Origin: Thermoanaerobaculia bacterium
GTDB taxonomy: Bacteria; Acidobacteriota; Thermoanaerobaculia; Multivoradales; UBA5704
Reading direction: 5' to 3'
Assembly: GCA_035544875.1 (NCBI GenBank)
Contig: DASZZP010000085.1
Span: 316 to 64,315 of the forward strand
Length of the DNA stretch: 64,000 bases
Below are positions 1-64,000 of this stretch, in pieces. How positions within the stretch are numbered: position 1 is the first letter of the stretch; the number at the start of each line of letters is the position of its first letter. The notes beneath the pieces were generated by a model. The model had not been told where the DNA came from, made no database searches, and was given only the letters and a program-made list of their open reading frames with translations. Both the position numbers and the translations under genes were made by a program.

Positions 1-437
1 ACGCGATCGCCATCCTGATCGGCAAGCCTCCGGCCGACCTCGCCATCGCTCCCACGCCGCTCACCGACGTGGCGCCGGCGATGCCGGCCGGGCTGCCCTC
101 CGAGCTGCTCGAGCGCCGTCCCGACATCGCCGCCTCCGAGCGCCGCATGGCGGCGGCCAACGCCCAGATCGGCGTCGCCACCGCGGCCTACTTCCCGACC
201 CTCTCGCTGACCGGGTCGGCCGGCCTCGAGAGCTCGACCCTCTCCAAGCTCTTTGCGCTGCCCAGCCGCTTCTGGTCGCTCGGCGGCTCCCTGGTCGAAA
301 CCGTGCTCGACGTCGGCAAGCGCCGCGCCGCCCTCGAGCAGAGGCCGACTCCTCGCTTGCTGCCACGGGGAAGGCGCCGCGGCACGCGGGAGACAAGACG
401 CAGGGTTGCTTTCGCAGGGGCATCGAGAGTAAAGTGA
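1..437 (+). pseudogene. 3'-truncated outer-membrane efflux factor (NodT/TolC-type OMF) fragment
   Basis: The frame is open from the window edge. The translation ..PSELLERRPDIAASERRMAAANAQIGVATAAYFPTLSLTGSAGLESSTLSKLF..SRFWSLGGSLVETVLDVGKRRAALEQ matches the conserved second half of NodT-type OMFs. After about nt 340 it becomes an Arg-rich non-homologous tail (RPTPRLLPRGRRRG..) and stops at 437. Confidence 0.7.
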
Positions 438-486
438 TCTGCATGATAGGCTGCGCTTGATCATCAGAATCATTCGGAGACTGTCC

Positions 487-1122
487 ATGGCTACGCCTCG
501 TCTCGTTGTCACCCCCCTCCGCGATGCAGAGCGCCGCCGCTTCGCAAGCGAACATGGCCAAGCCGGCGCCACGGTGAAAGGGGGGGCTTTCGTCATCACC
601 GCGGACGATGCCTCTCTGCTGGAGGACGCGGTGACCCTGACCCGCCGGCTGTACCACAGCAAGCTGCGGAGCCGGCAGCTCCTGCAGCACTTCCTCTCTC
701 CCGCCGAAGAGCCATCCGGTGCGGAGATCGTGCAGCTGCGGCGCAACGCCGAGGCGCGCAAGGCTTTCCTCGCCGAGTTTGGAGCGCTCACCAGCAAGCA
801 AGTGGCCGAGCTCGTCGGATCTCGTGCCACCAACCGGGCCGCTCTCGCCAACCGCTGGAAGGCTCGAGGCAGGATCTTCGCCATCGAGGCTGGTGGCGAA
901 AGCCTTTTCCCCGCCTTCCAGTTTGCCGAGGACGGCCAGGCCAGGCCCGTCGTCGCCGAGGTCCTGGCGGCCTTCGGGCCCAGGGCTGCGGGGTGGCAGA
1001 CCGCGCTCTGGTTTACCGGCGCCAACGGCTGGCTCGGAGCGAAGCGGCCGGTGGACCTCCTCAAGTCTGCGCCGGAGGCCGTGGCGGCGGCAGCGCGCCG
1101 AGAGGCCGAGGCGTTTGACTGA
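487..1122 (+). CDS. Xre-like/DUF2384-type antitoxin (ParS/MbcA-like) of a RES-Xre TA pair
   Basis: ATG at 487 follows GGAG with about 8 nt spacing. The C-terminal part ..LTSKQVAELVGSRATNRAALANRWKARGRIFAIE..LFPAFQF..WFTGANGWLGAKRPVDLL is typical of the antitoxin partner of RES toxins. Its stop overlaps the start of the RES gene. Confidence 0.75.
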   Translation: MATPRLVVTPLRDAERRRFASEHGQAGATVKGGAFVITADDASLLEDAVTLTRRLYHSKLRSRQLLQHFLSPAEEPSGAEIVQLRRNAEARKAFLAEFGALTSKQVAELVGSRATNRAALANRWKARGRIFAIEAGGESLFPAFQFAEDGQARPVVAEVLAAFGPRAAGWQTALWFTGANGWLGAKRPVDLLKSAPEAVAAAARREAEAFD

Positions 1123-1762
1123 CCCGGAGGTCTCGGGACCTCCCGATCCGGCGACTCTCGATCCCCTGTTGAAGGTATGGCCCAGCGGGGCCGATCTCTG
1201 GCGCGTGCACAAGCTCGAACGCCGCCCGGCGGAGTTCAATCCCGGCATGGACATCGGCCGCTTTCATCCTTTCTCGGGGTTCGCCGGCAAGCCTGTCGCG
1301 ACCCTTTATGCGGCGAGCACCTGGCAGGGCGCCGTCTCTGAAACCGTGTTCCGGGATGTGCCCCTCCGGGGAGCTCCGCGCACCAAACGCGGGGCCGAGC
1401 CCGAGCTCCGCGCCATGTCGCTGCTGCGGCTCCGGCGGGAGGTGCAGCTCGTCGAGCTGCGCGGGACAGGCCTTCGCCGGCTGCGGCTACAACGCCGCGA
1501 GCTGATCGAAACCGAGGCCGATCAGTATTCGCGATCGGTTCGCTGGGCTGCGGCTCTCTACCAGGCCGTCCCGCAAGCGGGGGGGCTGGTGTGGACGTCC
1601 CGGCTCCACGACCCCTCCGCCGCGGTGGTGTTCTTCGGTGACCGTGTGGCGGAGAAAGACTTCTCGCCCGTCGAGGGGCCCATTCCTCTCGGGGTTGGCA
1701 AGGGACTGGCGAGAGTCATGGAGCTTGCTGAAGAAGCCGGCATCCTCATCACGCTGTCTTAA
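1115..1762 (+). CDS. RES-domain toxin (ParT/MbcT-like)
   Basis: An in-frame TTG at 1115 overlaps the antitoxin stop (1120-1122). The translation carries an Arg (GRFHP), Glu (SETVFRD) and Ser (WTSRLHD) signature arrangement typical of RES domains. The exact start is uncertain. Confidence 0.75.
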   Translation: MTDPEVSGPPDPATLDPLLKVWPSGADLWRVHKLERRPAEFNPGMDIGRFHPFSGFAGKPVATLYAASTWQGAVSETVFRDVPLRGAPRTKRGAEPELRAMSLLRLRREVQLVELRGTGLRRLRLQRRELIETEADQYSRSVRWAAALYQAVPQAGGLVWTSRLHDPSAAVVFFGDRVAEKDFSPVEGPIPLGVGKGLARVMELAEEAGILITLS

Positions 1763-2049
1763 TGCTCACGCTCGGCGGGTACTCGTGGTGGCGGCGGCGG
1801 CACGGATACGCGGTGGCGCGGGGCTCGATGCCAACCAGGTGATGTGGCGTTTCGTGTCGGGGGGTTCCGCCGGCGCTAACCGTGGACGATCAGCCGCGGT
1901 GGCTTGATCCGGTCGGCGAACCGGGTACGAAACAAGTCCCGTACGATGCCGCGCATCCCGCGGTTGCGGCCCCGGCGCCGGGCGCAGCGGTTGGTGTGCC
2001 GGCGACGGCTGCGCCGGTCCCCGCGCCATCGGCCGAGCGACCTCGACCT

Positions 2050-2214
2050 GCAATGCGTTGACGCCCAGGCTCGCCGCCTTGTCGCGGTCGATATCGATCG
2101 CCGCCGCTTGCTGCTGATGGGCGAAGAGCGACTCGGGGGAGATGTCTTCGGAGCCCTCGGTGAAGGCGAAGATCTGGCCGGTTCCTCGTCCGGAATGAAA
2201 CCCTTGGGAATCAC
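2050..2214 (-). pseudogene. Degenerate fragment of an RND (AcrB/MdtB-type) efflux permease
   Basis: The reverse strand gives VIPKGFIPDEE, then a frameshift, then TGQIFAFTEGSEDISPESLFAHQQQAAAIDIDRDKAASLGVNALQVE. These are RND porter-domain motifs, but they are joined with a frameshift and far too little sequence between them, and there is no flanking RND sequence. Confidence 0.5.
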
Positions 2215-2244
2215 CGGGGGGCGAAGACTGCCGGAGACGCTGGC

Positions 2245-2505
2245 CTAACGCCGACGCCTCACCCTCCGTCGAGTCGACGGTTCGCCGCCCGGAGTTTCGC
2301 GGTCCAGGCGCTCCAGGAGCCAGAGCCCTTCTTTCGGGGAACCGAGCGCTGCGCGGGCACGAAAGCGGGTCTCGGCGTCGAAATCGGTCAGCGCGATAGT
2401 GGAGAGCTCCTCCATCAGCTTATTGATGCTGATCTTGCGCCGGGTCGCAAGTTGGCGCAGCTTCTCGTGCTTCTCTTCGGGCAAGCGAATCGTTAGGGTG
2501 CCCAT
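2245..2505 (-). CDS. Ribbon-helix-helix (CopG/Arc-like) antitoxin-type protein
   Basis: MGTLTIRLPEEKHEKLRQLATRRKISINKLMEELSTIAL.. is a typical RHH N-terminus. It overlaps the 3' end of the upstream PIN gene by 13 nt. Confidence 0.7.
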   Translation of the reverse strand: MGTLTIRLPEEKHEKLRQLATRRKISINKLMEELSTIALTDFDAETRFRARAALGSPKEGLWLLERLDRETPGGEPSTRRRVRRRR

Positions 2506-2927
2506 GACAGCATCTCCTTCAGCAGCTCTTCGGGTTGCAGTATGCGCAGACCTGGAAAGTGAAGCTCAGCGAGCCGAAAGTCGCGCGTATTTTTCGTCAC
2601 TACGGCACTCGCCCCTCCGGCTACGGCGAGCTCGATCAAGTGGTTATCAGCCTCGTCTCGGAGGTTGGGACGCCAACTGAAATAGATGACCGTCCAGCGA
2701 CAGACGCTCAGGAAGGCGTCAAGGATGGCTTCGCGCTGGCTGCGGTCGAGAAGGCACCCTCGGAACAGGGCTTCACGACTGAGCAGTGACTCGTACTCCG
2801 CGAAGAGAGCTGCACCCATCAGAGGGAAGAGGCGCCCGTCGAGACAGCTTCGCAGGATGCTTCGACTTGCGCCAGATGGACCGAGCAGTGCAGCCACGAA
2901 GACGCTGGTATCGACCACCACGATCAC
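2493..2927 (-). CDS. PIN-domain toxin-type ribonuclease
   Basis: VIVVVDTSVFVAALLG..(acidic D)..NLRDEADNHLIELAV..VVTKNTRDF is the PIN acidic-residue pattern. I prefer the GTG at 2927 over the ATG at 3050 because homology starts at VVVDTS. The start is uncertain. Confidence 0.7.
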   Translation of the reverse strand: MIVVVDTSVFVAALLGPSGASRSILRSCLDGRLFPLMGAALFAEYESLLSREALFRGCLLDRSQREAILDAFLSVCRWTVIYFSWRPNLRDEADNHLIELAVAGGASAVVTKNTRDFRLAELHFPGLRILQPEELLKEMLSWAP

Positions 2928-3288
2928 GTTGCTGATGATAGCACATGTGCAGTCACCGGCGTCGCCCTCCCCAAGTCCGAGCCTCCGAGCCTCCAATGCA
3001 GCCGGACGGGGGTTCCGTCCTCTCAAGAGGACATAGCAAAAGATCCCCACACCGCTCTGCTGCGGCGCCGGCAGGGATCCCGCACGCCTGATTCAGACAA
3101 TATGGAACGACCGGTTCCCCGTGATCGTAGGATCGTGACGACCCGCTAAGGAAGTCACGAGAAGTGGGGAGGTGGTCTCCACCTTTCCCGCCCGGCCTGA
3201 AACTCTCCCCACCCGGCCTGCGTATTTCCCTTGACAATCGACAAGAGCGGGTAGACACTCCCTCTGTCGGTTATCTAGGGGAGGCACG

Positions 3289-3621
3289 ATGGCCAGCGAA
3301 AAAGGAGACCTGCTGCAAGGCACCCTCGATCTCCTGGTCCTGCGCACCTTGGCGCTCGAGCCGCAGCACGGCTGGGGCATCGCGCAGCGCATCCAGCAGA
3401 TCTCGCACGACGTCCTGTCGGTGACCGAGGGCTCGCTCTATCCGGCGCTCTACCGGCTCGAGGAGCAGGGCTGGATCGCGGCCGAGTGGGGGATCTCGGA
3501 GAACAACCGCCGCGCCAAGTTCTACCGCCTGACGCGCGCCGGCGAGCGCCAGCTCGCGCGCGCGACGGAGAGCTGGGAGCGCTTCGCCGCCGCCGTCGGC
3601 CGTGTGCTGCGGACGGTGTGA
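3289..3621 (+). CDS. PadR-family transcriptional regulator
   Basis: LQGTLDLLVLRTLALEPQHGWGIAQRIQQ..GSLYPALYRLEEQGWI..YYRLT-like FYRLTRAGERQL is the canonical PadR winged helix. Confidence 0.9.
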   Translation: MASEKGDLLQGTLDLLVLRTLALEPQHGWGIAQRIQQISHDVLSVTEGSLYPALYRLEEQGWIAAEWGISENNRRAKFYRLTRAGERQLARATESWERFAAAVGRVLRTV

Positions 3622-3632
3622 GGGGACCGACG

Positions 3633-6290
3633 ATGTCCGCATTTCGCCGCGCGATCGCCGCCGTCAAGGGCCTGTTCCAGCGCCGCCGCCTGGAGGCCGA
3701 GCTCGACGAGGAGCTGCGCTTCCACCTCGCCATGGAGACCGACGCGCAAGTGCGCCGGGGGGCCTCGCCCGAGGAGGCGAAGCGCCGCGCGGCGCTCAGG
3801 CTCGGCGGGCTCGAGCCGACCAAGGAGGCAGCGCGCTCGGCGCGCGCCTACCGGCGGCTCGAGACCCTGGGCCAGGACGTCCACTTCGCGTTCCGCTTGC
3901 TGCGCCGCAACAAGGGCTATGCCGGCGCGGTGGTGGCGGCGCTCGCCCTGGGCATCGGCGCCAACTCGGCGATCTTCAGCGTGGTGCGCGGCGTCCTGCT
4001 GCGCGAGCTGCCCTACCAGCAGCCCGACCGGCTGGTCGTCTTGCACCAGCGCGAGCGGCTTGGCGACGCCTCCGACCAGAGCTTCTCGGTGCTAGACATC
4101 GAGGACCTGCGGCGGCGCAACCACTCCTTCTCCGGCCTGGCCGAGTACCACTCGATGTGGTTCAACCTGCTCGGCCGCGCCGAGCCGGAGCGCGTCCAGA
4201 CCGGCGTGGTCTCGGCCAACTTCTTCGGCGTGCTCGGCACCAGGGCGCTCCTCGGCCGCACCTTCTCGCCCGACGACGACCGGCCCGGCGCCCAGCCGGT
4301 GCTGATCTTCAGCTACGCCTACTGGCAGCGCTCCTGGGGCGGCGATCCGGCGGTCGTCGGCAAGACCCTCGAGATGAACGACCATCCGCACCGGGTGATC
4401 GGCGTCCTCCCTCCGGTGCCGCAGTATCCCGAGGAAAACGACCTCTGGATGCCGACCTCGGCCTGTCCCTTCCGCTCCGATCCGCACGCGATCGCCACGC
4501 GCCAGTTCCGGGGCTACAACGTTTTCGGCCGCCTGCTGCCCGGCACGACGCTCGTGCGGGCGCACCGGGACCTCGCCGCGATCGGCCACGCGCTCGCCGC
4601 CGAGTACCCGGGCGACTACCCGGCCGGCGGCTACCGGCTCGAGGCGGCGCCGCTGCTCACCGAGCTCACCGCGCGCGCCCGGCCGACCCTCTGGCTGCTG
4701 TTCGCGACCGTCCTGCTCGTCCTGCTCATCGTCTGCGCCAACGTCGCCAACCTCCAGCTGGCGCGGCTCAGCAGCCGCGGCGACGAGCTTGGGGTGCGTG
4801 CCGCGCTCGGCGCCGGCCGCGGCCGGCTGCTGCGCCAGCTGCTCACCGAGAGCGTGATCCTGGCGCTCCTCGGCGCGGCTCTCGGCGTCGGCGTCGCCGC
4901 CGCCCTGCTCAAGGGCCTGGTCGCCTTCGCGGCGCGTTTCACCACCCGCACCGGCGACATCGCACTCGATGGCTGGGTGCTCGCCTTCACCGTCGCCGTC
5001 GCGCTCGCTGCGGGCCTGCTCTCCGGCACCCTGCCGGCGGTCACCGCGAGCCGCGGCATCGCCGCCGCCCTGCGCGGCGGCGGCAGCGGCAGGCCGGGGG
5101 ATGCGAGGAGCCTGCGTCTGCGCGCCGTCCTCGCCGGCGTCCAGGTCGCGGTGTCGTTCCTGCTCCTGGTCAGCGCCGGGCTCACCCTGCGCAGCATCTG
5201 GAAGCTGCAGGCGGTCGATGCCGGATTCAAGGCGGAAAACGTCCTCGCCCTGGCGATCGACCTCGATTGGGCGCACTACATGAAGCCGGAGCAGCGCCGC
5301 GTCTTCCACCGCGCGCTGCTCGACAGGGCCAGCGCCCTGCACGGCGTCGCCACCGCGGCCTACTCCTCGAACTACCCGCTGGACGGCACCGGCCGCGGCA
5401 CCACCGGGGTGCGCATCGAAGGACGCGACGTCGCCGGCGCCAACCTCCCGCAGGCTGATCTTCGCCGCGCCAGCCCCGGCGTCTTCAAGGCGCTCGGCAT
5501 CCGGCTCGAGCGCGGGCGCGGCCTCGAAGACGCCGACCGCGACGGCGCGCCGCGCGTCGCCGTGCTCGGCCACGCACTGGCGAGCCGTCTGTTCGGCGCG
5601 GAGGACCCGGTCGGCCGGCGGATCGCCCTGGGCTCGGACCGGCAGCCGGCCTGGCTCACGGTCATCGGCGTGATCGCCGACGTGCGCGACCTGGCGCTCG
5701 ACCAGGACCCCGGCGGCGCCGTCTGGCTGGCCCTCGATCAGAGCCCGGCCCTCGCCGGAAGCTTACTGCTGCGCTCGCCGCGCGACCCCGCGGCGTTGAC
5801 CGCCGCGGCGCGCGCCCTGGTGCGTGGCATCGATCCACGCCAGCCGGTCGGCCGGGTGCAGACCCTGGAGACCGCCCGCTCGGCGTCGCTGGCCGCGCCG
5901 CGGCTGACCACGATCCTGCTCTCGGCCTTCGCTCTGCTGGCGCTCGCGGTGACGGTGATCGGTCTCGGCGGCGTGGTCGCCTTCGGCGTCGTCCGGCGCA
6001 CCCGCGAGATCGGCATCCGCATGGCGCTCGGCGCCGATCGCGGCGCGATCCTCGCCGGCGTCCTGCGCGAGGGGCTGGTGGCGGTCGGCGTCGGCCTCGT
6101 GGTGGGCGCCACGGCGGCGCTCTTCCTGGCGCGCGTCGTGGCCCGGCTGCTCTTCGGCGTCCCGCCGACCGACCCCGTCACCTATCTCGCCGTCGCACTG
6201 CTGCTGATCGTGGTCGCCGCGTTGGCCTGTCTGCTCCCGGCCCGCCGCGCGACCGCCGTGCAACCGTCGCTCGCGCTGCGCGCCGTCTGA
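3633..6290 (+). CDS. Orphan MacB/FtsX-type ABC permease (duplicated permease, 'ADOP-like')
   Basis: ATG at 3633 lies 12 nt after the PadR stop. The N-terminal LRFHL..RLGG..FRLLRRNKGYAGAVVAALALGIGANSAIFSVV is the hallmark of this family. There are two FtsX-type TM bundles (..IACANVANLQLAR.. and ..TREIGIRMALGAD..). No ATPase gene is adjacent. Confidence 0.9.
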   Translation: MSAFRRAIAAVKGLFQRRRLEAELDEELRFHLAMETDAQVRRGASPEEAKRRAALRLGGLEPTKEAARSARAYRRLETLGQDVHFAFRLLRRNKGYAGAVVAALALGIGANSAIFSVVRGVLLRELPYQQPDRLVVLHQRERLGDASDQSFSVLDIEDLRRRNHSFSGLAEYHSMWFNLLGRAEPERVQTGVVSANFFGVLGTRALLGRTFSPDDDRPGAQPVLIFSYAYWQRSWGGDPAVVGKTLEMNDHPHRVIGVLPPVPQYPEENDLWMPTSACPFRSDPHAIATRQFRGYNVFGRLLPGTTLVRAHRDLAAIGHALAAEYPGDYPAGGYRLEAAPLLTELTARARPTLWLLFATVLLVLLIVCANVANLQLARLSSRGDELGVRAALGAGRGRLLRQLLTESVILALLGAALGVGVAAALLKGLVAFAARFTTRTGDIALDGWVLAFTVAVALAAGLLSGTLPAVTASRGIAAALRGGGSGRPGDARSLRLRAVLAGVQVAVSFLLLVSAGLTLRSIWKLQAVDAGFKAENVLALAIDLDWAHYMKPEQRRVFHRALLDRASALHGVATAAYSSNYPLDGTGRGTTGVRIEGRDVAGANLPQADLRRASPGVFKALGIRLERGRGLEDADRDGAPRVAVLGHALASRLFGAEDPVGRRIALGSDRQPAWLTVIGVIADVRDLALDQDPGGAVWLALDQSPALAGSLLLRSPRDPAALTAAARALVRGIDPRQPVGRVQTLETARSASLAAPRLTTILLSAFALLALAVTVIGLGGVVAFGVVRRTREIGIRMALGADRGAILAGVLREGLVAVGVGLVVGATAALFLARVVARLLFGVPPTDPVTYLAVALLLIVVAALACLLPARRATAVQPSLALRAV

Positions 6291-6346
6291 GGCTGGTTGC
6301 CGAACCTCGAATAGAAATCGATGTCATGAAAGAAAGGACGAACACC

Positions 6347-7312
6347 ATGCGGAGAAGAGAGTTGCTGCAAGGAGCGGCTGGATTGGGCTTCCTCTCTGCG
6401 CTGCCGTTTTCGGCTTTCGGCAGGCTCTTCGCGAGCCCAGGCTCCGCCGCGGCAGGGGCGGCGCATGGAAACGCCGCAGCGGCGGCGGGTGCGCATGGCA
6501 GCGGATTGCCGGCCGCACCCAATCCGCTCACCCCTCCCGCCCAGGGCAGCATTCCCGTTGCCTTTCTCCTTTCGTCAGGCGCGGTGGTCATCGACTTCTG
6601 CGGACCCTGGGAGGTCTTCCAGGATGTGCGCATCCCCGGCCAAGACGATCCATTCAGTCTCTACACCGTCGCCGAGAGGACCAATCCCATTCGCACGAGC
6701 GGCGGCATGACGGTCGTGCCCGACTACACCCTCGACGCTGCTCCCGCGCCCAAAGTGATCGTCATCCCGGCGCAGAGCGGCAGCAGCGAGGCGATGCTGG
6801 CGTGGATTCGCAAGTCGAGCAAGAGCGCCGACGTGACCATGTCGGTCTGCACCGGCGCGTTTCTGCTGGCAAAGACCGGCCTGTTGGCGGGCAAGGCGGC
6901 TACCACCCATCACCACGGGTACAAAGAGTTCGCCATGAGCTTCCCGGACATCCGCCTCAGGCGTGGGGCCAGGTTCGTCGAAGCCGGCAATCTCGCCACC
7001 TCGGGCGGACTCTCATCCGGCATCGATCTCGCGCTCCGCGTCGTCGAACGCTACTACGGCCGCGATGTCGCCGCCAGGACTGCCGACCATATGGAATACC
7101 AGGGACAAGGCTGGCTGAATCCGGATTCGAACGCGATGTACGCCCAAGCGATCTCGACGGACGCGCATCCGCTCTGTCCGGTCTGCGAGATGGATGTCGA
7201 TCGGACCGCCGCGCCGAAGTCCGTCTACAAAGGCAAGACCTACTACTTCTGCATGCCGGAACACAAGGAGCTGTTCGACGCCAATCCCGGCAGATTCCTG
7301 GACACGCCGTAA
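6347..7312 (+). CDS. Tat-signal DJ-1/PfpI-family protein fused to a C-terminal YHS (TRASH-like) metal-binding domain
   Basis: MRRRELLQGAAGLGFL is a twin-arginine signal. The DJ-1/PfpI core has the nucleophile-elbow Cys (VTMSVCTGAFLLAKTGLL). The C-terminus CPVCEMDV..YKGKTYYFCMPEHKELFDANPGRF is a YHS domain. The start could be 6326; 6347 has the AAGGA SD. Confidence 0.8.
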   Translation: MRRRELLQGAAGLGFLSALPFSAFGRLFASPGSAAAGAAHGNAAAAAGAHGSGLPAAPNPLTPPAQGSIPVAFLLSSGAVVIDFCGPWEVFQDVRIPGQDDPFSLYTVAERTNPIRTSGGMTVVPDYTLDAAPAPKVIVIPAQSGSSEAMLAWIRKSSKSADVTMSVCTGAFLLAKTGLLAGKAATTHHHGYKEFAMSFPDIRLRRGARFVEAGNLATSGGLSSGIDLALRVVERYYGRDVAARTADHMEYQGQGWLNPDSNAMYAQAISTDAHPLCPVCEMDVDRTAAPKSVYKGKTYYFCMPEHKELFDANPGRFLDTP

Positions 7313-7371
7313 TAGCGCTGAGGGTCAGTCCGGTCTGGTGTTGGCGAGGACGCGCGGGAGGCTTGGTGGTG

Positions 7372-7590
7372 TTAGCGCTTGCCGCCCACCACGAGCAGGA
7401 GCCCGCCAACCACGATCGCGCCTATGCCAGCCCAGAGCGGAACGTTGACCGTCTGCTTCTCCTTCACCGAGAGCTCGATTGGCCCCAGCTTGGCGTCGTG
7501 GGTCTTCTTGGTGTAGGTGAATCCGCCGTACATCAGACCCAGAATGCCGGCCACGATCAAGAGAATCGCCACGATCTTGACTGCGTTCAT
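7372..7590 (-). CDS. Small two-TM membrane protein
   Basis: A 72-aa ORF with two clear hydrophobic helices (IVAILLIVAGILGLMY and LWAGIGAIVVGGLLLVVGG). It sits in an otherwise non-coding gap. Confidence 0.55.
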   Translation of the reverse strand: MNAVKIVAILLIVAGILGLMYGGFTYTKKTHDAKLGPIELSVKEKQTVNVPLWAGIGAIVVGGLLLVVGGKR

Positions 7591-7713
7591 TTCGCCCCTC
7601 CTCGGGTGGTATGACGCCTACTATATCTGCGCGCCCGCCGGTCGCCGCCAACAGGTAGATGTTTTCCGCGGCAGTTCGGCAACCCCCTGCGGCTGCGCGA
7701 GATCAGCCGGGAG

Positions 7714-10252
7714 ATGTGGGGCTGGGGCTCCCTCGAACGCCTGCTCCAGGATCTGCGCTCTGGATTGCGCATGGCCGCAGGAGCCCGGCCGCGAGCCTCG
7801 GCGTGGTGCTCATCCTGGCGCTTGGCATCGGCGCGGGCACCGCCCTTTTCAGCATCGTCGACGGCGCCTTCCTCCATCCCCTCGCCTACCGTGAAGCGCA
7901 CCGCTTCGTCGTGCTCAATCAGGATTTTCCGCGGCAGGAGCTCAAGAGCTGGATGTTCTCGCTCCCCGAGTACCTCGACCTGCGCAGCCGCAGCCATGCC
8001 TTCCAGGATCTGGTCGCCTAGCCCGAGCTGACCGTGAACCTCACCACGCGCGACCGCCCGGAGCGTGTCCATTCCTCGGAGGTCTCCGCCAACACCTTCC
8101 CGTTGATCGGCGTGCCGCCGCTGCTCGGCCGCCCCTTTCTGGCGGCGGAGGACGGCCCCGGCGCGCCTAGGGTGGTGATGATGGGGCTACGACCTGTGGC
8201 ATCGCCGCTTCGGCGCCGACCCGCGCATCCTCCGCCGGACGATCGCCCTGGACGGCGAGAGCTACACCGTGGTTGGCTTCATGCCGTACCGCTACCGCCT
8301 GTGGGGCGCCGAGCTCTGGTTCCCCCTGCGCCTGAATGCCCCCGACACCAGGGGCGCCCCCGGCACGGACAACGCGGGCGGCGCCGCTGTCCCGCCGGGT
8401 GGTGCCGGCCGTCCGGACCGCGCCGGCCTGGCCGACCGCGGCCGCCGCTGGCTGAAGGTCGGCGGCTATCTGCGTCCCGGGATGAGCGTGGCGGGGGCGC
8501 AGGCCGACCTGGGCTCTCTGGCGCGGCAGCTCGAGGGCGAGCAGCGCGGCGAGCGCCCCGAATATGCGGGGCTGCGGCTCAACGCCATCCTGGTCCGCGA
8601 TGCGCTGACCAGCGACCTGCGTCCGGCGTTGGCCGTGCTGCTCGGCGCGGTGGCCCTGCTCCTCCTGATCACCGGCGCGGACGTCGCCAACCTCCTGCTG
8701 GTGCGCTTCAGCGCGCGCGCCCGGGAGATCGCGGTACGCGGTGCCCTGGGAGCGAGCCGCTGCGCCTGGCGCGCCAGCTGGTGACGGAGAGCCTTCTGTT
8801 CGCCGTCTTCGGAGCAGACGCCGGCTGCCTGCTGGCGTGGGGCTGCCTGCCCCTGCTGCTGGCCCTCATCCCGCCGAACTACATCGCCTCCGAGGCGGAG
8901 GTCCGCATCAACTCTGCCGCGATGGGCGTGGCGGCAGGCATCGCGCTGCTGATGGGCCTTGCCGTGGGCCTGGCGCCAGCGCTGTACGCGCGGCGCCCGG
9001 CTGCCGTCGACGCTCTCCGGGCCGGCGGCCGCAGCTCCGTCGCCGGCGGCCCGCGGCGGCGCGCCCGCGATCTGCTCGTGGTCGGCGAGATCGCGCTGGC
9101 GCTCGTGGTGATGGCCGGAGCCGGGCTCATGATCGAAACTTATGCGCATCTCACAACGCTGCCGCTGGGCTTCGCGCCGAACGGTGTATTGACCTTGCGC
9201 GTCGGCCTGCCCGAGATGCGCTATCCGCGGCCCGAGGATCTGCGGGCCTTCCATGGCGCGCTGCCCGGCGTGACGGCGGCCGCGGCGGCCTCCGACCGCC
9301 CGATGGTCGAGCTGTCGAACCAGGAGCTGACTATTCAAGAAAGCGAAGAGGCCGGCGGCGTCATGGCCACCACGGTGACGCGCCGGGTCAGCCCCGACTA
9401 CTTCCGGACCATGGGCATCCCGTTGCGTGCCGGGCGGCCGTTCGGCGACCAGGACCAGCCTCGCGGCCTGCCGGTGGCGATCGTCAACGAGACCATGGCG
9501 GCCCGTTTCTGGCCCGGCGCCAGCCCGCTCGGCAGGCAGTCGCCACCGGCCGCGGCGCCGCGCATGGCAACCCTGGCGCCGCGGCCGACAGCCGGCGCTG
9601 GCTGACGATCGTCGGCGTGGCCGGCGATGCCCGGCAGCGCCGCAGCGTGCTGGCCGAGGTGCGGCCCGAGCTCTACCTGCCGCTGGCGCAGACCGCCGGC
9701 CAGGCGCGCGACGTGGCGATCCTGGTCCGCACCAGCGGCGATCCCGCGGCCTGGACCGCGGCGATCGAGCGCCAGGTCATGGCCTTGGACCCCCAGCAGC
9801 CGATCTACGAGGTGCTGACCCTGCGCGAGATCGTCGCCCGTGGATTCGGACCGAAGCGGCTGACCGTGGTGCTGCTCGCGCTGTTCGCGGCCCTGGCCTT
9901 CCTGCTCGCAGTCTCAGGACTCTACGCGGTGCTCGCCCACGCCGTCAGCCTCGAGACCCACGACATCAGCATCCGCATGGCGCTGGGCGCCGATGCGACG
10001 AACGTGCGGCGACTCTTTGCCGGTCAGGGAGCCCGGCTCGCCGCCGCCGGGGTCGGCGTCGGGTTGGCTGCGACGCTGGCGCTCACCCGCCTGATGTCCG
10101 GCCTGCTGTTCGGAATCAACGGCGGCGATCCCGCGGTCGTCGCCGGCGCCGCCCTGCTGCTCACCGCGGTAGCCGTCGCGGCATCGTACCTGCCCGCGCG
10201 GCGGGCATCGCTGCTGGATCCCACCGCCGCCCTGCGCTCTGACCTCTCATAG
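7714..10252 (+). pseudogene. Multiply frameshifted MacB/FtsX-type ('ADOP-like') permease
   Basis: Family motifs are spread over at least five frames or ORFs: LLQDLRSGLRM / GVVLILALGIGAGTALFSIVDG..(stop 8021) / NLTTRDRPERV..LLGRPF / YTVVGFMPYRYRLWGAELW..LITGADVANLLLVRFSARAREIAVRGALGAS / LVTESLLFAV..ALVVMAGAGLMIETY / WLTIVGVAGDARQ..ISIRMALGAD..YLPARRASLLDP. Confidence 0.8.
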
Positions 10253-10411
10253 CCGCGGCACGAGCGCGGGGCGGCAGAATGGCAACATTACTCCCCTCTC
10301 TGGCGGCTACTGCCGATCGAGCCGGAGTCGTTAGGCTCGCTCAGGAGCCGGGACGGACCGGCTTCCTCGCCCCGAGCACCCTCCTCGTCCACGAGCAGAG
10401 CATTCGGAGCT

Positions 10412-10480
10412 GGTTGGCCCGGAGGAGTCCGAGAACTGCAGGGGACCTGCGGGGCTCACGCGAAGGCATCGATGTACGCC
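10412..10480 (+). repeat. Copy A of a ~70-nt intergenic repeat family (GGTTGGCCCGGAGGAG..ACTGCA..CTGCGGGGC..GTACGCC)
   Basis: By eye it aligns with 20212-20283 and 38302-38371. All three copies are in the same orientation and lie 30-160 nt downstream of a plus-strand stop codon. Confidence 0.6.
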
Positions 10481-10610
10481 ACGCTCCGTGTACCGAGCCG
10501 GTGGCGCTAGCGCAGGCTAACGCTCTGAGTCCAGCCGGGCGGCACAGAGGCGGCCCAGCTACGAAGGTCAGAAGGTTGGTCCAGAACTAGCGAGAACGCG
10601 GGCGCTCCAC

Positions 10611-11681
10611 CTACTTCTGCGAGGTCTGCGGCGACTGAGCTGCTCGGGCCTGCCAAACGTCGGTAATGGCCAGCGCGTGGCCGTCGCCGTCGGCGAGAGG
10701 GGGTAGGTGGAAGTTCTCCTCGATGGTCCGCAGGGCGTTGAAATGATTGTAGGGCTTGGGGGATACGAAGCCTGCGCGCACCATGCCTCCGAGAAAGACC
10801 GTATAGATGTGGTTGTCACGTTCAGGAAACAGCAGTTTCCGCACACAACCGGGCTCCGACTCGTCGAAGGTCACCACGATCAGGGTGTCGCGCATGACCT
10901 CGGCATCGTCCAGGATGGGATCGAGGAAACGTCGCAGCCAGGCCACTGCGTTTTCGAGCCCCTGGTCCGCGCGGCAAAGAGAATGATTATGCCCATCGTT
11001 CACCAGATCGGGTGAGTAGAACCCGTAGGCCGGGAGCGCATGGCGGTCGAAGGCGAGATCCGGCACGACATTCGGACACGGAGCGCCCTGGGTGAAGGTC
11101 AGAAACGGTACATGCTTCCGCGCATAGAGCGGCTGGGCCGGGTTGGAGGGTTTGATGAAGCAGCCATCTGCCTCCTCCGGATACCCTTGGGCAAAACTGA
11201 GCCATGGCTTCGTCTTCTTATCTCCCTTGTCTCCCTTGACTCCGGCGAGAAGATTGGCAATCGTAGGCAAGCAAGACTCGATTTGGCGGTCGCTGTGGGT
11301 CTCGATCGTCCTGCCGGAAACCATGGCAAGATAGTTCGAGTAGGACGGGTGAAAGAGGCCATGGAAGTTGGAAAATGACGCTCCCCGGCCGGAGAGTCCC
11401 TGGAAGTAAGGATTCCTATTCACGCGATCGTAGCTCTGGTTCTCCAACACGATGAGGAGGACGTGCTTGAAAACGTCGTGGGGCGGGGCTTCGGGAGCGC
11501 CGCACTTGGGCGCCCCCTGGCGAAACCCTGGCTCCAGAGAACAAGGATCCACGCGGGCCGCAACGAAGTAAAGGTTGCAGCCAGCGCAGCCCACTGCGAT
11601 ACACGCCAGTTTCGCGATGAGGCCGCTCACGGTGGTCGCGAAGACAGCCCGCTTTTCGCCGCGGTGTTGGCACATGGCCAT
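10611..11681 (-). CDS. Phosphoesterase-family protein (acid phosphatase/phospholipase-C-like, PF04185-type)
   Basis: ..HVLLIVLENQSYD..NFHGLFHPSYSNYLAMVSG..DLVNDGHN..LIVVTFDE.. is the conserved phosphoesterase-family block order. The N-terminus is hydrophobic. Confidence 0.75.
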   Translation of the reverse strand: MAMCQHRGEKRAVFATTVSGLIAKLACIAVGCAGCNLYFVAARVDPCSLEPGFRQGAPKCGAPEAPPHDVFKHVLLIVLENQSYDRVNRNPYFQGLSGRGASFSNFHGLFHPSYSNYLAMVSGRTIETHSDRQIESCLPTIANLLAGVKGDKGDKKTKPWLSFAQGYPEEADGCFIKPSNPAQPLYARKHVPFLTFTQGAPCPNVVPDLAFDRHALPAYGFYSPDLVNDGHNHSLCRADQGLENAVAWLRRFLDPILDDAEVMRDTLIVVTFDESEPGCVRKLLFPERDNHIYTVFLGGMVRAGFVSPKPYNHFNALRTIEENFHLPPLADGDGHALAITDVWQARAAQSPQTSQK

Positions 11682-11906
11682 TCCTCCCGAGAGCCTTCAA
11701 GCAGTGCGACAAGACATACATATGCATGAAGCTCGAAGTGTTGTACCAGTGAAATCAGGCAATGAATCGAAGTATAGGCCGGCGCGCTGAGCCTGTCAAG
11801 AAACGCGGCCGGGGTGGGGTGCACGACCGGAAAGTGAGGAGATGAGATTCTCTCGGGCCATAACCGGCTTTCCTTCGGTTATAATAGCCGTAGGAAAGGA
11901 GGTCCC

Positions 11907-12561
11907 ATGGCCGACACGGAGGTCCCCGACGAAGTCCAAGCACTGGCTCAGGAGCCGTGCCAGCCCGCGCCCATGCGCCGGGGTTCTTTGACCGAGCGCT
12001 ACATGAAATGTGGGAAGGCACAGTGCCCATGCCATCGCCGACCCGAAGCGCGGCATGGTCCCTACTTCACGCATACCCGCATGGTCAACGGTCGCACGCA
12101 GTCGCGGCTTCTTTCGGCTGAACAAGCCGAAAGAGTGCAACGACAAGTGGCGGCAGGCCAAGAGTTCCGCCGTCGCATCGAGGCCTATTGGAGGGCCTGT
12201 GAACAGTGGGCTGACGAGCCGCGACTGGGCGTCCGCCCGTCACGCCGAACTCGACCGCGGCGAGCTCGAAGCCATCCTCAACGCTCTACGGGTCCACGCG
12301 GCCACCGAGCCCGAAGCCAGCCGCTGCATCGACTATGTCTCGCGCAACAGGCGCCGCATGCGCTACCCCGACTTCCACCGCCAGGGCCTGTGCACTTCCA
12401 CCGGCGTCCTCGAGGCTGGCTGCAAGGTCGTCGTCGCCACACGACTCAAGCGCGCCGGCATGCACTGGACCCTCCGCGGCGCCAATGCGATCCTTGCTCT
12501 GCGCTGCGCCAAGCTCTCTGGCCGCCTCGATGGCTTCTGGCAGCGTCGAGCTGCCGCCTAG
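11907..12561 (+). mobile_element. Internally deleted ISKra4-family transposase remnant
   Basis: The N-terminus RGSLTERYMKCGKAQCPCHRRPEARHGPYF is the DUF6788-type zinc ribbon. After a frame change it continues directly into the transposase C-terminus ..CIDYVSRNRRRMRYPDFHRQGLCTSTGVLEAGCKVVVATRLKRAGMHWTLRGANAILALRCAKLSGRLDGFW. The catalytic middle is missing, and I identified no terminal inverted repeats. Confidence 0.65.
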
Positions 12562-12775
12562 GTTCAGGCGTCGTCACAAATCTGTCGTGCACCCGGCCGG
12601 GTGTCGGCCCCCTGCCTTCCTGCCAGCCCCCCTTACCCAGCTCTTGCCCTTCACCTTCCGCCCACTGCGCCCCCTTTACAGCGCCCTCTGCTGTCCGCCT
12701 CCTCCTGCTGCCCAGGTGCTGCCCTTTCCGGCCTGTCGAGCCGCTCCCCGCGAACTGTGCTAGCATTCCGCTAGC

Positions 12776-13003
12776 ATGTCGACTCTAACCATCCGCAACC
12801 TCTCGCCTGAGGTCGTTCGTTCCTTGAAGGCCCTTGCCCAGCGGCATCACCGTTCGATGGAGCAGGAGGTCCGCGCGATCCTGGAATCTCAGGTCGGGGA
12901 CCGCCTCTCGGCCGCGGAACAGATCGAACTGTCCTGGGACGCGCAGGCCCGCACTCCGTCCGCCGAGGAGATTGACTCCTGGATCGGGTCGGGCCGCGGG
13001 TGA
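12776..13003 (+). CDS. vapB: RHH antitoxin (VapB/FitA-like)
   Basis: MSTLTIRNLSPEVVRSLKALAQRHHRSMEQEVRAILE. It has a GTGA start/stop overlap with the downstream PIN gene. Confidence 0.8.
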   Translation: MSTLTIRNLSPEVVRSLKALAQRHHRSMEQEVRAILESQVGDRLSAAEQIELSWDAQARTPSAEEIDSWIGSGRG

Positions 13004-13416
13004 GAGTGGTCGTTGACACCAACGTCATCGCCTACTACCTGCTGGGTACCGAACCATTCCGGGAGGAGTGCGGGAGGTTCTGGCGGCTCGTCGAAGTTGC
13101 CCTTGCTCCGGCGTCGTGGGAGGCGGAGGTTGCCAACATTCTGTGGATGGCCGCTCGGACAAAGGTTCTCGGCGTCGTCGAAGCGCTCCTGAAGCTCGAC
13201 CTGGCAAAGGCCTTGGAGATCCACTCGATACCCGTCCCCAGCCTCTGGCATGGAGCTCTTGTCCGGGCCTGCAGCTCGGGAGTCGCTGCCTACGACACGC
13301 TGTTCGTGGAACTTGCAGAGCGCGAGCGCCTTCCTCTCGCGACCTTCGACCAGGCCGTGCTGGCGGCCTTCCCGGAGACCGCAAAGCGCCCCGGCCAACT
13401 TCTCCGGCCCACGTAG
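13000..13416 (+). CDS. vapC: PIN-domain toxin VapC
   Basis: VRVVVDTNVIAYYLLG..AAYDTLFVELAERERLPLATFD is the PIN acidic-residue pattern. The GTG start overlaps the vapB stop. Confidence 0.85.
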   Translation: MRVVVDTNVIAYYLLGTEPFREECGRFWRLVEVALAPASWEAEVANILWMAARTKVLGVVEALLKLDLAKALEIHSIPVPSLWHGALVRACSSGVAAYDTLFVELAERERLPLATFDQAVLAAFPETAKRPGQLLRPT

Positions 13417-13586
13417 CGCCGGCACCCCCGGCAGGTCGGCCGCAGCTGTCGCATGTTGTGGCCCAGCCGCCCCAGCGGCGACTGGCCCGTCCGGCGATGG
13501 ACGGGCAGCGCTCTCCCGGCAGGTCGCTCCTCGCGGGTCTCTCCCGGAAGGTCGCCTCGCGACGAGCCAGCCTCAGAAATCGAAAC

Positions 13587-15407
<1,821 letters not shown>

Positions 15408-15893
15408 GCCTTCGGTTCTCCTTCCCGCTCCCCACGGAGCCTTGACTCTGGCTCTCCTAGCCTAGCGCAGCCGGGCGGCCGGGCGTCATGCCGGACGGAA
15501 CACGCTACGCATAAGGCCGGGTCGGGACCCGGCCGCCTGATCAAATTGGCCGGGTCGGCCTCCCGGCCGGCGATCGCCGGGCGGCATTCCCCGGAGGTCA
15601 GGACCCGGCCGCCCGATCCATTCGCGCCAACTCGCGGCGGGCTCATATCGAGCCCATTCAAAAAATACGCTTCTCTCTATAGAACACAGGCACGCTCGCG
15701 GCACAGCCGCCGGTTTAGCCGGCGTCCGCGGCAGCCGGAGGAGCCCGGTCTCCTGTGATCAAGGACACATCCGCGATGTGACCTCGGTCATAGATCGGGC
15801 GTGATCTCAGACATAGGTGAACGCCGCGCGTCCGCTCACAATGGAAGCGCAGGCCCCAAGCAGGTCTCAGAAGAAGAATAAGAGGAGGCTGAC

Positions 15894-18746
15894 GTGGACC
15901 AGCCCGAAGTCGCCCTGACCCCGGATCGCAGCGCCGCCTTGCCTTTGCAAGGGCCTGGCTCCGGCAATCGATCGCAGTCTTCGCAGTCGGGCCGCCGCGG
16001 CAAGCGATCTGACCGGCTCCGCTCCGGCGATCGATCCCATGGGCTCGGCTCGGGCGCTCGGCCAGTGCCGGCCGCCAGCCTCGCCCTGCTGCTGGCCCTC
16101 GGGGCGGCGATGCTCGGCGCTGCGCCGCCCGCCGCGCAGGCCACCGCGACGAGCTACTACACCGTCACGCCCTGCCGCCTGCTCGATACCCGCGGCCCCG
16201 CCGGCCCGCTCGGCGCCCCCGCGCTGACCGGCGGCATCGGCCGCGTCTTCGCCGCCGCCGGCCAGTGCGGCATCTCGACCCGCGCCGTCGCGGTCTCGGT
16301 CAACGTCACCGTGGTCCTCCCCACGCAGGCGGGAGACCTTGGGTTCGCCGCCGCCGGCGCCGGCGCGCCGACCACGTCCGAGATCAGCTTCCGGGCCGGC
16401 GACGTGCGCTCCAACAACGGCGTCATCGGCCTCGGCACCGCTGGAGCGGCCCAGGTCCTGGCCCGTCTCGCCGTCGGTACCGTCGACCTGATCGTCGACG
16501 TCAACGGCTACTTCGCCGACCCGACGGTCGCGCAGACGACGGTCGATCCGCCCGCCTTCAACCCGCCGCCGGGCAGCTATACCGGCGTGCAGTCGGTCGC
16601 CATCGTCTCCTCGACTCCCGGCGCGCAGATCTACTACACCACCGACGGATCGCCGCCGAGCAGCTCCCACGCCACCCTCTACAGCGCCCCCGTGCCGCTC
16701 GCCCAGAGCGCCAACCTGCGGGCGATCGCCGTCAAGTCCGGCCTCGCCGACAGCCCGGTCACCTCCGGCCAGTATGACCTGGCGCTCATGCCGATCCTCT
16801 TCCTCGCCACCATGGTGCCGCAGGGCCAGTCGCTGTCGCTCGGCTCGGGCTCGGCCAGCCTGCTGCTCGCCGCCAACGGCGCCAGCGCGGTGCTGCACTT
16901 CACCTACTCGAACCTGACCGGCCCGATCGTCTCCGAGCACATCCACGGCAGCGACACCGGCATCTGGTTCGACATCGACACCGCGACCCCCGACTCGACC
17001 GGCGGCCGCACCTGGACCATCGTGCCGGTAGGCACTCACAGCGTGGCCGACATCCTGGCGGCGCTGCGCGCCGGCCAGTGCTACATCAACCTGCACACCG
17101 CGCAATACCCGGCGGGCGAGATCAAGGGCTTCTTCAACGTCTCGACCGGCGGCGGCACCTTCACACCGCCGCCCCCGCCGCCCGCCCTGCCGCCGCCGCC
17201 GCCCACCCAGAGCGACGCCGCGCGCTTCCTGCTGCAGGCGACCTACGGGCCGCAGACGTCGGCCGACATCGCCGCCCTGTCGTCCGATGCGCGCGGCTTC
17301 GGCCCCTGGTTCGCCAGCCAGTTCGCGCAGCCGCTGGTCTCCCACCTCGCCTACGTCGACGCGGCGCGCGCCGCCGGCGAGAACATCTCGAGCGACCAGG
17401 TGATGGAGTCGTTCTGGAAGCAGGCGGCCACCGGCCCCGACCAGCTGCGGCAGCGGGTGGCGCTGGCGCTGTCGGAGATCGTCGTGGTTTCCGACCAGAG
17501 CTCGAACATCGTCCCCGACGGCCTGGCCCACTATCTCGACCTCCTGGAAGCCGACGCCTTCGGCAACTTCCGCCAGCTGCTCTCGGACGTCACCCTGGAC
17601 CCGACGATGGGCGTCTACCTCAACATGCTCGCCAACGACAAGGGCGACCCCGCCAACGGCATCAACCCCAACGAGAACTACGCCCGCGAGATCAACCAGC
17701 TGTTCTCGATCGGGCTCTACAAGCTCAATCCCAACGGCACCCTGATCCTCGACGCCTTCGGCCTGCCGGTCCCGACCTACAACCAGGACGTGATCAAGGG
17801 CTTTGCCCAGGTCTTCACCGGCTGGACCTTCGCCGGCGGCGACCACAGCGATCCCAACAACTTCTTCTACGTCACCGAGAGCTGGCGCGCCCCGATGGAG
17901 GCCTGGCCGGAGCACCACTCGCCGGGGCAGAAGCTGCTGCTCGACGGCCGCGTGCTGCCGGCCGGCCAGACGCCGCGCCAGGACCTCGACCAGGCGCTCG
18001 ACGTGATCTTCAACCATCCCAACGTCGGACCCTTCATCTGCCGCGAGCTGATCCAGCGCCTGGTGTCGAGCAACCCCAGCCCGGCCTACGTCTACCGCTG
18101 CGGCCAGGCCTTCGCCAACAACGGCCAGGGAGTGCGCGGCGACATGAAAGCGGTGGTGCAGGCGATCCTGACCGACTACGAGGCGCGCTCCACCACCTTC
18201 CTTGGGCGGCCCGGCTACGGCCACCTGCGCGAGCCGATCGTGCGCGAGGGCGCCCTGCTGCGCGCTCTCCACTTCACGCCGCCGGCCGACGGCAAGTGGC
18301 GCATCTATGACCTCTCCGACCCGCAGTACGGCGTCAACCAGAACCCGCTGCGCGCTCCGACCGTGTTCAACTTCTTCGAGCCGTCCTACGTCCAGCCGGG
18401 TCCGATCGCGCAGGCCGGCCTGGTGGCGCCGGAGTTCAAGATCACCACCGAGACCTCGATCTTCGGCACCGCCAACCACTTCCTCTCCATCATCTACAAC
18501 GGCGAGGCCTCCGACCCCTACGCCATCCATCCGGACTACTCGAGCCTGGTCGGGCTCTCCGACGCCGCCCTGCTCGACTACCTCAACCTGGTGTTGATGG
18601 CCAACGCCATGGCGCCCGAGACGCGCTCCATCCTCCGGACGGCGCTCGCCGATCCCGGCTTCTCCGATCCCAACGACGCCACCGTGCGGGTCAAGAACCT
18701 GATCTGGCTGATCGTGCTGTCGCCCGAATTCTCGGCGCAGAACTGA
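15894..18746 (+). CDS. DUF1800-family protein with a long N-terminal extension (YYTVTPCRLLDTR module, chitobiase-C/FN3-like module, CHRD-like module)
   Basis: GTG at 15894 is preceded by AAGAGGAGG. The signal-like stretch is ASLALLLALGAAMLGAAPPAAQA. It contains ..GSYTGVQSVAIVSSTPGAQIYYTTDGSPP.. and ..EHIHGS..CYINLHTAQYPAGEIKG.. (CHRD-like). The C-terminal half RFLLQATYGP..FWKQA..LRQRVALALSEI..NENYAREINQLFSIG is DUF1800. Confidence 0.8.
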   Translation: MDQPEVALTPDRSAALPLQGPGSGNRSQSSQSGRRGKRSDRLRSGDRSHGLGSGARPVPAASLALLLALGAAMLGAAPPAAQATATSYYTVTPCRLLDTRGPAGPLGAPALTGGIGRVFAAAGQCGISTRAVAVSVNVTVVLPTQAGDLGFAAAGAGAPTTSEISFRAGDVRSNNGVIGLGTAGAAQVLARLAVGTVDLIVDVNGYFADPTVAQTTVDPPAFNPPPGSYTGVQSVAIVSSTPGAQIYYTTDGSPPSSSHATLYSAPVPLAQSANLRAIAVKSGLADSPVTSGQYDLALMPILFLATMVPQGQSLSLGSGSASLLLAANGASAVLHFTYSNLTGPIVSEHIHGSDTGIWFDIDTATPDSTGGRTWTIVPVGTHSVADILAALRAGQCYINLHTAQYPAGEIKGFFNVSTGGGTFTPPPPPPALPPPPPTQSDAARFLLQATYGPQTSADIAALSSDARGFGPWFASQFAQPLVSHLAYVDAARAAGENISSDQVMESFWKQAATGPDQLRQRVALALSEIVVVSDQSSNIVPDGLAHYLDLLEADAFGNFRQLLSDVTLDPTMGVYLNMLANDKGDPANGINPNENYAREINQLFSIGLYKLNPNGTLILDAFGLPVPTYNQDVIKGFAQVFTGWTFAGGDHSDPNNFFYVTESWRAPMEAWPEHHSPGQKLLLDGRVLPAGQTPRQDLDQALDVIFNHPNVGPFICRELIQRLVSSNPSPAYVYRCGQAFANNGQGVRGDMKAVVQAILTDYEARSTTFLGRPGYGHLREPIVREGALLRALHFTPPADGKWRIYDLSDPQYGVNQNPLRAPTVFNFFEPSYVQPGPIAQAGLVAPEFKITTETSIFGTANHFLSIIYNGEASDPYAIHPDYSSLVGLSDAALLDYLNLVLMANAMAPETRSILRTALADPGFSDPNDATVRVKNLIWLIVLSPEFSAQN

Positions 18747-18762
18747 AGCTGGTCGCCGCCGC

Positions 18763-20172
18763 ATGAGAAAAGAGAGGCCCGAGATGACCGAAACCAAGCC
18801 CGTTCCCCCTACCCGCCGGCAGTTCATCCGGCAGTCGGTGTGCGCCGCGGTCGGCATGACCTCGCTCGCCTCGACCGTCTTCGACCTGCGGCGCGTGGCC
18901 GCCGCGGCGCCCCTCACCGCCGCCGACTACAAGGCCCTGGTCTGCGTCTTCCTCTACGGCGGCAACGACTGCAACAACATGCTGGTGCCCTACGACCCGG
19001 CCGACTACGCCAGCTATGCCGCGGCGCGCATGGGCCTCGCCCTGCCCCGCACCGCCCTGCTGCCGATCAACCTGGTCGGCGGCGGCGACGGCCGCCTGTG
19101 GAGCCTCCATCCCAACATGGTCGGCCTGCAGGGCCTGTTCAACCAGCAGAAGATGGCCGTCCTGGGCAACGTCGGGCCGCTGGTCGCGCCGGTCACCCAG
19201 GCCGACTACATCAACGGCACCGCGGCGCTGCCGCCGCAGCTCTTCTCGCACAGCGACCAGACCACCCACTGGCAGACCTCGATCCCCGACCAGCCACCGC
19301 AGACCGGCTGGGGAGGGCGGGTCGCCGACATGCTGCACGCGCTCAACGGCACGTCGCAGATCTCGATGAGCCTGTCGCTCGCCGGCATCAACACCTTCCA
19401 GGTCGGCAACGTCGTCACCCAGCTCCAGGTGTCGCCGAACGGCGCCTTCGGCCTGGACGGCTACACCGCCGACACCACCGACCCGGCCTCGAACGCGCTG
19501 CGCGCCCTGCTCGCCAGGAGCTACGGCAACCTCTTCCAGTCCGGTTACCGCGACGTCTTCTCGCGCGCCCTCGGCGACAACCAGCTGCTGCAGACCGCGC
19601 TCGCCGGCCTGCCGCCGCTGACCACCGTCTTTCCCGCGAGCGATCTCGGCCAGCAGCTGCTCACCGTCGCCCATCTCATCCAGGCGCGCGCCGCGCTCGG
19701 CCAGCAGCGCCAGGTCTTCTTCGTCGCCACCGGCGGCTTCGACACCCACGGCGGCCAGCTGCCGGCGCACGTGCAGCTGCTGCAGGACGTGTCCGACTCC
19801 CTCGCCGCCTTCTACGCGGCGACCGTCGAGCTGCAGGTGCCGGGCAGCGTCACCGCCTTCACCGCCTCCGACTTCGGCCGCACCTTCGTCTCCAACAACG
19901 ATCCCAACGGCGACGGCTCCGACCACGGCTGGGGGAGCCACCACCTGATCGTCGGCGGCGGCGTCCTGGGGGGCCGGCTCTTCGGCCGCGTGCCGACGCT
20001 CGCCATCGACGGCCCCGACGACACCGGCGACGGCCGCTGGATCCCGACCACCTCGGTCGACGAGTACTCCGCCACCCTCGCTAAGTGGTTCGGCGTCAGC
20101 CCGACCGAAATGCGCACCGTCTTTCCCAACCTGAACCGCTTCAGCAACCCGGACCTCGGCTTCATGGGCTGA
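18763..20172 (+). CDS. DUF1501-family (sulfatase-like) protein with Tat signal
   Basis: TRRQFIRQSVCAAVGMTSLAS is a Tat signal. ..FLYGGNDCNNMLVP..FSHSDQ..GGFDTHG..SDFGRT..GSDHGWGSH is DUF1501. The start may be ATG 18784, which has the better SD. Confidence 0.85.
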   Translation: MRKERPEMTETKPVPPTRRQFIRQSVCAAVGMTSLASTVFDLRRVAAAAPLTAADYKALVCVFLYGGNDCNNMLVPYDPADYASYAAARMGLALPRTALLPINLVGGGDGRLWSLHPNMVGLQGLFNQQKMAVLGNVGPLVAPVTQADYINGTAALPPQLFSHSDQTTHWQTSIPDQPPQTGWGGRVADMLHALNGTSQISMSLSLAGINTFQVGNVVTQLQVSPNGAFGLDGYTADTTDPASNALRALLARSYGNLFQSGYRDVFSRALGDNQLLQTALAGLPPLTTVFPASDLGQQLLTVAHLIQARAALGQQRQVFFVATGGFDTHGGQLPAHVQLLQDVSDSLAAFYAATVELQVPGSVTAFTASDFGRTFVSNNDPNGDGSDHGWGSHHLIVGGGVLGGRLFGRVPTLAIDGPDDTGDGRWIPTTSVDEYSATLAKWFGVSPTEMRTVFPNLNRFSNPDLGFMG

Positions 20173-20211
20173 AGCCAACGCGATCGGTACACGACTCCTC
20201 GCGGTTGGTTT

Positions 20212-20283
20212 GGTTGGCCCGGAGGAGCTCGAGGACTGCACCGGACCCGCGGGGCGGTGCGCAGGCGCGGAGGTACGCCGGGC
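20212..20283 (+). repeat. Copy B of the ~70-nt intergenic repeat family
   Basis: GGTTGGCCCGGAGGAGCTCGAGGACTGCACCGGACCCGCGGGGCGGTGCGCAGGCGCGGAGGTACGCCGGG aligns with copies at 10412 and 38302. It lies 40 nt after the DUF1501 stop. Confidence 0.6.
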
Positions 20284-20588
20284 TCAGGCTCGATCGACCG
20301 GCGGTGAGGGCGCCTTGGTCGGCCGGCTGGATCGACCGGCGGCGGCGCTTGATCGGCCGGCTCGATCGGCCGGCGGGAAGGGGCGGCCCTCGTCGGGCTC
20401 CCTCGGCGCGCGGGCCTTTAGTCGCGTCGCTTCGCGATGGCCGCACGTCCGGTAATGGACGTGCGGCACTAACTCCCAGGACGACTGGTGCCCCATCCAC
20501 AAGCAGACCGGGATCGAACGATACCGCTGGCGGCGGCGTGCGGAAGAAGGTGCCGGTGCAGCGGCCGCCGGAGCACTGAGGGCATAGC

Positions 20589-20704
20589 CCCCATTTCTCA
20601 CACGCCTCCTGCTGCGTCGGCGGAAATGGGCCTGTCTGCTGCGTTGCGCCTTGCACCCAGGACCATTTGCGCCGCCTCGCGACGAACGCGTGTGAGAAAT
20701 GGGG
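20589..20704. repeat. Perfect 17-bp inverted repeat pair with an 82-bp spacer
   Basis: CCCCATTTCTCACACGC (20589-20605) and GCGTGTGAGAAATGGGG (20688-20704). It is followed by three tandem GGCCTAG(A)GC units (20703-20732) that run into the senB stop codon. Confidence 0.6.
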
Positions 20705-20726
20705 CCTAGAGCGGCCTAGAGCAGGC

Positions 20727-21740
20727 CTAGCGCGGGAAGAGCTCGGCGAGCAGCCGCCGCCAGCCTTCTCGCTCGCAGGCCGGGTCGACCAGCGGCCGCA
20801 GGGCTTGGCAGCGCGCCGCGAGCTCGGCGAGCAGCTGCGGGTCGCGCTCGCAGCGCCACAGCAAGGCGGCGAGCGCGGCCGCGTCGCCGGCGGGATAGCA
20901 GCCGGGATAGTCCTCGCCGAGGATGCCAAGCGAGCCGGGAATGCGGCTCGTCACCACCGGCACGCCGGCGGCGATCGCTTCCGAGACCACGTTGGCGCCC
21001 CCCTCGAGCCACGAGCTGACGGCCAGCAGGCGGCAGCGGGCGAGCAAGGCCAATGCCTCGGCGCGCGGCAGCTCGCCGAGCCAGCGATAGCGGCGGTTCG
21101 TGGCCATCTCCTGCTGGGCCGCCGCGCCGAGCTCGGTGTCGAGGGCGGCACCGGCGTGTAGCACCAGGAGCCGCGAGCGTTCCGGCACTAGCCGGGCGGC
21201 GCGGGCGGCGCAGAGCGGGTCCTTGACCGCGCGCAGATGGGCGAGAAGGCAGATGGCAAACCCGCCGTCGGCGAGCTCCGCCAGCTCGCCGCTCAGCGGT
21301 GGCGCCGCCTCGGCAGACTGCAGGAGCACCCGCACCTTCGGCCGCTGCGCCGCCGGCAGCTCGGCCGCGGCCAAGGGCTGCAGCGCCACCAGCCGGTCGG
21401 CGGCGGCCACTGTCGCCGCCGCCTCGACGCTCGCGCCGAGGTCCTGGTAGAGGTCGGTGCCGGTGAGCGCCACCACCAGGGGACCGGCGGGGTGCTGCGC
21501 GCGATAGCGGCGGGCAGACTCGGCGCTCTTGCGTGCGTGCAGCGCCACCAGCAGCTCGCAGGCCTGGCCGTCCCAGTCCTCCGTGACCTCCACCCGGTGG
21601 CCGAGCTCGCCGAGCAGGCGTGCCCAGCGTTCGGCGGTCACCCGGTTGCCCTGGCGCGACCCTGGCCGGGCCGGCGTTACCAGCTGGATGCGGAGCGGCC
21701 GCGAAGAACCTGCTGGTGACTCGGTGCCCAAGGCTCTCAC
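20727..21740 (-). CDS. senB: Glycosyltransferase resembling selenoneine-pathway selenosugar synthase SenB (TIGR04348-type)
   Basis: The GTG at 21740 forms a GTGA overlap with the upstream EgtB-like stop. ..LRIQLVTPARPGSRQGNRVTAERWARLLGELGHRV..LLVALHARKSAESARRY..PLVVALTGTDLY..ADRLVALQ.. matches my memory of this family. Assignment rests on family recall plus synteny. Confidence 0.6.
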   Translation of the reverse strand: MRALGTESPAGSSRPLRIQLVTPARPGSRQGNRVTAERWARLLGELGHRVEVTEDWDGQACELLVALHARKSAESARRYRAQHPAGPLVVALTGTDLYQDLGASVEAAATVAAADRLVALQPLAAAELPAAQRPKVRVLLQSAEAAPPLSGELAELADGGFAICLLAHLRAVKDPLCAARAARLVPERSRLLVLHAGAALDTELGAAAQQEMATNRRYRWLGELPRAEALALLARCRLLAVSSWLEGGANVVSEAIAAGVPVVTSRIPGSLGILGEDYPGCYPAGDAAALAALLWRCERDPQLLAELAARCQALRPLVDPACEREGWRRLLAELFPR

Positions 21741-23026
21741 CGCGCGCAAGTGCGGAATCCCGCCCAGACGTCGCGCCGGTCCGGGGTGTAGAAGTTGCGC
21801 CAGGTGTTGCGCAACAGGCGGGCGCGGGTCGTCCAGGCGCCACCGCGCAGCACCCGATGAGTGCCGAACCAGGGTTGCGAGTACTCTCGATATGGGTCGG
21901 GAGTGAAGCCCGGGTAAGGCGCGAATTCGGTGGCGGTCCACTCCCAGACGTTGCCCAGCAGCTGCCGGCAGCCCTCCGGCGTGTCGCCGGCGGCGAGCGC
22001 GCCGACGTCGGTGCAACCCAGGCGCAGGCCGTCGAGGTTGGCGCGCTCGCCGCCGGCGGGCTCCTCACCCCAGGGGAGCCGCCGGCGCTCCGGGCCAGCA
22101 CCAGCGGCCGCGGCCTCCCACTCCGCCTCGCTGGGCAGCCGCCGGCCCGCCCAGGCGCACCACGCCTCCGCTTCGTAGGCGCTCACGTGCACCATGGCGC
22201 GGTGCGGCTCGAGGGTCACCCAGCGGTCGAAGTCGCGGCGCAGCCAGCCGCCCCCCTCGCGCCGCCAGTAGAGCGGCCCCTCCACTCCGGCACGCTGCCG
22301 CCACTCCCGTCCTGCAGGGCTCCAGAGCTCAGGATGTTGGTAGCCGCCGTCCTCGACGAACGGGGCGTATTCCCCCTGCGACACGGCCCCCCGCGCGATC
22401 CGGAAGGGTGCGACTTCCACTGCGTGCGCCCACTTCTCGTTGTCGAAGACGAAGGGCTCCTCCGGTGAGGCGCCGAGCAGGTAGGTGCCACCGGGGACTT
22501 CAGCATCGCCCGGCAGCAGGCCACCTGCCGCCAAGGGCGGCGGGGCCGGCAGCGCCGGCGGCCGATAGGCCAGCGTCTGGCGGGTGTAGGTAAAGGCCTC
22601 GTCGTGCATGTCCTCGTGGAAAACCGAGTAGAGCGCGTGGTAACGCAGCTCGGGGCTCGCGCCGTCGCGCGCCAGCGCCTGCAGCACCCGGTCACGGACC
22701 TCGGCGAGGTAGGCGTAGGTATCGCGCCGCGAGGGTAGCGGCAGGTCCCAGCGCGTGTCGTGGGGGATGGCGATCGAGTCGAAGAGGCGATCGGCGTCGG
22801 CCCGCAGCGGGGCGCGGCCGAGCACGTGGCGCAGCACCCACTTCTCCTGGAACCAGGCGACGTGGCTGATCTCCCACAGCAGGGGGTTGATGATGGCCAG
22901 CTGCGGCCCCATCATCTGCTCGTCACCGAGGTCGTCGACCAGCGCCAGGGTGCGGGCGCGGGCGTCTGCCACCCATCCGGCCAGGGTATCGGCGGTGGGC
23001 TGGCAGGCGGCGTGAAGGTTCTCCAT
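21737..23026 (-). CDS. senA: EgtB-like C-S/C-Se bond-forming enzyme (DinB_2 + FGE-sulfatase domains), candidate selenoneine synthase SenA
   Basis: The N-terminal DinB-like part is ..INPLLWEISHVAWFQEKW..FHEDMHDEAF. The C-terminal FGE-sulfatase part is ..AYEAEAWCAWAGRRLPSEAEWE..GNVWEWT..VLRGGAWTT. Choosing SenA over EgtB is inferred from the coupled TIGR04348-like gene. Confidence 0.65.
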   Translation of the reverse strand: MENLHAACQPTADTLAGWVADARARTLALVDDLGDEQMMGPQLAIINPLLWEISHVAWFQEKWVLRHVLGRAPLRADADRLFDSIAIPHDTRWDLPLPSRRDTYAYLAEVRDRVLQALARDGASPELRYHALYSVFHEDMHDEAFTYTRQTLAYRPPALPAPPPLAAGGLLPGDAEVPGGTYLLGASPEEPFVFDNEKWAHAVEVAPFRIARGAVSQGEYAPFVEDGGYQHPELWSPAGREWRQRAGVEGPLYWRREGGGWLRRDFDRWVTLEPHRAMVHVSAYEAEAWCAWAGRRLPSEAEWEAAAAGAGPERRRLPWGEEPAGGERANLDGLRLGCTDVGALAAGDTPEGCRQLLGNVWEWTATEFAPYPGFTPDPYREYSQPWFGTHRVLRGGAWTTRARLLRNTWRNFYTPDRRDVWAGFRTCAR

Positions 23027-23468
23027 GGCGGGCTCCGTTGCTGGTTGCCCATGCTACAACCACGCCGCGCGCGAACGCGGCGCCTGAATGCTCGAAGGAA
23101 CCACGCTGCTGAAGAACGTGCCCCGCAAGACGCAGCAGGTCACGGTGTCGATGGCGGCGACGACGCCCAAGCCCCGCCTGGTGAAGCTGGCGATCGCGCC
23201 GGCCGGCGAGGAGCCCTTCTCAAAAGCAATGATGCTGCCGAGGGGGACCGCACGAAGGACCTGGACGGATGTACCGTCCAGGTCGATGGCAGGAATTGCC
23301 GAGAGCCTCAGATCGTGCAGATCTTGCGAAAGGAACGTCTCACCCTTGGCGAGATCTTCAAATATTCAATCGATACATGTTCACATCAACTCAGCGGCCG
23401 CCCTGGCCGCGGCTCGATCTGCCTCCGCCGGGACGCGGCGACTGGGGCTTGCCGCCCTCTCCCGGCTT

Positions 23469-23768
23469 CTACGCGCCCTGGCCGGGCTTCTTCTCCCCCT
23501 GGCCGGGTTGGCCGGGCTTCTGCGTCCCCGAGTCCGGCTGGCCGGGCTTCTGCGCCCCCGAGTCCGGTTGGCCGGGCTTCTGCCCCCCCTGGCCGGGTTG
23601 GCCGGGCTTGTGCGCCCCCGGGTCCGGTTGGCCGGGCTTGTGCGCTCCCGGGTCCGGTTGGCCGGGCTTGTGCGCCCCCGGGTCCGGTTGGCCGGGCTTA
23701 CTTCCCTGACCTTGCTGGCCGCCCTGGCCTTGCCCCCCACCCTGGCTATGCTGATCTTTGTCCGACAT
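23469..23768 (-). CDS. Small Gly/Pro/Gln-rich repeat protein (KPGQPDPGAH decapeptide repeats)
   Basis: MSDKDQHSQGGGQGQGGQQGQGS(KPGQPDPGAH)x3 KPGQPGQGGQ KPGQPDSGAQ KPGQPDSGTQ KPGQPGQGEK... It lies next to a CsbD-like gene on the same strand. The ATG at 23768 is preferred over 23816. Confidence 0.55.
   Translation of the reverse strand: MSDKDQHSQGGGQGQGGQQGQGSKPGQPDPGAHKPGQPDPGAHKPGQPDPGAHKPGQPGQGGQKPGQPDSGAQKPGQPDSGTQKPGQPGQGEKKPGQGA
23481..23700. repeat. 30-bp tandem repeat, about 7.3 units
   Basis: Unit GCCGGGCTTNTGCGCCCCCGRGTCCGGTTG. The three units at 23601-23690 are nearly identical and the upstream units are more diverged. It lies inside the repeat-protein CDS. Confidence 0.9.
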
Positions 23769-23892
23769 GCGCAGCTCCTTCTGAAATGAGGATGCCTTTG
23801 TGACATCGACAACCATTCCTTAGAGCAACGAACGTGCCACTTGGACTTGCCCACAGGACTCCCCGGCGCGGATCCCTGCTGGATGCCAGGCT

Positions 23893-24081
23893 CTACTTCG
23901 CCAGCTTCTGTTCGGCGCGTCCGATTTTCTGCTGCGTTTTTCCCACTTCCTTCTGAACCGTGCCCTTGACCTCTCGACCGCGGTCGCCGGTCGCCGCGCC
24001 GATCTCCTCGTTCACCTTTCCCTTGACCTCGTTCGCGATGCCCTTGCCCTGGTTCTTCGCACCGTCTTTGCCGATTCCCAT
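23893..24081 (-). CDS. CsbD-family general stress protein
   Basis: ..GKGIANEVKGKVNEEIGAATGDRGREVKGTVQKEVGKTQQKIG.. is the typical CsbD repeat pattern. 62 aa. Confidence 0.8.
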   Translation of the reverse strand: MGIGKDGAKNQGKGIANEVKGKVNEEIGAATGDRGREVKGTVQKEVGKTQQKIGRAEQKLAK

Positions 24082-24431
24082 TGCGTCTCTCCTTGGCGAC
24101 TCTGTCGCCTGATAATGAGCTTCAAGAACTATAAAGATGACGATAGTGCAAGGTTCGAGCCAGGATCCGCAAGAGCGCGTAGACTCATAATGAGCACAAT
24201 TCCCGCAGTGCCCATGGCATGGGTCGCGGTTCGACGTGCGAACCGGCGCTTGCCCCTGTCATTTGAACCGGTGCTGCCCGGACAGGGACGAACCGTCAAG
24301 GCGGGTCGCTGGCGACTTGCCGCGCGGCAGACTCTCCCCGGGGCAGGTCGCGCTCTCCCGGGTTCGACCAGGCTACAAGCATTTCGGGCCAGCACGCCGC
24401 AGGCCCGAAATTCAGCAGAAGGGGGAAGGTG

Positions 24432-25676
24432 ATGAAGCGAAAGGGAAGCGGATCCAGCGGCAGCGACCGGCGGGCATTCTTGAAAAGGGGGATGTTGGCG
24501 GCGGGCGCGGTGACGACCTGGGGCGCCGGACTCTTGCCGAAGGGCTTGTCCGCCCTGGGCATCGAGGAGAAAGACAGCGGGCCCCTCACCACGGGGGACA
24601 TCGCGATCCTGAAGTTCTTGCAGGCCGTGGAGCAGATCGAGACCGATCTGTGGCTTCAATACTCGGAGCTCGGAGGCACGCAAGACAACGAAGTCTCAGG
24701 GGTCAATGGAGGAAACCCGCTCTACACGGCCGCCCTGCAGATTCTCGATAGCGACATGGACCAGTACATTCACGACAACACCGATGACGAGGCCAGCCAC
24801 GTGGCGTTCCTCGGCAAGTACCTGGAATCGAAGGGCGTGGCGGCGGTCAACCTCGAGCGGTTTCGTCATCTGCCGAGCAGTAGGGCGACCGGGGCGAACC
24901 AGAACTACCGCGGGGACGGCGGACGGCTCACCAACATCACACAGCTCACCATCGACACCAGCTTCTGGTCCCGCTACCGCAGCATCACGAATCCGGAGGT
25001 CGATACGGGCGCATCGTTCGCCCAGGCAGTTCCGGATTTGAGCAAGGGCCAGCATACGGCGATTCCCCGGACCGACGACGATACGGCCGGCAGCACGCTC
25101 AGCGCCGATCCGGCCAACAATCCCAACTCCATCTCCACGCATCTCCAGGCGATCGCCTTCACGGCGGGGTTTCACTTCGCCTTCATCGAGGGGGGCGGCA
25201 CCAGCCTCTACCCGACGCTGGCGCAGAACGTCACCAACCTGGAGGTCTTGCGCATCCTGCTGGCGATCGGCCCCAGCGAGACCATGCACTTCCAGACCTG
25301 GCAGGACAAGGCCGGCAATGCGCTGCCGATCTCCGACACGGATACGGGGTTCCGCGGGTCGACAGGGAGCTCGGTGACGTTTCCGGACCTCAAGAAGGCC
25401 CAAGGGGAGACCAACCCGGAATCTCTGAAAGGGGACACGTTGCAGGCCAACTTGATCTTCCCCGAGCCGACCCATTTCCTGAACAAGAGGTTCCCGCCCG
25501 TTTCGATCATTCGCCCCACGTCGATAAGGTTTTCGGGCGCGGTGGCCGCCGTCAAGGGGCTCGCGGCCGACGGGCTCTTCATCGGACACACCGTCAACGG
25601 CAAGTCAGACGGGCTCGTCGAGCTCCTGCTCCGTCTGGCCTTGCAGGCGGACGAGGCGCGGCGCGAGTCGACTTAA
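24432..25676 (+). CDS. Tat-signal ferritin-like domain protein (Ferritin_2 type)
   Basis: The SD GGGGGAAGG precedes the start. DRRAFLKRGMLAAGAV is a Tat signal. ..DIAILKFLQAVEQIETDLWLQYSELGG..DEASHVAFLGKYLES.. is the ferritin-like diiron-type helix pattern. Confidence 0.75.
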   Translation: MKRKGSGSSGSDRRAFLKRGMLAAGAVTTWGAGLLPKGLSALGIEEKDSGPLTTGDIAILKFLQAVEQIETDLWLQYSELGGTQDNEVSGVNGGNPLYTAALQILDSDMDQYIHDNTDDEASHVAFLGKYLESKGVAAVNLERFRHLPSSRATGANQNYRGDGGRLTNITQLTIDTSFWSRYRSITNPEVDTGASFAQAVPDLSKGQHTAIPRTDDDTAGSTLSADPANNPNSISTHLQAIAFTAGFHFAFIEGGGTSLYPTLAQNVTNLEVLRILLAIGPSETMHFQTWQDKAGNALPISDTDTGFRGSTGSSVTFPDLKKAQGETNPESLKGDTLQANLIFPEPTHFLNKRFPPVSIIRPTSIRFSGAVAAVKGLAADGLFIGHTVNGKSDGLVELLLRLALQADEARREST

Positions 25677-26202
25677 GGCAAAGGAGAAATGAGCACGGTC
25701 TGGGTGCGTATTCCGAGCGCAGCCGGCCAGGGATTCCGACGTCAAGGCGGCCACCCATTCCGATCGGTGCGGTCTCGGGCAGGCCCGCCCGAACGAGAAG
25801 AATCCCGTTGCCGACCCTGGGCGGCCACACCGAGGGGCGGTCGCCAGGTCGTCGTGATACCGATGTCTGCAGGATCAGGACAAGGTCAGCCTGGAAGTAC
25901 CCCACTACCGCTGCTCGGCGCGCCTCCCGCGTCCTCACGCGGAGGGTGTATAGGTGTATAATGATCTGGGGTAGGTCGCGGGCCGACCTCGAGGCAGAGA
26001 TACGAGAAAGACGCGGGACGGCCAGGACTTGGGACCGTCTTGCTGACTCAGATCGAGGCCGGCCGCGCCCTGGGCGCGAGTTCACGCATGTTCCTCTTCA
26101 CGCACCAGGCGGCCCTCGCCGGCGCGGCGGCGCCGAGACGCTCACTAGTGGACCAGCTACCGGTCTGCGCCCGATCGACAACGCGGAAAGGGGAAAGTCA
26201 AC

Positions 26203-27018
26203 ATGAAACCCGAGCACTCGAGGCTCTTGGCGAGCGTAGGATTCGCCGCCCTTCTTTCATGGGCGCAAACCTCCCCAGCACTGGCCGCGGCGGTCGCGCC
26301 ATCACTGGGTACGGCCTCGAGCTACACGGCCCTGGGTACAAACTCCATCCCGACTGTGGGGACGATGACCTGCACCACTTCCACCATCAACGGAGACGTG
26401 GGCTCCACCTTCACCTCGATCACCAACACCGGGTGCACGATCACCGGGGCGATCAACGCGCCGGTCGCCGCTTCGGTTGTAACTGACTTCAACAACGCGT
26501 ACAGCGCGCTGGATAGCCTGAACCCGATATGCGGCGGCGTCGTGCCGACCGTCAGCACCACGCTCCCGCCCGGTGTCTACTGCTCCGCTGCAGGGACCAC
26601 GATAGGCGCCGGCGTCATTTTTACGCTCACCGGGAACGCGAGCGATGTCTGGGTTTTCAAGATCGGGACCAGCGGGTTGGGCAGCCTCACGGGCAACACC
26701 TTCCAGGTGGTCATGGGCGGCACCGCGCTGCCGTGCAACGTGTATTGGCGGACCGCCCAGGCCGCCACGATGACGGATTCGCAGTTCATAGGAACCATCC
26801 TCGCGGGTAGCGCCATCACTCTGACCAGAGGAAACTACCTCGGGCGAGCCTTGGCGAAGACTGACGTGACGGTGACCAACGAAGCGCCAATGACCTTCGC
26901 GGGTTGCAGCCCGCCGCTGATCGCTCTTATCCCCACGCTCTCCGGGTGGGGGATGACCATTCTCGTGGCCCTCCTGGCCCTGTTGGGCTTCGCAGCGATC
27001 CGCAGGCTGGCGACGTAG
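26203..27018 (+). CDS. DUF3494 (ice-binding-like beta-solenoid) protein with IPTL-CTERM sorting signal
   Basis: Signal peptide, then LGTASSYTALGTNSIPTVG..INGDVGS..WVFKIGTSGL..ILAGSAITL is DUF3494. The C-terminus IPTLSGWGMTILVALLALLGFAAIRR is the IPTL motif plus a TM helix plus basic residues. Confidence 0.8.
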   Translation: MKPEHSRLLASVGFAALLSWAQTSPALAAAVAPSLGTASSYTALGTNSIPTVGTMTCTTSTINGDVGSTFTSITNTGCTITGAINAPVAASVVTDFNNAYSALDSLNPICGGVVPTVSTTLPPGVYCSAAGTTIGAGVIFTLTGNASDVWVFKIGTSGLGSLTGNTFQVVMGGTALPCNVYWRTAQAATMTDSQFIGTILAGSAITLTRGNYLGRALAKTDVTVTNEAPMTFAGCSPPLIALIPTLSGWGMTILVALLALLGFAAIRRLAT

Positions 27019-27144
27019 CCAGCAATCGCTCTTCTGACCTCGAAGCGATCACGGGGCGCACACCACCCTGATCGTGTTCCTCACCCCCATCTTCCTGGCA
27101 CGGGCAATCGCTCGACTCAAGCATCGACGCCGAAGGAGCCCGCA

Positions 27145-28527
27145 ATGAACGGACCAGCCACCCGCGGAACGTACACCGTCGCCGGCCTGCTGGCCGCAGC
27201 GGCGATCGCGATCGTCGTTCAGGCACAGCAGGGAGAAGTTGCGTCCAGCTACGGCCCGACGAATCAGAGCCGGACCTTCGAGCAGATCAAGGCGGCACGC
27301 CTGGCCGTGAAGGCCGAACGGTCCAAGGAGCACACGGGGCTTCTGAACAGGCGCTATGACCTTGGGAAGAGAACGACTTCAGAAACCACCATGTCCGGCG
27401 GCAAGCCCGTACCCGTGGGGCCGACGGCCAGACTCCGTGAGGTGACGTGGGATCAGCTCGATGCGATGACACCCGCGCAGATCCGGGAGAAGGAGCTCTT
27501 TCCGTACCCGCCCCTACCCTTTCCGGACCACGCCGAAGGGGGCATGCTCTTTCCTCAAATGACGCTGAAGCTTCTGCCGAGGCTGACCCGCTTCGACGTG
27601 GACTTCGACCTGCCCGAGCAAGTCCTTCCCGATCCGGTCCCCGCCATGTACCTCACCACCCGCCCGGACCTCGGTGACGTCGCCAAGGGCCGCCTCATCA
27701 CGATCCAGAACTACTACGAGATCTTCAACGGCATCCTGAACCCCAAGCAGCTCGAAGGACTGCGGCTCCTGCTCACCCAGTTCCCGCAACAGCAGTTCAA
27801 CGCCACCGAGGACCGGCGAACGGACCGGGCGGACGGCATGCTGGGCGTGACGTGCTTCGACTGTCACGTCAACGGGCACACCAACAAGGCCACGCACCTT
27901 GTGGGAGACATCCGGCCGCAGGAGTTCCGCCACCGCATCACCACACCCTCCCTGCGGGGCGTGAACATCCAGCGGCTCTTCGGCTCCCAGCGCGCGCTCA
28001 AGACCGTCGAGGACTTCACGGAGTTCGAGCAGCGCGGTGCTTACTTCGACGGTGACATGGCGATGGCCGCCAAGAAGGGGGTCAACGTCCTGGAACGCGC
28101 CAGCCAGGTCCACTTCATGGCCGAATTCATGGCGATCCTGGACTTTCCGCCCGCGCCCAAGCTCGACATCTACGGCAAATTGGACGCCACGAGGGCCCAG
28201 CCGGCGGAGCTGAGGGGCGAGGCGCTCTTCAACGGCAAGGCCCGGTGCGCCGGCTGCCACCCGGCCCCCTACTACACCGACAATTCCATGCACGACCTCC
28301 AAGCCGAGCGGTTCTACAAGCAAGAGCTCGTCGACGGGATGATGATGGCCCACGACGGACCCATCAAGACCTTTCCGCTACGCGGGATCAAGGACTCCCC
28401 ACCCTACCTGCACGACGGGCGCTGCCTCACTCTGGAGGACGCGGTGGAGTACTTCAGTCTGGTGCAGCAGCTTCACCTGGCGGCTCAGGAGAAGAAGGAC
28501 CTGGTTGCCTTCCTGCGCGCACTGTGA
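27145..28527 (+). CDS. Di-haem cytochrome c peroxidase/MauG-family protein
   Basis: Two CxxCH haem motifs (VTCFDCHVNGH and RCAGCHPAPYY). The C-terminal ..PLRGIKDSPPYLHDGRCLTLEDAV.. is typical of the CCP family. The N-terminus has a TM/signal segment. Confidence 0.8.
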   Translation: MNGPATRGTYTVAGLLAAAAIAIVVQAQQGEVASSYGPTNQSRTFEQIKAARLAVKAERSKEHTGLLNRRYDLGKRTTSETTMSGGKPVPVGPTARLREVTWDQLDAMTPAQIREKELFPYPPLPFPDHAEGGMLFPQMTLKLLPRLTRFDVDFDLPEQVLPDPVPAMYLTTRPDLGDVAKGRLITIQNYYEIFNGILNPKQLEGLRLLLTQFPQQQFNATEDRRTDRADGMLGVTCFDCHVNGHTNKATHLVGDIRPQEFRHRITTPSLRGVNIQRLFGSQRALKTVEDFTEFEQRGAYFDGDMAMAAKKGVNVLERASQVHFMAEFMAILDFPPAPKLDIYGKLDATRAQPAELRGEALFNGKARCAGCHPAPYYTDNSMHDLQAERFYKQELVDGMMMAHDGPIKTFPLRGIKDSPPYLHDGRCLTLEDAVEYFSLVQQLHLAAQEKKDLVAFLRAL

Positions 28528-28531
28528 GCGC

Positions 28532-28596
28532 AGAGCCCGCCCTCCGGGAAGCTCGCGCTTGCTTGCGGGCTCTCTCGTTCCTGCTTGCCCTTTTTT
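28532..28596 (+). terminator. Possible terminator hairpin after the peroxidase gene
   Basis: A 9-bp stem, AGAGCCCGC (28532-40) with GCGGGCTCT (28565-73), and a T6 run at 28591-96. The loop is long and the T-run is distal, so this is weak. Confidence 0.25.
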
Positions 28597-28715
28597 GGCA
28601 CGGGATTGGCATTGGCTCGAATCAGACCAGGGGCGGGGCCATCCGGACGGCCGCGTGCCCTTTCTTGTGGAACGGGCAGCTGGCCCCCCCGGTCGCCCAG
28701 CCGACGAGGTGACCC

Positions 28716-30206
28716 ATGAGAGCGCTCAAAACCGCCATCCTGACCGTGCTCGCCATCGCCGCCGGCGGCGGCTGCCTCTCTTCCCAGCCGCCGCCGCCCG
28801 GCCAGCCCTATGAGCCGCCGCCGCCGGCTTACAACCCGCCGCCCGACTACAACGCGCCGCCGTCCTACCCGCCGGACGGCGCTCCGCCGCCGAATCCGGA
28901 CCAGGGGAGCTACGACCAGGGCTACGGCGACCAGCCCGCGCCCGGGCCGGGCGGCGAGATCGACGTCAGCTTCTTCTATGACTCGCTGGCCCCGTATGGC
29001 GAGTGGGTCGAGAGCGCCGACTACGGCTGGGTCTGGGTGCCGCGCGTGCAGTACGGTTGGCGCCCCTACACCGATGGCCACTGGATCTACACCGAGGACG
29101 GCTGGGCCTGGGTCGCCAACGAGCGCTGGGGTTGGGGTCCCTTCCACTACGGGCGCTGGTACGACGACGACCAGTACGGCTGGGCCTGGGTGCCCGGACC
29201 GGTCTGGGCGCCGGCGTGGGTCTCCTGGCAGGCCGGCGCCGGCTACGTCGGCTGGGCGCCGCTGCCTCCCCGGATCGGCTTTCGCATTGGCATCGGTCTC
29301 GAGCTGGGCGGCCTCGACCTGCGCGTCGCCATCCCGGCGCATTGGTACAGCTTCGTCCCCGAGCACCAGATCCTGGCGCCGCGGGTGGCCGACGTCGTGG
29401 TGCCGCCGGCCCGCAACGTGACGATCATCCACAACACCATCAACATCACCAACTACACCGTGGTCAGCAACCGCGTCGTCAACCGCGGCGTGCCGGTGGA
29501 GCACGTCCAGCAAGTCATCGGCCGCCCCATCCAGCCGCTGCGCATCGCCAGCGTCCCCACGCCGGCCGCCGCGCACGCCGTGGCGGGCAATCAGGTCACC
29601 TTCTTCCGCCCGCCGGTGCGGACGGCGCAGACCGCCCAGGCGCCGCCGCCCATCCGCTCCGTGCGCCCCGAGACCGGAGGGCAGCCGCAGCCGCCGCAGC
29701 GCTCCCAGCCGGCACCGACCCGGCCGTCCGACAACACTCAGGCCCAACCGCCGCGGACCGCCCGCCCCGAGAGCGCCCCGGGCGCCGCGGCGCAAGGGCC
29801 GGCGGCCGCCGCGGCTGTGCCCCGGCCGCCGCGCTACACCCCGCGCGAGACCACGGCCGAGCAGCTCAACCAGCGCCATCAGAGCGAGCAGCAGGCGCTG
29901 CAGGCCTACCAGCAGAGTGAGCGCCAGCGCCTGCAGCAGCTTCACCAGCAGGACCTCGCGAGCCGCCAGGAGCAGGCGCAGCGCGACGCGGCCGCGAAGC
30001 AGCACGCCGACGAGCTGCAGGCCCTGCAGTCCCAGCATCAGCACCAGCAGCAGGCGCTGCAGGGCCGCCAGCAGCGGGAGCGCCAGGCGGTGCAGAGCCA
30101 GCCGCCGGCGAAGCAGCAGCAACCGCCGCCGCAGCGCAAGCCGCCGCCCCCAGCCGACAAGCGGCCGCCGCAGAACCCGCCGCCCGCCGGCCCGCCCGCG
30201 GGTTGA
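28716..30206 (+). CDS. Lipoprotein with Trp-rich WxxGxW/YGWxW repeats (DUF6600-like) and a Gln-rich coiled C-terminus
   Basis: Lipobox ..AIAAGGGC. A Pro-rich linker. Then [69 protein letters not shown]. The tail is rich in Q/R heptads. Confidence 0.7.
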
Positions 30207-30541
30207 GCATGGAGCCGCAGCCGCCCGGCCGCCGGAGCCGCGCCGCGCGCCGGCATCGCCCGCCGCCGTCGCGCCACTTTGTTTCAGCCGCCGGCCGGGC
30301 AGGCCGGCGACTTCGCGTACCGGTATCATCAGCGCTGAACGGGGCAAGCGGCAATCCAAGCTTGCGCTGAGAGAGCGCGCGTTCTGAATACTTGATAATG
30401 CGAGAAGGAAAAGGTGCGAGAGGTTTTGTCACAAGAATCGTGTAGAATCACGAGGACGTAGTTTGTCCTCGCCAATGAATGCTCTTTGGCGATCTTATGC
30501 GGCGTCGTTGCAGGGGGGCAGGGCGCCGGGAGGTATCGGCT

Positions 30542-31174
30542 ATGATCAAAGTCCTGATTGCCGACGACCATGTCATCTTTCGCGAAGGGCTGAAGAGGAT
30601 CCTCGAGACCGCGTTGGGGATCGAAGTCGTCGCCGAGGCGGCGAGCGGCGAGGAGGCGCTGCAGCGGGCATGGGACAGCAGTCCGAACGTCGTTCTGCTG
30701 GACGTCTCGATGCCCGGGCGGGGCGGCATCGAGACTGTGCAGGAGTTCAAGCGGCGCGACTCAAAGATCAAGATCCTGATGCTGACCGCCCACCCGGAGG
30801 ACCACTTCGCCGTGCGTTGCCTGCGCGAAGGGGCCGACGGCTACGTCACCAAGAACGCGGCGCCGGAGCAGCTGGTGGCGGCGCTGCGCAAGATCGCCAA
30901 CGGCGGCAAGTACGTCAGCCCGTCCCTTGCCGAGCGCCTGGCCTTCAACCTCGACGCCAGCTTTGAACGCCCCGAGCACGAGCGGCTCTCGGCCCGCGAG
31001 CTGCAGGTGTTGCTGCTCATCTCCGCCGGCATGACGGCGAGCGCGATCGCCGTCGACCTGCATCTGAGCGTCAAGACCGTCAGCACCTATCGCGCCCGGA
31101 TTCTCGAAAAGATGCACATGAAGACCAACGCCGAGATAATGCACTATGCCATCGAGCTCGGCCTCGGACGTTGA
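30542..31174 (+). CDS. NarL/FixJ (LuxR-type HTH) response regulator
   Basis: MIKVLIADDHVIFREGL..VLLDVSMPGRGG..MLTAH.. is the receiver domain. The C-terminal LSARELQVLLLISAGMTASAIAVDLHLSVKTVSTYRARILEKM is a LuxR HTH. Confidence 0.9.
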   Translation: MIKVLIADDHVIFREGLKRILETALGIEVVAEAASGEEALQRAWDSSPNVVLLDVSMPGRGGIETVQEFKRRDSKIKILMLTAHPEDHFAVRCLREGADGYVTKNAAPEQLVAALRKIANGGKYVSPSLAERLAFNLDASFERPEHERLSARELQVLLLISAGMTASAIAVDLHLSVKTVSTYRARILEKMHMKTNAEIMHYAIELGLGR

Positions 31175-31550
31175 GCCCGCATCGCGGCCATTCTGCCGCA
31201 TGTAGTCGGCGCGATGACGTTTCCCTGATCCAACGGGCTGCATGAGCTGCCGGCCGATCGCGCGATATCGTAGCCGCTGCGTGCCTGATTCAAAAGGGAA
31301 GCTTCAAAAGCGAAGTCTCGCCTCTTCTCGGGGAAAATGCGTAGGTGGAGGGGCGATTGACGCGAAAAACTCGGCCTCCACTTCGCAGAATTACGTAGGT
31401 GGGTGGCCGACAGGCCATAGCAATTCGTCCTACATGAGCGTGGGGAATCGGCTGATTCTTTCGCTTGCTTCCAAGCCGTTATCGTTGAGCGAGCTCCAGG
31501 ATTCGTGACCCGGGTCTTCCCCCCGGAGCGCCGCTGGACGCATTGCCGCC

Positions 31551-34242
<2,692 letters not shown>

Positions 34243-34253
<11 letters not shown>

Positions 34254-34641
34254 GCAGATCCTGATCGTCGACGACAATCCGGCGAACCTCAAGCTCGCCC
34301 GGGTGCTGCTCGCCGCCGAGGGCTACGAGGTCCGCGTCGCGGCGGACGCCGAAGAGGCGCTGGCGGTCCTCGCCGGCTTCTCGCCGCTGCTGATCCTGAT
34401 GGACCTCCAGCTGCCGGGCATGGACGGCCTCACCCTGACCCGGCGCCTGAAGGAGGACCCCGGCACGCACGAGGTCATCATCGTCGCCCTGACCGCCGAT
34501 GCGATGAAGGGCGACGAGCAGAAGGCCCTCGCGGCGGGCTGCGACGCCTACGTCGCGAAGCCGATCGACACCCGCGCCCTGCCGCGCGAGATCGCGCGCT
34601 TTCTCCGCGAGCAGGGTGGGCGGAAGCAGGCGCTGCGATGA
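34243..34641 (+). CDS. Stand-alone CheY-like response regulator
   Basis: ..[38 protein letters not shown] non-ATG start overlaps the kinase stop by 11 nt, and its own stop forms an ATGA overlap with the next gene. Confidence 0.85.
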
Positions 34642-37600
34642 AGCCTCATACCATCCTGGTCGTCGAGGACAACCCGCTGACCAGGAAGATGCTGCGCGTC
34701 ACCCTGGAAAGCGGCGGTTACCAGGTCGTCGAGGCCGGCGATGGGCGCTCGGGGCTGGCGGCGCTGGCGCTGCGCCGGCCGAGCCTGGTGGTCGTCGACT
34801 ACGTGCTCCCCGATACCGACGGCCTGCGGCTGCTCGCCGAGATCCGCCGCCAGACTGGCGCGCCTGAGCTGCCGGCCCTCCTGGTGACCGGGAGGCTCGC
34901 GCTCGAAGAGCTGCGCGGCGAGAGCGAAGCGGTGACCCATTTCCTGCCCAAGCCGGTCGAGCCGTCGCGGCTGCTCGAGGTCGTCGCCGCACATCTCTGC
35001 GCCGCCGAGCAAGGAGGCCGCGGGCGCAAGATCCTGCTGGTGGACGACGAGCCCCTGAACCTCAAGCTCGCGTCGCTGCACTTGCAGAACAAGGGCTACG
35101 AAGTGGAGACGGCGCACGGGGCGGAAGAAGGCCTCGAGAAAGCCCGGCGCAGGGCGCCCGATGCCATCCTCGCCGATGTCCTGATGCCGGTGATGGACGG
35201 CTTCGCCTTCTGTGCCGAGGTGCGCCGCGACCCCCTGCTCGCGGCGATCCCCATCGTCCTCTTCTCTTCCTTCGTCGACGACGCGGACCGGGAGCTGGCG
35301 CGCAGGATGGGGGCGAATGCCTTGGTGACCCGCACCCCCGACTTCCGCGAATCCCGTGCGGCGCTCGAGGAGATCCTGCGCGGCGGCCAGCATCCGCCCG
35401 CGCCGAGCGCCGGCGATGAAGTCGCGGCGCTGCACCGCGAGCGCCTCCAGATCCAGCTCGAGCGCCAGAAGGCCCAGAACGAGACGCTGCTGCGCGAGGC
35501 GGCCATCCACTCGACCACCCTGGCGGTCATGAGCAGTCTGTCGGAGGTCCTGACCCAGCCGCAAGACGTGCCCAGGGTCATCGGCGAGCTGCTGGTCCAG
35601 TGCCTCAACGCCGCCGGACTGTCGACCGGTCTGCTCTATATCCTGGAGCCGGGAAACCGCTACCGGCTGGAAGCGCACTCCGGCGTGCCGGTTGGGGCGC
35701 GGCAGGACGCGGAGAGCTGCTTCGGCCATCCGGAGATCATCGGCCGGATCGTCGAATCGAGCCGCAAGTCGGCCTACCTGTGTGTCACCCCCGGGGCCGA
35801 CCCGGAAACCCGCGACTTTCTGGCCCGTCTCGGACGCCCCTGCGCGCTGATCGTCCCCTTCGTCGTCCTGGGCCAGGATTTCGGCGTGCTGGTGCTCACC
35901 TCGGACACCCAGGACCTGGCGGAGGACAGCTGGGTCGGTTTCGGCCACAGCCTGGCCGTGCAGTTCGGCCAGACTGTGGCGCTCGGCCAGTCGCTCACCC
36001 GCCTTGCGGCGTCGGAGAAGCGCTATCGCGCCCTGATGGAGCAGGCCAACGACGCCATCTTGATCCTCGATCCGCCGCAGCGGATCGTCGAGGCGAACCG
36101 CGAGGCCGAGCGGCTACTGGGGCGCCCGCGCGAGGAGATCCTGGAGCGGCGCTACGACGACTTCGTGGTGCCGGACGAGCTGGAAGACTCGGCGCGGCGC
36201 GCGGAGGTCCTGCTCAGCGAAGGAACGGTGAGGATCGAGCGCCATCTGCTGCGCGCCGACGGTACGCGCGCCGCGGTCGAAGTGTCAGCCGCCCTGGTGC
36301 GGCTGGGCGAGGAGTCGAAGATCCTGGTCATCTTGCACGACATCACCGAGCGCCAGCGGTCCGAGGCGGCCCTGCGCGAGGCGCAGCAGCGGCTCCAGCA
36401 CGTCGTCTCCTCGAGCCCGGCCGTCCTCTTCACCCTCGGGGTCGCGAACGGGCAGATCGCCGCCGCCACCTGGGTCAGCGACAACATCGAGCGGCTGACC
36501 GGCGACAGCGCGGCCGAGGCGCTGGCGCCGGACTGGTGGCTCGACCGCCTCCACCCCGACGACCGCGGCATGGGCCTCCTCCCCTCGCTGCTCGCCCAGG
36601 GCTCCGCCGCCTATGAGGCCCGCCTTCGCCACAAGCGCGGCGACTACCTCTGGATCCGCTCCGAGCTGAGGGTGGTCCACGACGCGAGCGGCGAGCCGGT
36701 CGAGGTCGTCGGCTCATGGTCGGACGTCACCGCGCGCAAGGAGATGGAGCTCAAGCTGCAGCAGAGCGAGGTGCAGTACCGGCTGCTGTTCGACTACAAC
36801 CCGCAGCCGATGATGGTTTGCGACGACGAGACCCTCGCCTTCCTCGCGGTCAACGAGGCCGCCGTTTGCCACTACGGCTACGCGCGCGCAGAGTTCCTCG
36901 CCATGTCCGCTCACGACATCTGTCTCCCCGAGGAGGTCCGGCTGCTCGTGGAGGAGAGGGCGAGGCTCGATCGGGCAAAGCGAGAGGTCTTTCACTCGGT
37001 CCGCCCGATGCGCCACCGCACCAGGGACGGCCGGCTCCTCGACGTCGACGTCGCCGCCAGCCCGATCGAGTTCCGGCGCCGGCGGGCCTGGCTGGTTCTG
37101 GCCCACGACGTCACCGAGAAGATGCGGCTCGAAGCCCAGTTCCTGCAGGCGCAGAAGATGGAGTCGGTGGGCCGGCTCGCCGGCGGCGTGGCGCACGACT
37201 TCAACAACCTGCTCACCCTCATCCTGGGCTACGGCAGCCTGCTGCTCGGCCCGCTCGCCGACCGCCCCGAGCTGCGGCGGCGGGTCGAGGAGATCCTGCG
37301 CGCCGGCGAGAGCGCGGCGACGCTGACCCGCCAGCTGCTCGCCTTCAGCCGCCGCCAGCTGCTGGTGCCGGAGATCCTCGACCTCAACGCGCTGATCCGC
37401 CAGCTCCAGCAGATGCTGCGGCGGCTGATCCGCGAGGACATCGAGCTGGTCACCGATCTCGGCGAGCAGCTCGGCCGCATCCGGGCCGATGCCGGGCAGA
37501 TGGAGCAGGTGATCATGAACCTGGTGATCAACTCGCGCGACGCCATGCCGCACGGCGGCAAGATCACCATTCACACCCGCAACGAGCCGGCCGCGGAGGG

Positions 37601-38264
37601 AAGAACCGAGCAGGCCGAATCCGTGGTGCTGTCGATCCGCGACACCGGGGCCGGCATGGACAGCTCCATCCTGCAGCATGTCTTCGAGCCGTTCTTCACC
37701 ACCAAGGAGGAGGGCAAGGGGACCGGGCTGGGTCTGGCGATGGTGTACGGGATCGTTCACCAGAGCGGCGGCCGGATCACGGTCGAAAGCCAGCCGGGAG
37801 AAGGCGCCGCCTTCACCGTCTACCTACCGCGCACCGAGGAGGCGGCGAGCCCTTCTCGGCCGCCCGATCGGCTCCTCTGGCAGCGCGGCTACGAGACGAT
37901 CCTGCTGGCGGAGGACGCGGCGCAGATCCGGGAGCTGGCGCGCGAGATCCTCGCCGGCTGTGGCTACGTCGTGCTGGTGGCGTCAGGAACCGCGGAGGCG
38001 CTCGCGCTCGCCGACCGGCACATCGGGCCGATCCACCTGCTGCTCACCGACGTGATCATGCCCGGCGCCAGCGGGGTCGAGCTGGGCGAGTGGCTGTCCG
38101 CCCGGCGCCCCGGCCTGCGCGTGCTCTACATGTCGGGCTACACCTCGCGCGCGGTGCAGCCCGAGAACCTGCGGCCGGGCGTCGGCTTCGTCCAGAAGCC
38201 GTTCAAGCCCGAAGCCCTGGCGCAAAAGGTGCGCGAGGCGCTCGACGGCCCCGCCGCGAGCTGA
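34638..38264 (+). CDS. 1208-aa hybrid histidine kinase (2 N-terminal REC, GAF-like, 3 PAS, HisKA, HATPase_c, C-terminal REC)
   Basis: [13 protein letters not shown].. and [13 protein letters not shown].. are the two N-terminal REC domains. The PAS blocks are ..[16 protein letters not shown].. and ..[16 protein letters not shown]... It also has ..[13 protein letters not shown].. (H-box), ..[15 protein letters not shown].. and ..[19 protein letters not shown]. Confidence 0.9.
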
Positions 38265-38301
38265 GCCGCGGCGCCTCATCTCCCGGAAGGATGAAAGCTT
38301 C

Positions 38302-38371
38302 TTTGGCCCGGAGCGGCCTGAGGACCGCCGCAGACCTGCGGGGCTGCGCGGCGGCGCGGAAGTACGCCGGG
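38302..38371 (+). repeat. Copy C of the ~70-nt intergenic repeat family
   Basis: CTTTGGCCCGGAGCGGCCTGAGGACCGCCGCAGACCTGCGGGGCTGCGCGGCGGCGCGGAAGTACGCCGGG. It lies 38 nt after the kinase stop. Confidence 0.55.
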
Positions 38372-38401
38372 TTTCGGGGAGGGTTCGCGGGTCGTGGTGT
38401 A

Positions 38402-38510
38402 GAGCGCCGAAGGCCGCCGGAGCCGGCTGTGTGGTGAAGCGAGCACAGCCGGCTCCGGCGGCCTTCGGCGCTCCGGACCGGCGGCGGGGCGCGGAGGCCT
38501 GCCACCTGGG
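38402..38510 (+). repeat. Palindromic element, copy 1 (perfect 30-bp arms, 12-nt loop, ~38-nt tail)
   Basis: GAGCGCCGAAGGCCGCCGGAGCCGGCTGTG (38402-31) with its exact reverse complement (38444-73). The tail is CGGACCGGCGGCGGGGCGCGGAGGCCTGCC. Confidence 0.85.
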
Positions 38511-38580
38511 CCTGGCGTGATACGGGCTCGACCCACTGAACCGACTTCAGAAATAATGGGACTCGAGGAGGGGATCTCCC

Positions 38581-38883
38581 ATGCGCCATTCTCAGTCGGC
38601 CGAGTCGGTGCGTATCGCGGCGCCCTGCGGCCACGTCGCGGCGGTGAAGCTCCAGGAGGTGCGGCGCCCCGCCGCCGGTTGCGAAGACTGCCTCAAGATC
38701 GGCGGCCGCTGGCTCCACCTGCGGACCTGCCTGAGCTGTGGCCATGTCGGATGCTGCGATTCCTCGCCCAACCGGCACGCGACGAAGCACTTCCACACCA
38801 GCGGCCATCCGATCGTGACCTCCGCCGAGCCCGGCGAGACCTGGATCTGGTGCTACGTCGACGAGCAGGAGCTGGCGCCCTGA
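38581..38883 (+). CDS. UBP-type zinc-finger protein
   Basis: ..GCEDCLKIGGRWLHLRTCLSCGHVGCCDSSPNRHATKHFHTSGHPIV..WIWCY is the classic zf-UBP Cys/His pattern. 100 aa. Confidence 0.85.
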   Translation: MRHSQSAESVRIAAPCGHVAAVKLQEVRRPAAGCEDCLKIGGRWLHLRTCLSCGHVGCCDSSPNRHATKHFHTSGHPIVTSAEPGETWIWCYVDEQELAP

Positions 38884-39020
38884 ACCGAGGCGCGCCGACT
38901 CGACGCCGATCGAAGCCGCGTCAGCCCTGCGCGGCAGGTCTCCGCGCCCCCTTGCCGGTCCCGCAGCCCAGCGATCGCCGCTTGCCGGGCTTGGTCAACT
39001 ACCTAGAGCCTGCATCGCGC

Positions 39021-39133
39021 CAGCCCCGCGCGGCAGGTCTCCGCGCCCCCTCGCCGGTCCGGAGCGCCGAAGGTCGCCGGCCCCGGCCGTGTTCGCTTCA
39101 CCACACGGCCGGGGCCGTCGACCTCCGGCGCTG
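39021..39133 (-). repeat. Palindromic element, copy 2, inverted relative to copy 1
   Basis: Arms at 39062-39092 and 39103-39133 (2 mismatches). The loop is the reverse complement of the copy-1 loop. The tail (39021-39061) matches the reverse complement of the copy-1 tail. An extra tail-only copy lies at 38921-38960. Confidence 0.8.
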
Positions 39134-39165
39134 CTCACCAGCGATCGGTGACTGACGCCTGAACT

Positions 39166-42100
39166 CTAGGGATCGTGCGGCGCGGTCTGGAAGACCACGT
39201 CGACCCAGTGGTTAGCGTCGGCGGGGGAGCCGGTCTCGGGGAAGGCGTGGGGTCCGTGATGCTGGACGCCGTTGGGGCCGGCTCCGGCCTCGCCGCTCGG
39301 CAGGGCGCGCAGCGGCGGGTTCCAGACGCCGCGCCAGCCGGCCGGAGCGAGCCTGAAAAAGTCCTCCTCCAGGGCGTAGCCGGTCGTCGAGTGGTACGAG
39401 GCGACGTAGGTGGCGCCGGCAGCGATCTTGACCGGCTGGTCGAAAGTCATCGTCTGCCAGCCGCAGGCGCTCTCCTGGGTGAAAGCGCCGGACGCCAGCT
39501 CCCGGCCATCGGCCGTCCACAGCGAGCCGGTGTGGGCCCCCGAGTTGAGCGCGTGCTTGTAGAAGCGGATGCCGGCGACGTAGCCGTCGACCTCGGCCTC
39601 GAACTTGACGCCGACCTCGACCTCGGCCGGGTCGGTGTGCGGCGGCGTCGCGGCCGGCGTCTCGTCGCTCCACAGGCTGAACCGGAGCGGCGCCGTGGGG
39701 ATGAAGACCGGATCGACCCAGAAGTTGGCGCCCTTGACGATCTCGTGCGGGAAGGCGCTCTTGCCGTGGCGCATGACGGCGCCCAGGGCGGTTAGCGGCG
39801 GGTCAACCGCCTCGGCCTTGGCGAAATAGCCGGGATTGAGAGCGTAGCCGGTCGTGGAGTGGACCGAGGCGACGTACTCGACGCCCGCGGTCACCTCGAC
39901 CGGCACCGCGAAGTCGACCCGCTGCCAGCCGATGCTCGAGCCGGTAGAGCCGGGGGAGCCGGTGGAGCCGAGCGGGCCGGGCGAGCCGGGGTCGTCGGCG
40001 GAGCCCGCGGCGCGAGATTCCACGCCGGCCGTCGCGCTCGCCAGCAGGCGGCCGTCGCCGGCCGTCGGCTTGGAGGCGGCGGTGGGCGCCGGCGCCCAGA
40101 GGTTGACCACGTGGGTGCCGGTGTTGCCCGGCCCCTGGTAGAAGCGGATGCCGGCGACCAGGCCGTCGGTGTCGGAGCGGAAGCGGATGCCGACCTCGGC
40201 CGGCTCGGGGTCGGGATGGGTGGCGACGGCCGGCACGGAGGCGGCCGCGAAGAGGCCGCGCGGCAGGCTGCGGCCGGCGTTGAAGACCACGTCGACCCAG
40301 TAGTTGGCGCCGCCCCCGGCGGGCTGGTCGGGGAAGCTGCCGCTAGCCCCGTAGCTGAAGACGCCGGCCTCCTTGCCGGCGCGCAGCGGCTGGGCGTAGC
40401 GGCCGCGCGCGCTCCAGGCGCCCAGGTCGCTCGCGTAACCGGTCCGGCTGCTGTAGGCGGCGATGTACGGCGTATTGGCCTGGATGGCGACCGGAGGGTC
40501 GAACCGCACCGTCTGCCACCCGGTGGCGCTCTCGCCGGTGGAGCGTGCGACGGCGAGCAGGGCGCCGGCGGCCGAGAAGAGGTGCACGCGGTGGGGGCCG
40601 CGGTTGCGGCGCCCCTTGAAGAATCGAATCCCGGCGACCTGGCCGTCGGCGTCGGACTGGAAGCGCAGCCCGACCTCGATCGGGTTGAGGTCCGGGACCC
40701 AGCGCACGGCGGGCACGTCGGCCGGTCCCCACAGGCTGCAGCCGCCGCTGCCGCAGTCGACGTTCACCCCGACGCCGGCGCCGGGCTGCTCGAGGTTGCC
40801 GCTGTCGTCCACGGCGCGGCTCATCAGGGTGACCGCTCCCGCGGCGCTCGCCATCCAGACGTAGCGGAAGCTCTCGCGCCCCTCGGCGCGATGCCAGGTG
40901 GCGCCGCCGTCGACCGACACCTCGACGCCGCCGACCTGGCCCTGGGCGTCGGCGGCGGTGCCGGTGATCGCGACCCGCGAGCCTAGGCGGACCGAGCTTC
41001 CGGCAGCCGGCCAGATGATCGCCGAGCTCGGGGGCGAGCCGTCGAGCGATGCGCTGGCGGCCACCAGCCCGCTGGCGAGCGTGGCCGGCTGCACCCCCAT
41101 GTCGGCGAACAGGTTCACCGTGGCCTGCTGCATCGCGGCGTTGCCGCGGCCGGCAAGGTGCGAGTTGTCGAGCCCCCAGGCCCACTTGATCGTCCCGGCG
41201 CCGAAAACCAGCGCGCCGCTCGGGTGCCGGTAGAGCGTCAGGTGATGGAGCGAATCGCCCGACAGCTCGTTGAAGAAGCTGCCGGCGGCGTCGGTGCCGT
41301 AGCCATAGAGCACCGGCGCATGGGCGGTGTAGGTGCTCGACAGCCGCAGCAGCCCCGGCGGCCGCGAGCCGTTGTCCTCGTCGTGGTCCCACTCGTAACC
41401 GAGAGTGAACGGCGCCAGGCCGTAGACGCCGCACTCCGGCTGGGCGGCGGCCGGGGTGTTGCGCCACAGCCTCATCTTGCCGTCGGCCGCGGGCACCAGG
41501 ATCTGGCGTTCCTGGGTCGCGTTGACCGCGAAGATCGTGCCGGAAAGCGCGTTCTCCGGGCGCGGCGGGTCGTCGGCGGTGCGGAAGCGGGGATCGCGCC
41601 AGGTGCCGGTGAAGATCGACGACGGGTCGGGCTCGGCGTTGAACGAGGTCTGCTTGTAACAGACCATGGTGCGGAAACCCGCTTCCCAGCGCGTCTTCCA
41701 GAAGATCTCGTTGCCGCTGAAGAAGGCGAGGTGGACCCCGGCGGCGCGCGCCGCCTCGACGTTGGCGCGCTGCTCGCCCGACCAGTACTCGTCATGGCCG
41801 ACCGAAAGAAAGGCCTTGTGGCGCAGCAGCTCGGCGCCGCGGCGGGCGGTGTCGACGCCGGTCGTGTAGCTGACGTCGAAGCCGTTGCGCTCCAGGAAGC
41901 GCACCATGTTGTACTCGACGCCGAAAAACGAGTTCGCCTCGTTGGTCTCGCGCGCGGTCAGCGGCCGGTTGTAGCTCACCCGCACGGCGCCGTTGTAGAG
42001 GCTGGTCCTGAAGAAACCGCCGTAGCTGTTGTAGGCCTGCCAGGTGGTGTCGGAGGTCTGGAAGAGCAGATCGGAGCGGCCGGCCGGGTCGCGCACGACG

Positions 42101-42726
42101 AAGACGATGTGGCTGCCCGGCGAGGCGGTGCCGTCGGTGCGCACCAGCTTGGCCAGGTAGACCCCGGAGGTCGCGCCGGCGGGGATGCTCCAGGAAGCCG
42201 AGACCCGCCAGGCGTCGCAGTCGATCGGCTCGATATTGCACGGCGGCTGGCTCTGCGGCAGCGGGACGCTGGGGCGGACCGCGGCCAGCAGGCGCGCCCC
42301 CTTGCCGCCGTACCAGCCGAGGCGGTAGACGTCGAGGCGGTAGGCGCGGGCCTCCGTCTTGACCTTGAAGGCGACGGTCTCGCCCGGCTCGTAGCTGATA
42401 TCGGTGCTGAAGCCGGCCAGGAGGGGGTCGCTCTTGCCGCCCGCGAGGTCCCAGACCCCGGGCGCGACGCCGGGATTCTGGTTCTCGCGCACGATCGGGT
42501 TGGCAGCCGATGAGCCCTGTATGCCGGGCGCGCCGAGCTCAGCGACCTCAGCGATCTCAGCGAGACCGCGCTGCGGGCTGCAGCACAGCAGGCCCGCGGC
42601 GGCGACCGCGGCGAGCCACCCGCGGCAGCCGGACGGGCCCCCGGGGAGCGCGCAAAAAGGCGCCCTCGCGAGCGGGGCTCGGAATCGAGATCGTCGCGGC
42701 GAGAGCGTGGTGTGAAAGGTCTCCAT
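39166..42726 (-). CDS. Large secreted protein: N,N-dimethylformamidase-beta-like N-terminal domain + Ig-like domain + three DUF4082 repeats
   Basis: ..IVRENQNPG..YRLDVYRLGWYGGKGARL..FQTSDTTWQAYNSYGG.. is the DMFase-large-subunit-like part. There are three repeats of ..EVG(I/L/V)(R/K)F..DG.VAGIRFY(K/Q)G..N.G.H...LW..GWQ...F..PV.I.A...Y.A(S)Y.S.TGYA..NYWVD(V/P)VF. The start (ATG 42726 versus 42837) is uncertain. Confidence 0.8.
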   Translation of the reverse strand: METFHTTLSPRRSRFRAPLARAPFCALPGGPSGCRGWLAAVAAAGLLCCSPQRGLAEIAEVAELGAPGIQGSSAANPIVRENQNPGVAPGVWDLAGGKSDPLLAGFSTDISYEPGETVAFKVKTEARAYRLDVYRLGWYGGKGARLLAAVRPSVPLPQSQPPCNIEPIDCDAWRVSASWSIPAGATSGVYLAKLVRTDGTASPGSHIVFVVRDPAGRSDLLFQTSDTTWQAYNSYGGFFRTSLYNGAVRVSYNRPLTARETNEANSFFGVEYNMVRFLERNGFDVSYTTGVDTARRGAELLRHKAFLSVGHDEYWSGEQRANVEAARAAGVHLAFFSGNEIFWKTRWEAGFRTMVCYKQTSFNAEPDPSSIFTGTWRDPRFRTADDPPRPENALSGTIFAVNATQERQILVPAADGKMRLWRNTPAAAQPECGVYGLAPFTLGYEWDHDEDNGSRPPGLLRLSSTYTAHAPVLYGYGTDAAGSFFNELSGDSLHHLTLYRHPSGALVFGAGTIKWAWGLDNSHLAGRGNAAMQQATVNLFADMGVQPATLASGLVAASASLDGSPPSSAIIWPAAGSSVRLGSRVAITGTAADAQGQVGGVEVSVDGGATWHRAEGRESFRYVWMASAAGAVTLMSRAVDDSGNLEQPGAGVGVNVDCGSGGCSLWGPADVPAVRWVPDLNPIEVGLRFQSDADGQVAGIRFFKGRRNRGPHRVHLFSAAGALLAVARSTGESATGWQTVRFDPPVAIQANTPYIAAYSSRTGYASDLGAWSARGRYAQPLRAGKEAGVFSYGASGSFPDQPAGGGANYWVDVVFNAGRSLPRGLFAAASVPAVATHPDPEPAEVGIRFRSDTDGLVAGIRFYQGPGNTGTHVVNLWAPAPTAASKPTAGDGRLLASATAGVESRAAGSADDPGSPGPLGSTGSPGSTGSSIGWQRVDFAVPVEVTAGVEYVASVHSTTGYALNPGYFAKAEAVDPPLTALGAVMRHGKSAFPHEIVKGANFWVDPVFIPTAPLRFSLWSDETPAATPPHTDPAEVEVGVKFEAEVDGYVAGIRFYKHALNSGAHTGSLWTADGRELASGAFTQESACGWQTMTFDQPVKIAAGATYVASYHSTTGYALEEDFFRLAPAGWRGVWNPPLRALPSGEAGAGPNGVQHHGPHAFPETGSPADANHWVDVVFQTAPHDP

Positions 42727-43165
42727 CAGATAAGGCGCAAACCAGTCTTGATTCCGATCCTCGGCCCGGCGCGGGCGCGATACAGCGCCATCCGGCCGCG
42801 CGACGCGGCGAGGGTGATCATCGCGCCGCGCTCCCAACCTCGCGCCCCCACCCCGGCACAGCCCTGGCCCGAACCTGCTCCGGATGTGCGCGGAGCATAA
42901 CCCAGCGACGCATCAAAATCCAGAGCGCCAGCTGGCCGCGCCGGCGCCGGGCGCAAATGCGTTTGCCGAGGGCGCTCTCGCGCGGCCAGTGCCGGCGGGC
43001 GAACGACTCGCTGACGGTGACGATCAAGGGAGAGCATCCGGCGGTAGAGCCGCAACGCCCCGGCTTCCGCCGCACGCTCCCTGCCGGCGCTCGGCGGGCT
43101 CTGTGACGTCGGTGACATCGGTGCCATGGGTGGCCGCGGTGCCCCTCCGTGCCTGGTATCGCCGT

Positions 43166-43504
43166 TCAGCTCCGCCCGGGCACCAGTCCGGTGGAGCGGG
43201 CGTCGGCGAGCAGCTTCTCGAGCTGGCGGGCCTCCTCGACGGCGGCGCGCCTGCCAGCGGCGGTGAGGCGGTAGTAGCGCCGGCGCTCGTCGTCGTGCGC
43301 CGGGTCGGGCCGCTCCGCCAGCTCCTCGATGAAGCCCTCCGCCTCGAGCCGCTTGATCGCGCCGTAGAGGGTGCTCGGGCTGAGGCGCACCCGGCCGCCG
43401 GTGCGCTCGCCGATCTCCTGCATGATCGAGTAGCCGTGGCGGTCGCGGTCGGCCAGCGCGATCAGGATGTGGAGCGTGTCGCGCGACAAGCTGAGCTCTC
43501 GCAT
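43166..43504 (-). CDS. PadR-family transcriptional regulator
   Basis: ..LHILIALADRDRHGYSIMQEI..LSPSTLYGAIKRLEAEGFI..RRYYRLTAAGR. Confidence 0.9.
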   Translation of the reverse strand: MRELSLSRDTLHILIALADRDRHGYSIMQEIGERTGGRVRLSPSTLYGAIKRLEAEGFIEELAERPDPAHDDERRRYYRLTAAGRRAAVEEARQLEKLLADARSTGLVPGRS

Positions 43505-43568
43505 GCCGCTGACTATATCAGGTCACGTTATAGCGGACAAGGTAGTAGTAGCCGGAGAGCGCCCGTGC

Positions 43569-46037
43569 TTACTCGTGGCTCAGGGCCACGATCGGATCGA
43601 CCCGGATCGCGCGGCACGCCGGAAGCCAGCCCGCGCCGGCGGCGGCCAGGAGCGCGACCGCGGCGACGCCCGCGAACGTCGCGGGGTCCCACGGCGCAAC
43701 GCCGTGCAACAGGCTGGTCATGGTCCGGGTCAGGGCCAGGGCGGCAGCCGTACCGAGCAATACGCCGGCGATCGACAGCGACGCGGCGCGCCGCGTGACC
43801 AGCCAGAGAATGCCCTCGGCCTGCGCCCCCAGCGCGATCCGGATCCCGATCTCCCGCGTCCGCGCGACGACGAGATAGGACATGACGCCGTAGATGCCCA
43901 CCGCGGCGAGGAAGAGCGCGACGCCGGCGAACGCGCTCAAGAGGAGAAGCAGGAAGCGCTCCTGCTCGACCGTATTCGCAACCACCGTTTCGAGCGTCCG
44001 GATGTCGAACACCGCCAAGCTGCCGTCGAGCGTGCGGAAGGCGCTGCGCACCGCGCCGGCGAGCGCGAGGGGCGAGGTCCGCGTCCGCACGACAAGATCC
44101 ATGCCCCAATCGGGAAAGAGCCCGGTCATCGCCTGGGCGAACGGCACGTAGACCGTCGGCTCCGCCGGCAGCGTCAAGCTCGTCTGCCTGACGTCGCCCA
44201 CCACGCCGACGACTGTGAGCCATGGGGCGTTCGGGCCGGGGTCGTGGCACAGGCAGACTCGCCGCCCCTTGGGGTCCTCCTTGTTCCAGAGGAGTCGCGC
44301 CAGCGTCTCGTTGACTAGCGCCACGCGCGGGCTCGCTGCGGTGTCTCCGGCGGAGACGTCGCGACCGTCGAGCAGTGGCAGGTGCAGGGTCGCGAAGTAG
44401 CCCGGGGTAACGACCCGCGCCTTGGGGCTCAATTCTTCCCCGCGCGCGACTGGCCGTCCCTCGACCGCCAGCTCGTCGGTCCACCAGTCGCCGGTGAGCG
44501 GAAGACGATTGATCGCCCCCGCTGACTCGACCCCGGGGAGCGATCGCAGCTCGGCCGCGGCGCTCTCGTAGAAGCCCGCCATGCGCCCGCGCTCGGCCCG
44601 GTACTTGGCGAGGAACGTTTCCTGGGTGTCGGCGGCGGCGGGTGCGCTCTGCGGCGGCGCGATGCGAAACGCCAGCACGCCGCGGGGATCGAATCCCGGG
44701 CGAATCGAGAGCACGCGGGAGACGCTCCGCAGGAGGAGCCCCGCGCCGACGAGAAGGACGATCGCGAGCGCCAGCTCGCCCACTACCAGAGCGGCGCGCA
44801 AGCGCGCCGTCCGGCCTCCCGCCGATGCCGTGCCGGCGACCAACTTGCTCCGGATGTCCTGCCGGCCGGCTTCGTAGGCCGGAGCGAGGCCGGCGAGAAC
44901 TGAGGCAACGAGGCCGGAGAGCACCCCGGCGGCGAGGACCACGGCGTCGAGGCCGATCTCTCCCCGCCGCGGCGTCATCGCCGGGCTGATCCAGAGCAAG
45001 GCGCGGAACATCACGCCTCCGAGAACCATGCCCAGCGTCCCGCCGGCGATGCCCAGCAGCCCGTTCTCGATCGCCAGCTGGCGAACTAGCCGCGAACGCG
45101 TGGCGCCCAGCGCCAGGCGGGTGGCGATCTCCTTGGTGCGCCCGGTCGCCTGCGCCAGGAGCAGCGTGGCGACATTCACGCAGGCAATCAGCAGCACCAG
45201 GCCCACGGCGCCGAGGAGCAGAAGTAGCCCCGGCCGCGCATCCTGCACCATCGCGTCGCGGAGCGCCAGCACGTCCACGCTCCAGCCCCGGTCCGGGTCC
45301 GGATACTGCCGCGCCAGGTCCTGCTCGATCGCGTTCACCTCCGCGAGGCCCTGCTCGCGCGACACCCCGGGCCGCAACCGGCCGAGCGCCGACAGCCAGC
45401 GCGCCCCGCGCCCGCTGCTGTCGCGCTCGAGAAGCAATGGCTTCCAGATGTCGACGTTCTCCGGAAACCGCAACTCGTCACCGGCGACGCCGATCACCAG
45501 GTGGGCTCGGCCGCCGAGCCTGATCGCGCGGCCGACCACGTCGGGAGCAGCGGCGAAGCGCGCCCTCCACAGCCTAGCGCTGATCACCACGACATCTTCG
45601 CTCTCTCGCGCCTCGCGCTCACTCGGGAAGACGCGGCCCAGCTGGGCGCGCACCCCGAGCACCGGAAAAAACCCCGGCGTCACGCTCGCCAGGCGCACGC
45701 GCTCCGGAGCCTCCCTGCCCGCCAGGTTCGCACCGCTGGTCGTGAACGCCGCCATCCGCTCGAAAGCGCGGCTGCGCTCGATCCAGTCGCGCAGGTCGGG
45801 CGAAGACACGCCGAACAGGGAGAATCCCTTCGCGCGATTGCTCTCCGAGATGAGCATGATCCGCCCCGCCTCGGGATAGGGTAGAGGCCGCAGGAGAACC
45901 GCTCGGACTACCGAATAGACGGCGGTGTTGGCGCCGATTCCCAACCCCAGGACCAACGCCGCGGTGGCTGTGAATAACGGATTCTTCGCCAGTCGCCGGA
46001 GTCCGAATTCGGTATCCTGCCGCAGTGTGTCGAGCAT
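43569..46037 (-). CDS. Orphan MacB/FtsX-type ('ADOP-like') permease
   Basis: ATG 46037 follows the GGAGGG SD. MLDTLRQDTEFGLRRLAKNPLFTATAALVLGLGIGANTAVYSVV.. There are two FtsX bundles (..IACVNVATLLLAQATGRTKEIATRLALGAT.. and ..TREIGIRIALGAQ..). Here the permease precedes PadR. Confidence 0.9.
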   Translation of the reverse strand: MLDTLRQDTEFGLRRLAKNPLFTATAALVLGLGIGANTAVYSVVRAVLLRPLPYPEAGRIMLISESNRAKGFSLFGVSSPDLRDWIERSRAFERMAAFTTSGANLAGREAPERVRLASVTPGFFPVLGVRAQLGRVFPSEREARESEDVVVISARLWRARFAAAPDVVGRAIRLGGRAHLVIGVAGDELRFPENVDIWKPLLLERDSSGRGARWLSALGRLRPGVSREQGLAEVNAIEQDLARQYPDPDRGWSVDVLALRDAMVQDARPGLLLLLGAVGLVLLIACVNVATLLLAQATGRTKEIATRLALGATRSRLVRQLAIENGLLGIAGGTLGMVLGGVMFRALLWISPAMTPRRGEIGLDAVVLAAGVLSGLVASVLAGLAPAYEAGRQDIRSKLVAGTASAGGRTARLRAALVVGELALAIVLLVGAGLLLRSVSRVLSIRPGFDPRGVLAFRIAPPQSAPAAADTQETFLAKYRAERGRMAGFYESAAAELRSLPGVESAGAINRLPLTGDWWTDELAVEGRPVARGEELSPKARVVTPGYFATLHLPLLDGRDVSAGDTAASPRVALVNETLARLLWNKEDPKGRRVCLCHDPGPNAPWLTVVGVVGDVRQTSLTLPAEPTVYVPFAQAMTGLFPDWGMDLVVRTRTSPLALAGAVRSAFRTLDGSLAVFDIRTLETVVANTVEQERFLLLLLSAFAGVALFLAAVGIYGVMSYLVVARTREIGIRIALGAQAEGILWLVTRRAASLSIAGVLLGTAAALALTRTMTSLLHGVAPWDPATFAGVAAVALLAAAGAGWLPACRAIRVDPIVALSHE

Positions 46038-46182
46038 GGACCCTCCTCGCCTCGGTATTCCCTCAATACGCCGGCGGCATCGCTTGGTTGCAGGCTCGGC
46101 GCTCTGGGAGCCGTCCGCCCGCTCGCCGGGCCGAGTGCCCACCGTCACAACTATGGGACCGTCCCTCCTTTCGCCGGGCCGG

Positions 46183-46992
46183 CTAGACTGAGGCGAGAAG
46201 CGCCCGAGTCACTCGACGGAGTCGGCCGGGTGTCATCCCGACCGTGCGCCGGAAGACCCGGCCGAGGTGGCTCTGATCGGCGAATCCCAGCGCCAGCGCC
46301 AAGTCGACGAGCTCGATCTCGCCGAACGCTACCGCCGGCACCGCTTGTTCCACACGGCTGCACTGCCGGTACTCGCGTGGAGACACGCCATAGACGCGGC
46401 GAAACGCCCGCGCCAGGTAGATGGGGTGGCGTTGCGCTTCGGCGCTCAGCTCGGCGAGCGAGCGACGCTGGCCACGCTCGCAGCCTCGCAGGGCCTCTGC
46501 GACGTCTCGCAGCCAGCTTTCACAGCGCGCCAGCCGGAGCTCGGCCGCGCTGTTCGCCTGCAGCCGGCCCATCAAGCGAGCAGCGCGTTCCTGCAAGCCG
46601 GTCCGGCCCTCGCGCGCCGCCACGTAGAGCTCGAGTCCCAGGGCCCACGTCACAGCGTTGGTGGCCGTGGCGACCGGCTTCCTCCCTGGTCCTCTGCCCA
46701 GCGCCGCAAGCAGCACCTCGGGAAGCTCCACGATCACCGCCTGGCCGCCGTCCCCCCCGAACATGTCGCGATGTGGGGCTCCAACAGGTTTGAAGAGCAG
46801 CGTGCCGGGGCGGCAAGTGTAGACCTCACCGCTGATGTCTTCGTCGCATGCACCGGCAAGTTGCAGGGTCAGCGTCGCAACCGGCTCCGTATGCCAGTCG
46901 AGGCGGCGGTGTGGCTCGTGTGCCGTGAGCGTGAAACCGAGGCCGTCTGCGACGGCTCGATGCAGCACCGCTCCCTGTGTGACCGTCTGCAT
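46183..46992 (-). CDS. AraC-family transcriptional regulator
   Basis: The C-terminal ..LAELSAEAQRHPIYLARAFRRVYGVSPREYRQ..LALALGFADQSHLGRVFRRTVGMTPGRLR is the AraC double HTH. Confidence 0.85.
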   Translation of the reverse strand: MQTVTQGAVLHRAVADGLGFTLTAHEPHRRLDWHTEPVATLTLQLAGACDEDISGEVYTCRPGTLLFKPVGAPHRDMFGGDGGQAVIVELPEVLLAALGRGPGRKPVATATNAVTWALGLELYVAAREGRTGLQERAARLMGRLQANSAAELRLARCESWLRDVAEALRGCERGQRRSLAELSAEAQRHPIYLARAFRRVYGVSPREYRQCSRVEQAVPAVAFGEIELVDLALALGFADQSHLGRVFRRTVGMTPGRLRRVTRALLASV

Positions 46993-47083
46993 CGAGGTTC
47001 GGTTCGTTCTAGACCGAGTAAGAATCCCCAAACTATTGTAAGCCGACGTCGAGCGAGAGAGCCATTCATCAAGGGACGAAGCC

Positions 47084-47856
47084 GTGAAGACCACCAACGC
47101 AGCACGCCGCGCCGCAGTCGCTGCACTCGGTTTTCATGTGTTCGTCTCGGCTGGCATGGTCTCTGCGGCCGTGGCTGCGAATCCCGCAGCCAAGCCCTTC
47201 CCTTTGATGGTCGGCGACCCCGCTCCGCCGCTCGTCCCGTCTCGATGGATTCGGGGCAAGCCGGTCTTGGTCTTCGCACCTGGCCGAGCCTACGTCGTGG
47301 ACTTCTGGGCCTCTTGGTGCGGGCCTTGCGTTGCCGACCTGCCTCATCTCAATGCGCTCCAGCGGCGCTACTCGAAGGACGCCACGTTCGTTTGGATGAA
47401 CGTCTGGGAACCTCGCCCCAGCGAGCTCGACCGCTTCCTTTCCGGTCTGAAGGAAGAGGTTGGCTTTGCCGTGGCGCTCGACAAGGTCACCGTACCGCCA
47501 GGCAAGGAGATGTCGGAAGCGATGTACGACGGCGGTACGGCGGCGACCGTGAAGTGGTGAGAACGGTGCGGGATCCAGAAGTCCTGAACCACATCGCCTG
47601 GGCGGTGGTCAACCCTCGCCAGAAGTTGCCGGACCGCGACCTCGAACTGGCGCGCCTTGCAGTCGAGCAGGCGGCGGCCTCGGCCCACGACGAGGATCCG
47701 GAGATCCTGCGCACCCGCGCACGCGTGGCCTTCCTGAGTGGCGATCGCGCGGCGGCCATCCGCTATCAGCTGCGAGCGATCGAGCTGGCGCCAGAAGTGC
47801 GAAAAAAGGAGTACGACACTACTCTGGCGGAATACCGCGCGACGGAGGAGCACTAG
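47084..47856 (+). pseudogene. TlpA-like thioredoxin + helical C-terminal domain protein, broken by deletion/frameshift
   Basis: The first ORF has a signal segment and ..YVVDFWASWCGPCVADLPHL.., but stops at 47560 before the expected cis-Pro/beta4 part of the Trx fold. The expected C-terminal module (..LNHIAWAVVNP..DLELARLAVEQA..ILRTRARVAFLSGDRAAAIRYQLRAIELAP) continues in another frame to 47856. Confidence 0.55.
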
Positions 47857-48119
47857 CAGCCAGACAGGGAGGGGAACGAGCAGCTCGCGAGCGCTGCGAG
47901 CTCTATCGCGGTCGCTATGGGCATTGCTGCCCACGCCTCACAGATCCCGGCGTGCGCAATTCACGCACCTGCGGCTCTTCGCCTCGGCGCAATCAGCGAA
48001 TATCAGCGTGACTCGTCGTCGAAGCGTCCAGACTCGTCCGCCGTCTCAGGCTGGCGCAACCTCGGGCACAGGCCCCTCACCCGGGATGGTCTTGCCTCTT
48101 GACAAGCGGTCGTTCCATA

Positions 48120-48448
48120 TCAGCTTAGCCGAGCTAGACACCGGCGGGCCGGAACGGTATGCCGAGGCTGCCCTGCATGTAGCCGAGCAGGCTCCATCTC
48201 CTGGTGCGCCACCATGAGCAGCGTCGGGCCCCACCGCCGGACGTTCTCGAGCTGCGCCGCGCTGCCCGCTCGTCCGGCCGCTTCTTCAGCGAAAAGGCCG
48301 CATACAGGTACTGGATCATCAGCTGGTGCTCGATCTCGGCCGCTTCCTGCAGGGCCGCGACCAGCTGCTCCCTGGTGCGGAGCGCCGCACCCCAACGACG
48401 CCGCCCGCGAAGCCGCCTGTTCCTCGTGCCACTGAGCCGCTGAATCAC
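48120..48448 (-). pseudogene. Fragment of a ferritin-like (PF12902-type) protein
   Basis: ..REQLVAALQEAAEIEHQLMIQYLYAAFSLKK.. then a frame change ..AAQLENVRRWGPTLLMVAHQEME.. then another frame change ..LLGYMQGSLGIPF. Only the first ~100 codons of the family are present. Confidence 0.5.
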
Positions 48449-48514
48449 CTCGCGCCGCCGCGAGACCCGGACGGCACGTTCGCTTCGGGCCGGCCCTCGA
48501 CTGCTAGCCCAGGG

Positions 48515-49510
48515 CTAGTGCCCGGAGAGAAAGCTCTCGACGACGCGCACAAACTCCTCGGGCTCTTCGTAGAAAGGCAGGTGGCCGCTGCGCTCGAAGA
48601 CGGCGAGCTTAGAGCCCGGGATGCCGCGATGGATGTTCCAGGCGACGACCGGCGCCACGTTCATGTCGTAACGGCCGGTGCCGACCAGGGTGGGGAAGCC
48701 GTACTTGCGCAGCTCGGGGTTCAGATCGAAGCGCGCAAGATCCGCCTCGATCGTCTGGTTGACCTTCTTGTTGAAGTGGATATCGGTGAACCTGGACAGG
48801 AAGGCGTCACGCTTCTCGGGTGAGTAGAAGAGCATCGCCAGGTACTCCCGCAGGCTGCTCTGCTGCGCCTTCCGGTCCCCCATCTCATCTGCGAACGAGT
48901 AGCGGTCCTGGCGCTCGGTCCCCTCGGGGAAGACCTCCCTGAAGAGGAACTTGGTGTCGCTCCACTTGGGAGCGGCGGAGTCGAGAATGATGAGATGGGC
49001 GATGTGCTCGGGGTGGCTTGCCGCGTATGCCATCACCAGGTAACCGCCCCAGGAATGACCGAGCAGATCGATCTTCTCCGCTCCGATGTGGGCGCGCACC
49101 GCATCGAGGTCGGAGATCTGATCGGCCAAGCTGCAGCTCTGGTTCGCGGCCAGAGGGGGAGACTGCCCGTCGCCCCGTTGGTCGTAGAAGACGACCGGGC
49201 GCCTGCGGGCGAGGACGTCCCAGGCGTCCGAGCTGTGCAGATAGTCGTGGGGGAAGCCCGGCCCGCCGTTGGCGACCACCAGCGGCACCCCGGACCCGGG
49301 GCCCCGGACCTCGACGTAGAGCGTGGCGCCGGGCGCCTGGATCAGCGTTCCGGTCTCGACCGCCTGGGCGGCCCGGGCCGGCAAGGCGGCAGCGAGCGCG
49401 AGAGCGAGACAGGGGAGCGCACGCCGGACGGAGCGCGGGTGGAGCGGGCGCTGCAAGAGAGCGGATGCATCGACGGCAGCGCCGCATGCCGTCGCAAGAA
49501 GATTCTCCAT
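48515..49510 (-). CDS. Secreted alpha/beta hydrolase (proline iminopeptidase-like)
   Basis: Signal-like N-terminus. ..ANGGPGFPHDYL..DQRGDGQS..LLGHSWGGYLVMAYA (GxSxG nucleophile elbow)..ERSGHLPFYEEP. Confidence 0.85.
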   Translation of the reverse strand: MENLLATACGAAVDASALLQRPLHPRSVRRALPCLALALAAALPARAAQAVETGTLIQAPGATLYVEVRGPGSGVPLVVANGGPGFPHDYLHSSDAWDVLARRRPVVFYDQRGDGQSPPLAANQSCSLADQISDLDAVRAHIGAEKIDLLGHSWGGYLVMAYAASHPEHIAHLIILDSAAPKWSDTKFLFREVFPEGTERQDRYSFADEMGDRKAQQSSLREYLAMLFYSPEKRDAFLSRFTDIHFNKKVNQTIEADLARFDLNPELRKYGFPTLVGTGRYDMNVAPVVAWNIHRGIPGSKLAVFERSGHLPFYEEPEEFVRVVESFLSGH

Positions 49511-49608
49511 CGGGACACCTCCAGTTTGTCGCCGCGAATACTACGCGAAAGGACCACGGTTCCCGCGAACGAAGCCGGCGGAACGGTGCCCGCCGGGGGG
49601 TGTCGAGG

Positions 49609-50076
49609 TTACCGCTGACCCCGCTCGGATCGCCAATCATGCCGGTCCCTGGCTCGGGCGATGTCGGCGTTTTCGACGCTGTGACCGCGCACCTTGGCCG
49701 GATTCCGAAAGAAGAACTGCGTCACCGTCACCCCCGCGTGCTCGGCGATGGCGCGCCGCAAGGGACCAGGGAGGTACTCGGCCGTTTGCGCTCGGTCAGA
49801 GCGCTGCGCCGGATACCAGATCCAGATGACCAGCTCTCGTTGCCGCGCCGGCGCCGGCGCGAACGGATCCACACGGGCCGTATCCACCCATGCGGTGCTG
49901 ACGCGGCCAACGGCGAACGGGCCCGTGGGGCGTGGCAGCTCCAGCGACGAGTTGTGTTCCAACCAGAGGGACGCGAAGAGGACCCCCACGGCGAGCGCGC
50001 CCACGGCTGCGACGCCCGCCAGGGCCAGGAGCATCTTTTTCAAGGGTCGACGCATATACGCGGCTTCCAGATTCAT
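49609..50076 (-). pseudogene. N-terminal fragment of a lipase/PAF-acetylhydrolase-like alpha/beta hydrolase
   Basis: A TM/signal segment, then ..PRPTGPFAVGRVSTAWVDTARVDPF..RELVIWIWYPA.. is the typical N-terminus of this family. The ORF ends before any GxSxG catalytic core. Confidence 0.45.
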
Positions 50077-50088
50077 CGAGATTCACGA

Positions 50089-50905
50089 TCATGACGCAAA
50101 GTACTTGGCTTCGCAAAGTAGCGCATAGGTGGCGGCCAAGGATCGTGCCGGAAGCGGCCGAAGAGCTGGCCGAGCGGCACCATGTGGGCACGGCCGGCGC
50201 CGCTGCGCAGCTCGCGCGTGAGGCGCTGGATCCCGGTCCCGCGTGGCCACGTCCCAGGCAAAACCGCTGCCGGGTGCGAGATCGGCAGGCAGAGCGGTGC
50301 CGTTGTCGTACTGCGAGGGAGTGTCGAACGATGGCCCGACGTCGCGGGTATAGATGCGCTGCACATGGTAGCCGAGCGCCTGCATGCCGTCGCGAACGAA
50401 CTCGGAAGTGCGGATGAAGGTACGTACGCTTGTCCCTGAACGTCTCGACGTCTTCAGCCTGGAAGTACGAGGCGATGGTCATGTTGCCGTAGAAGGAAAG
50501 ATCGTTGACCGGCGAGCTCTCGTAATCGATGATCTTGTGCACGACGGTGTTTGCCTGCTCGAGACTGGTCACGGGTACGCGGCCGATCGCGAAGTCGGGC
50601 AGGCCGGAACCGCCGCCAGCATGCGGGTACACGGAGTAGGGGTAGTCGGTCGCGATGCCATTGACATAAAAAGGTGCGATGACGCCGGCGTCGCCGAGCA
50701 GGAGGACGTAGCTGGGAGCGACGAGGCAGTGGTCATACTCGTCATCGATCATCTGGCGGATCTGCTCTCTTGTCCGGAAGCCGCCGCTGCCGTCATCGAT
50801 GGTGAGCACCTTAGTGGTGATGCCCTTTTGTCTCTTCCAGGCGGCGAGGGCGTCGCTGGCCAGTTGGAAACTCTGCGGCGCCAGGATGAGGAACTCTTCT
50901 GCCAG
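50089..50905 (-). pseudogene. Truncated, frameshifted peptidase C25 (gingipain-like) fragment
   Basis: ..EEFLILAPQSFQLASDALAAWKRQKGITTKVLTI..YVLLLGDAGVIAPF..TDYPYS..LPDFAIGRVPVTSLEQANTVVHKIIDYE.. then a frameshift near 50400-50420 into ..MQALGYHVQRIYTRD... No N-terminal or C-terminal family regions are present. Confidence 0.55.
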
Positions 50906-50960
50906 GCAGATGCGCTCAATGGGCGATCGAAATATGTATTGGAAGACGGCGCCCGTCAAA

Positions 50961-51827
50961 CTATTGAGGATCAGGCGCGTCGAAACGAACAACCGAATCC
51001 TCGCCGGCTGCGGGAGCGGCGGGATCGGAAACAGGGCTGCGGAGGCCCTGCGGCCCGTTCGGGCCTGAAGTTGGGCGCCGGTCCTCCTTCGTCGACTTGG
51101 TCGGTGGCGAATGGTGCCGCCAAGGGTCGCGGGGCGGAGAGGCCGTGGCTCGAGGCCCATTCTTTGCTCCTTTAGCATTGCGCGGGGAGGCCTCCCGAAG
51201 CCGTGCGAGTCGAACCACTCGCCGCCAATTGGCTTCGCCTCTAACCAGAAACGCAACCGTCAATACCAACGTTGCGGCGAGCAGCGTGAGCCTTACCCAG
51301 CTTACAGTCCGGCCAGAGGATGTGATCGCTGCAAAGGAGCCGAATAAGCCAGCACCTGCCAGACCGAGAAGCGGATTTGCCTTTCGCCAGCCGCCAATCG
51401 CCCTGAGAACATCGGGGTTGACGTCGCCCTCTGCCTTTGCACTGCGGTACATGTTTTCATAGCCTACCACGCCTGCGATATATAGACAGCTAATGGCAAT
51501 AAACCAGTGAGAATCTGTGCCCTTGACGCTGGCCCTAAACAAGCCGAACTGCACAATACCAAGCGTGAACGGGATAACAGTGTCGACTAGGCTCGGGACC
51601 CAAGCGAACTGAGCAACGCCCATCCGGTACTCGTTCCACACGAGTACCGCCACAACTACGGAGGTCGCGATTCGCAGCCAATTGTCGACGTCGAGCAAGT
51701 CGAGTTCAAGATGCCGGTCTACGAGAGTTGCAAGGAGACCAAGCGACACCGCCTGCAAGATACTGATCAGCGTCAAGTAGGTGACGGCGAACTCGTCTCT
51801 CAGGTACTGGGCGTCCATGCGTTTCAT
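50961..51827 (-). CDS. Six-TM membrane protein of unknown function with a disordered basic/Pro-rich tail
   Basis: ATG 51827 follows a strong AGGAGG SD (6-7 nt spacing). There are six hydrophobic helices (e.g. YLTLISILQAVSLGLLATLV, LRIATSVVVAVLVW, VIPFTLGIVQFGLF). It sits in an AT-richer block and is the last gene of the patatin operon. Confidence 0.6.
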   Translation of the reverse strand: MKRMDAQYLRDEFAVTYLTLISILQAVSLGLLATLVDRHLELDLLDVDNWLRIATSVVVAVLVWNEYRMGVAQFAWVPSLVDTVIPFTLGIVQFGLFRASVKGTDSHWFIAISCLYIAGVVGYENMYRSAKAEGDVNPDVLRAIGGWRKANPLLGLAGAGLFGSFAAITSSGRTVSWVRLTLLAATLVLTVAFLVRGEANWRRVVRLARLREASPRNAKGAKNGPRATASPPRDPWRHHSPPTKSTKEDRRPTSGPNGPQGLRSPVSDPAAPAAGEDSVVRFDAPDPQ

Positions 51828-51849
51828 AGGCAACCTCCTAGAGGCATCC

Positions 51850-52380
51850 TCATCGGGCGAGACCTCCCGCACCTCGAGCGTTTCGGCCTGCTCGGATGGA
51901 TCCTCGGCCACGTGGCGAGTTGCTCTGCAACGCTGGAGCAGGTCGCACGTCCTGGGCGCTGATCGAGGTCGAAACCTGCCGGCCTTCAGTCAGATGCTCA
52001 TTGTGGTGCGCTGCCAGTGCCTTTCCCATCAGACGCCAATCGTTGACACCACAGAGCACGAACAGGACCGCGCCGAGGATCGGAGTTAGCCCAAGCAGCA
52101 ACAGCACTCCCTTCAGGATTCTGTCGGAGGCGGGGACAGACGCCAGGACGATCCCGAGCAGAATCACGCCAAAGACAACAGACACGGCTATAGCTCCCGC
52201 CATCGTGAGCAGCCAGTCGAAACGCATTGCACGCCGATGATCGAGCGTCAAATGTCGATTCCCTTTCTGGCCCGTAACAACACTCTCCCTCAAATCATTT
52301 ACGAAACGAGCAGCTTGGATCACACTATTCCAGTTTGCCCATACTCCTGCCAAGATGGCTATGTAGGGAGCGTCTTTCAT
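51850..52380 (-). CDS. Two-TM small membrane protein of unknown function
   Basis: ATG 52380 follows GGGAGGAAG (6 nt). The two helices are FDWLLTMAGAIAVSVVFGVILLGIV and GVLLLLGLTPILGAVLFVLCGV. The 3' end overlaps the next gene's upstream region, and the real stop could be affected by a frame error. Confidence 0.5.
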   Translation of the reverse strand: MKDAPYIAILAGVWANWNSVIQAARFVNDLRESVVTGQKGNRHLTLDHRRAMRFDWLLTMAGAIAVSVVFGVILLGIVLASVPASDRILKGVLLLLGLTPILGAVLFVLCGVNDWRLMGKALAAHHNEHLTEGRQVSTSISAQDVRPAPALQSNSPRGRGSIRAGRNARGAGGLAR

Positions 52381-52485
52381 GTCTTCCTCCCGTCCGCGGT
52401 CGACATCGTCGTCCGAGACCGCGAGGGCGTGATCCCGGCCGCATCTTCTCGCGCCAACCTCGACCGGCTGCGGCAAGGGAGTTGA

Positions 52486-54747
52486 CTATGCTCCACGTGG
52501 CGTCCCGCTTGCTGTCGGGTTTCGGCCAGCGGGCAGCGAGCCGCGCGAAGGGCTGGTCACGGGTGCGGTGCTCGCTGGCGCGGCGGGCGGCGCGACGGAA
52601 ACCGGTCCGAGAAGTTTGACGACGTCTCCGATCACGCTCGGATTGTTGGAGCTCGAGCATCCGATGACGTGATTTGGCTCGCGCAGCTGCCTCTCCATCG
52701 CCTCTTGAGCGCTTGCGGAGAGCTGCCAGCCGAGCGGCAGCGGAAGCAGGCCAGTCTCCTTTCCGTCCCGCGCATCGATGCGCTTGCAAAGGCCGATCAC
52801 GAAGAAGTGCTCTTGCGCCGCGGCAACGCGCAGATGGGCGACCGCCAGGCTGCCGCGGGCGTCGCGGGTGTTGAGCAGCGCGCGCGGTGGCGACAGCAAT
52901 TCGTTGAGCATCGGATACGGCTTGGCCGTGGGCTCGAGCTCCGGATCGGAGGAGGAGCGCGGACGAACGGGGTCGGTTTGCGGTGAGTTTCGCAGGTAGA
53001 GCACGTAGACTTTGCGGGCGGCCGCGTCGTGGCCGATGGTTCGCTCGATGACTCGCCGGAGGTCGAGCGCGGTGGCGGCGCCCGAGCTCTCGAAATAGCC
53101 GCCATCGACGACGTGTCCCCTCACCCGCCGCTCGGCGGGGTCTGCCGCTTTCTGGGGCGCCGGCAGGGTCCCCTGCACGGGCGACATGGCGACCTCGGAG
53201 GCGCGCAGCGTTCCCGCGGGACTGATGTAGGTGAAGCGGGCACTGTTATGGAGGGCCGCCTTGAGCAGCAGGTCAGCGCCCAGGATCTGATGCATGTCAT
53301 AGGCGTCCACGAGATCTCCCGCCTGCCACTTCAAGTTGGTGGTCACGATGCGCCGGCCGGTCTCGACATGCGTGCCGTTGAGGAAGAGCGCCGGCACCCT
53401 CGCGTCGGCTCGGCTCCAGAGGCTCAGAAACGGCTGGGTGAAGCGGTCGTTGCCGATGGACTGCTCCCAGGCTGCCGCCCACGCGTCCTCGATGGCACGC
53501 CCGCGGTCGAAGAGCGGGACCGGAAAGGGGAGGAAGCGCTGGGCGAGGTCCGGGGCGATCAGCCTTGCCAGTGGCGGAGAGAGGAAATCGTTACCCAGGA
53601 TCTGGTGTGCGCACTGGTGCAGCCTGCCGCACGGCAGCGGCCCGTGGCGCTCCGCGCTCTCCGCCAAGAGGGCGTCGAACAGACCGGCGCCGAGGCTCCC
53701 TCCTGAGATGCCGCTGATTGCAAACACGTGCCGCGCGAAGGTCGCGTCGCGGTCCTGCAGCTCACCGAGCACGATCGCCGTCCAGTAGGCGGCCCGGATG
53801 CCGCCGCCCTCCGCGGCGACCAGTAAGATCGGTCCGTCTCCAATGCCGCGGTACCAGTCAGCGAAGTACGCCCCAAGCGGGATCCTTGGTGGCTCGCCAT
53901 AGCCGCCGCCGACGAGCCGGGTGGCGTGATTGTCGTTCCAGGCGCTGAAGACGACCGCGGCCAGCAAGGCGAGCAGCAGGACCGGGATCTCGAGGCGCCG
54001 GCTCAGGAAGACGATCCCCGTGCCGAACAGCACCCAGGTCGCCGCGGTGATCAGCAGGATCGGAACCGTCCCGAGGAACTGACCGACCTGGATTGGCCAG
54101 AAGGCAAAGAGCAGCCCCAAGAGCCCGGAGACCGACAGCGACGCTGCCACCGCCCAGCGCGTGCTGGGGGGCAGATCCTGCCAGAGCGGGACGCGGTAGG
54201 AGGGCCCAGGGACTTGTCCTTGGATGCCCCTTCGGAGAAGGCGCCTAAGCAGGGGGCGGCGCACGATGGTGAAGACGAGGAAGGCAAGGGCAAGCGCGAA
54301 ACAGGCAACCGACAGAGCCCGCAGGCGCGGAATCGGCAGCGGGTCGGTGGACTCGAAGTAACCGTGGGCGGCGCGCCAGAGCGCGATTCCGAGCAGCGCG
54401 ATCGCCAACGTGCCGAGCAGCCGTGGTGCCCACTCCCGCAACCAAAGCTGCCTCGGTGAGCCTCCGGGTGCGCCGAGATAAAGAATGACCCGGGCCCAGT
54501 ACCAGCTACTCAGGGCCCATAAGAGGACCGCCAGCAGAAAGAGCACCCAGTGCTGGAGCCCCACCAGGGACCACCAAGGCGAGGTGCCCCACTCCGCAAG
54601 CCGCCGGACCACGTCCTGGCCTTGGGCCAGAAGCAGGAACGAGGCGCCCCCGACCGCCACGATGGCGATGCTCCAGCGACAGGGCTCCAGCACCTGGACG
54701 AGGTCGCGGATGGCGTCTCGAATCGCGCGCAAGATCGTTCCGAGCAT
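52486..54747 (-). CDS. Patatin-like phospholipase with an N-terminal polytopic membrane domain
   Basis: ATG 54747 follows the GGAGGGGG SD. About 300 aa carry about 7 hydrophobic helices. Then comes the oxyanion motif AAEGGGIRAAY, the nucleophile GISGGSLG (GxSxG) and the Asp motif VVDGGYFESSG. Confidence 0.8.
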   Translation of the reverse strand: MLGTILRAIRDAIRDLVQVLEPCRWSIAIVAVGGASFLLLAQGQDVVRRLAEWGTSPWWSLVGLQHWVLFLLAVLLWALSSWYWARVILYLGAPGGSPRQLWLREWAPRLLGTLAIALLGIALWRAAHGYFESTDPLPIPRLRALSVACFALALAFLVFTIVRRPLLRRLLRRGIQGQVPGPSYRVPLWQDLPPSTRWAVAASLSVSGLLGLLFAFWPIQVGQFLGTVPILLITAATWVLFGTGIVFLSRRLEIPVLLLALLAAVVFSAWNDNHATRLVGGGYGEPPRIPLGAYFADWYRGIGDGPILLVAAEGGGIRAAYWTAIVLGELQDRDATFARHVFAISGISGGSLGAGLFDALLAESAERHGPLPCGRLHQCAHQILGNDFLSPPLARLIAPDLAQRFLPFPVPLFDRGRAIEDAWAAAWEQSIGNDRFTQPFLSLWSRADARVPALFLNGTHVETGRRIVTTNLKWQAGDLVDAYDMHQILGADLLLKAALHNSARFTYISPAGTLRASEVAMSPVQGTLPAPQKAADPAERRVRGHVVDGGYFESSGAATALDLRRVIERTIGHDAAARKVYVLYLRNSPQTDPVRPRSSSDPELEPTAKPYPMLNELLSPPRALLNTRDARGSLAVAHLRVAAAQEHFFVIGLCKRIDARDGKETGLLPLPLGWQLSASAQEAMERQLREPNHVIGCSSSNNPSVIGDVVKLLGPVSVAPPAAPASTAPVTSPSRGSLPAGRNPTASGTPRGA

Positions 54748-54970
54748 TCTTCCCCCTCCAGAGCCAGCAGCCATCAGAGAAGACGGACAGACCGAGAGAT
54801 TTCCTAGCACGGCGGCGCGTCAAGGGCCGCCTCCAGAAGCTCGCCCTGGGCGGTCGGCTATCGCCGCTTGCGACGCCACTACATGGTCAACTTTTTTCTT
54901 GATGGATCGTGGTGAGGAGCTCGCAGCAGGAGCTGCGTCAGCTTGCGTCGGCGCGGTCCAGGAGGGTGCC

Positions 54971-55507
54971 ATGAGGCATACACGCCGCCAGGCCTCGCCG
55001 CCACGCGGAGGAATGCTTAACAGGGTGGCGCGTGACCTTGGTGTAACAATTCCCTTGGTAATGACGATAGATGGCTTCCTTGAGGTTCGCAGCCTTCTGG
55101 AAGAACCCGAGACAACAATGAATCTAGGGGACTGGTTGAGAACGAGTTATTTTGACGTCTCTCCTGTAAGTGACTCTGGGATGCGCAGATTCTTTGCTCC
55201 TCTTGTCGGGAGAGTGGAGGAAGAATTCCTTAGAGAGCAGAAGAGATTTCAGGGACTCCTGGGCGAACAGCTTTCAGCTAACTATATGGACGAGGTTCCC
55301 TATGTTGAGCGACCAGAGTTCTTTCGCTCGCTGAATGCGAAAGTAAACTATCGGCTGCAGCTGGATAGCCTAAATGCGGAACAGCTAAAGACAGATCTGC
55401 TCAGGGCTGAGTCAGAAAAGAGGAGGGCGGAGCGAACCACGAAATACTGGAAGGCTCAGGCTCGTGCGAAGAGGCCGCGGCCGAAGGGGGGGAAGGGGCG
55501 CAAATAG
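54971..55507 (+). CDS. Hypothetical protein with a Lys/Arg-rich coiled C-terminus
   Basis: ATG 54971 follows CAGGAGGG (5 nt). AT-richer codon composition. ..LNAEQLKTDLLRAESEKRRAERTTKYWKAQARAKRPRPKGGKGRK. It is divergent from the patatin gene. I recognise no family. Confidence 0.45.
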   Translation: MRHTRRQASPPRGGMLNRVARDLGVTIPLVMTIDGFLEVRSLLEEPETTMNLGDWLRTSYFDVSPVSDSGMRRFFAPLVGRVEEEFLREQKRFQGLLGEQLSANYMDEVPYVERPEFFRSLNAKVNYRLQLDSLNAEQLKTDLLRAESEKRRAERTTKYWKAQARAKRPRPKGGKGRK

Positions 55508-55759
55508 AGCCTCCGGCGCGAAAGGAAGACCGGAGAGGGTGACAGATTTGTTGTCGTTGCGTTGTGTCGGTAAGGTAGTCGAGATGGCCAGTGTGTGCGT
55601 CAGCAGGGGCGGGAGACGGCTCGGTGTTGTCTCGGCGCAGGCCGGCGGCGCGTCGGCGAGTGTCGCGAAATCTTACGTGGAGCTTACGCAGACCAAGGAC
55701 AGGCTAGAGGTGCTGACTTTCACTTGTGACTCAAACCACTGATTTGACTGAGATTATCG

Positions 55760-55806
55760 TGGAGCCGACGGTCAGGATTGAACTGACGACCTGCTGATTA
55801 CGAATC
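55760..55806 (-). other. 3' fragment of tRNA-Thr(CGU): att-site remnant
   Basis: The reverse strand reads GA-TTCGTAA-TCAGC-AGGTC-GTCAG-TTCAATC-CTGAC-CGTCGGC-T-CCA. These are the anticodon loop (CGT), 3' anticodon stem, variable loop, complete T-arm, 3' acceptor strand, discriminator base and CCA. No matching 5' acceptor strand (GCCGACG) or D-arm lies upstream. Confidence 0.75.
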
Positions 55807-55933
55807 TAATCAGGCTGTTTTCAGCACATTTCATCTCGTCTCAGCCTGGTTCGCCGCTGCCAGTAAATAATTGATAAGGCTATGTTTATGGGGTCAGCGC
55901 GTCTCACCGTGTTTCATTTGACTTCTGTCGCCG

Positions 55934-56105
55934 TGTGACCTAAAATTGTGACCTAGAGGTCGAAAAACCGTCAAAAAACCGTGAGTGGATGACTGCTTTT
56001 TGGACGAGCTGACTGACCAAGGGCCCAAAACTCGATCGGCAGACCCTCTGATTATCGCACAGATGACCTAGAACAGATGACCTAACTCTCGAACAGATGA
56101 TCCTA
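55934..56105 (+). repeat. Clusters of short direct repeats between the att remnant and the integrase (candidate arm-type recombinase binding sites)
   Basis: TGTGACCTA x2 (55934-42, 55947-55). AAAAACCGT x2 (~55962-81). ACAGATGA(T)CCTA x3 (56059-70, 56073-84, 56093-105). The block is AT-rich and non-coding. Confidence 0.55.
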
Positions 56106-56453
56106 CCCTCGTCCGACGTGACTCGCGCCCTCCATACTGCGACGCCCTCGCGGCCCCGAACTGGCTGGACGCTGCTACTCGCCGGGGCCGGGTCCGCGGC
56201 AAGCTTCCAGCATCCTCCCTCGACCCTAACCTCTGAGAGCTTCTCGCGGTGCTGGCCAGCGAGGCGCCGCCGCCGTCGGCCGCCCCGGTCCCTCCAGCAC
56301 CTCAGGGCCTCTTTCTCGTCCGGGCGGCAGCGGCCAATTGCCGCCCATGCCGCGCCCGCGCGCGTTCTGCGCGCAGAAGCTCCGAGCCGCTTCAGCGCCG
56401 CGCTCGGCTGCCTCCGCCGAACTTCGTGACTCTTACATAGAGGCGAACGCCCC

Positions 56454-57740
56454 ATGCCCCGACTCCACCTCACCAGCCGAGTCCTCCAGGCCCTTTCGAC
56501 CACCCTGGTCCAGGAGAGCTACTCCGACGCCGAGCTCCCCGGATTCCGCGTCCGCGTCAGCCGCACCGGCCACAAATCCTTCGAACTTGTCTACCGCGCG
56601 CCCACCGGCAGCGACGGCCGCCACCCGCAGCGGCGCCTGACCCTCGGCAGCTACCCCGCGCTGAGTCTCGCCGAGGCGCGCGCCCGCGCCCGCGCCGCCA
56701 AGGTCGAGATCGCCCGCGGCCGCGATCCGCAGGGCCCGCTGCCCGAGCCTGCCGCCGCCTTCCATCACCGCCCGTCCCTGCCCGCCGGCCCCCACCCGGA
56801 TCGCCAGGCGCAGCGCGATGCGATCTTCGGCCCGGCGCCGATCCGCGAAGGCTCCTTCGCCGACCTCGCTCTGCACTATCTCGAGCGGCACGCCTGGCGG
56901 TTCAAAAAGCGCACTCGCGACGACGAGGGCATGCTGCGCCGCGACCTGGTTCCCGCCTGGCGCGACTTGCCCGCCGCCGCGATCCGCCGGCGCGACGTGA
57001 GCGAGCTGCTCGACCGCATTGTCGCCCGCGGCGCGGTGATCGCCGCCCGGCGCACCCGCGTCCTGGTCTCCAAGATCTATAACTTTGGCCTCGGCTGCGA
57101 CCTCGTCGAGCACAACCCCACCCTCGGTGTTCCGGCACCCGGCCGTGAGCACCGGCGTGAGCGCTGGCTCACCGATGCCGAGATCTGCGCCCTCTGGCGC
57201 GAGCTCGACCGCCGCGGCTTCGTCCTCGCCTCGGCGTTTCGCGTCATCCTGTTGACCCTGCAGCGTCCCGGCGAGGTCTGTTCGATGCGCTGGCGCGACC
57301 TCGCCGGCCCCTGGTGGACCCTGCCTGGCGAGCGTACCAAGAACGGCAAGTCGCATCGCGTCTATCTCTCGCCCCCGGTGCTCGCCATTCTCGAGCGCCT
57401 GCAGCCGCGCACCGGCCGCTCCGAGTGGGTCTTCGAAAGCCCGAAGCGTCCAGGCCAGCCGATCGAGTTTCTCGGCAAGGTCGGGGGCTCCATCTGCCAT
57501 GCCCTCGGCTTCTCGTTCACCCCGCACGACCTGCGGCGGACCGGTGCCACCCATCTTGGGCGCATGCACTTCCGCGACGAGGACATCGACCGCATTCTCA
57601 ATCACAACCGCCGCGGCGTCAGGGCCGTTTACAACCTCTACGACGGCGATGTCGAGAAGCAGGCCGCTCTCCTCGCCTGGGGCGAGCATGTGGAGGCGAT
57701 CGCCTCCGGCCAGCCGGGCGATCGTCCCCAGGCGGTATAG
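56454..57740 (+). CDS. Tyrosine recombinase, P4-type phage/island integrase (DUF4102 N-terminal domain)
   Basis: ..DAELPGFRVRVSRTGHKSFELVYR..RLTLGSYPALSLAEARARA.. is the DUF4102-type arm-binding domain. The catalytic ..LLTLQRPGEV..(R)..HDLRRTGATHL..ILNH..VRAVYNLY contains the R..HxxR..Y residues. Confidence 0.9.
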   Translation: MPRLHLTSRVLQALSTTLVQESYSDAELPGFRVRVSRTGHKSFELVYRAPTGSDGRHPQRRLTLGSYPALSLAEARARARAAKVEIARGRDPQGPLPEPAAAFHHRPSLPAGPHPDRQAQRDAIFGPAPIREGSFADLALHYLERHAWRFKKRTRDDEGMLRRDLVPAWRDLPAAAIRRRDVSELLDRIVARGAVIAARRTRVLVSKIYNFGLGCDLVEHNPTLGVPAPGREHRRERWLTDAEICALWRELDRRGFVLASAFRVILLTLQRPGEVCSMRWRDLAGPWWTLPGERTKNGKSHRVYLSPPVLAILERLQPRTGRSEWVFESPKRPGQPIEFLGKVGGSICHALGFSFTPHDLRRTGATHLGRMHFRDEDIDRILNHNRRGVRAVYNLYDGDVEKQAALLAWGEHVEAIASGQPGDRPQAV

Positions 57741-57968
57741 GTCAGTTCTACCGGAAAGAGCGGCCGAGCGGCTCGTCAGCCGCCTCAACGACCTCGGCTT
57801 CGCGGTTGAGCCTTCGCCATGCCGCCTGAGACCACCTCTCACCCGACTTCATTCACTTCAAGAACGAACTCCTCATCCCGCCGCAGCCGGCATCGTGCAC
57901 TCGAACGATCCATTACAGCGTGAAGCGCCGGCGACGGGGTGTGCCGGAGGGACCTCAGCCGGGGCGCG

Positions 57969-59204
57969 TCATCTCCCCAGCAGCGTGTCCAGACCGCTTT
58001 TCAAGAGTGCGAAGACTCTCTCGTAAAGGGAATCGTCGCGACAGCCGTCCCTTGGCAGTTCGTCCGGTTTGGTCACGCAGGTTCCCAGCGGTTCCAGCCA
58101 TGGCGAGTCGGCGTTCTTGCAGTTGCAGTCAGAGTTCAGCTCAGGACAGGGACGCATGGCCGAGCCGCTCGGGTTCAGCACTGTGCACGGGTCCGCCTGC
58201 CAAAACCCATACTTGTCCTTCCCGGTGCAGCGCGCATGGCTTGCGAGTGGATGCTTGCCGTTCAGAACGTGGCCGATTTCGTGGGCGAGGAGCGCCGGGT
58301 TGCCTTTGCAGTCGCCGCTCAGCACGATGACTCCGGTTGCCGGATCCCGCTGTCCGCCGCTATCGCCTAAGCTCCGGTCGACCATGAAGACGGGGACCAC
58401 ATGGGCCTTCAAAGCTGGCAGGCACTGCAGCAACATTCTGGTATTCGTCGACGATCTGAGCCCACTATTGGCGCAGGTACAGAGATTTTCTGCCAGGATC
58501 CGGATGCAGCACTTGCCCCAGATATTCACGGCGGCTTTATACTGCAAGTCCCAAAAACGGCCGGTCGCGGGGCGCTGGCCGTAGGCGGCGAACTGCACAG
58601 GCTGGAGTCGGAGGCTATGCTCAATGCTCGCCGCCGCCGATACCCGCCGTCCCTCTAGATCCAGAACCGTTGCCGGCGAAAGGACGGTCGGCGTGGCAGG
58701 CGCGAATTGCAGCGCCAAGCCTCGCACGCCGGACAAAAGACGCCCATCGCTCAGTGCGAGATGACTCTGCTGGAAGGACAAGCTGACGTCGGTTCCAGGC
58801 GCCAAGCTGCCTTCTAGCCTGCCCTTGAAGATTGCGAATCCAGGCGCCTCCTCCTCCGGCCGTTCCTCCAGGTCGGCGGCGGCGCGCGCGGGCGCCGCCT
58901 GATAGACCCGCGCTTCTAGGTCAAAGCTGAGGCTGGCCTCGGCCGATGATTGCATGAGCTTGCCGCCGCCTCGGACGCCAAGAATATAGATGCCGCTTTC
59001 CTCGTCACGCGTCCCGTCGGGGCGAGAGCTGTAGAGGCGGAACCATCGCATTTCCACTCCCGCCTCTGCGCCATCTGGAGAGAGTGTCTTCACGAGCAGC
59101 GCCAGCTCTCCTCTGACCGGCGCACCCTCTGGTGCGGCGTCCAGCGCCACCCTCCCTAAGAGCTTCAGCAGCAGAGAAGTGTTGACGGCCAGCTCAGGGA
59201 GCAT
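57969..59204 (-). CDS. Unknown protein with a Cys-rich C-terminal HExxH (metzincin-like spacing) metallopeptidase module
   Basis: ATG 59204 follows AAGGAGGG (5 nt) and overlaps the upstream gene by 11 nt. The C-terminus is ..GDCKGNPALLAHEIGHVLNGKHP..CTGKDKYGFWQADPCTVLNPSG..CPELNSDCNCKN..GTCV..GC. That is HExxHxxxxxH plus about 11 Cys in the last ~160 aa. I do not recognise the N-terminal ~250 aa. Confidence 0.65.
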   Translation of the reverse strand: MLPELAVNTSLLLKLLGRVALDAAPEGAPVRGELALLVKTLSPDGAEAGVEMRWFRLYSSRPDGTRDEESGIYILGVRGGGKLMQSSAEASLSFDLEARVYQAAPARAAADLEERPEEEAPGFAIFKGRLEGSLAPGTDVSLSFQQSHLALSDGRLLSGVRGLALQFAPATPTVLSPATVLDLEGRRVSAAASIEHSLRLQPVQFAAYGQRPATGRFWDLQYKAAVNIWGKCCIRILAENLCTCANSGLRSSTNTRMLLQCLPALKAHVVPVFMVDRSLGDSGGQRDPATGVIVLSGDCKGNPALLAHEIGHVLNGKHPLASHARCTGKDKYGFWQADPCTVLNPSGSAMRPCPELNSDCNCKNADSPWLEPLGTCVTKPDELPRDGCRDDSLYERVFALLKSGLDTLLGR

Positions 59205-60312
59205 CGAGCCCTCCTTTCGCATATCGGCGAGGTGACGTGGATCCGCGTTCACCGCCTACTCCGGCAGTGGCTCTTGACTTTGCCGGTTGGAAGGACGTGG
59301 GGAAGCAGTCCATCCCCTGCCCATTGTCATCGGGTTGCGGCCATGGATGCGGCAGATAGAGACCCTTGATGATGTCGCCAAGCTCTTGCCTGTCGGGCTC
59401 TGAGAGCAGCTCGAAAAACCAGCGGAAGTCCTGGTCGGGCTGTGCAGTACCGGTATCCACCGGCCACTCGAGGGGGTTGTTGTCGCAGAGATTCGCCACT
59501 GTGATCTCGACCCACCGCCCCGTCCCGGGGGCAAGGCAAAGCCTTTTCGCGCCGCCTCCGGAAAGTGGCTTTGCGATCAGGGTTGCCTCAGCCACTTTTT
59601 TCACGTCGAGGATCACCTCGTTTGACATCTCCTCGATCACCACGTTTTCCTTGCAGAGATACTTCGGGAACACCCAAGTCCCCTGGTACCCGCCAGTGTA
59701 CAACCTGCCTTTTTCGATCACGAACTGCGCTAGCACGCTCTTCGGCGGCTTCCAGGACGTCGCATCGGGGTCGATAGAGTAGTAACCGTCAACGATCGGC
59801 CCCATGTCGGCGAGTCTGGCGACATCGCCGATCGTCAAGTTGCTCGGACCGCCCTTCACGGATAGGGTGAGCCTGGTCTGGACCAGCTTCTTCTGCTCAG
59901 CTGCTACCGCTTGCGGCGACCCCGAGGGATGAAAGGCGCTGCGATGTGGCGGTGGAGGCCTTCTCGAAGCATCTATTGGATCGCCCCCCGCATCCCCTCG
60001 ATCCCCTTCCCACCCCTCCGGGGGGGAAGGGGACGCCCCCTCCCCTCGCGCACGGCCCAGTTTCGTTCTAGGCTTCCGCCCCAGGTCCCAGATGCCCTGG
60101 GTCGACTTCGGTACCTTCGGCATCCCGATTACGTCCCTGAGGTTGAACCTGACGAAAGCGCGGTGCCGGTTTAAGCCTTTCGAGTCAAGTCCCGAGCTTT
60201 GACTTTCGCCGTCCGGGATGACCACCATCACCTGCTTCGGCTCATTCTTGAAAGGCCTGTCCGGGACGAAAGCACAGCCGCCGGTGAAGCGGACCCGCAA
60301 GTTGAAGGTCAT
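59194..60312 (-). CDS. Hypothetical protein, middle gene of the CHAT operon
   Basis: ATG 60312 follows AAGGAGAGG and forms an ATGA overlap with the CHAT gene stop. 372 aa. I recognise no motif. It contains a Gly/Pro/Arg-rich low-complexity insert (~59930-60075). Confidence 0.6.
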   Translation of the reverse strand: MTFNLRVRFTGGCAFVPDRPFKNEPKQVMVVIPDGESQSSGLDSKGLNRHRAFVRFNLRDVIGMPKVPKSTQGIWDLGRKPRTKLGRARGEGASPSPPEGWEGDRGDAGGDPIDASRRPPPPHRSAFHPSGSPQAVAAEQKKLVQTRLTLSVKGGPSNLTIGDVARLADMGPIVDGYYSIDPDATSWKPPKSVLAQFVIEKGRLYTGGYQGTWVFPKYLCKENVVIEEMSNEVILDVKKVAEATLIAKPLSGGGAKRLCLAPGTGRWVEITVANLCDNNPLEWPVDTGTAQPDQDFRWFFELLSEPDRQELGDIIKGLYLPHPWPQPDDNGQGMDCFPTSFQPAKSRATAGVGGERGSTSPRRYAKGGLDAP

Positions 60313-63300
60313 TTCCTCTCCTTTCCTGACTCAATGCCTTGGAATCCGCCGACTACCTGGAAGGGTGCCCAGGAGGCGGGGGAGCGCAGGGCGGGATCGG
60401 CGCTCGCCAAGAGCGCAAGCTGCGCGGAGCGCAGGGCCTTGGCGGCGTCCTGGCTGGCGAGGAAGCTTTTGTGAAAGACCGGGAGGAGCTGCCGCGCCGC
60501 CTCGTCGTCCACCGCCCAGAGGGTCGCGACGACCGCTCCAGCGCCTGCCGTGAGGAAACTTCGCGCAAGGCCGGAGACTCCGGTGGCGCGGGCGTCGCGG
60601 GCTCCGAGAGTGTCGCAGGCGTCGAGAACGACTAGGCGCAGCCTGGAGAAGCGGAGAGCCGCCACCTCGCGGCCGAGGAGGACGCCGTCGTCGGCGGGCG
60701 CCGCGCCGGAAGCGACGAGCAGGTAAGAGCGCTGCGGGTCGCGGGCGTTGTTGACGGCATGGCCGGCGAAGTGGAAGACCTCGCAGCGGTCGAGCGCCCG
60801 CAGGACATCGGTGCGGGTGGCCGACTTCCCCAAGAGGATCGTGGCATGCGGATAGAGATGCCCGACCTCCTTGACTTCCGTCTCGGCCCCGGGCAGGTCG
60901 GGGAGTGCGGCGGACAGATCGCGGCTCGAGGTGGGTTTCCCCACCAGCAGGGCGTGCCAGCTCCCGGCTGCCCTGCGCTGTCGAGACTGCGGCCGGGAAG
61001 CCAAGTAGACCCCTGCCGCGGGCGCCAAGCTGATTGTCCGCTCCTCCACCAGGAAGCGGGAGGCCGCCGGATCGCGGAGGGCGGCGAAGGGTATTTCATT
61101 CAAGCTCTTGTCGGGCACGATCACCAGTGCCACGTCGCGAGGCAGCCGACGCACCGGCTCGGGTATCAATGCCTCCCAGAGGTCTCGCCCCAGCGAATCG
61201 AGCTGGGCGGCTGGAGCGCCGCGACGGGCAGCTTCGGCGAAGGCTCGCACCTCTTCTTCGAGGCGGCGAGTCTCGACGGTCCGATCCGTGAACAGGATGC
61301 CGCTGTTTCTCACAATCCAGGTGAGCAAGTGCTCGCGCACCCAGGCATATTCGACGATGGCGACGTCTTGCGGCAGCCAGCGCAGTCGCCCCGCTAGCGG
61401 CGCCGCTCCTACGTTTCTCGGGCTCGCCGCGGGGCCCCGCGGCGAGGCGAGCGCGATCTGCCATGGGAGATCGCGGGCCCTTTCCGAAAGCTCCAGGCCG
61501 AGATCGGGCCGGCCCCTACGCAGAGCCTGCAGCAGGATCATCTCGTCGAAGAGCTCCTGAGCCGTTTCGGCGAACGAAGCCACCAGCGTGCCGTCGACCA
61601 GCGAAGCGCTCTCGCTTTCATACAGCGCGATGGCAGCGCGCAGGTCCGCCTCCGCCGCGGCGTCGTCCTGGGCGGCCAGGCTCGACCGGGCGCAGCCGAG
61701 GTATGCCGCTGCCGTGTTGAGGGCAAGCCCATGCTGCGTGTAGTAGCGCAAGGCTCCGGCAAAGCGGGCCGCGGCCTCGGGGTAGCGGCGCTGGTGCCGG
61801 AGAGCCTCGCCCTCTGCGAGGGTGATGTCGGCCTCGACCCGCCGCCGTATCTCGCCTGCTTCGCTCGCTGCGTTCCACGCAGCCGCGTCGCGCAGGTCCG
61901 CGAAGGCGAGTGGCGGCTGGTCGAGGGCAAGCTGGATCTTACTCCGCCACAACAGGGCCTCAGCGAGCATACGCGGCTGCCGAGCGCTAAGCGCCACACC
62001 CACGCCTTCGTCCTGCAGCACCTTGGCCGCTGCCGCCTGCCCTCCCCGGAGCGCCGCATTGGCGGCCTCCCAGAGCGCCGTGTGGAGGCGGATCGAGGAA
62101 GGGAACTCGCTCAGCTCGGCCAGGGCGCGGTGCCGATGCTCCCAAGACGGCTCGCCCTGTCCGAGAAGGCCCAGAGCCTCCGCCATCAGCTCCTCGACGG
62201 CCCCTTGGTTCTCGGTTTCCCGGGCCTTCGCAAACGCCGCGGCAGCGGCGCCGTAGTGGTGCAGAGCCTCGCCGAATCGGCCCGCCCGGACTGCCGTCCA
62301 TCCCAGCCCCCATTCGATCCTGCCCACCAGGGCCACGCACTGGAGCGGCATCACGCGGCGCAAGGCCTCATCGAATTGCCGCACCGCAAGGTCGATGTGC
62401 CCGCGGTAGCTTTCGACGCCGGCGAGAGAGGCGGCAGCCCACAGGGCGACCGGGCTTCCTCCCCGCCTCAGGGCCTTCCCGGCCTCCATAAGCAGAGGGG
62501 CGGCCGGACCGATCTCGAGCTTCCGGAAATGCGCGCTCCCCAGGCGGTAGAGGCGGTGGCCGCGCGCCAGGGCAGCCAGGGCACCGGCTCCCGCGGGCGA
62601 CCACTCGGCCTGGTCGATGGCGGCAACACTCCTGGCGACGGTCTCCTCGCCGGTGAGCGCGGCGAGGGCATCGCCGATGGCGCGCGCGGTGGCGAGACGA
62701 TCCCGGGCTTCGCGGTTCCGACCTGCCGCTGCGAGGTCTCCCCACTCGCCCAACACCTCCTCGACGGCGTGCTCGCGGGCGGCTTGGGGAAGAATCTCGA
62801 CCAGGGCGCGGAGGGCCGTGGCGTCTCCTGGGAGCGCTGCCGTGCGCAGCGCTGCCACACGGGCGCTCCACAACTCCGCGCGCACCGGCTGGCGCAAGCG
62901 CCGCAGGTGCTCTCGCGCCTCGAGCGCCCAGCCCGAGAAGGGATCCCGTCGCAGATAGAGCTCCCAGGCCTGCCGCGCTTCCCCCCTGAGATAGAGCTTT
63001 TCCAGGATCAAGGCGCGATTGAAGAGAGCCTCGGGTGCGGCCGGACTCGGGGCGGCCGCCGCCTCGCTGGCGCCCAGGGCGAGCACCAGGTCCCATGGCT
63101 CTCCGGTGCTGTCGGCACACAGAAGGTACGCGGCAGCGAGATCGCTTGCCAGCGCGCGGTCGTGCGGAGCCAGAGCCGCCGCGATGGCGAGGTCGCGGAC
63201 GGCGTGCTCGACGCTCCCGCGCCGGTCGCTGGTGAGCAGATAGGTCATTCCGCGCGCATGCAGCATCCCGGGCGTGGGAGGAGAGGCCACGCGCACGCGG

Positions 63301-63587
63301 ATCGCTCGGACCACGTCCGCGAGCTCCTTCCACTCGGAAGAGTGAGCGGGCGGCAGGGGCGAGCAGGCGAGGTGCCCTGGAAGGCCGGCGCCGCCTGCAG
63401 CGCGCCGGCATGGAGCGTAGGGAAAGCCTCCGCTCAACCGCGCCTCGATCAGCCGGCGGTTGCCCACTGCGGAGACGAGAGCAGGAAGGTCCGCCCGCTG
63501 CCGCGTGGCATCACCCCCGCAAGCAAGGAGGATGGCGTAGGACGCGGCAGCCAGAATCGGCGACGGCAGAGCCTGAGACTTCCGCAT
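60309..63587 (-). CDS. TPR-repeat + CHAT (caspase-like) protease, predicted lipoprotein
   Basis: The N-terminus MRKSQALPSPILAAASYAILLACGGD is lipobox-like. About 700 aa of TPR-like helical repeats follow. The C-terminal CHAT domain is ..LVIVPDKSLNEIPFAAL..FHFAGHAV (His)..LVVLDACDT (Cys)..ATLWAVDDEAA. Confidence 0.85.
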   Translation of the reverse strand: MRKSQALPSPILAAASYAILLACGGDATRQRADLPALVSAVGNRRLIEARLSGGFPYAPCRRAAGGAGLPGHLACSPLPPAHSSEWKELADVVRAIRVRVASPPTPGMLHARGMTYLLTSDRRGSVEHAVRDLAIAAALAPHDRALASDLAAAYLLCADSTGEPWDLVLALGASEAAAAPSPAAPEALFNRALILEKLYLRGEARQAWELYLRRDPFSGWALEAREHLRRLRQPVRAELWSARVAALRTAALPGDATALRALVEILPQAAREHAVEEVLGEWGDLAAAGRNREARDRLATARAIGDALAALTGEETVARSVAAIDQAEWSPAGAGALAALARGHRLYRLGSAHFRKLEIGPAAPLLMEAGKALRRGGSPVALWAAASLAGVESYRGHIDLAVRQFDEALRRVMPLQCVALVGRIEWGLGWTAVRAGRFGEALHHYGAAAAAFAKARETENQGAVEELMAEALGLLGQGEPSWEHRHRALAELSEFPSSIRLHTALWEAANAALRGGQAAAAKVLQDEGVGVALSARQPRMLAEALLWRSKIQLALDQPPLAFADLRDAAAWNAASEAGEIRRRVEADITLAEGEALRHQRRYPEAAARFAGALRYYTQHGLALNTAAAYLGCARSSLAAQDDAAAEADLRAAIALYESESASLVDGTLVASFAETAQELFDEMILLQALRRGRPDLGLELSERARDLPWQIALASPRGPAASPRNVGAAPLAGRLRWLPQDVAIVEYAWVREHLLTWIVRNSGILFTDRTVETRRLEEEVRAFAEAARRGAPAAQLDSLGRDLWEALIPEPVRRLPRDVALVIVPDKSLNEIPFAALRDPAASRFLVEERTISLAPAAGVYLASRPQSRQRRAAGSWHALLVGKPTSSRDLSAALPDLPGAETEVKEVGHLYPHATILLGKSATRTDVLRALDRCEVFHFAGHAVNNARDPQRSYLLVASGAAPADDGVLLGREVAALRFSRLRLVVLDACDTLGARDARATGVSGLARSFLTAGAGAVVATLWAVDDEAARQLLPVFHKSFLASQDAAKALRSAQLALLASADPALRSPASWAPFQVVGGFQGIESGKERK

Positions 63588-63905
63588 GGTCTTCGCGCTG
63601 AGCGACCCGAGGGAGACCCCGACCTCCGCTCTCTCGGCGGTCCCGACGCACTTCGCTCACTTTCGTACGAGCGCGTTCATTCTACCAGGTCAGGCAGAGG
63701 CGAGGCGCCAGCACGCCGCTGCAAGTGGCTCCGCCGGAAAGCGTGACCAGCCGCCGGACACTTCCCTCCCTATCGTTGATAGACGGACAATCTACAGGTT
63801 TTCCGGGTGGAAGGCGGCGGCGAGTCACGGCACGCCGAAGGTACAATGCTCTGTGTGTGAACCAGCAGACCTTCGCGGTCACCGCGGTCCGCATCGCGAA
63901 GGCTC

Positions 63906-64000
63906 GCGTCTACCTCTCGCCTCCCGTGCTCGCCATTCTCGAGCGCCTGCAGCCGCGCACCGGCCGCTCCGAGTGGGTCTTCGAAAGCCCGAAGCGTCCG
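63906..64000 (+). pseudogene. 5'-truncated second copy of the integrase gene, running off the window
   Basis: 63926-63999 is identical to 57378-57451 (74 nt), with weaker similarity from about 63906. It translates ..RVYLSPPVLAILERLQPRTGRSEWVFESPKRP, matching integrase residues from about 303. Only about 310 bp lie upstream before the CHAT gene, too few to encode the N-terminal 300 aa. Confidence 0.8.

Follow-up and report, generated by a model that had tools for sequence, protein, structure and literature searches.

Three overlapping genes on the minus strand of the window (the whole stretch of DNA analyzed, 64,000 nt) form a conserved, previously undescribed module, encoding a TPR-CHAT caspase-like protease (gene 1), a protein of a new family (gene 2), and a protein with a predicted metzincin-like zinc protease domain (gene 3). 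Our preferred reading, to which we give a probability of roughly one in two, is that the locus is a conserved three-component proteolytic module that works as an envelope-sensing cascade with a swappable peptidase effector. An ORF check of the window returned gene 1 at 60309 to 63587, gene 2 at 59194 to 60312, and gene 3 at 57969 to 59204, as proposed in an earlier interpretation made without database searches (the sequence-only reading). The tight coupling that it described is seen in the junctions: gene 2 starts in an ATGA overlap with the stop of gene 1, behind the Shine-Dalgarno sequence AAGGAGAGG (junction GGAAAGGAGAGGAAATGA), and gene 3 begins with an ATG at 59204, 11 nt within gene 2 and preceded by AAGGAGGG. 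A GTG further upstream, at 59252, was rejected as the start of gene 3; alignment with the homologue P0010 begins at the ATG.

The three genes occur together, in synteny, in about 30 independent loci from Thermoanaerobaculia metagenome-assembled genomes (MAGs) and metagenome contigs. Wherever the flank is long enough, the CHAT gene adjoins gene 2 (the window, L001 to L006, L009 to L012, L014 to L017, L019, L021 to L026, L028, L029, L033, L034, and L036), and in at least 17 loci the gene after gene 2 encodes a gene-3-like protein. Neighboring genes of the module either overlap or are separated by 0 to 45 nt. The gene order takes two forms, and L012 carries tandem modules. One protein of 722 aa (P0011) is a natural fusion of gene 2 and gene 3. 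Lack of synteny with CHAT genes, or a match to a housekeeping family, had been named beforehand as evidence against such a unit; homologues of genes 2 and 3 are almost always adjacent to a CHAT gene, and neither gene matched a housekeeping family. In every case the third slot is filled by a peptidase, which is a metzincin-like protein or, in divergent relatives, a Peptidase_C14 caspase (L026, E = 1e-18; L021, L029, and L035) or another HExxH protein (L022 with HELGH and L027 with HEYGH). PADLOC gave no matches for the module, the neighboring genes in the window and the other loci were not defence genes, and the module was absent from the viral contigs searched.

Gene 1 encodes 1,092 aa with a CHAT domain at residues 799 to 1080 (nt 60348 to 61193; Pfam PF12770, E = 1.1e-61). 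Both motifs of the catalytic dyad described earlier, FHFAGHA and VVLDACDT, were found, and His943 (nt 60759 to 60761) and Cys991 (nt 60615 to 60617) are kept in 16 of 16 family members. The N-terminus, MRKSQALPSPILAAASYAILLAC, begins with positive charge, then turns hydrophobic, and includes LLAC, which resembles a lipobox, in agreement with the suggested lipoprotein-type signal (predicted at aa 1 to 23). The 15 relatives whose N-terminus is complete all likewise open with positive charge and continue into a hydrophobic segment, and by these features gene 1 looks exported, with membrane anchoring or lipidation. The suggested TPR-like array is weak in the single protein (Pfam TPR_12, E = 0.012) but clear at the family level, where the profile matched designed TPR proteins in PDB at E = 3e-14. 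The best PDB match of the profile was DdvA (8ROT, E = 3.7e-19), ahead of Csx29 (about 5e-6) and separase (6e-3). DdvA is a periplasmic TPR-CHAT anti-sigma factor that acts as a sensor and putative site-1 protease (PMC11506125).

Gene 2 had been described as having no recognizable motif, and it matched nothing in Pfam, NCBIfam, PADLOC, PHROGs, or PDB. Judged from alignments and gene neighborhoods, it is a member of a new protein family of about 285 aa, with G12, H51, G144, C218, P222, D237, F238, P263, P265, and C278 (P0002 numbering) invariant and a conserved Pro-rich segment at the C-terminus. Its structure model has a beta-rich look at low confidence (pLDDT of 35), so any role for gene 2 is a guess. 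One such role, which we regard as very unlikely, is that of an executioner, a gasdermin-like or other membrane-active protein released by CHAT and gene 3 cleavage. The size of about 280 aa, the beta-rich look, the Pro-rich C-terminal segment, and the invariant CHAT neighbor would suit it, as would an operon layout like that of bacterial gasdermin operons, which often encode at least one caspase-like protease with repeat domains. However, the window gene 2 and 32 family members match neither the Pfam Gasdermin family nor any PADLOC model (gasdermin coverage by PADLOC being unconfirmed), there is no PDB sequence match, and the structure model is unusable.

At 372 aa, the gene 2 of the window consists of the family sequence plus two additions, both of which the sequence-only reading had missed. 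The first is an in-frame insertion of 65 codons (59881 to 60075, minus strand), a dispersed repeat absent from all homologues aligned. Over 140 nt, it shares 86% identity with positions 7888 to 8027 of L037, where it lies in an unrelated gene, and in Thermoanaerobaculia MAGs its peptide recurs inside BirA, FolP, NuoD, and metallophosphoesterase proteins. The second is a C-terminal read-through of about 26 to 31 codons, which creates the overlap with gene 3. Because gene 2 holds a foreign insertion of 65 aa, the window copy of the module may not work. Ogata and colleagues reportedly described, in 2000, palindromic elements of Rickettsia that are inserted in-frame into protein genes. The gene 2 repeat, dispersed, about 140 to 195 nt long, and read in one frame, resembles them as a short repeat translated inside unrelated, otherwise conserved proteins; it differs in coming from the phylum Acidobacteriota and in being very GC-rich.

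The setting of the window copy is itself peculiar. As had been proposed, the module lies between an intact tyrosine integrase of the P4-like arm-binding type (56454 to 57740, plus strand; Pfam Arm-DNA-bind_3, Phage_int_M, and Phage_integrase) and a second, truncated copy on the plus strand (63904 to 64000), which runs off the window. Positions 63904 to 63999 repeat 57356 to 57451 of the integrase at 97% identity, with 96 nt visible before the window ends; since homology begins abruptly at 63904, from integrase nt 903 onward, we regard the copy as truncated at its 5' end. A tRNA-Thr(CGU)-like 3' fragment running from the anticodon loop to the acceptor end (55763 to 55808, minus strand; Rfam tRNA positions 27 to 71) may be an att remnant. 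The CGU-anticodon match appears in a narrow 59-nt scan with the Rfam tRNA model (18.7 bits, E = 0.037), a weaker case than first claimed: ARAGORN and Rfam at the gathering score called no tRNA there, and no second copy was found within the window. The idea that the module is exchangeable island cargo did not hold as a trait of the module, as no integrase was seen in the 35 other loci and the viral contigs lack the module.

Gene 3 (411 aa) gave a good AlphaFold2 model (pLDDT of 89.3, pTM of 0.88), in which an N-terminal eight-stranded beta-barrel (aa 1 to about 205, nt 58590 to 59204) is joined to a predicted Cys-rich metzincin-like catalytic domain (aa about 206 to 411). Foldseek matched the barrel to PsbO, OmpX, and NspA and the C-terminal domain to PAPP-A, ADAM-8, snake-venom metalloproteinases, and archaemetzincin, and the best PDB sequence matches were fragilysin/BFT-3 and MPII; all the C-terminal and PDB sequence matches are metzincins. 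Against Pfam, scores stayed under the threshold of every family. The HEIGHVLNGKH motif noticed earlier is present at nt 58251 to 58283; among 33 relatives, H308, E309, and H312 never vary, and H318 reaches at least 90% conservation. The Cys-rich C-terminal module, also noticed earlier, is reflected in 13 cysteines, every one beyond residue 231. Homologues number 180 representatives. Gene 3 shares with the metzincin zymogens (fragilysin/BFT-3, MPII, the pappalysins PAPP-A and ulilysin, and adamalysins) the HExxHxxxxxH third-His spacing and a cysteine-rich arrangement of an N-terminal and a catalytic domain of about 200 aa each. Unlike them, it has no signal peptide, its PsbO/OmpX-like barrel resembles no known pro-domain, Gly is at +8 instead of +7, and the canonical Met-turn position, from the alignment, is apparently Leu in most members.

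The catalytic domain is also the C-terminal module in 10 of 10 eCIS_core (DUF4157) proteins checked, which usually carry OmpA-type or PG_binding_1 peptidoglycan-binding domains, and L008 falls within a contractile-injection-system locus. These fusions look like toxin-like usage. The trio itself might thus be an antagonistic toxin module, with gene 3 a secreted or delivered metalloprotease toxin against the wall or envelope of competitors, gene 2 a chaperone, adaptor, or immunity protein, and the exported CHAT protein maturing gene 3, much as fragipain matures fragilysin. The fragilysin/BFT-3 and MPII matches, with pro-domains and catalytic domains of similar size, the 13 cysteines, and a third slot that differs among loci in the style of polymorphic toxins would all agree with this. 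We nevertheless consider it improbable. Unlike the eCIS_core proteins, the trio proteins have no eCIS_core or peptidoglycan-binding domains, and in the trio loci injection-system genes are lacking, and neither secretion-system genes nor a signal peptide or delivery domain (PAAR, RHS, or eCIS_core) was seen; toxin-immunity fusions are rare, yet P0011 joins genes 2 and 3; and a C14 caspase as an alternative toxin fits intracellular cascades better.

In the preferred proteolytic cascade, we infer export of gene 1, the cleavages, and their order as follows. The bulk of gene 1, a membrane-anchored protein or lipoprotein, would lie in the periplasm, as in DdvA, where its TPR array would detect a protein cue at the envelope, and sensing would switch on the CHAT dyad. 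Active CHAT would then cut gene 2 (a family-specific partner protein), gene 3 in its barrel or linker, or, in the five-gene relatives, an anti-sigma factor. Cleavage would free the second peptidase, in this locus the barrel-linked metzincin-like effector of gene 3, as the executing activity. The biological role that we infer is most likely a conflict or stress response. Several observations count against this reading: no PADLOC match and no defence neighbors, a window copy that lacks the sigma/anti-sigma pair and has an altered gene 2, and a Met-turn position that is apparently Leu in most members. A protease cascade had been suggested before, and the suggestion is strengthened by the P0011 fusion, the peptidase-only third slot, and the SAVED-CHAT/PCaspase precedent. 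An envelope site of action, earlier only an alternative, is now favored because of the N-terminal segments by which gene 1 looks exported, the match to DdvA as closest solved relative, the loci with sigma and ZAS anti-sigma factors, the 13 cysteines, and the peptidoglycan-binding fusions. This location creates a paradox, as the N-termini of genes 2 and 3 are conserved in the family alignments and lack a signal peptide: an exported CHAT protein would be separated by compartment from its leaderless partners, and the putative cleavage is topologically awkward.

The paradox would disappear if the locus worked by DdvA-type envelope signaling, with the periplasmic CHAT as site-1 protease on a transmembrane anti-sigma factor and the leaderless products of genes 2 and 3 as cytoplasmic regulon outputs rather than substrates. 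In five loci (L005, L009/L025, L023, L024, and L026), the module lies next to genes for an ECF-like sigma factor and for a ZAS anti-sigma factor (one predicted transmembrane helix and a predicted periplasmic domain of about 220 aa), and among solved proteins DdvA is the closest to the gene 1 family. The window copy, with no sigma/anti-sigma pair and a gene 2 disrupted by the repeat and read-through, would then have lost the pair and be an orphaned or decaying remnant on its island. We hold this alternative to be possible but rather unlikely. The majority of loci (about 20) have the trio without the pair, which makes the trio the conserved core; tight coupling and the invariable CHAT-gene 2 adjacency argue for a direct physical relationship; and the Cys-rich domain of gene 3 and its peptidoglycan-binding fusions point to an extracytoplasmic site.

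Among known systems, Csx29 and the gasdermin-activating proteases, the precedents first put forward, stand as analogues but are more distant than DdvA and the PCaspase cascade. The type III-E Craspase (Cas7-11, Csx29 TPR-CHAT, Csx30, Csx31, and RpoE) resembles the trio in combining a TPR-CHAT protein with two small partners whose fold is unknown and, in some cases, a sigma factor, and the gene 1 family profile matched Csx29. However, the trio locus has no Cas7-11 or CRISPR array, its partner proteins are unrelated, and Csx29 is cytoplasmic and RNA-activated. Like gene 1, DdvA has a membrane segment at its N-terminus and then a large TPR-CHAT region with a His-Cys dyad, and the sigma and ZAS genes of the five related loci extend the parallel. 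Gene 1 lacks the cytoplasmic ZAS domain of DdvA, the anti-sigma factor being a separate protein in the relatives and missing with its sigma factor from the window, while DdvA loci have no equivalents of gene 2 or gene 3 and regulate CBASS and CRISPR systems. A cascade from CHAT to a second protease has been shown experimentally for SAVED-CHAT and PCaspase in the type III-B CRISPR/CBASS system of Haliangium ochraceum (bioRxiv 10.1101/2023.06.23.546230). Its sensor is a cytoplasmic SAVED domain binding cA3, whereas that of the trio would be an apparently exported TPR array; the trio locus contains neither a cyclase nor CRISPR genes, gene 2 bears no relation to the inhibitor PCi, and the effector is a zinc protease. 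In both systems, the gene for CHAT is accompanied by genes for another peptidase, a small partner (PCi in the former), and a sigma factor (for the module, in five loci), and in four module relatives the third slot is taken by a C14 caspase, in parallel to PCaspase.

The three minus-strand open reading frames reported by the sequence-only reading were confirmed in the window: gene 1 (60309-63587, 1092 aa), gene 2 (59194-60312, 372 aa), and gene 3 (57969-59204, 411 aa). Both junctions were as it had described. Genes 1 and 2 overlap in an ATGA, the junction reading GGAAAGGAGAGGAAATGA, and gene 3 starts 11 nt within gene 2, at an ATG at 59204 preceded by AAGGAGGG. A GTG at 59252 was rejected as the gene 3 start, since the closest homologue aligns from the ATG at 59204. 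The GC content is 60-63% in genes 2 and 3, 71% in gene 1 and the neighbouring integrase, and 68% in the window overall. A promoter and terminator scan of 57600-64000 gave no signal above shuffled controls.

The CHAT protease domain assigned to gene 1 matches Pfam PF12770 at residues 799-1080 (E=1.1e-61, 209 bits against a cutoff of 24), and its His-Cys dyad is intact, with His943 (AGHA) and Cys991 (ACDT) kept in all 16 full-length relatives aligned. The protein opens with a 23-residue signal or lipobox segment, MRKSQALPSPILAAASYAILLAC..., in which positive charge is followed by a hydrophobic stretch and then by a lipobox-like LLAC. An equivalent hydrophobic segment after basic residues is present in every one of the 15 relatives whose N-terminus is complete. 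By the positive-inside rule, this segment is a predicted export signal or signal anchor, and gene 1 looks exported. When a family profile of 16 members was compared with the PDB, DdvA (8ROT/8RW5) was the best match (E=3.7e-19), followed by Csx29 (about 5e-6) and separase (about 6e-3).

A word-indexed search of 5.8 billion proteins returned just two relatives of gene 2 and one of gene 3, all arranged in the order CHAT, gene 2, gene 3. The protein search with the gene 2 alignment gave five new members; a low-complexity repeat had probably dominated the word index. A one-genome-per-species scan found the same trio in three Thermoanaerobaculia MAGs (loci L005, L006, and L009), and the gene 2 profile, when run against metagenome DNA, was far more productive than the protein search and added 27 loci. 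For gene 3, exhaustive HMMER searching with its profile recovered 180 representative relatives, of which 75 had E<=1e-10. The synteny of gene 2 and gene 3 homologues with CHAT genes was found in a neighbourhood survey of the related loci. Local HMM searches of all loci showed a CHAT gene adjoining gene 2 wherever the contig permits, and a gene-3-like gene after gene 2 in at least 17 loci. The order is CHAT-2-3, or 2-3-CHAT in L011, L014, and L015, with tandem modules in L012, and the spacers are short or the genes overlap. The trio is a conserved module with two undescribed protein families, that of gene 2 and that of the barrel-metzincin gene 3. Neither is represented in Pfam, NCBIfam, PADLOC, or PHROGs, and both could be defined from the present alignments. 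A phage origin of the module was also considered and dropped, as no relative of gene 2 or gene 3 was found in viral contigs and the BFVD gave no useful structural match.

One homologous protein, P0011 (722 aa), joins gene 2 (residues 1-295) and gene 3 (residues 345-721) in a natural fusion, a classical sign that their products work together. Where gene 2 is most divergent, another gene stands in place of the metzincin-like one, but the third slot always encodes some peptidase. The third slot holds a Peptidase_C14 caspase in L026 (E=1.3e-18), L021 (E=5e-6), L029, and L035, and large proteins with other HExxH motifs in L022 (HELGH) and L027 (HEYGH, with a weak DUF6782 match). Because the third gene is swapped for other peptidases, CHAT and gene 2 form the invariant core and the peptidase is exchangeable.

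The conserved trio, the peptidase slot, and the fusion support the proteolytic cascade proposed earlier, but the accompanying idea that the module is island cargo did not hold as a family trait. The trio is most plausibly a putative protease cascade with a logic related to that of DdvA and SAVED-CHAT/PCaspase. In such a cascade, the envelope-exposed TPR-CHAT protein of gene 1 would be both sensor and protease, gene 2 its obligatory partner, and the second peptidase, in the slot of gene 3, the executing activity. Candidate CHAT substrates would be gene 2, gene 3 (cut in a low-confidence loop at residues 105-122 or in the linker between its domains), and the periplasmic domain of an anti-sigma factor. 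Topology is the main difficulty of this cascade. Gene 1 looks exported, whereas genes 2 and 3 are leaderless, with conserved, structured N-termini and no signal peptide. This conflict raises three main rivals, namely, DdvA-like signalling, a delivered toxin, and a gasdermin-like gene 2.

DdvA is a transmembrane anti-sigma factor of Myxococcus whose periplasmic TPR-CHAT part has been proposed to be a phage-cue sensor and its own site-1 protease (PMC11506125); PDB entry 8ROT is DdvA according to its paper. In DdvA-like signalling, genes 2 and 3 would be the cytoplasmic output, which would suit their leaderless N-termini. Five related loci (L005, L009/L025, L023, L024, and L026) have beside the module a sigma-like protein of about 260 aa, 44-58% identical among the loci, with weak matches to Sigma70 r2 and r4. 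All of them but L023, whose contig stops just after the sigma gene, also encode a ZAS anti-sigma factor of about 320-350 aa, in which a zf-HC2 domain and a single transmembrane helix are combined with about 220 aa of extracytoplasmic domain. The two genes lie upstream of the module and are divergently transcribed in L005 (1187-2986), L009/L025 (L009:1260-3127), L024 (267-2419), and L026 (732-2642), while the L023 sigma gene (6378-7154) is downstream of gene 3. It is as if DdvA/DdvS had been divided between separate genes. Neither the sigma nor the anti-sigma protein was found to have a homologue in the window, and gene 3 itself points outside the cytoplasm, as its catalytic domain is Cys-rich and is associated with peptidoglycan-binding domains elsewhere.

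The absence of any recognisable motif in gene 2 was borne out, as the protein matched nothing in Pfam, NCBIfam, PADLOC, PHROGs, or the PDB sequences. A 32-sequence profile found nothing in PDB sequences, Pfam, PADLOC, or PHROGs either, with 3c19 as the best PDB hit (E=0.087), and hhalign showed no relation between gene 2 and gene 3. An AlphaFold2 model from a three-sequence alignment had a pLDDT of 35 and was set aside. Members of the family are about 280-300 aa long and share the invariant residues G12, H51, G144, C218, P222, D237, F238, P263, P265, and C278 (numbered as in the homologue P0002). Caspase-like CHAT proteases are emerging as bacterial immunity switches, with Craspase, the activation of PCaspase by SAVED-CHAT, gasdermin activation, and DdvA as examples. 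No gasdermin match was obtained in Pfam or PADLOC for the window copy or the 32 relatives scanned, in line with the earlier view that no gasdermin partner is present.

The window copy of gene 2 carries two changes without counterpart in any homologue, and it is 372 aa long because of them: a 65-codon in-frame insertion (59881-60075) and a C-terminal read-through of about 26-31 codons. The stop position of the homologues, which finish near ...CFPxSF or ...RPAKG, has been lost (59194-59290, minus strand), and translation now crosses what used to be the spacer and enters the beginning of gene 3. This read-through created the overlap of 11 nt between the two genes, which is therefore a derived feature of the window locus. 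Given the altered gene 2, the window copy of the module may be impaired.

Sequence comparison identified the insertion as a GC-rich dispersed repeat of about 140-195 nt on the minus strand, with a core at 59908-60045. Over 140 nt, the core DNA shares 86% identity with the 3'-terminal part of a methyltransferase gene in three metagenome contigs (L037:7888-8027, L038:2327-2466, and L039:1775-1914); no further copy was found in the window or in the other loci examined. Stretches with 65-88% identity to the encoded peptide (...GRARGEGASPSPPEGWEGDRGDAGGDPIDASRRPPPPHRSAF...), read in the same frame, occur centrally in BirA and FolP, N-terminally in NuoD, and C-terminally in a metallophosphoesterase and a methyltransferase. 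BirA, FolP, NuoD, and the metallophosphoesterase come from Thermoanaerobaculia MAGs, the methyltransferase from JGI metagenomes. The repeat contains a GC-rich hairpin; RNA folding of both strands was no better than that of shuffles (z = -1.08), and no Rfam family was found for it. In Rickettsia, palindromic elements (RPE) occur in frame within coding sequences. The gene 2 repeat resembles them, as it is also read in frame inside unrelated coding sequences, and it looks like an RPE-like element colonising coding sequences, which suggests that Thermoanaerobaculia harbour such elements colonising essential genes. The repeat also suggests a Thermoanaerobaculia genome as the origin of the window.

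Gene 3 has the HEIGHVLNGKH motif with the metzincin-like spacing noted from the sequence, the third ligand being six residues past the second His. H308, E309, and H312 never vary, the conservation of H318 is 90% or more, and P319, C232, and C362 are nearly invariant; most members have the Gly of the zinc motif at +8, some at +7. The Cys-rich character was likewise confirmed, with 13 cysteines, every one past residue 231. An AlphaFold2 model from a 33-sequence alignment (pLDDT 89.3, pTM 0.88) has an all-beta N-terminal part of about eight long strands (residues 10-205) and an alpha/beta C-terminal part with the active-site helix at 305-313 and the last helix at 390-408. Foldseek searches of the PDB matched the N-terminal domain to eight-stranded barrels (PsbO, OmpX and NspA with a TM-score of 0.62, OmpW, and LolA) and the C-terminal domain to PAPP-A (E=3e-5), ADAM-8 (TM-score 0.50), snake-venom metalloproteinases, archaemetzincin, and karilysin. 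The C-terminal domain is thus predicted by the model to have the metzincin catalytic fold. Sequence profiles agree weakly: Pfam Reprolysin and M10 matches were all below threshold, and matches to PDB sequences (fragilysin, MPII, and MMPs) covered the motif region only. In the candidate Met-turn segment, TV[L/M]EP, most members, the window protein among them, have Leu, and a few have Met. We name the domain metzincin-like, not a proven metzincin.

The catalytic domain also occurs outside the module. A subfamily of gene 3 relatives (P0013, P0015, P0022, P0025, P0037, P0043, P0048, P0055, P0059, P0077, and P0129) is extended at the C-terminus by a conserved region of about 430 aa that matches nothing in Pfam, and the sole locus seen for it, L007:7503-9368 from Acidimicrobiales, has no CHAT or gene 2 neighbour. 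In all 10 eCIS_core (DUF4157) proteins checked (L008:7044-8540, P0066, P0088, P0094, P0099, P0104, P0105, P0117, P0150, and P0158), the catalytic domain alone forms the C-terminal module, and most of them also have OmpA-type or PG_binding_1 peptidoglycan-binding domains. The L008 protein sits in a contractile-injection-system cluster of a gammaproteobacterial MAG. This usage suggests that the domain is a toxin-like module acting on the cell envelope. It would also suit the rival in which gene 3 is a delivered toxin that is matured by a protease and has a chaperone or immunity protein as its companion. In the module, the domain is joined to the beta-barrel, and other peptidases take its place in the divergent loci.

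In the window, the module lies beside the intact integrase recognised earlier (56454-57740; Arm-DNA-bind_3, Phage_int_M, and Phage_integrase in Pfam). The truncated second copy was also found: 63904-63999 (plus strand) is 97% identical to 57356-57451 (plus strand), the homology begins abruptly at 63904, and the copy lacks the first 902 nt of the gene and extends past the window end. A direct repeat of an internal integrase segment thus brackets the module, an arrangement that could stem from islands in tandem or from recombination inside the integrase gene. The tRNA-Thr remnant was the weakest part of the earlier observation. A 3' fragment is plausible, as a narrow scan aligned 55763-55808 (minus strand), with a CGU anticodon, to tRNA model positions 27-71 (18.7 bits, E=0.037), but neither ARAGORN nor Rfam at its gathering score found any tRNA. 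No second att copy or second tRNA-Thr fragment was found in the window, the right-hand end being beyond it. The locus shares an arm-binding tyrosine integrase with P4-like tRNA-targeting islands, whereas the intact tRNA gene and att repeats of such islands were not found. Integrase copies flank the window module, but no integrase was found in the other loci, and there were no relatives in viral contigs; "island cargo" therefore fits the window copy and not the family, and we rejected integrase linkage as a family property.

The window neighbours are ordinary, namely, a MacB/FtsX-type ABC permease, an alpha/beta hydrolase, a DUF4082 protein, and a C25 peptidase. The absence of a Cas7-11/gRAMP partner was upheld, with no CRISPR-like array among the window repeats, no PADLOC match in the window, and these neighbours. 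The C25 peptidase (gingipain-type, clan CD; 49796-51256, minus strand; E=7e-26, first part of the model only) is a second caspase-fold protease, less than 7 kb from the module. Just left of the tRNA fragment, a 774-aa ORF (52486-54810, minus strand) with several N-terminal hydrophobic segments and a patatin-like GISGGSLGAG (GxSxG) had no match in Pfam, NCBIfam, or PHROG. The window further holds a pair of coding-type tandem repeats (23449-23729 and 29877-30128), one with at least seven copies of a 30-nt unit and the other with a 33-nt unit rich in CAG/CAGCAG (Gln-rich). Adjoining the DUF4082 gene is a repeat-rich stretch (38300-39161), where inverted arms of 135 nt (82% complementary) occur together with a 64-nt direct repeat and an element of 45 nt. 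This last element has two further window copies (10411-10455 and 20211-20255, 76-87% identical) and may be a second dispersed repeat family.

In a more far-reaching reading, the trio would be a new kind of envelope cascade, in which an exported caspase-like sensor protease acts on a leaderless new-fold protein and a beta-barrel-metzincin zymogen, with the peptidase as a swappable executioner in defence or kin conflict. We give this reading about one chance in five. To our knowledge, nearly all characterised CHAT examples are cytoplasmic. If the envelope cascade is true, the partners would exit the cytoplasm by an unrecognised route, perhaps via the OmpX/PsbO-like barrel of gene 3, or there would be a new way to relay a proteolytic signal across the inner membrane. 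The module is compact, conserved, and genetically separable, consisting of a predicted exported TPR-CHAT protein, an obligatory partner, and a slot naturally filled by different peptidases. With the split sigma and anti-sigma genes of some genomes, this makes two questions testable: what the periplasmic CHAT substrate is, and by which route the signal reaches the effector.

Among known CHAT systems, the Csx29 protease of the type III-E Craspase is tied to Cas7-11/gRAMP and a CRISPR array, whereas the window has neither. DdvA has an N-terminal cytoplasmic ZAS domain in the same polypeptide, whereas gene 1 has none (no Pfam zf-HC2 match) and relatives of the module encode ZAS separately. A single N-terminal membrane segment precedes the periplasmic TPR-CHAT part of DdvA, and gene 1 has, as judged from its sequence, a basic start and a hydrophobic segment. 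The cognate ECF sigma factor encoded alongside in the DdvA type is absent from the window, and a sigma-like gene is present in five related loci. SAVED-CHAT has been shown experimentally to cleave and activate PCaspase, in a system that also has a small inhibitor and a sigma factor (bioRxiv 10.1101/2023.06.23.546230), and this arrangement is mirrored by the relatives of the module with a C14 caspase.
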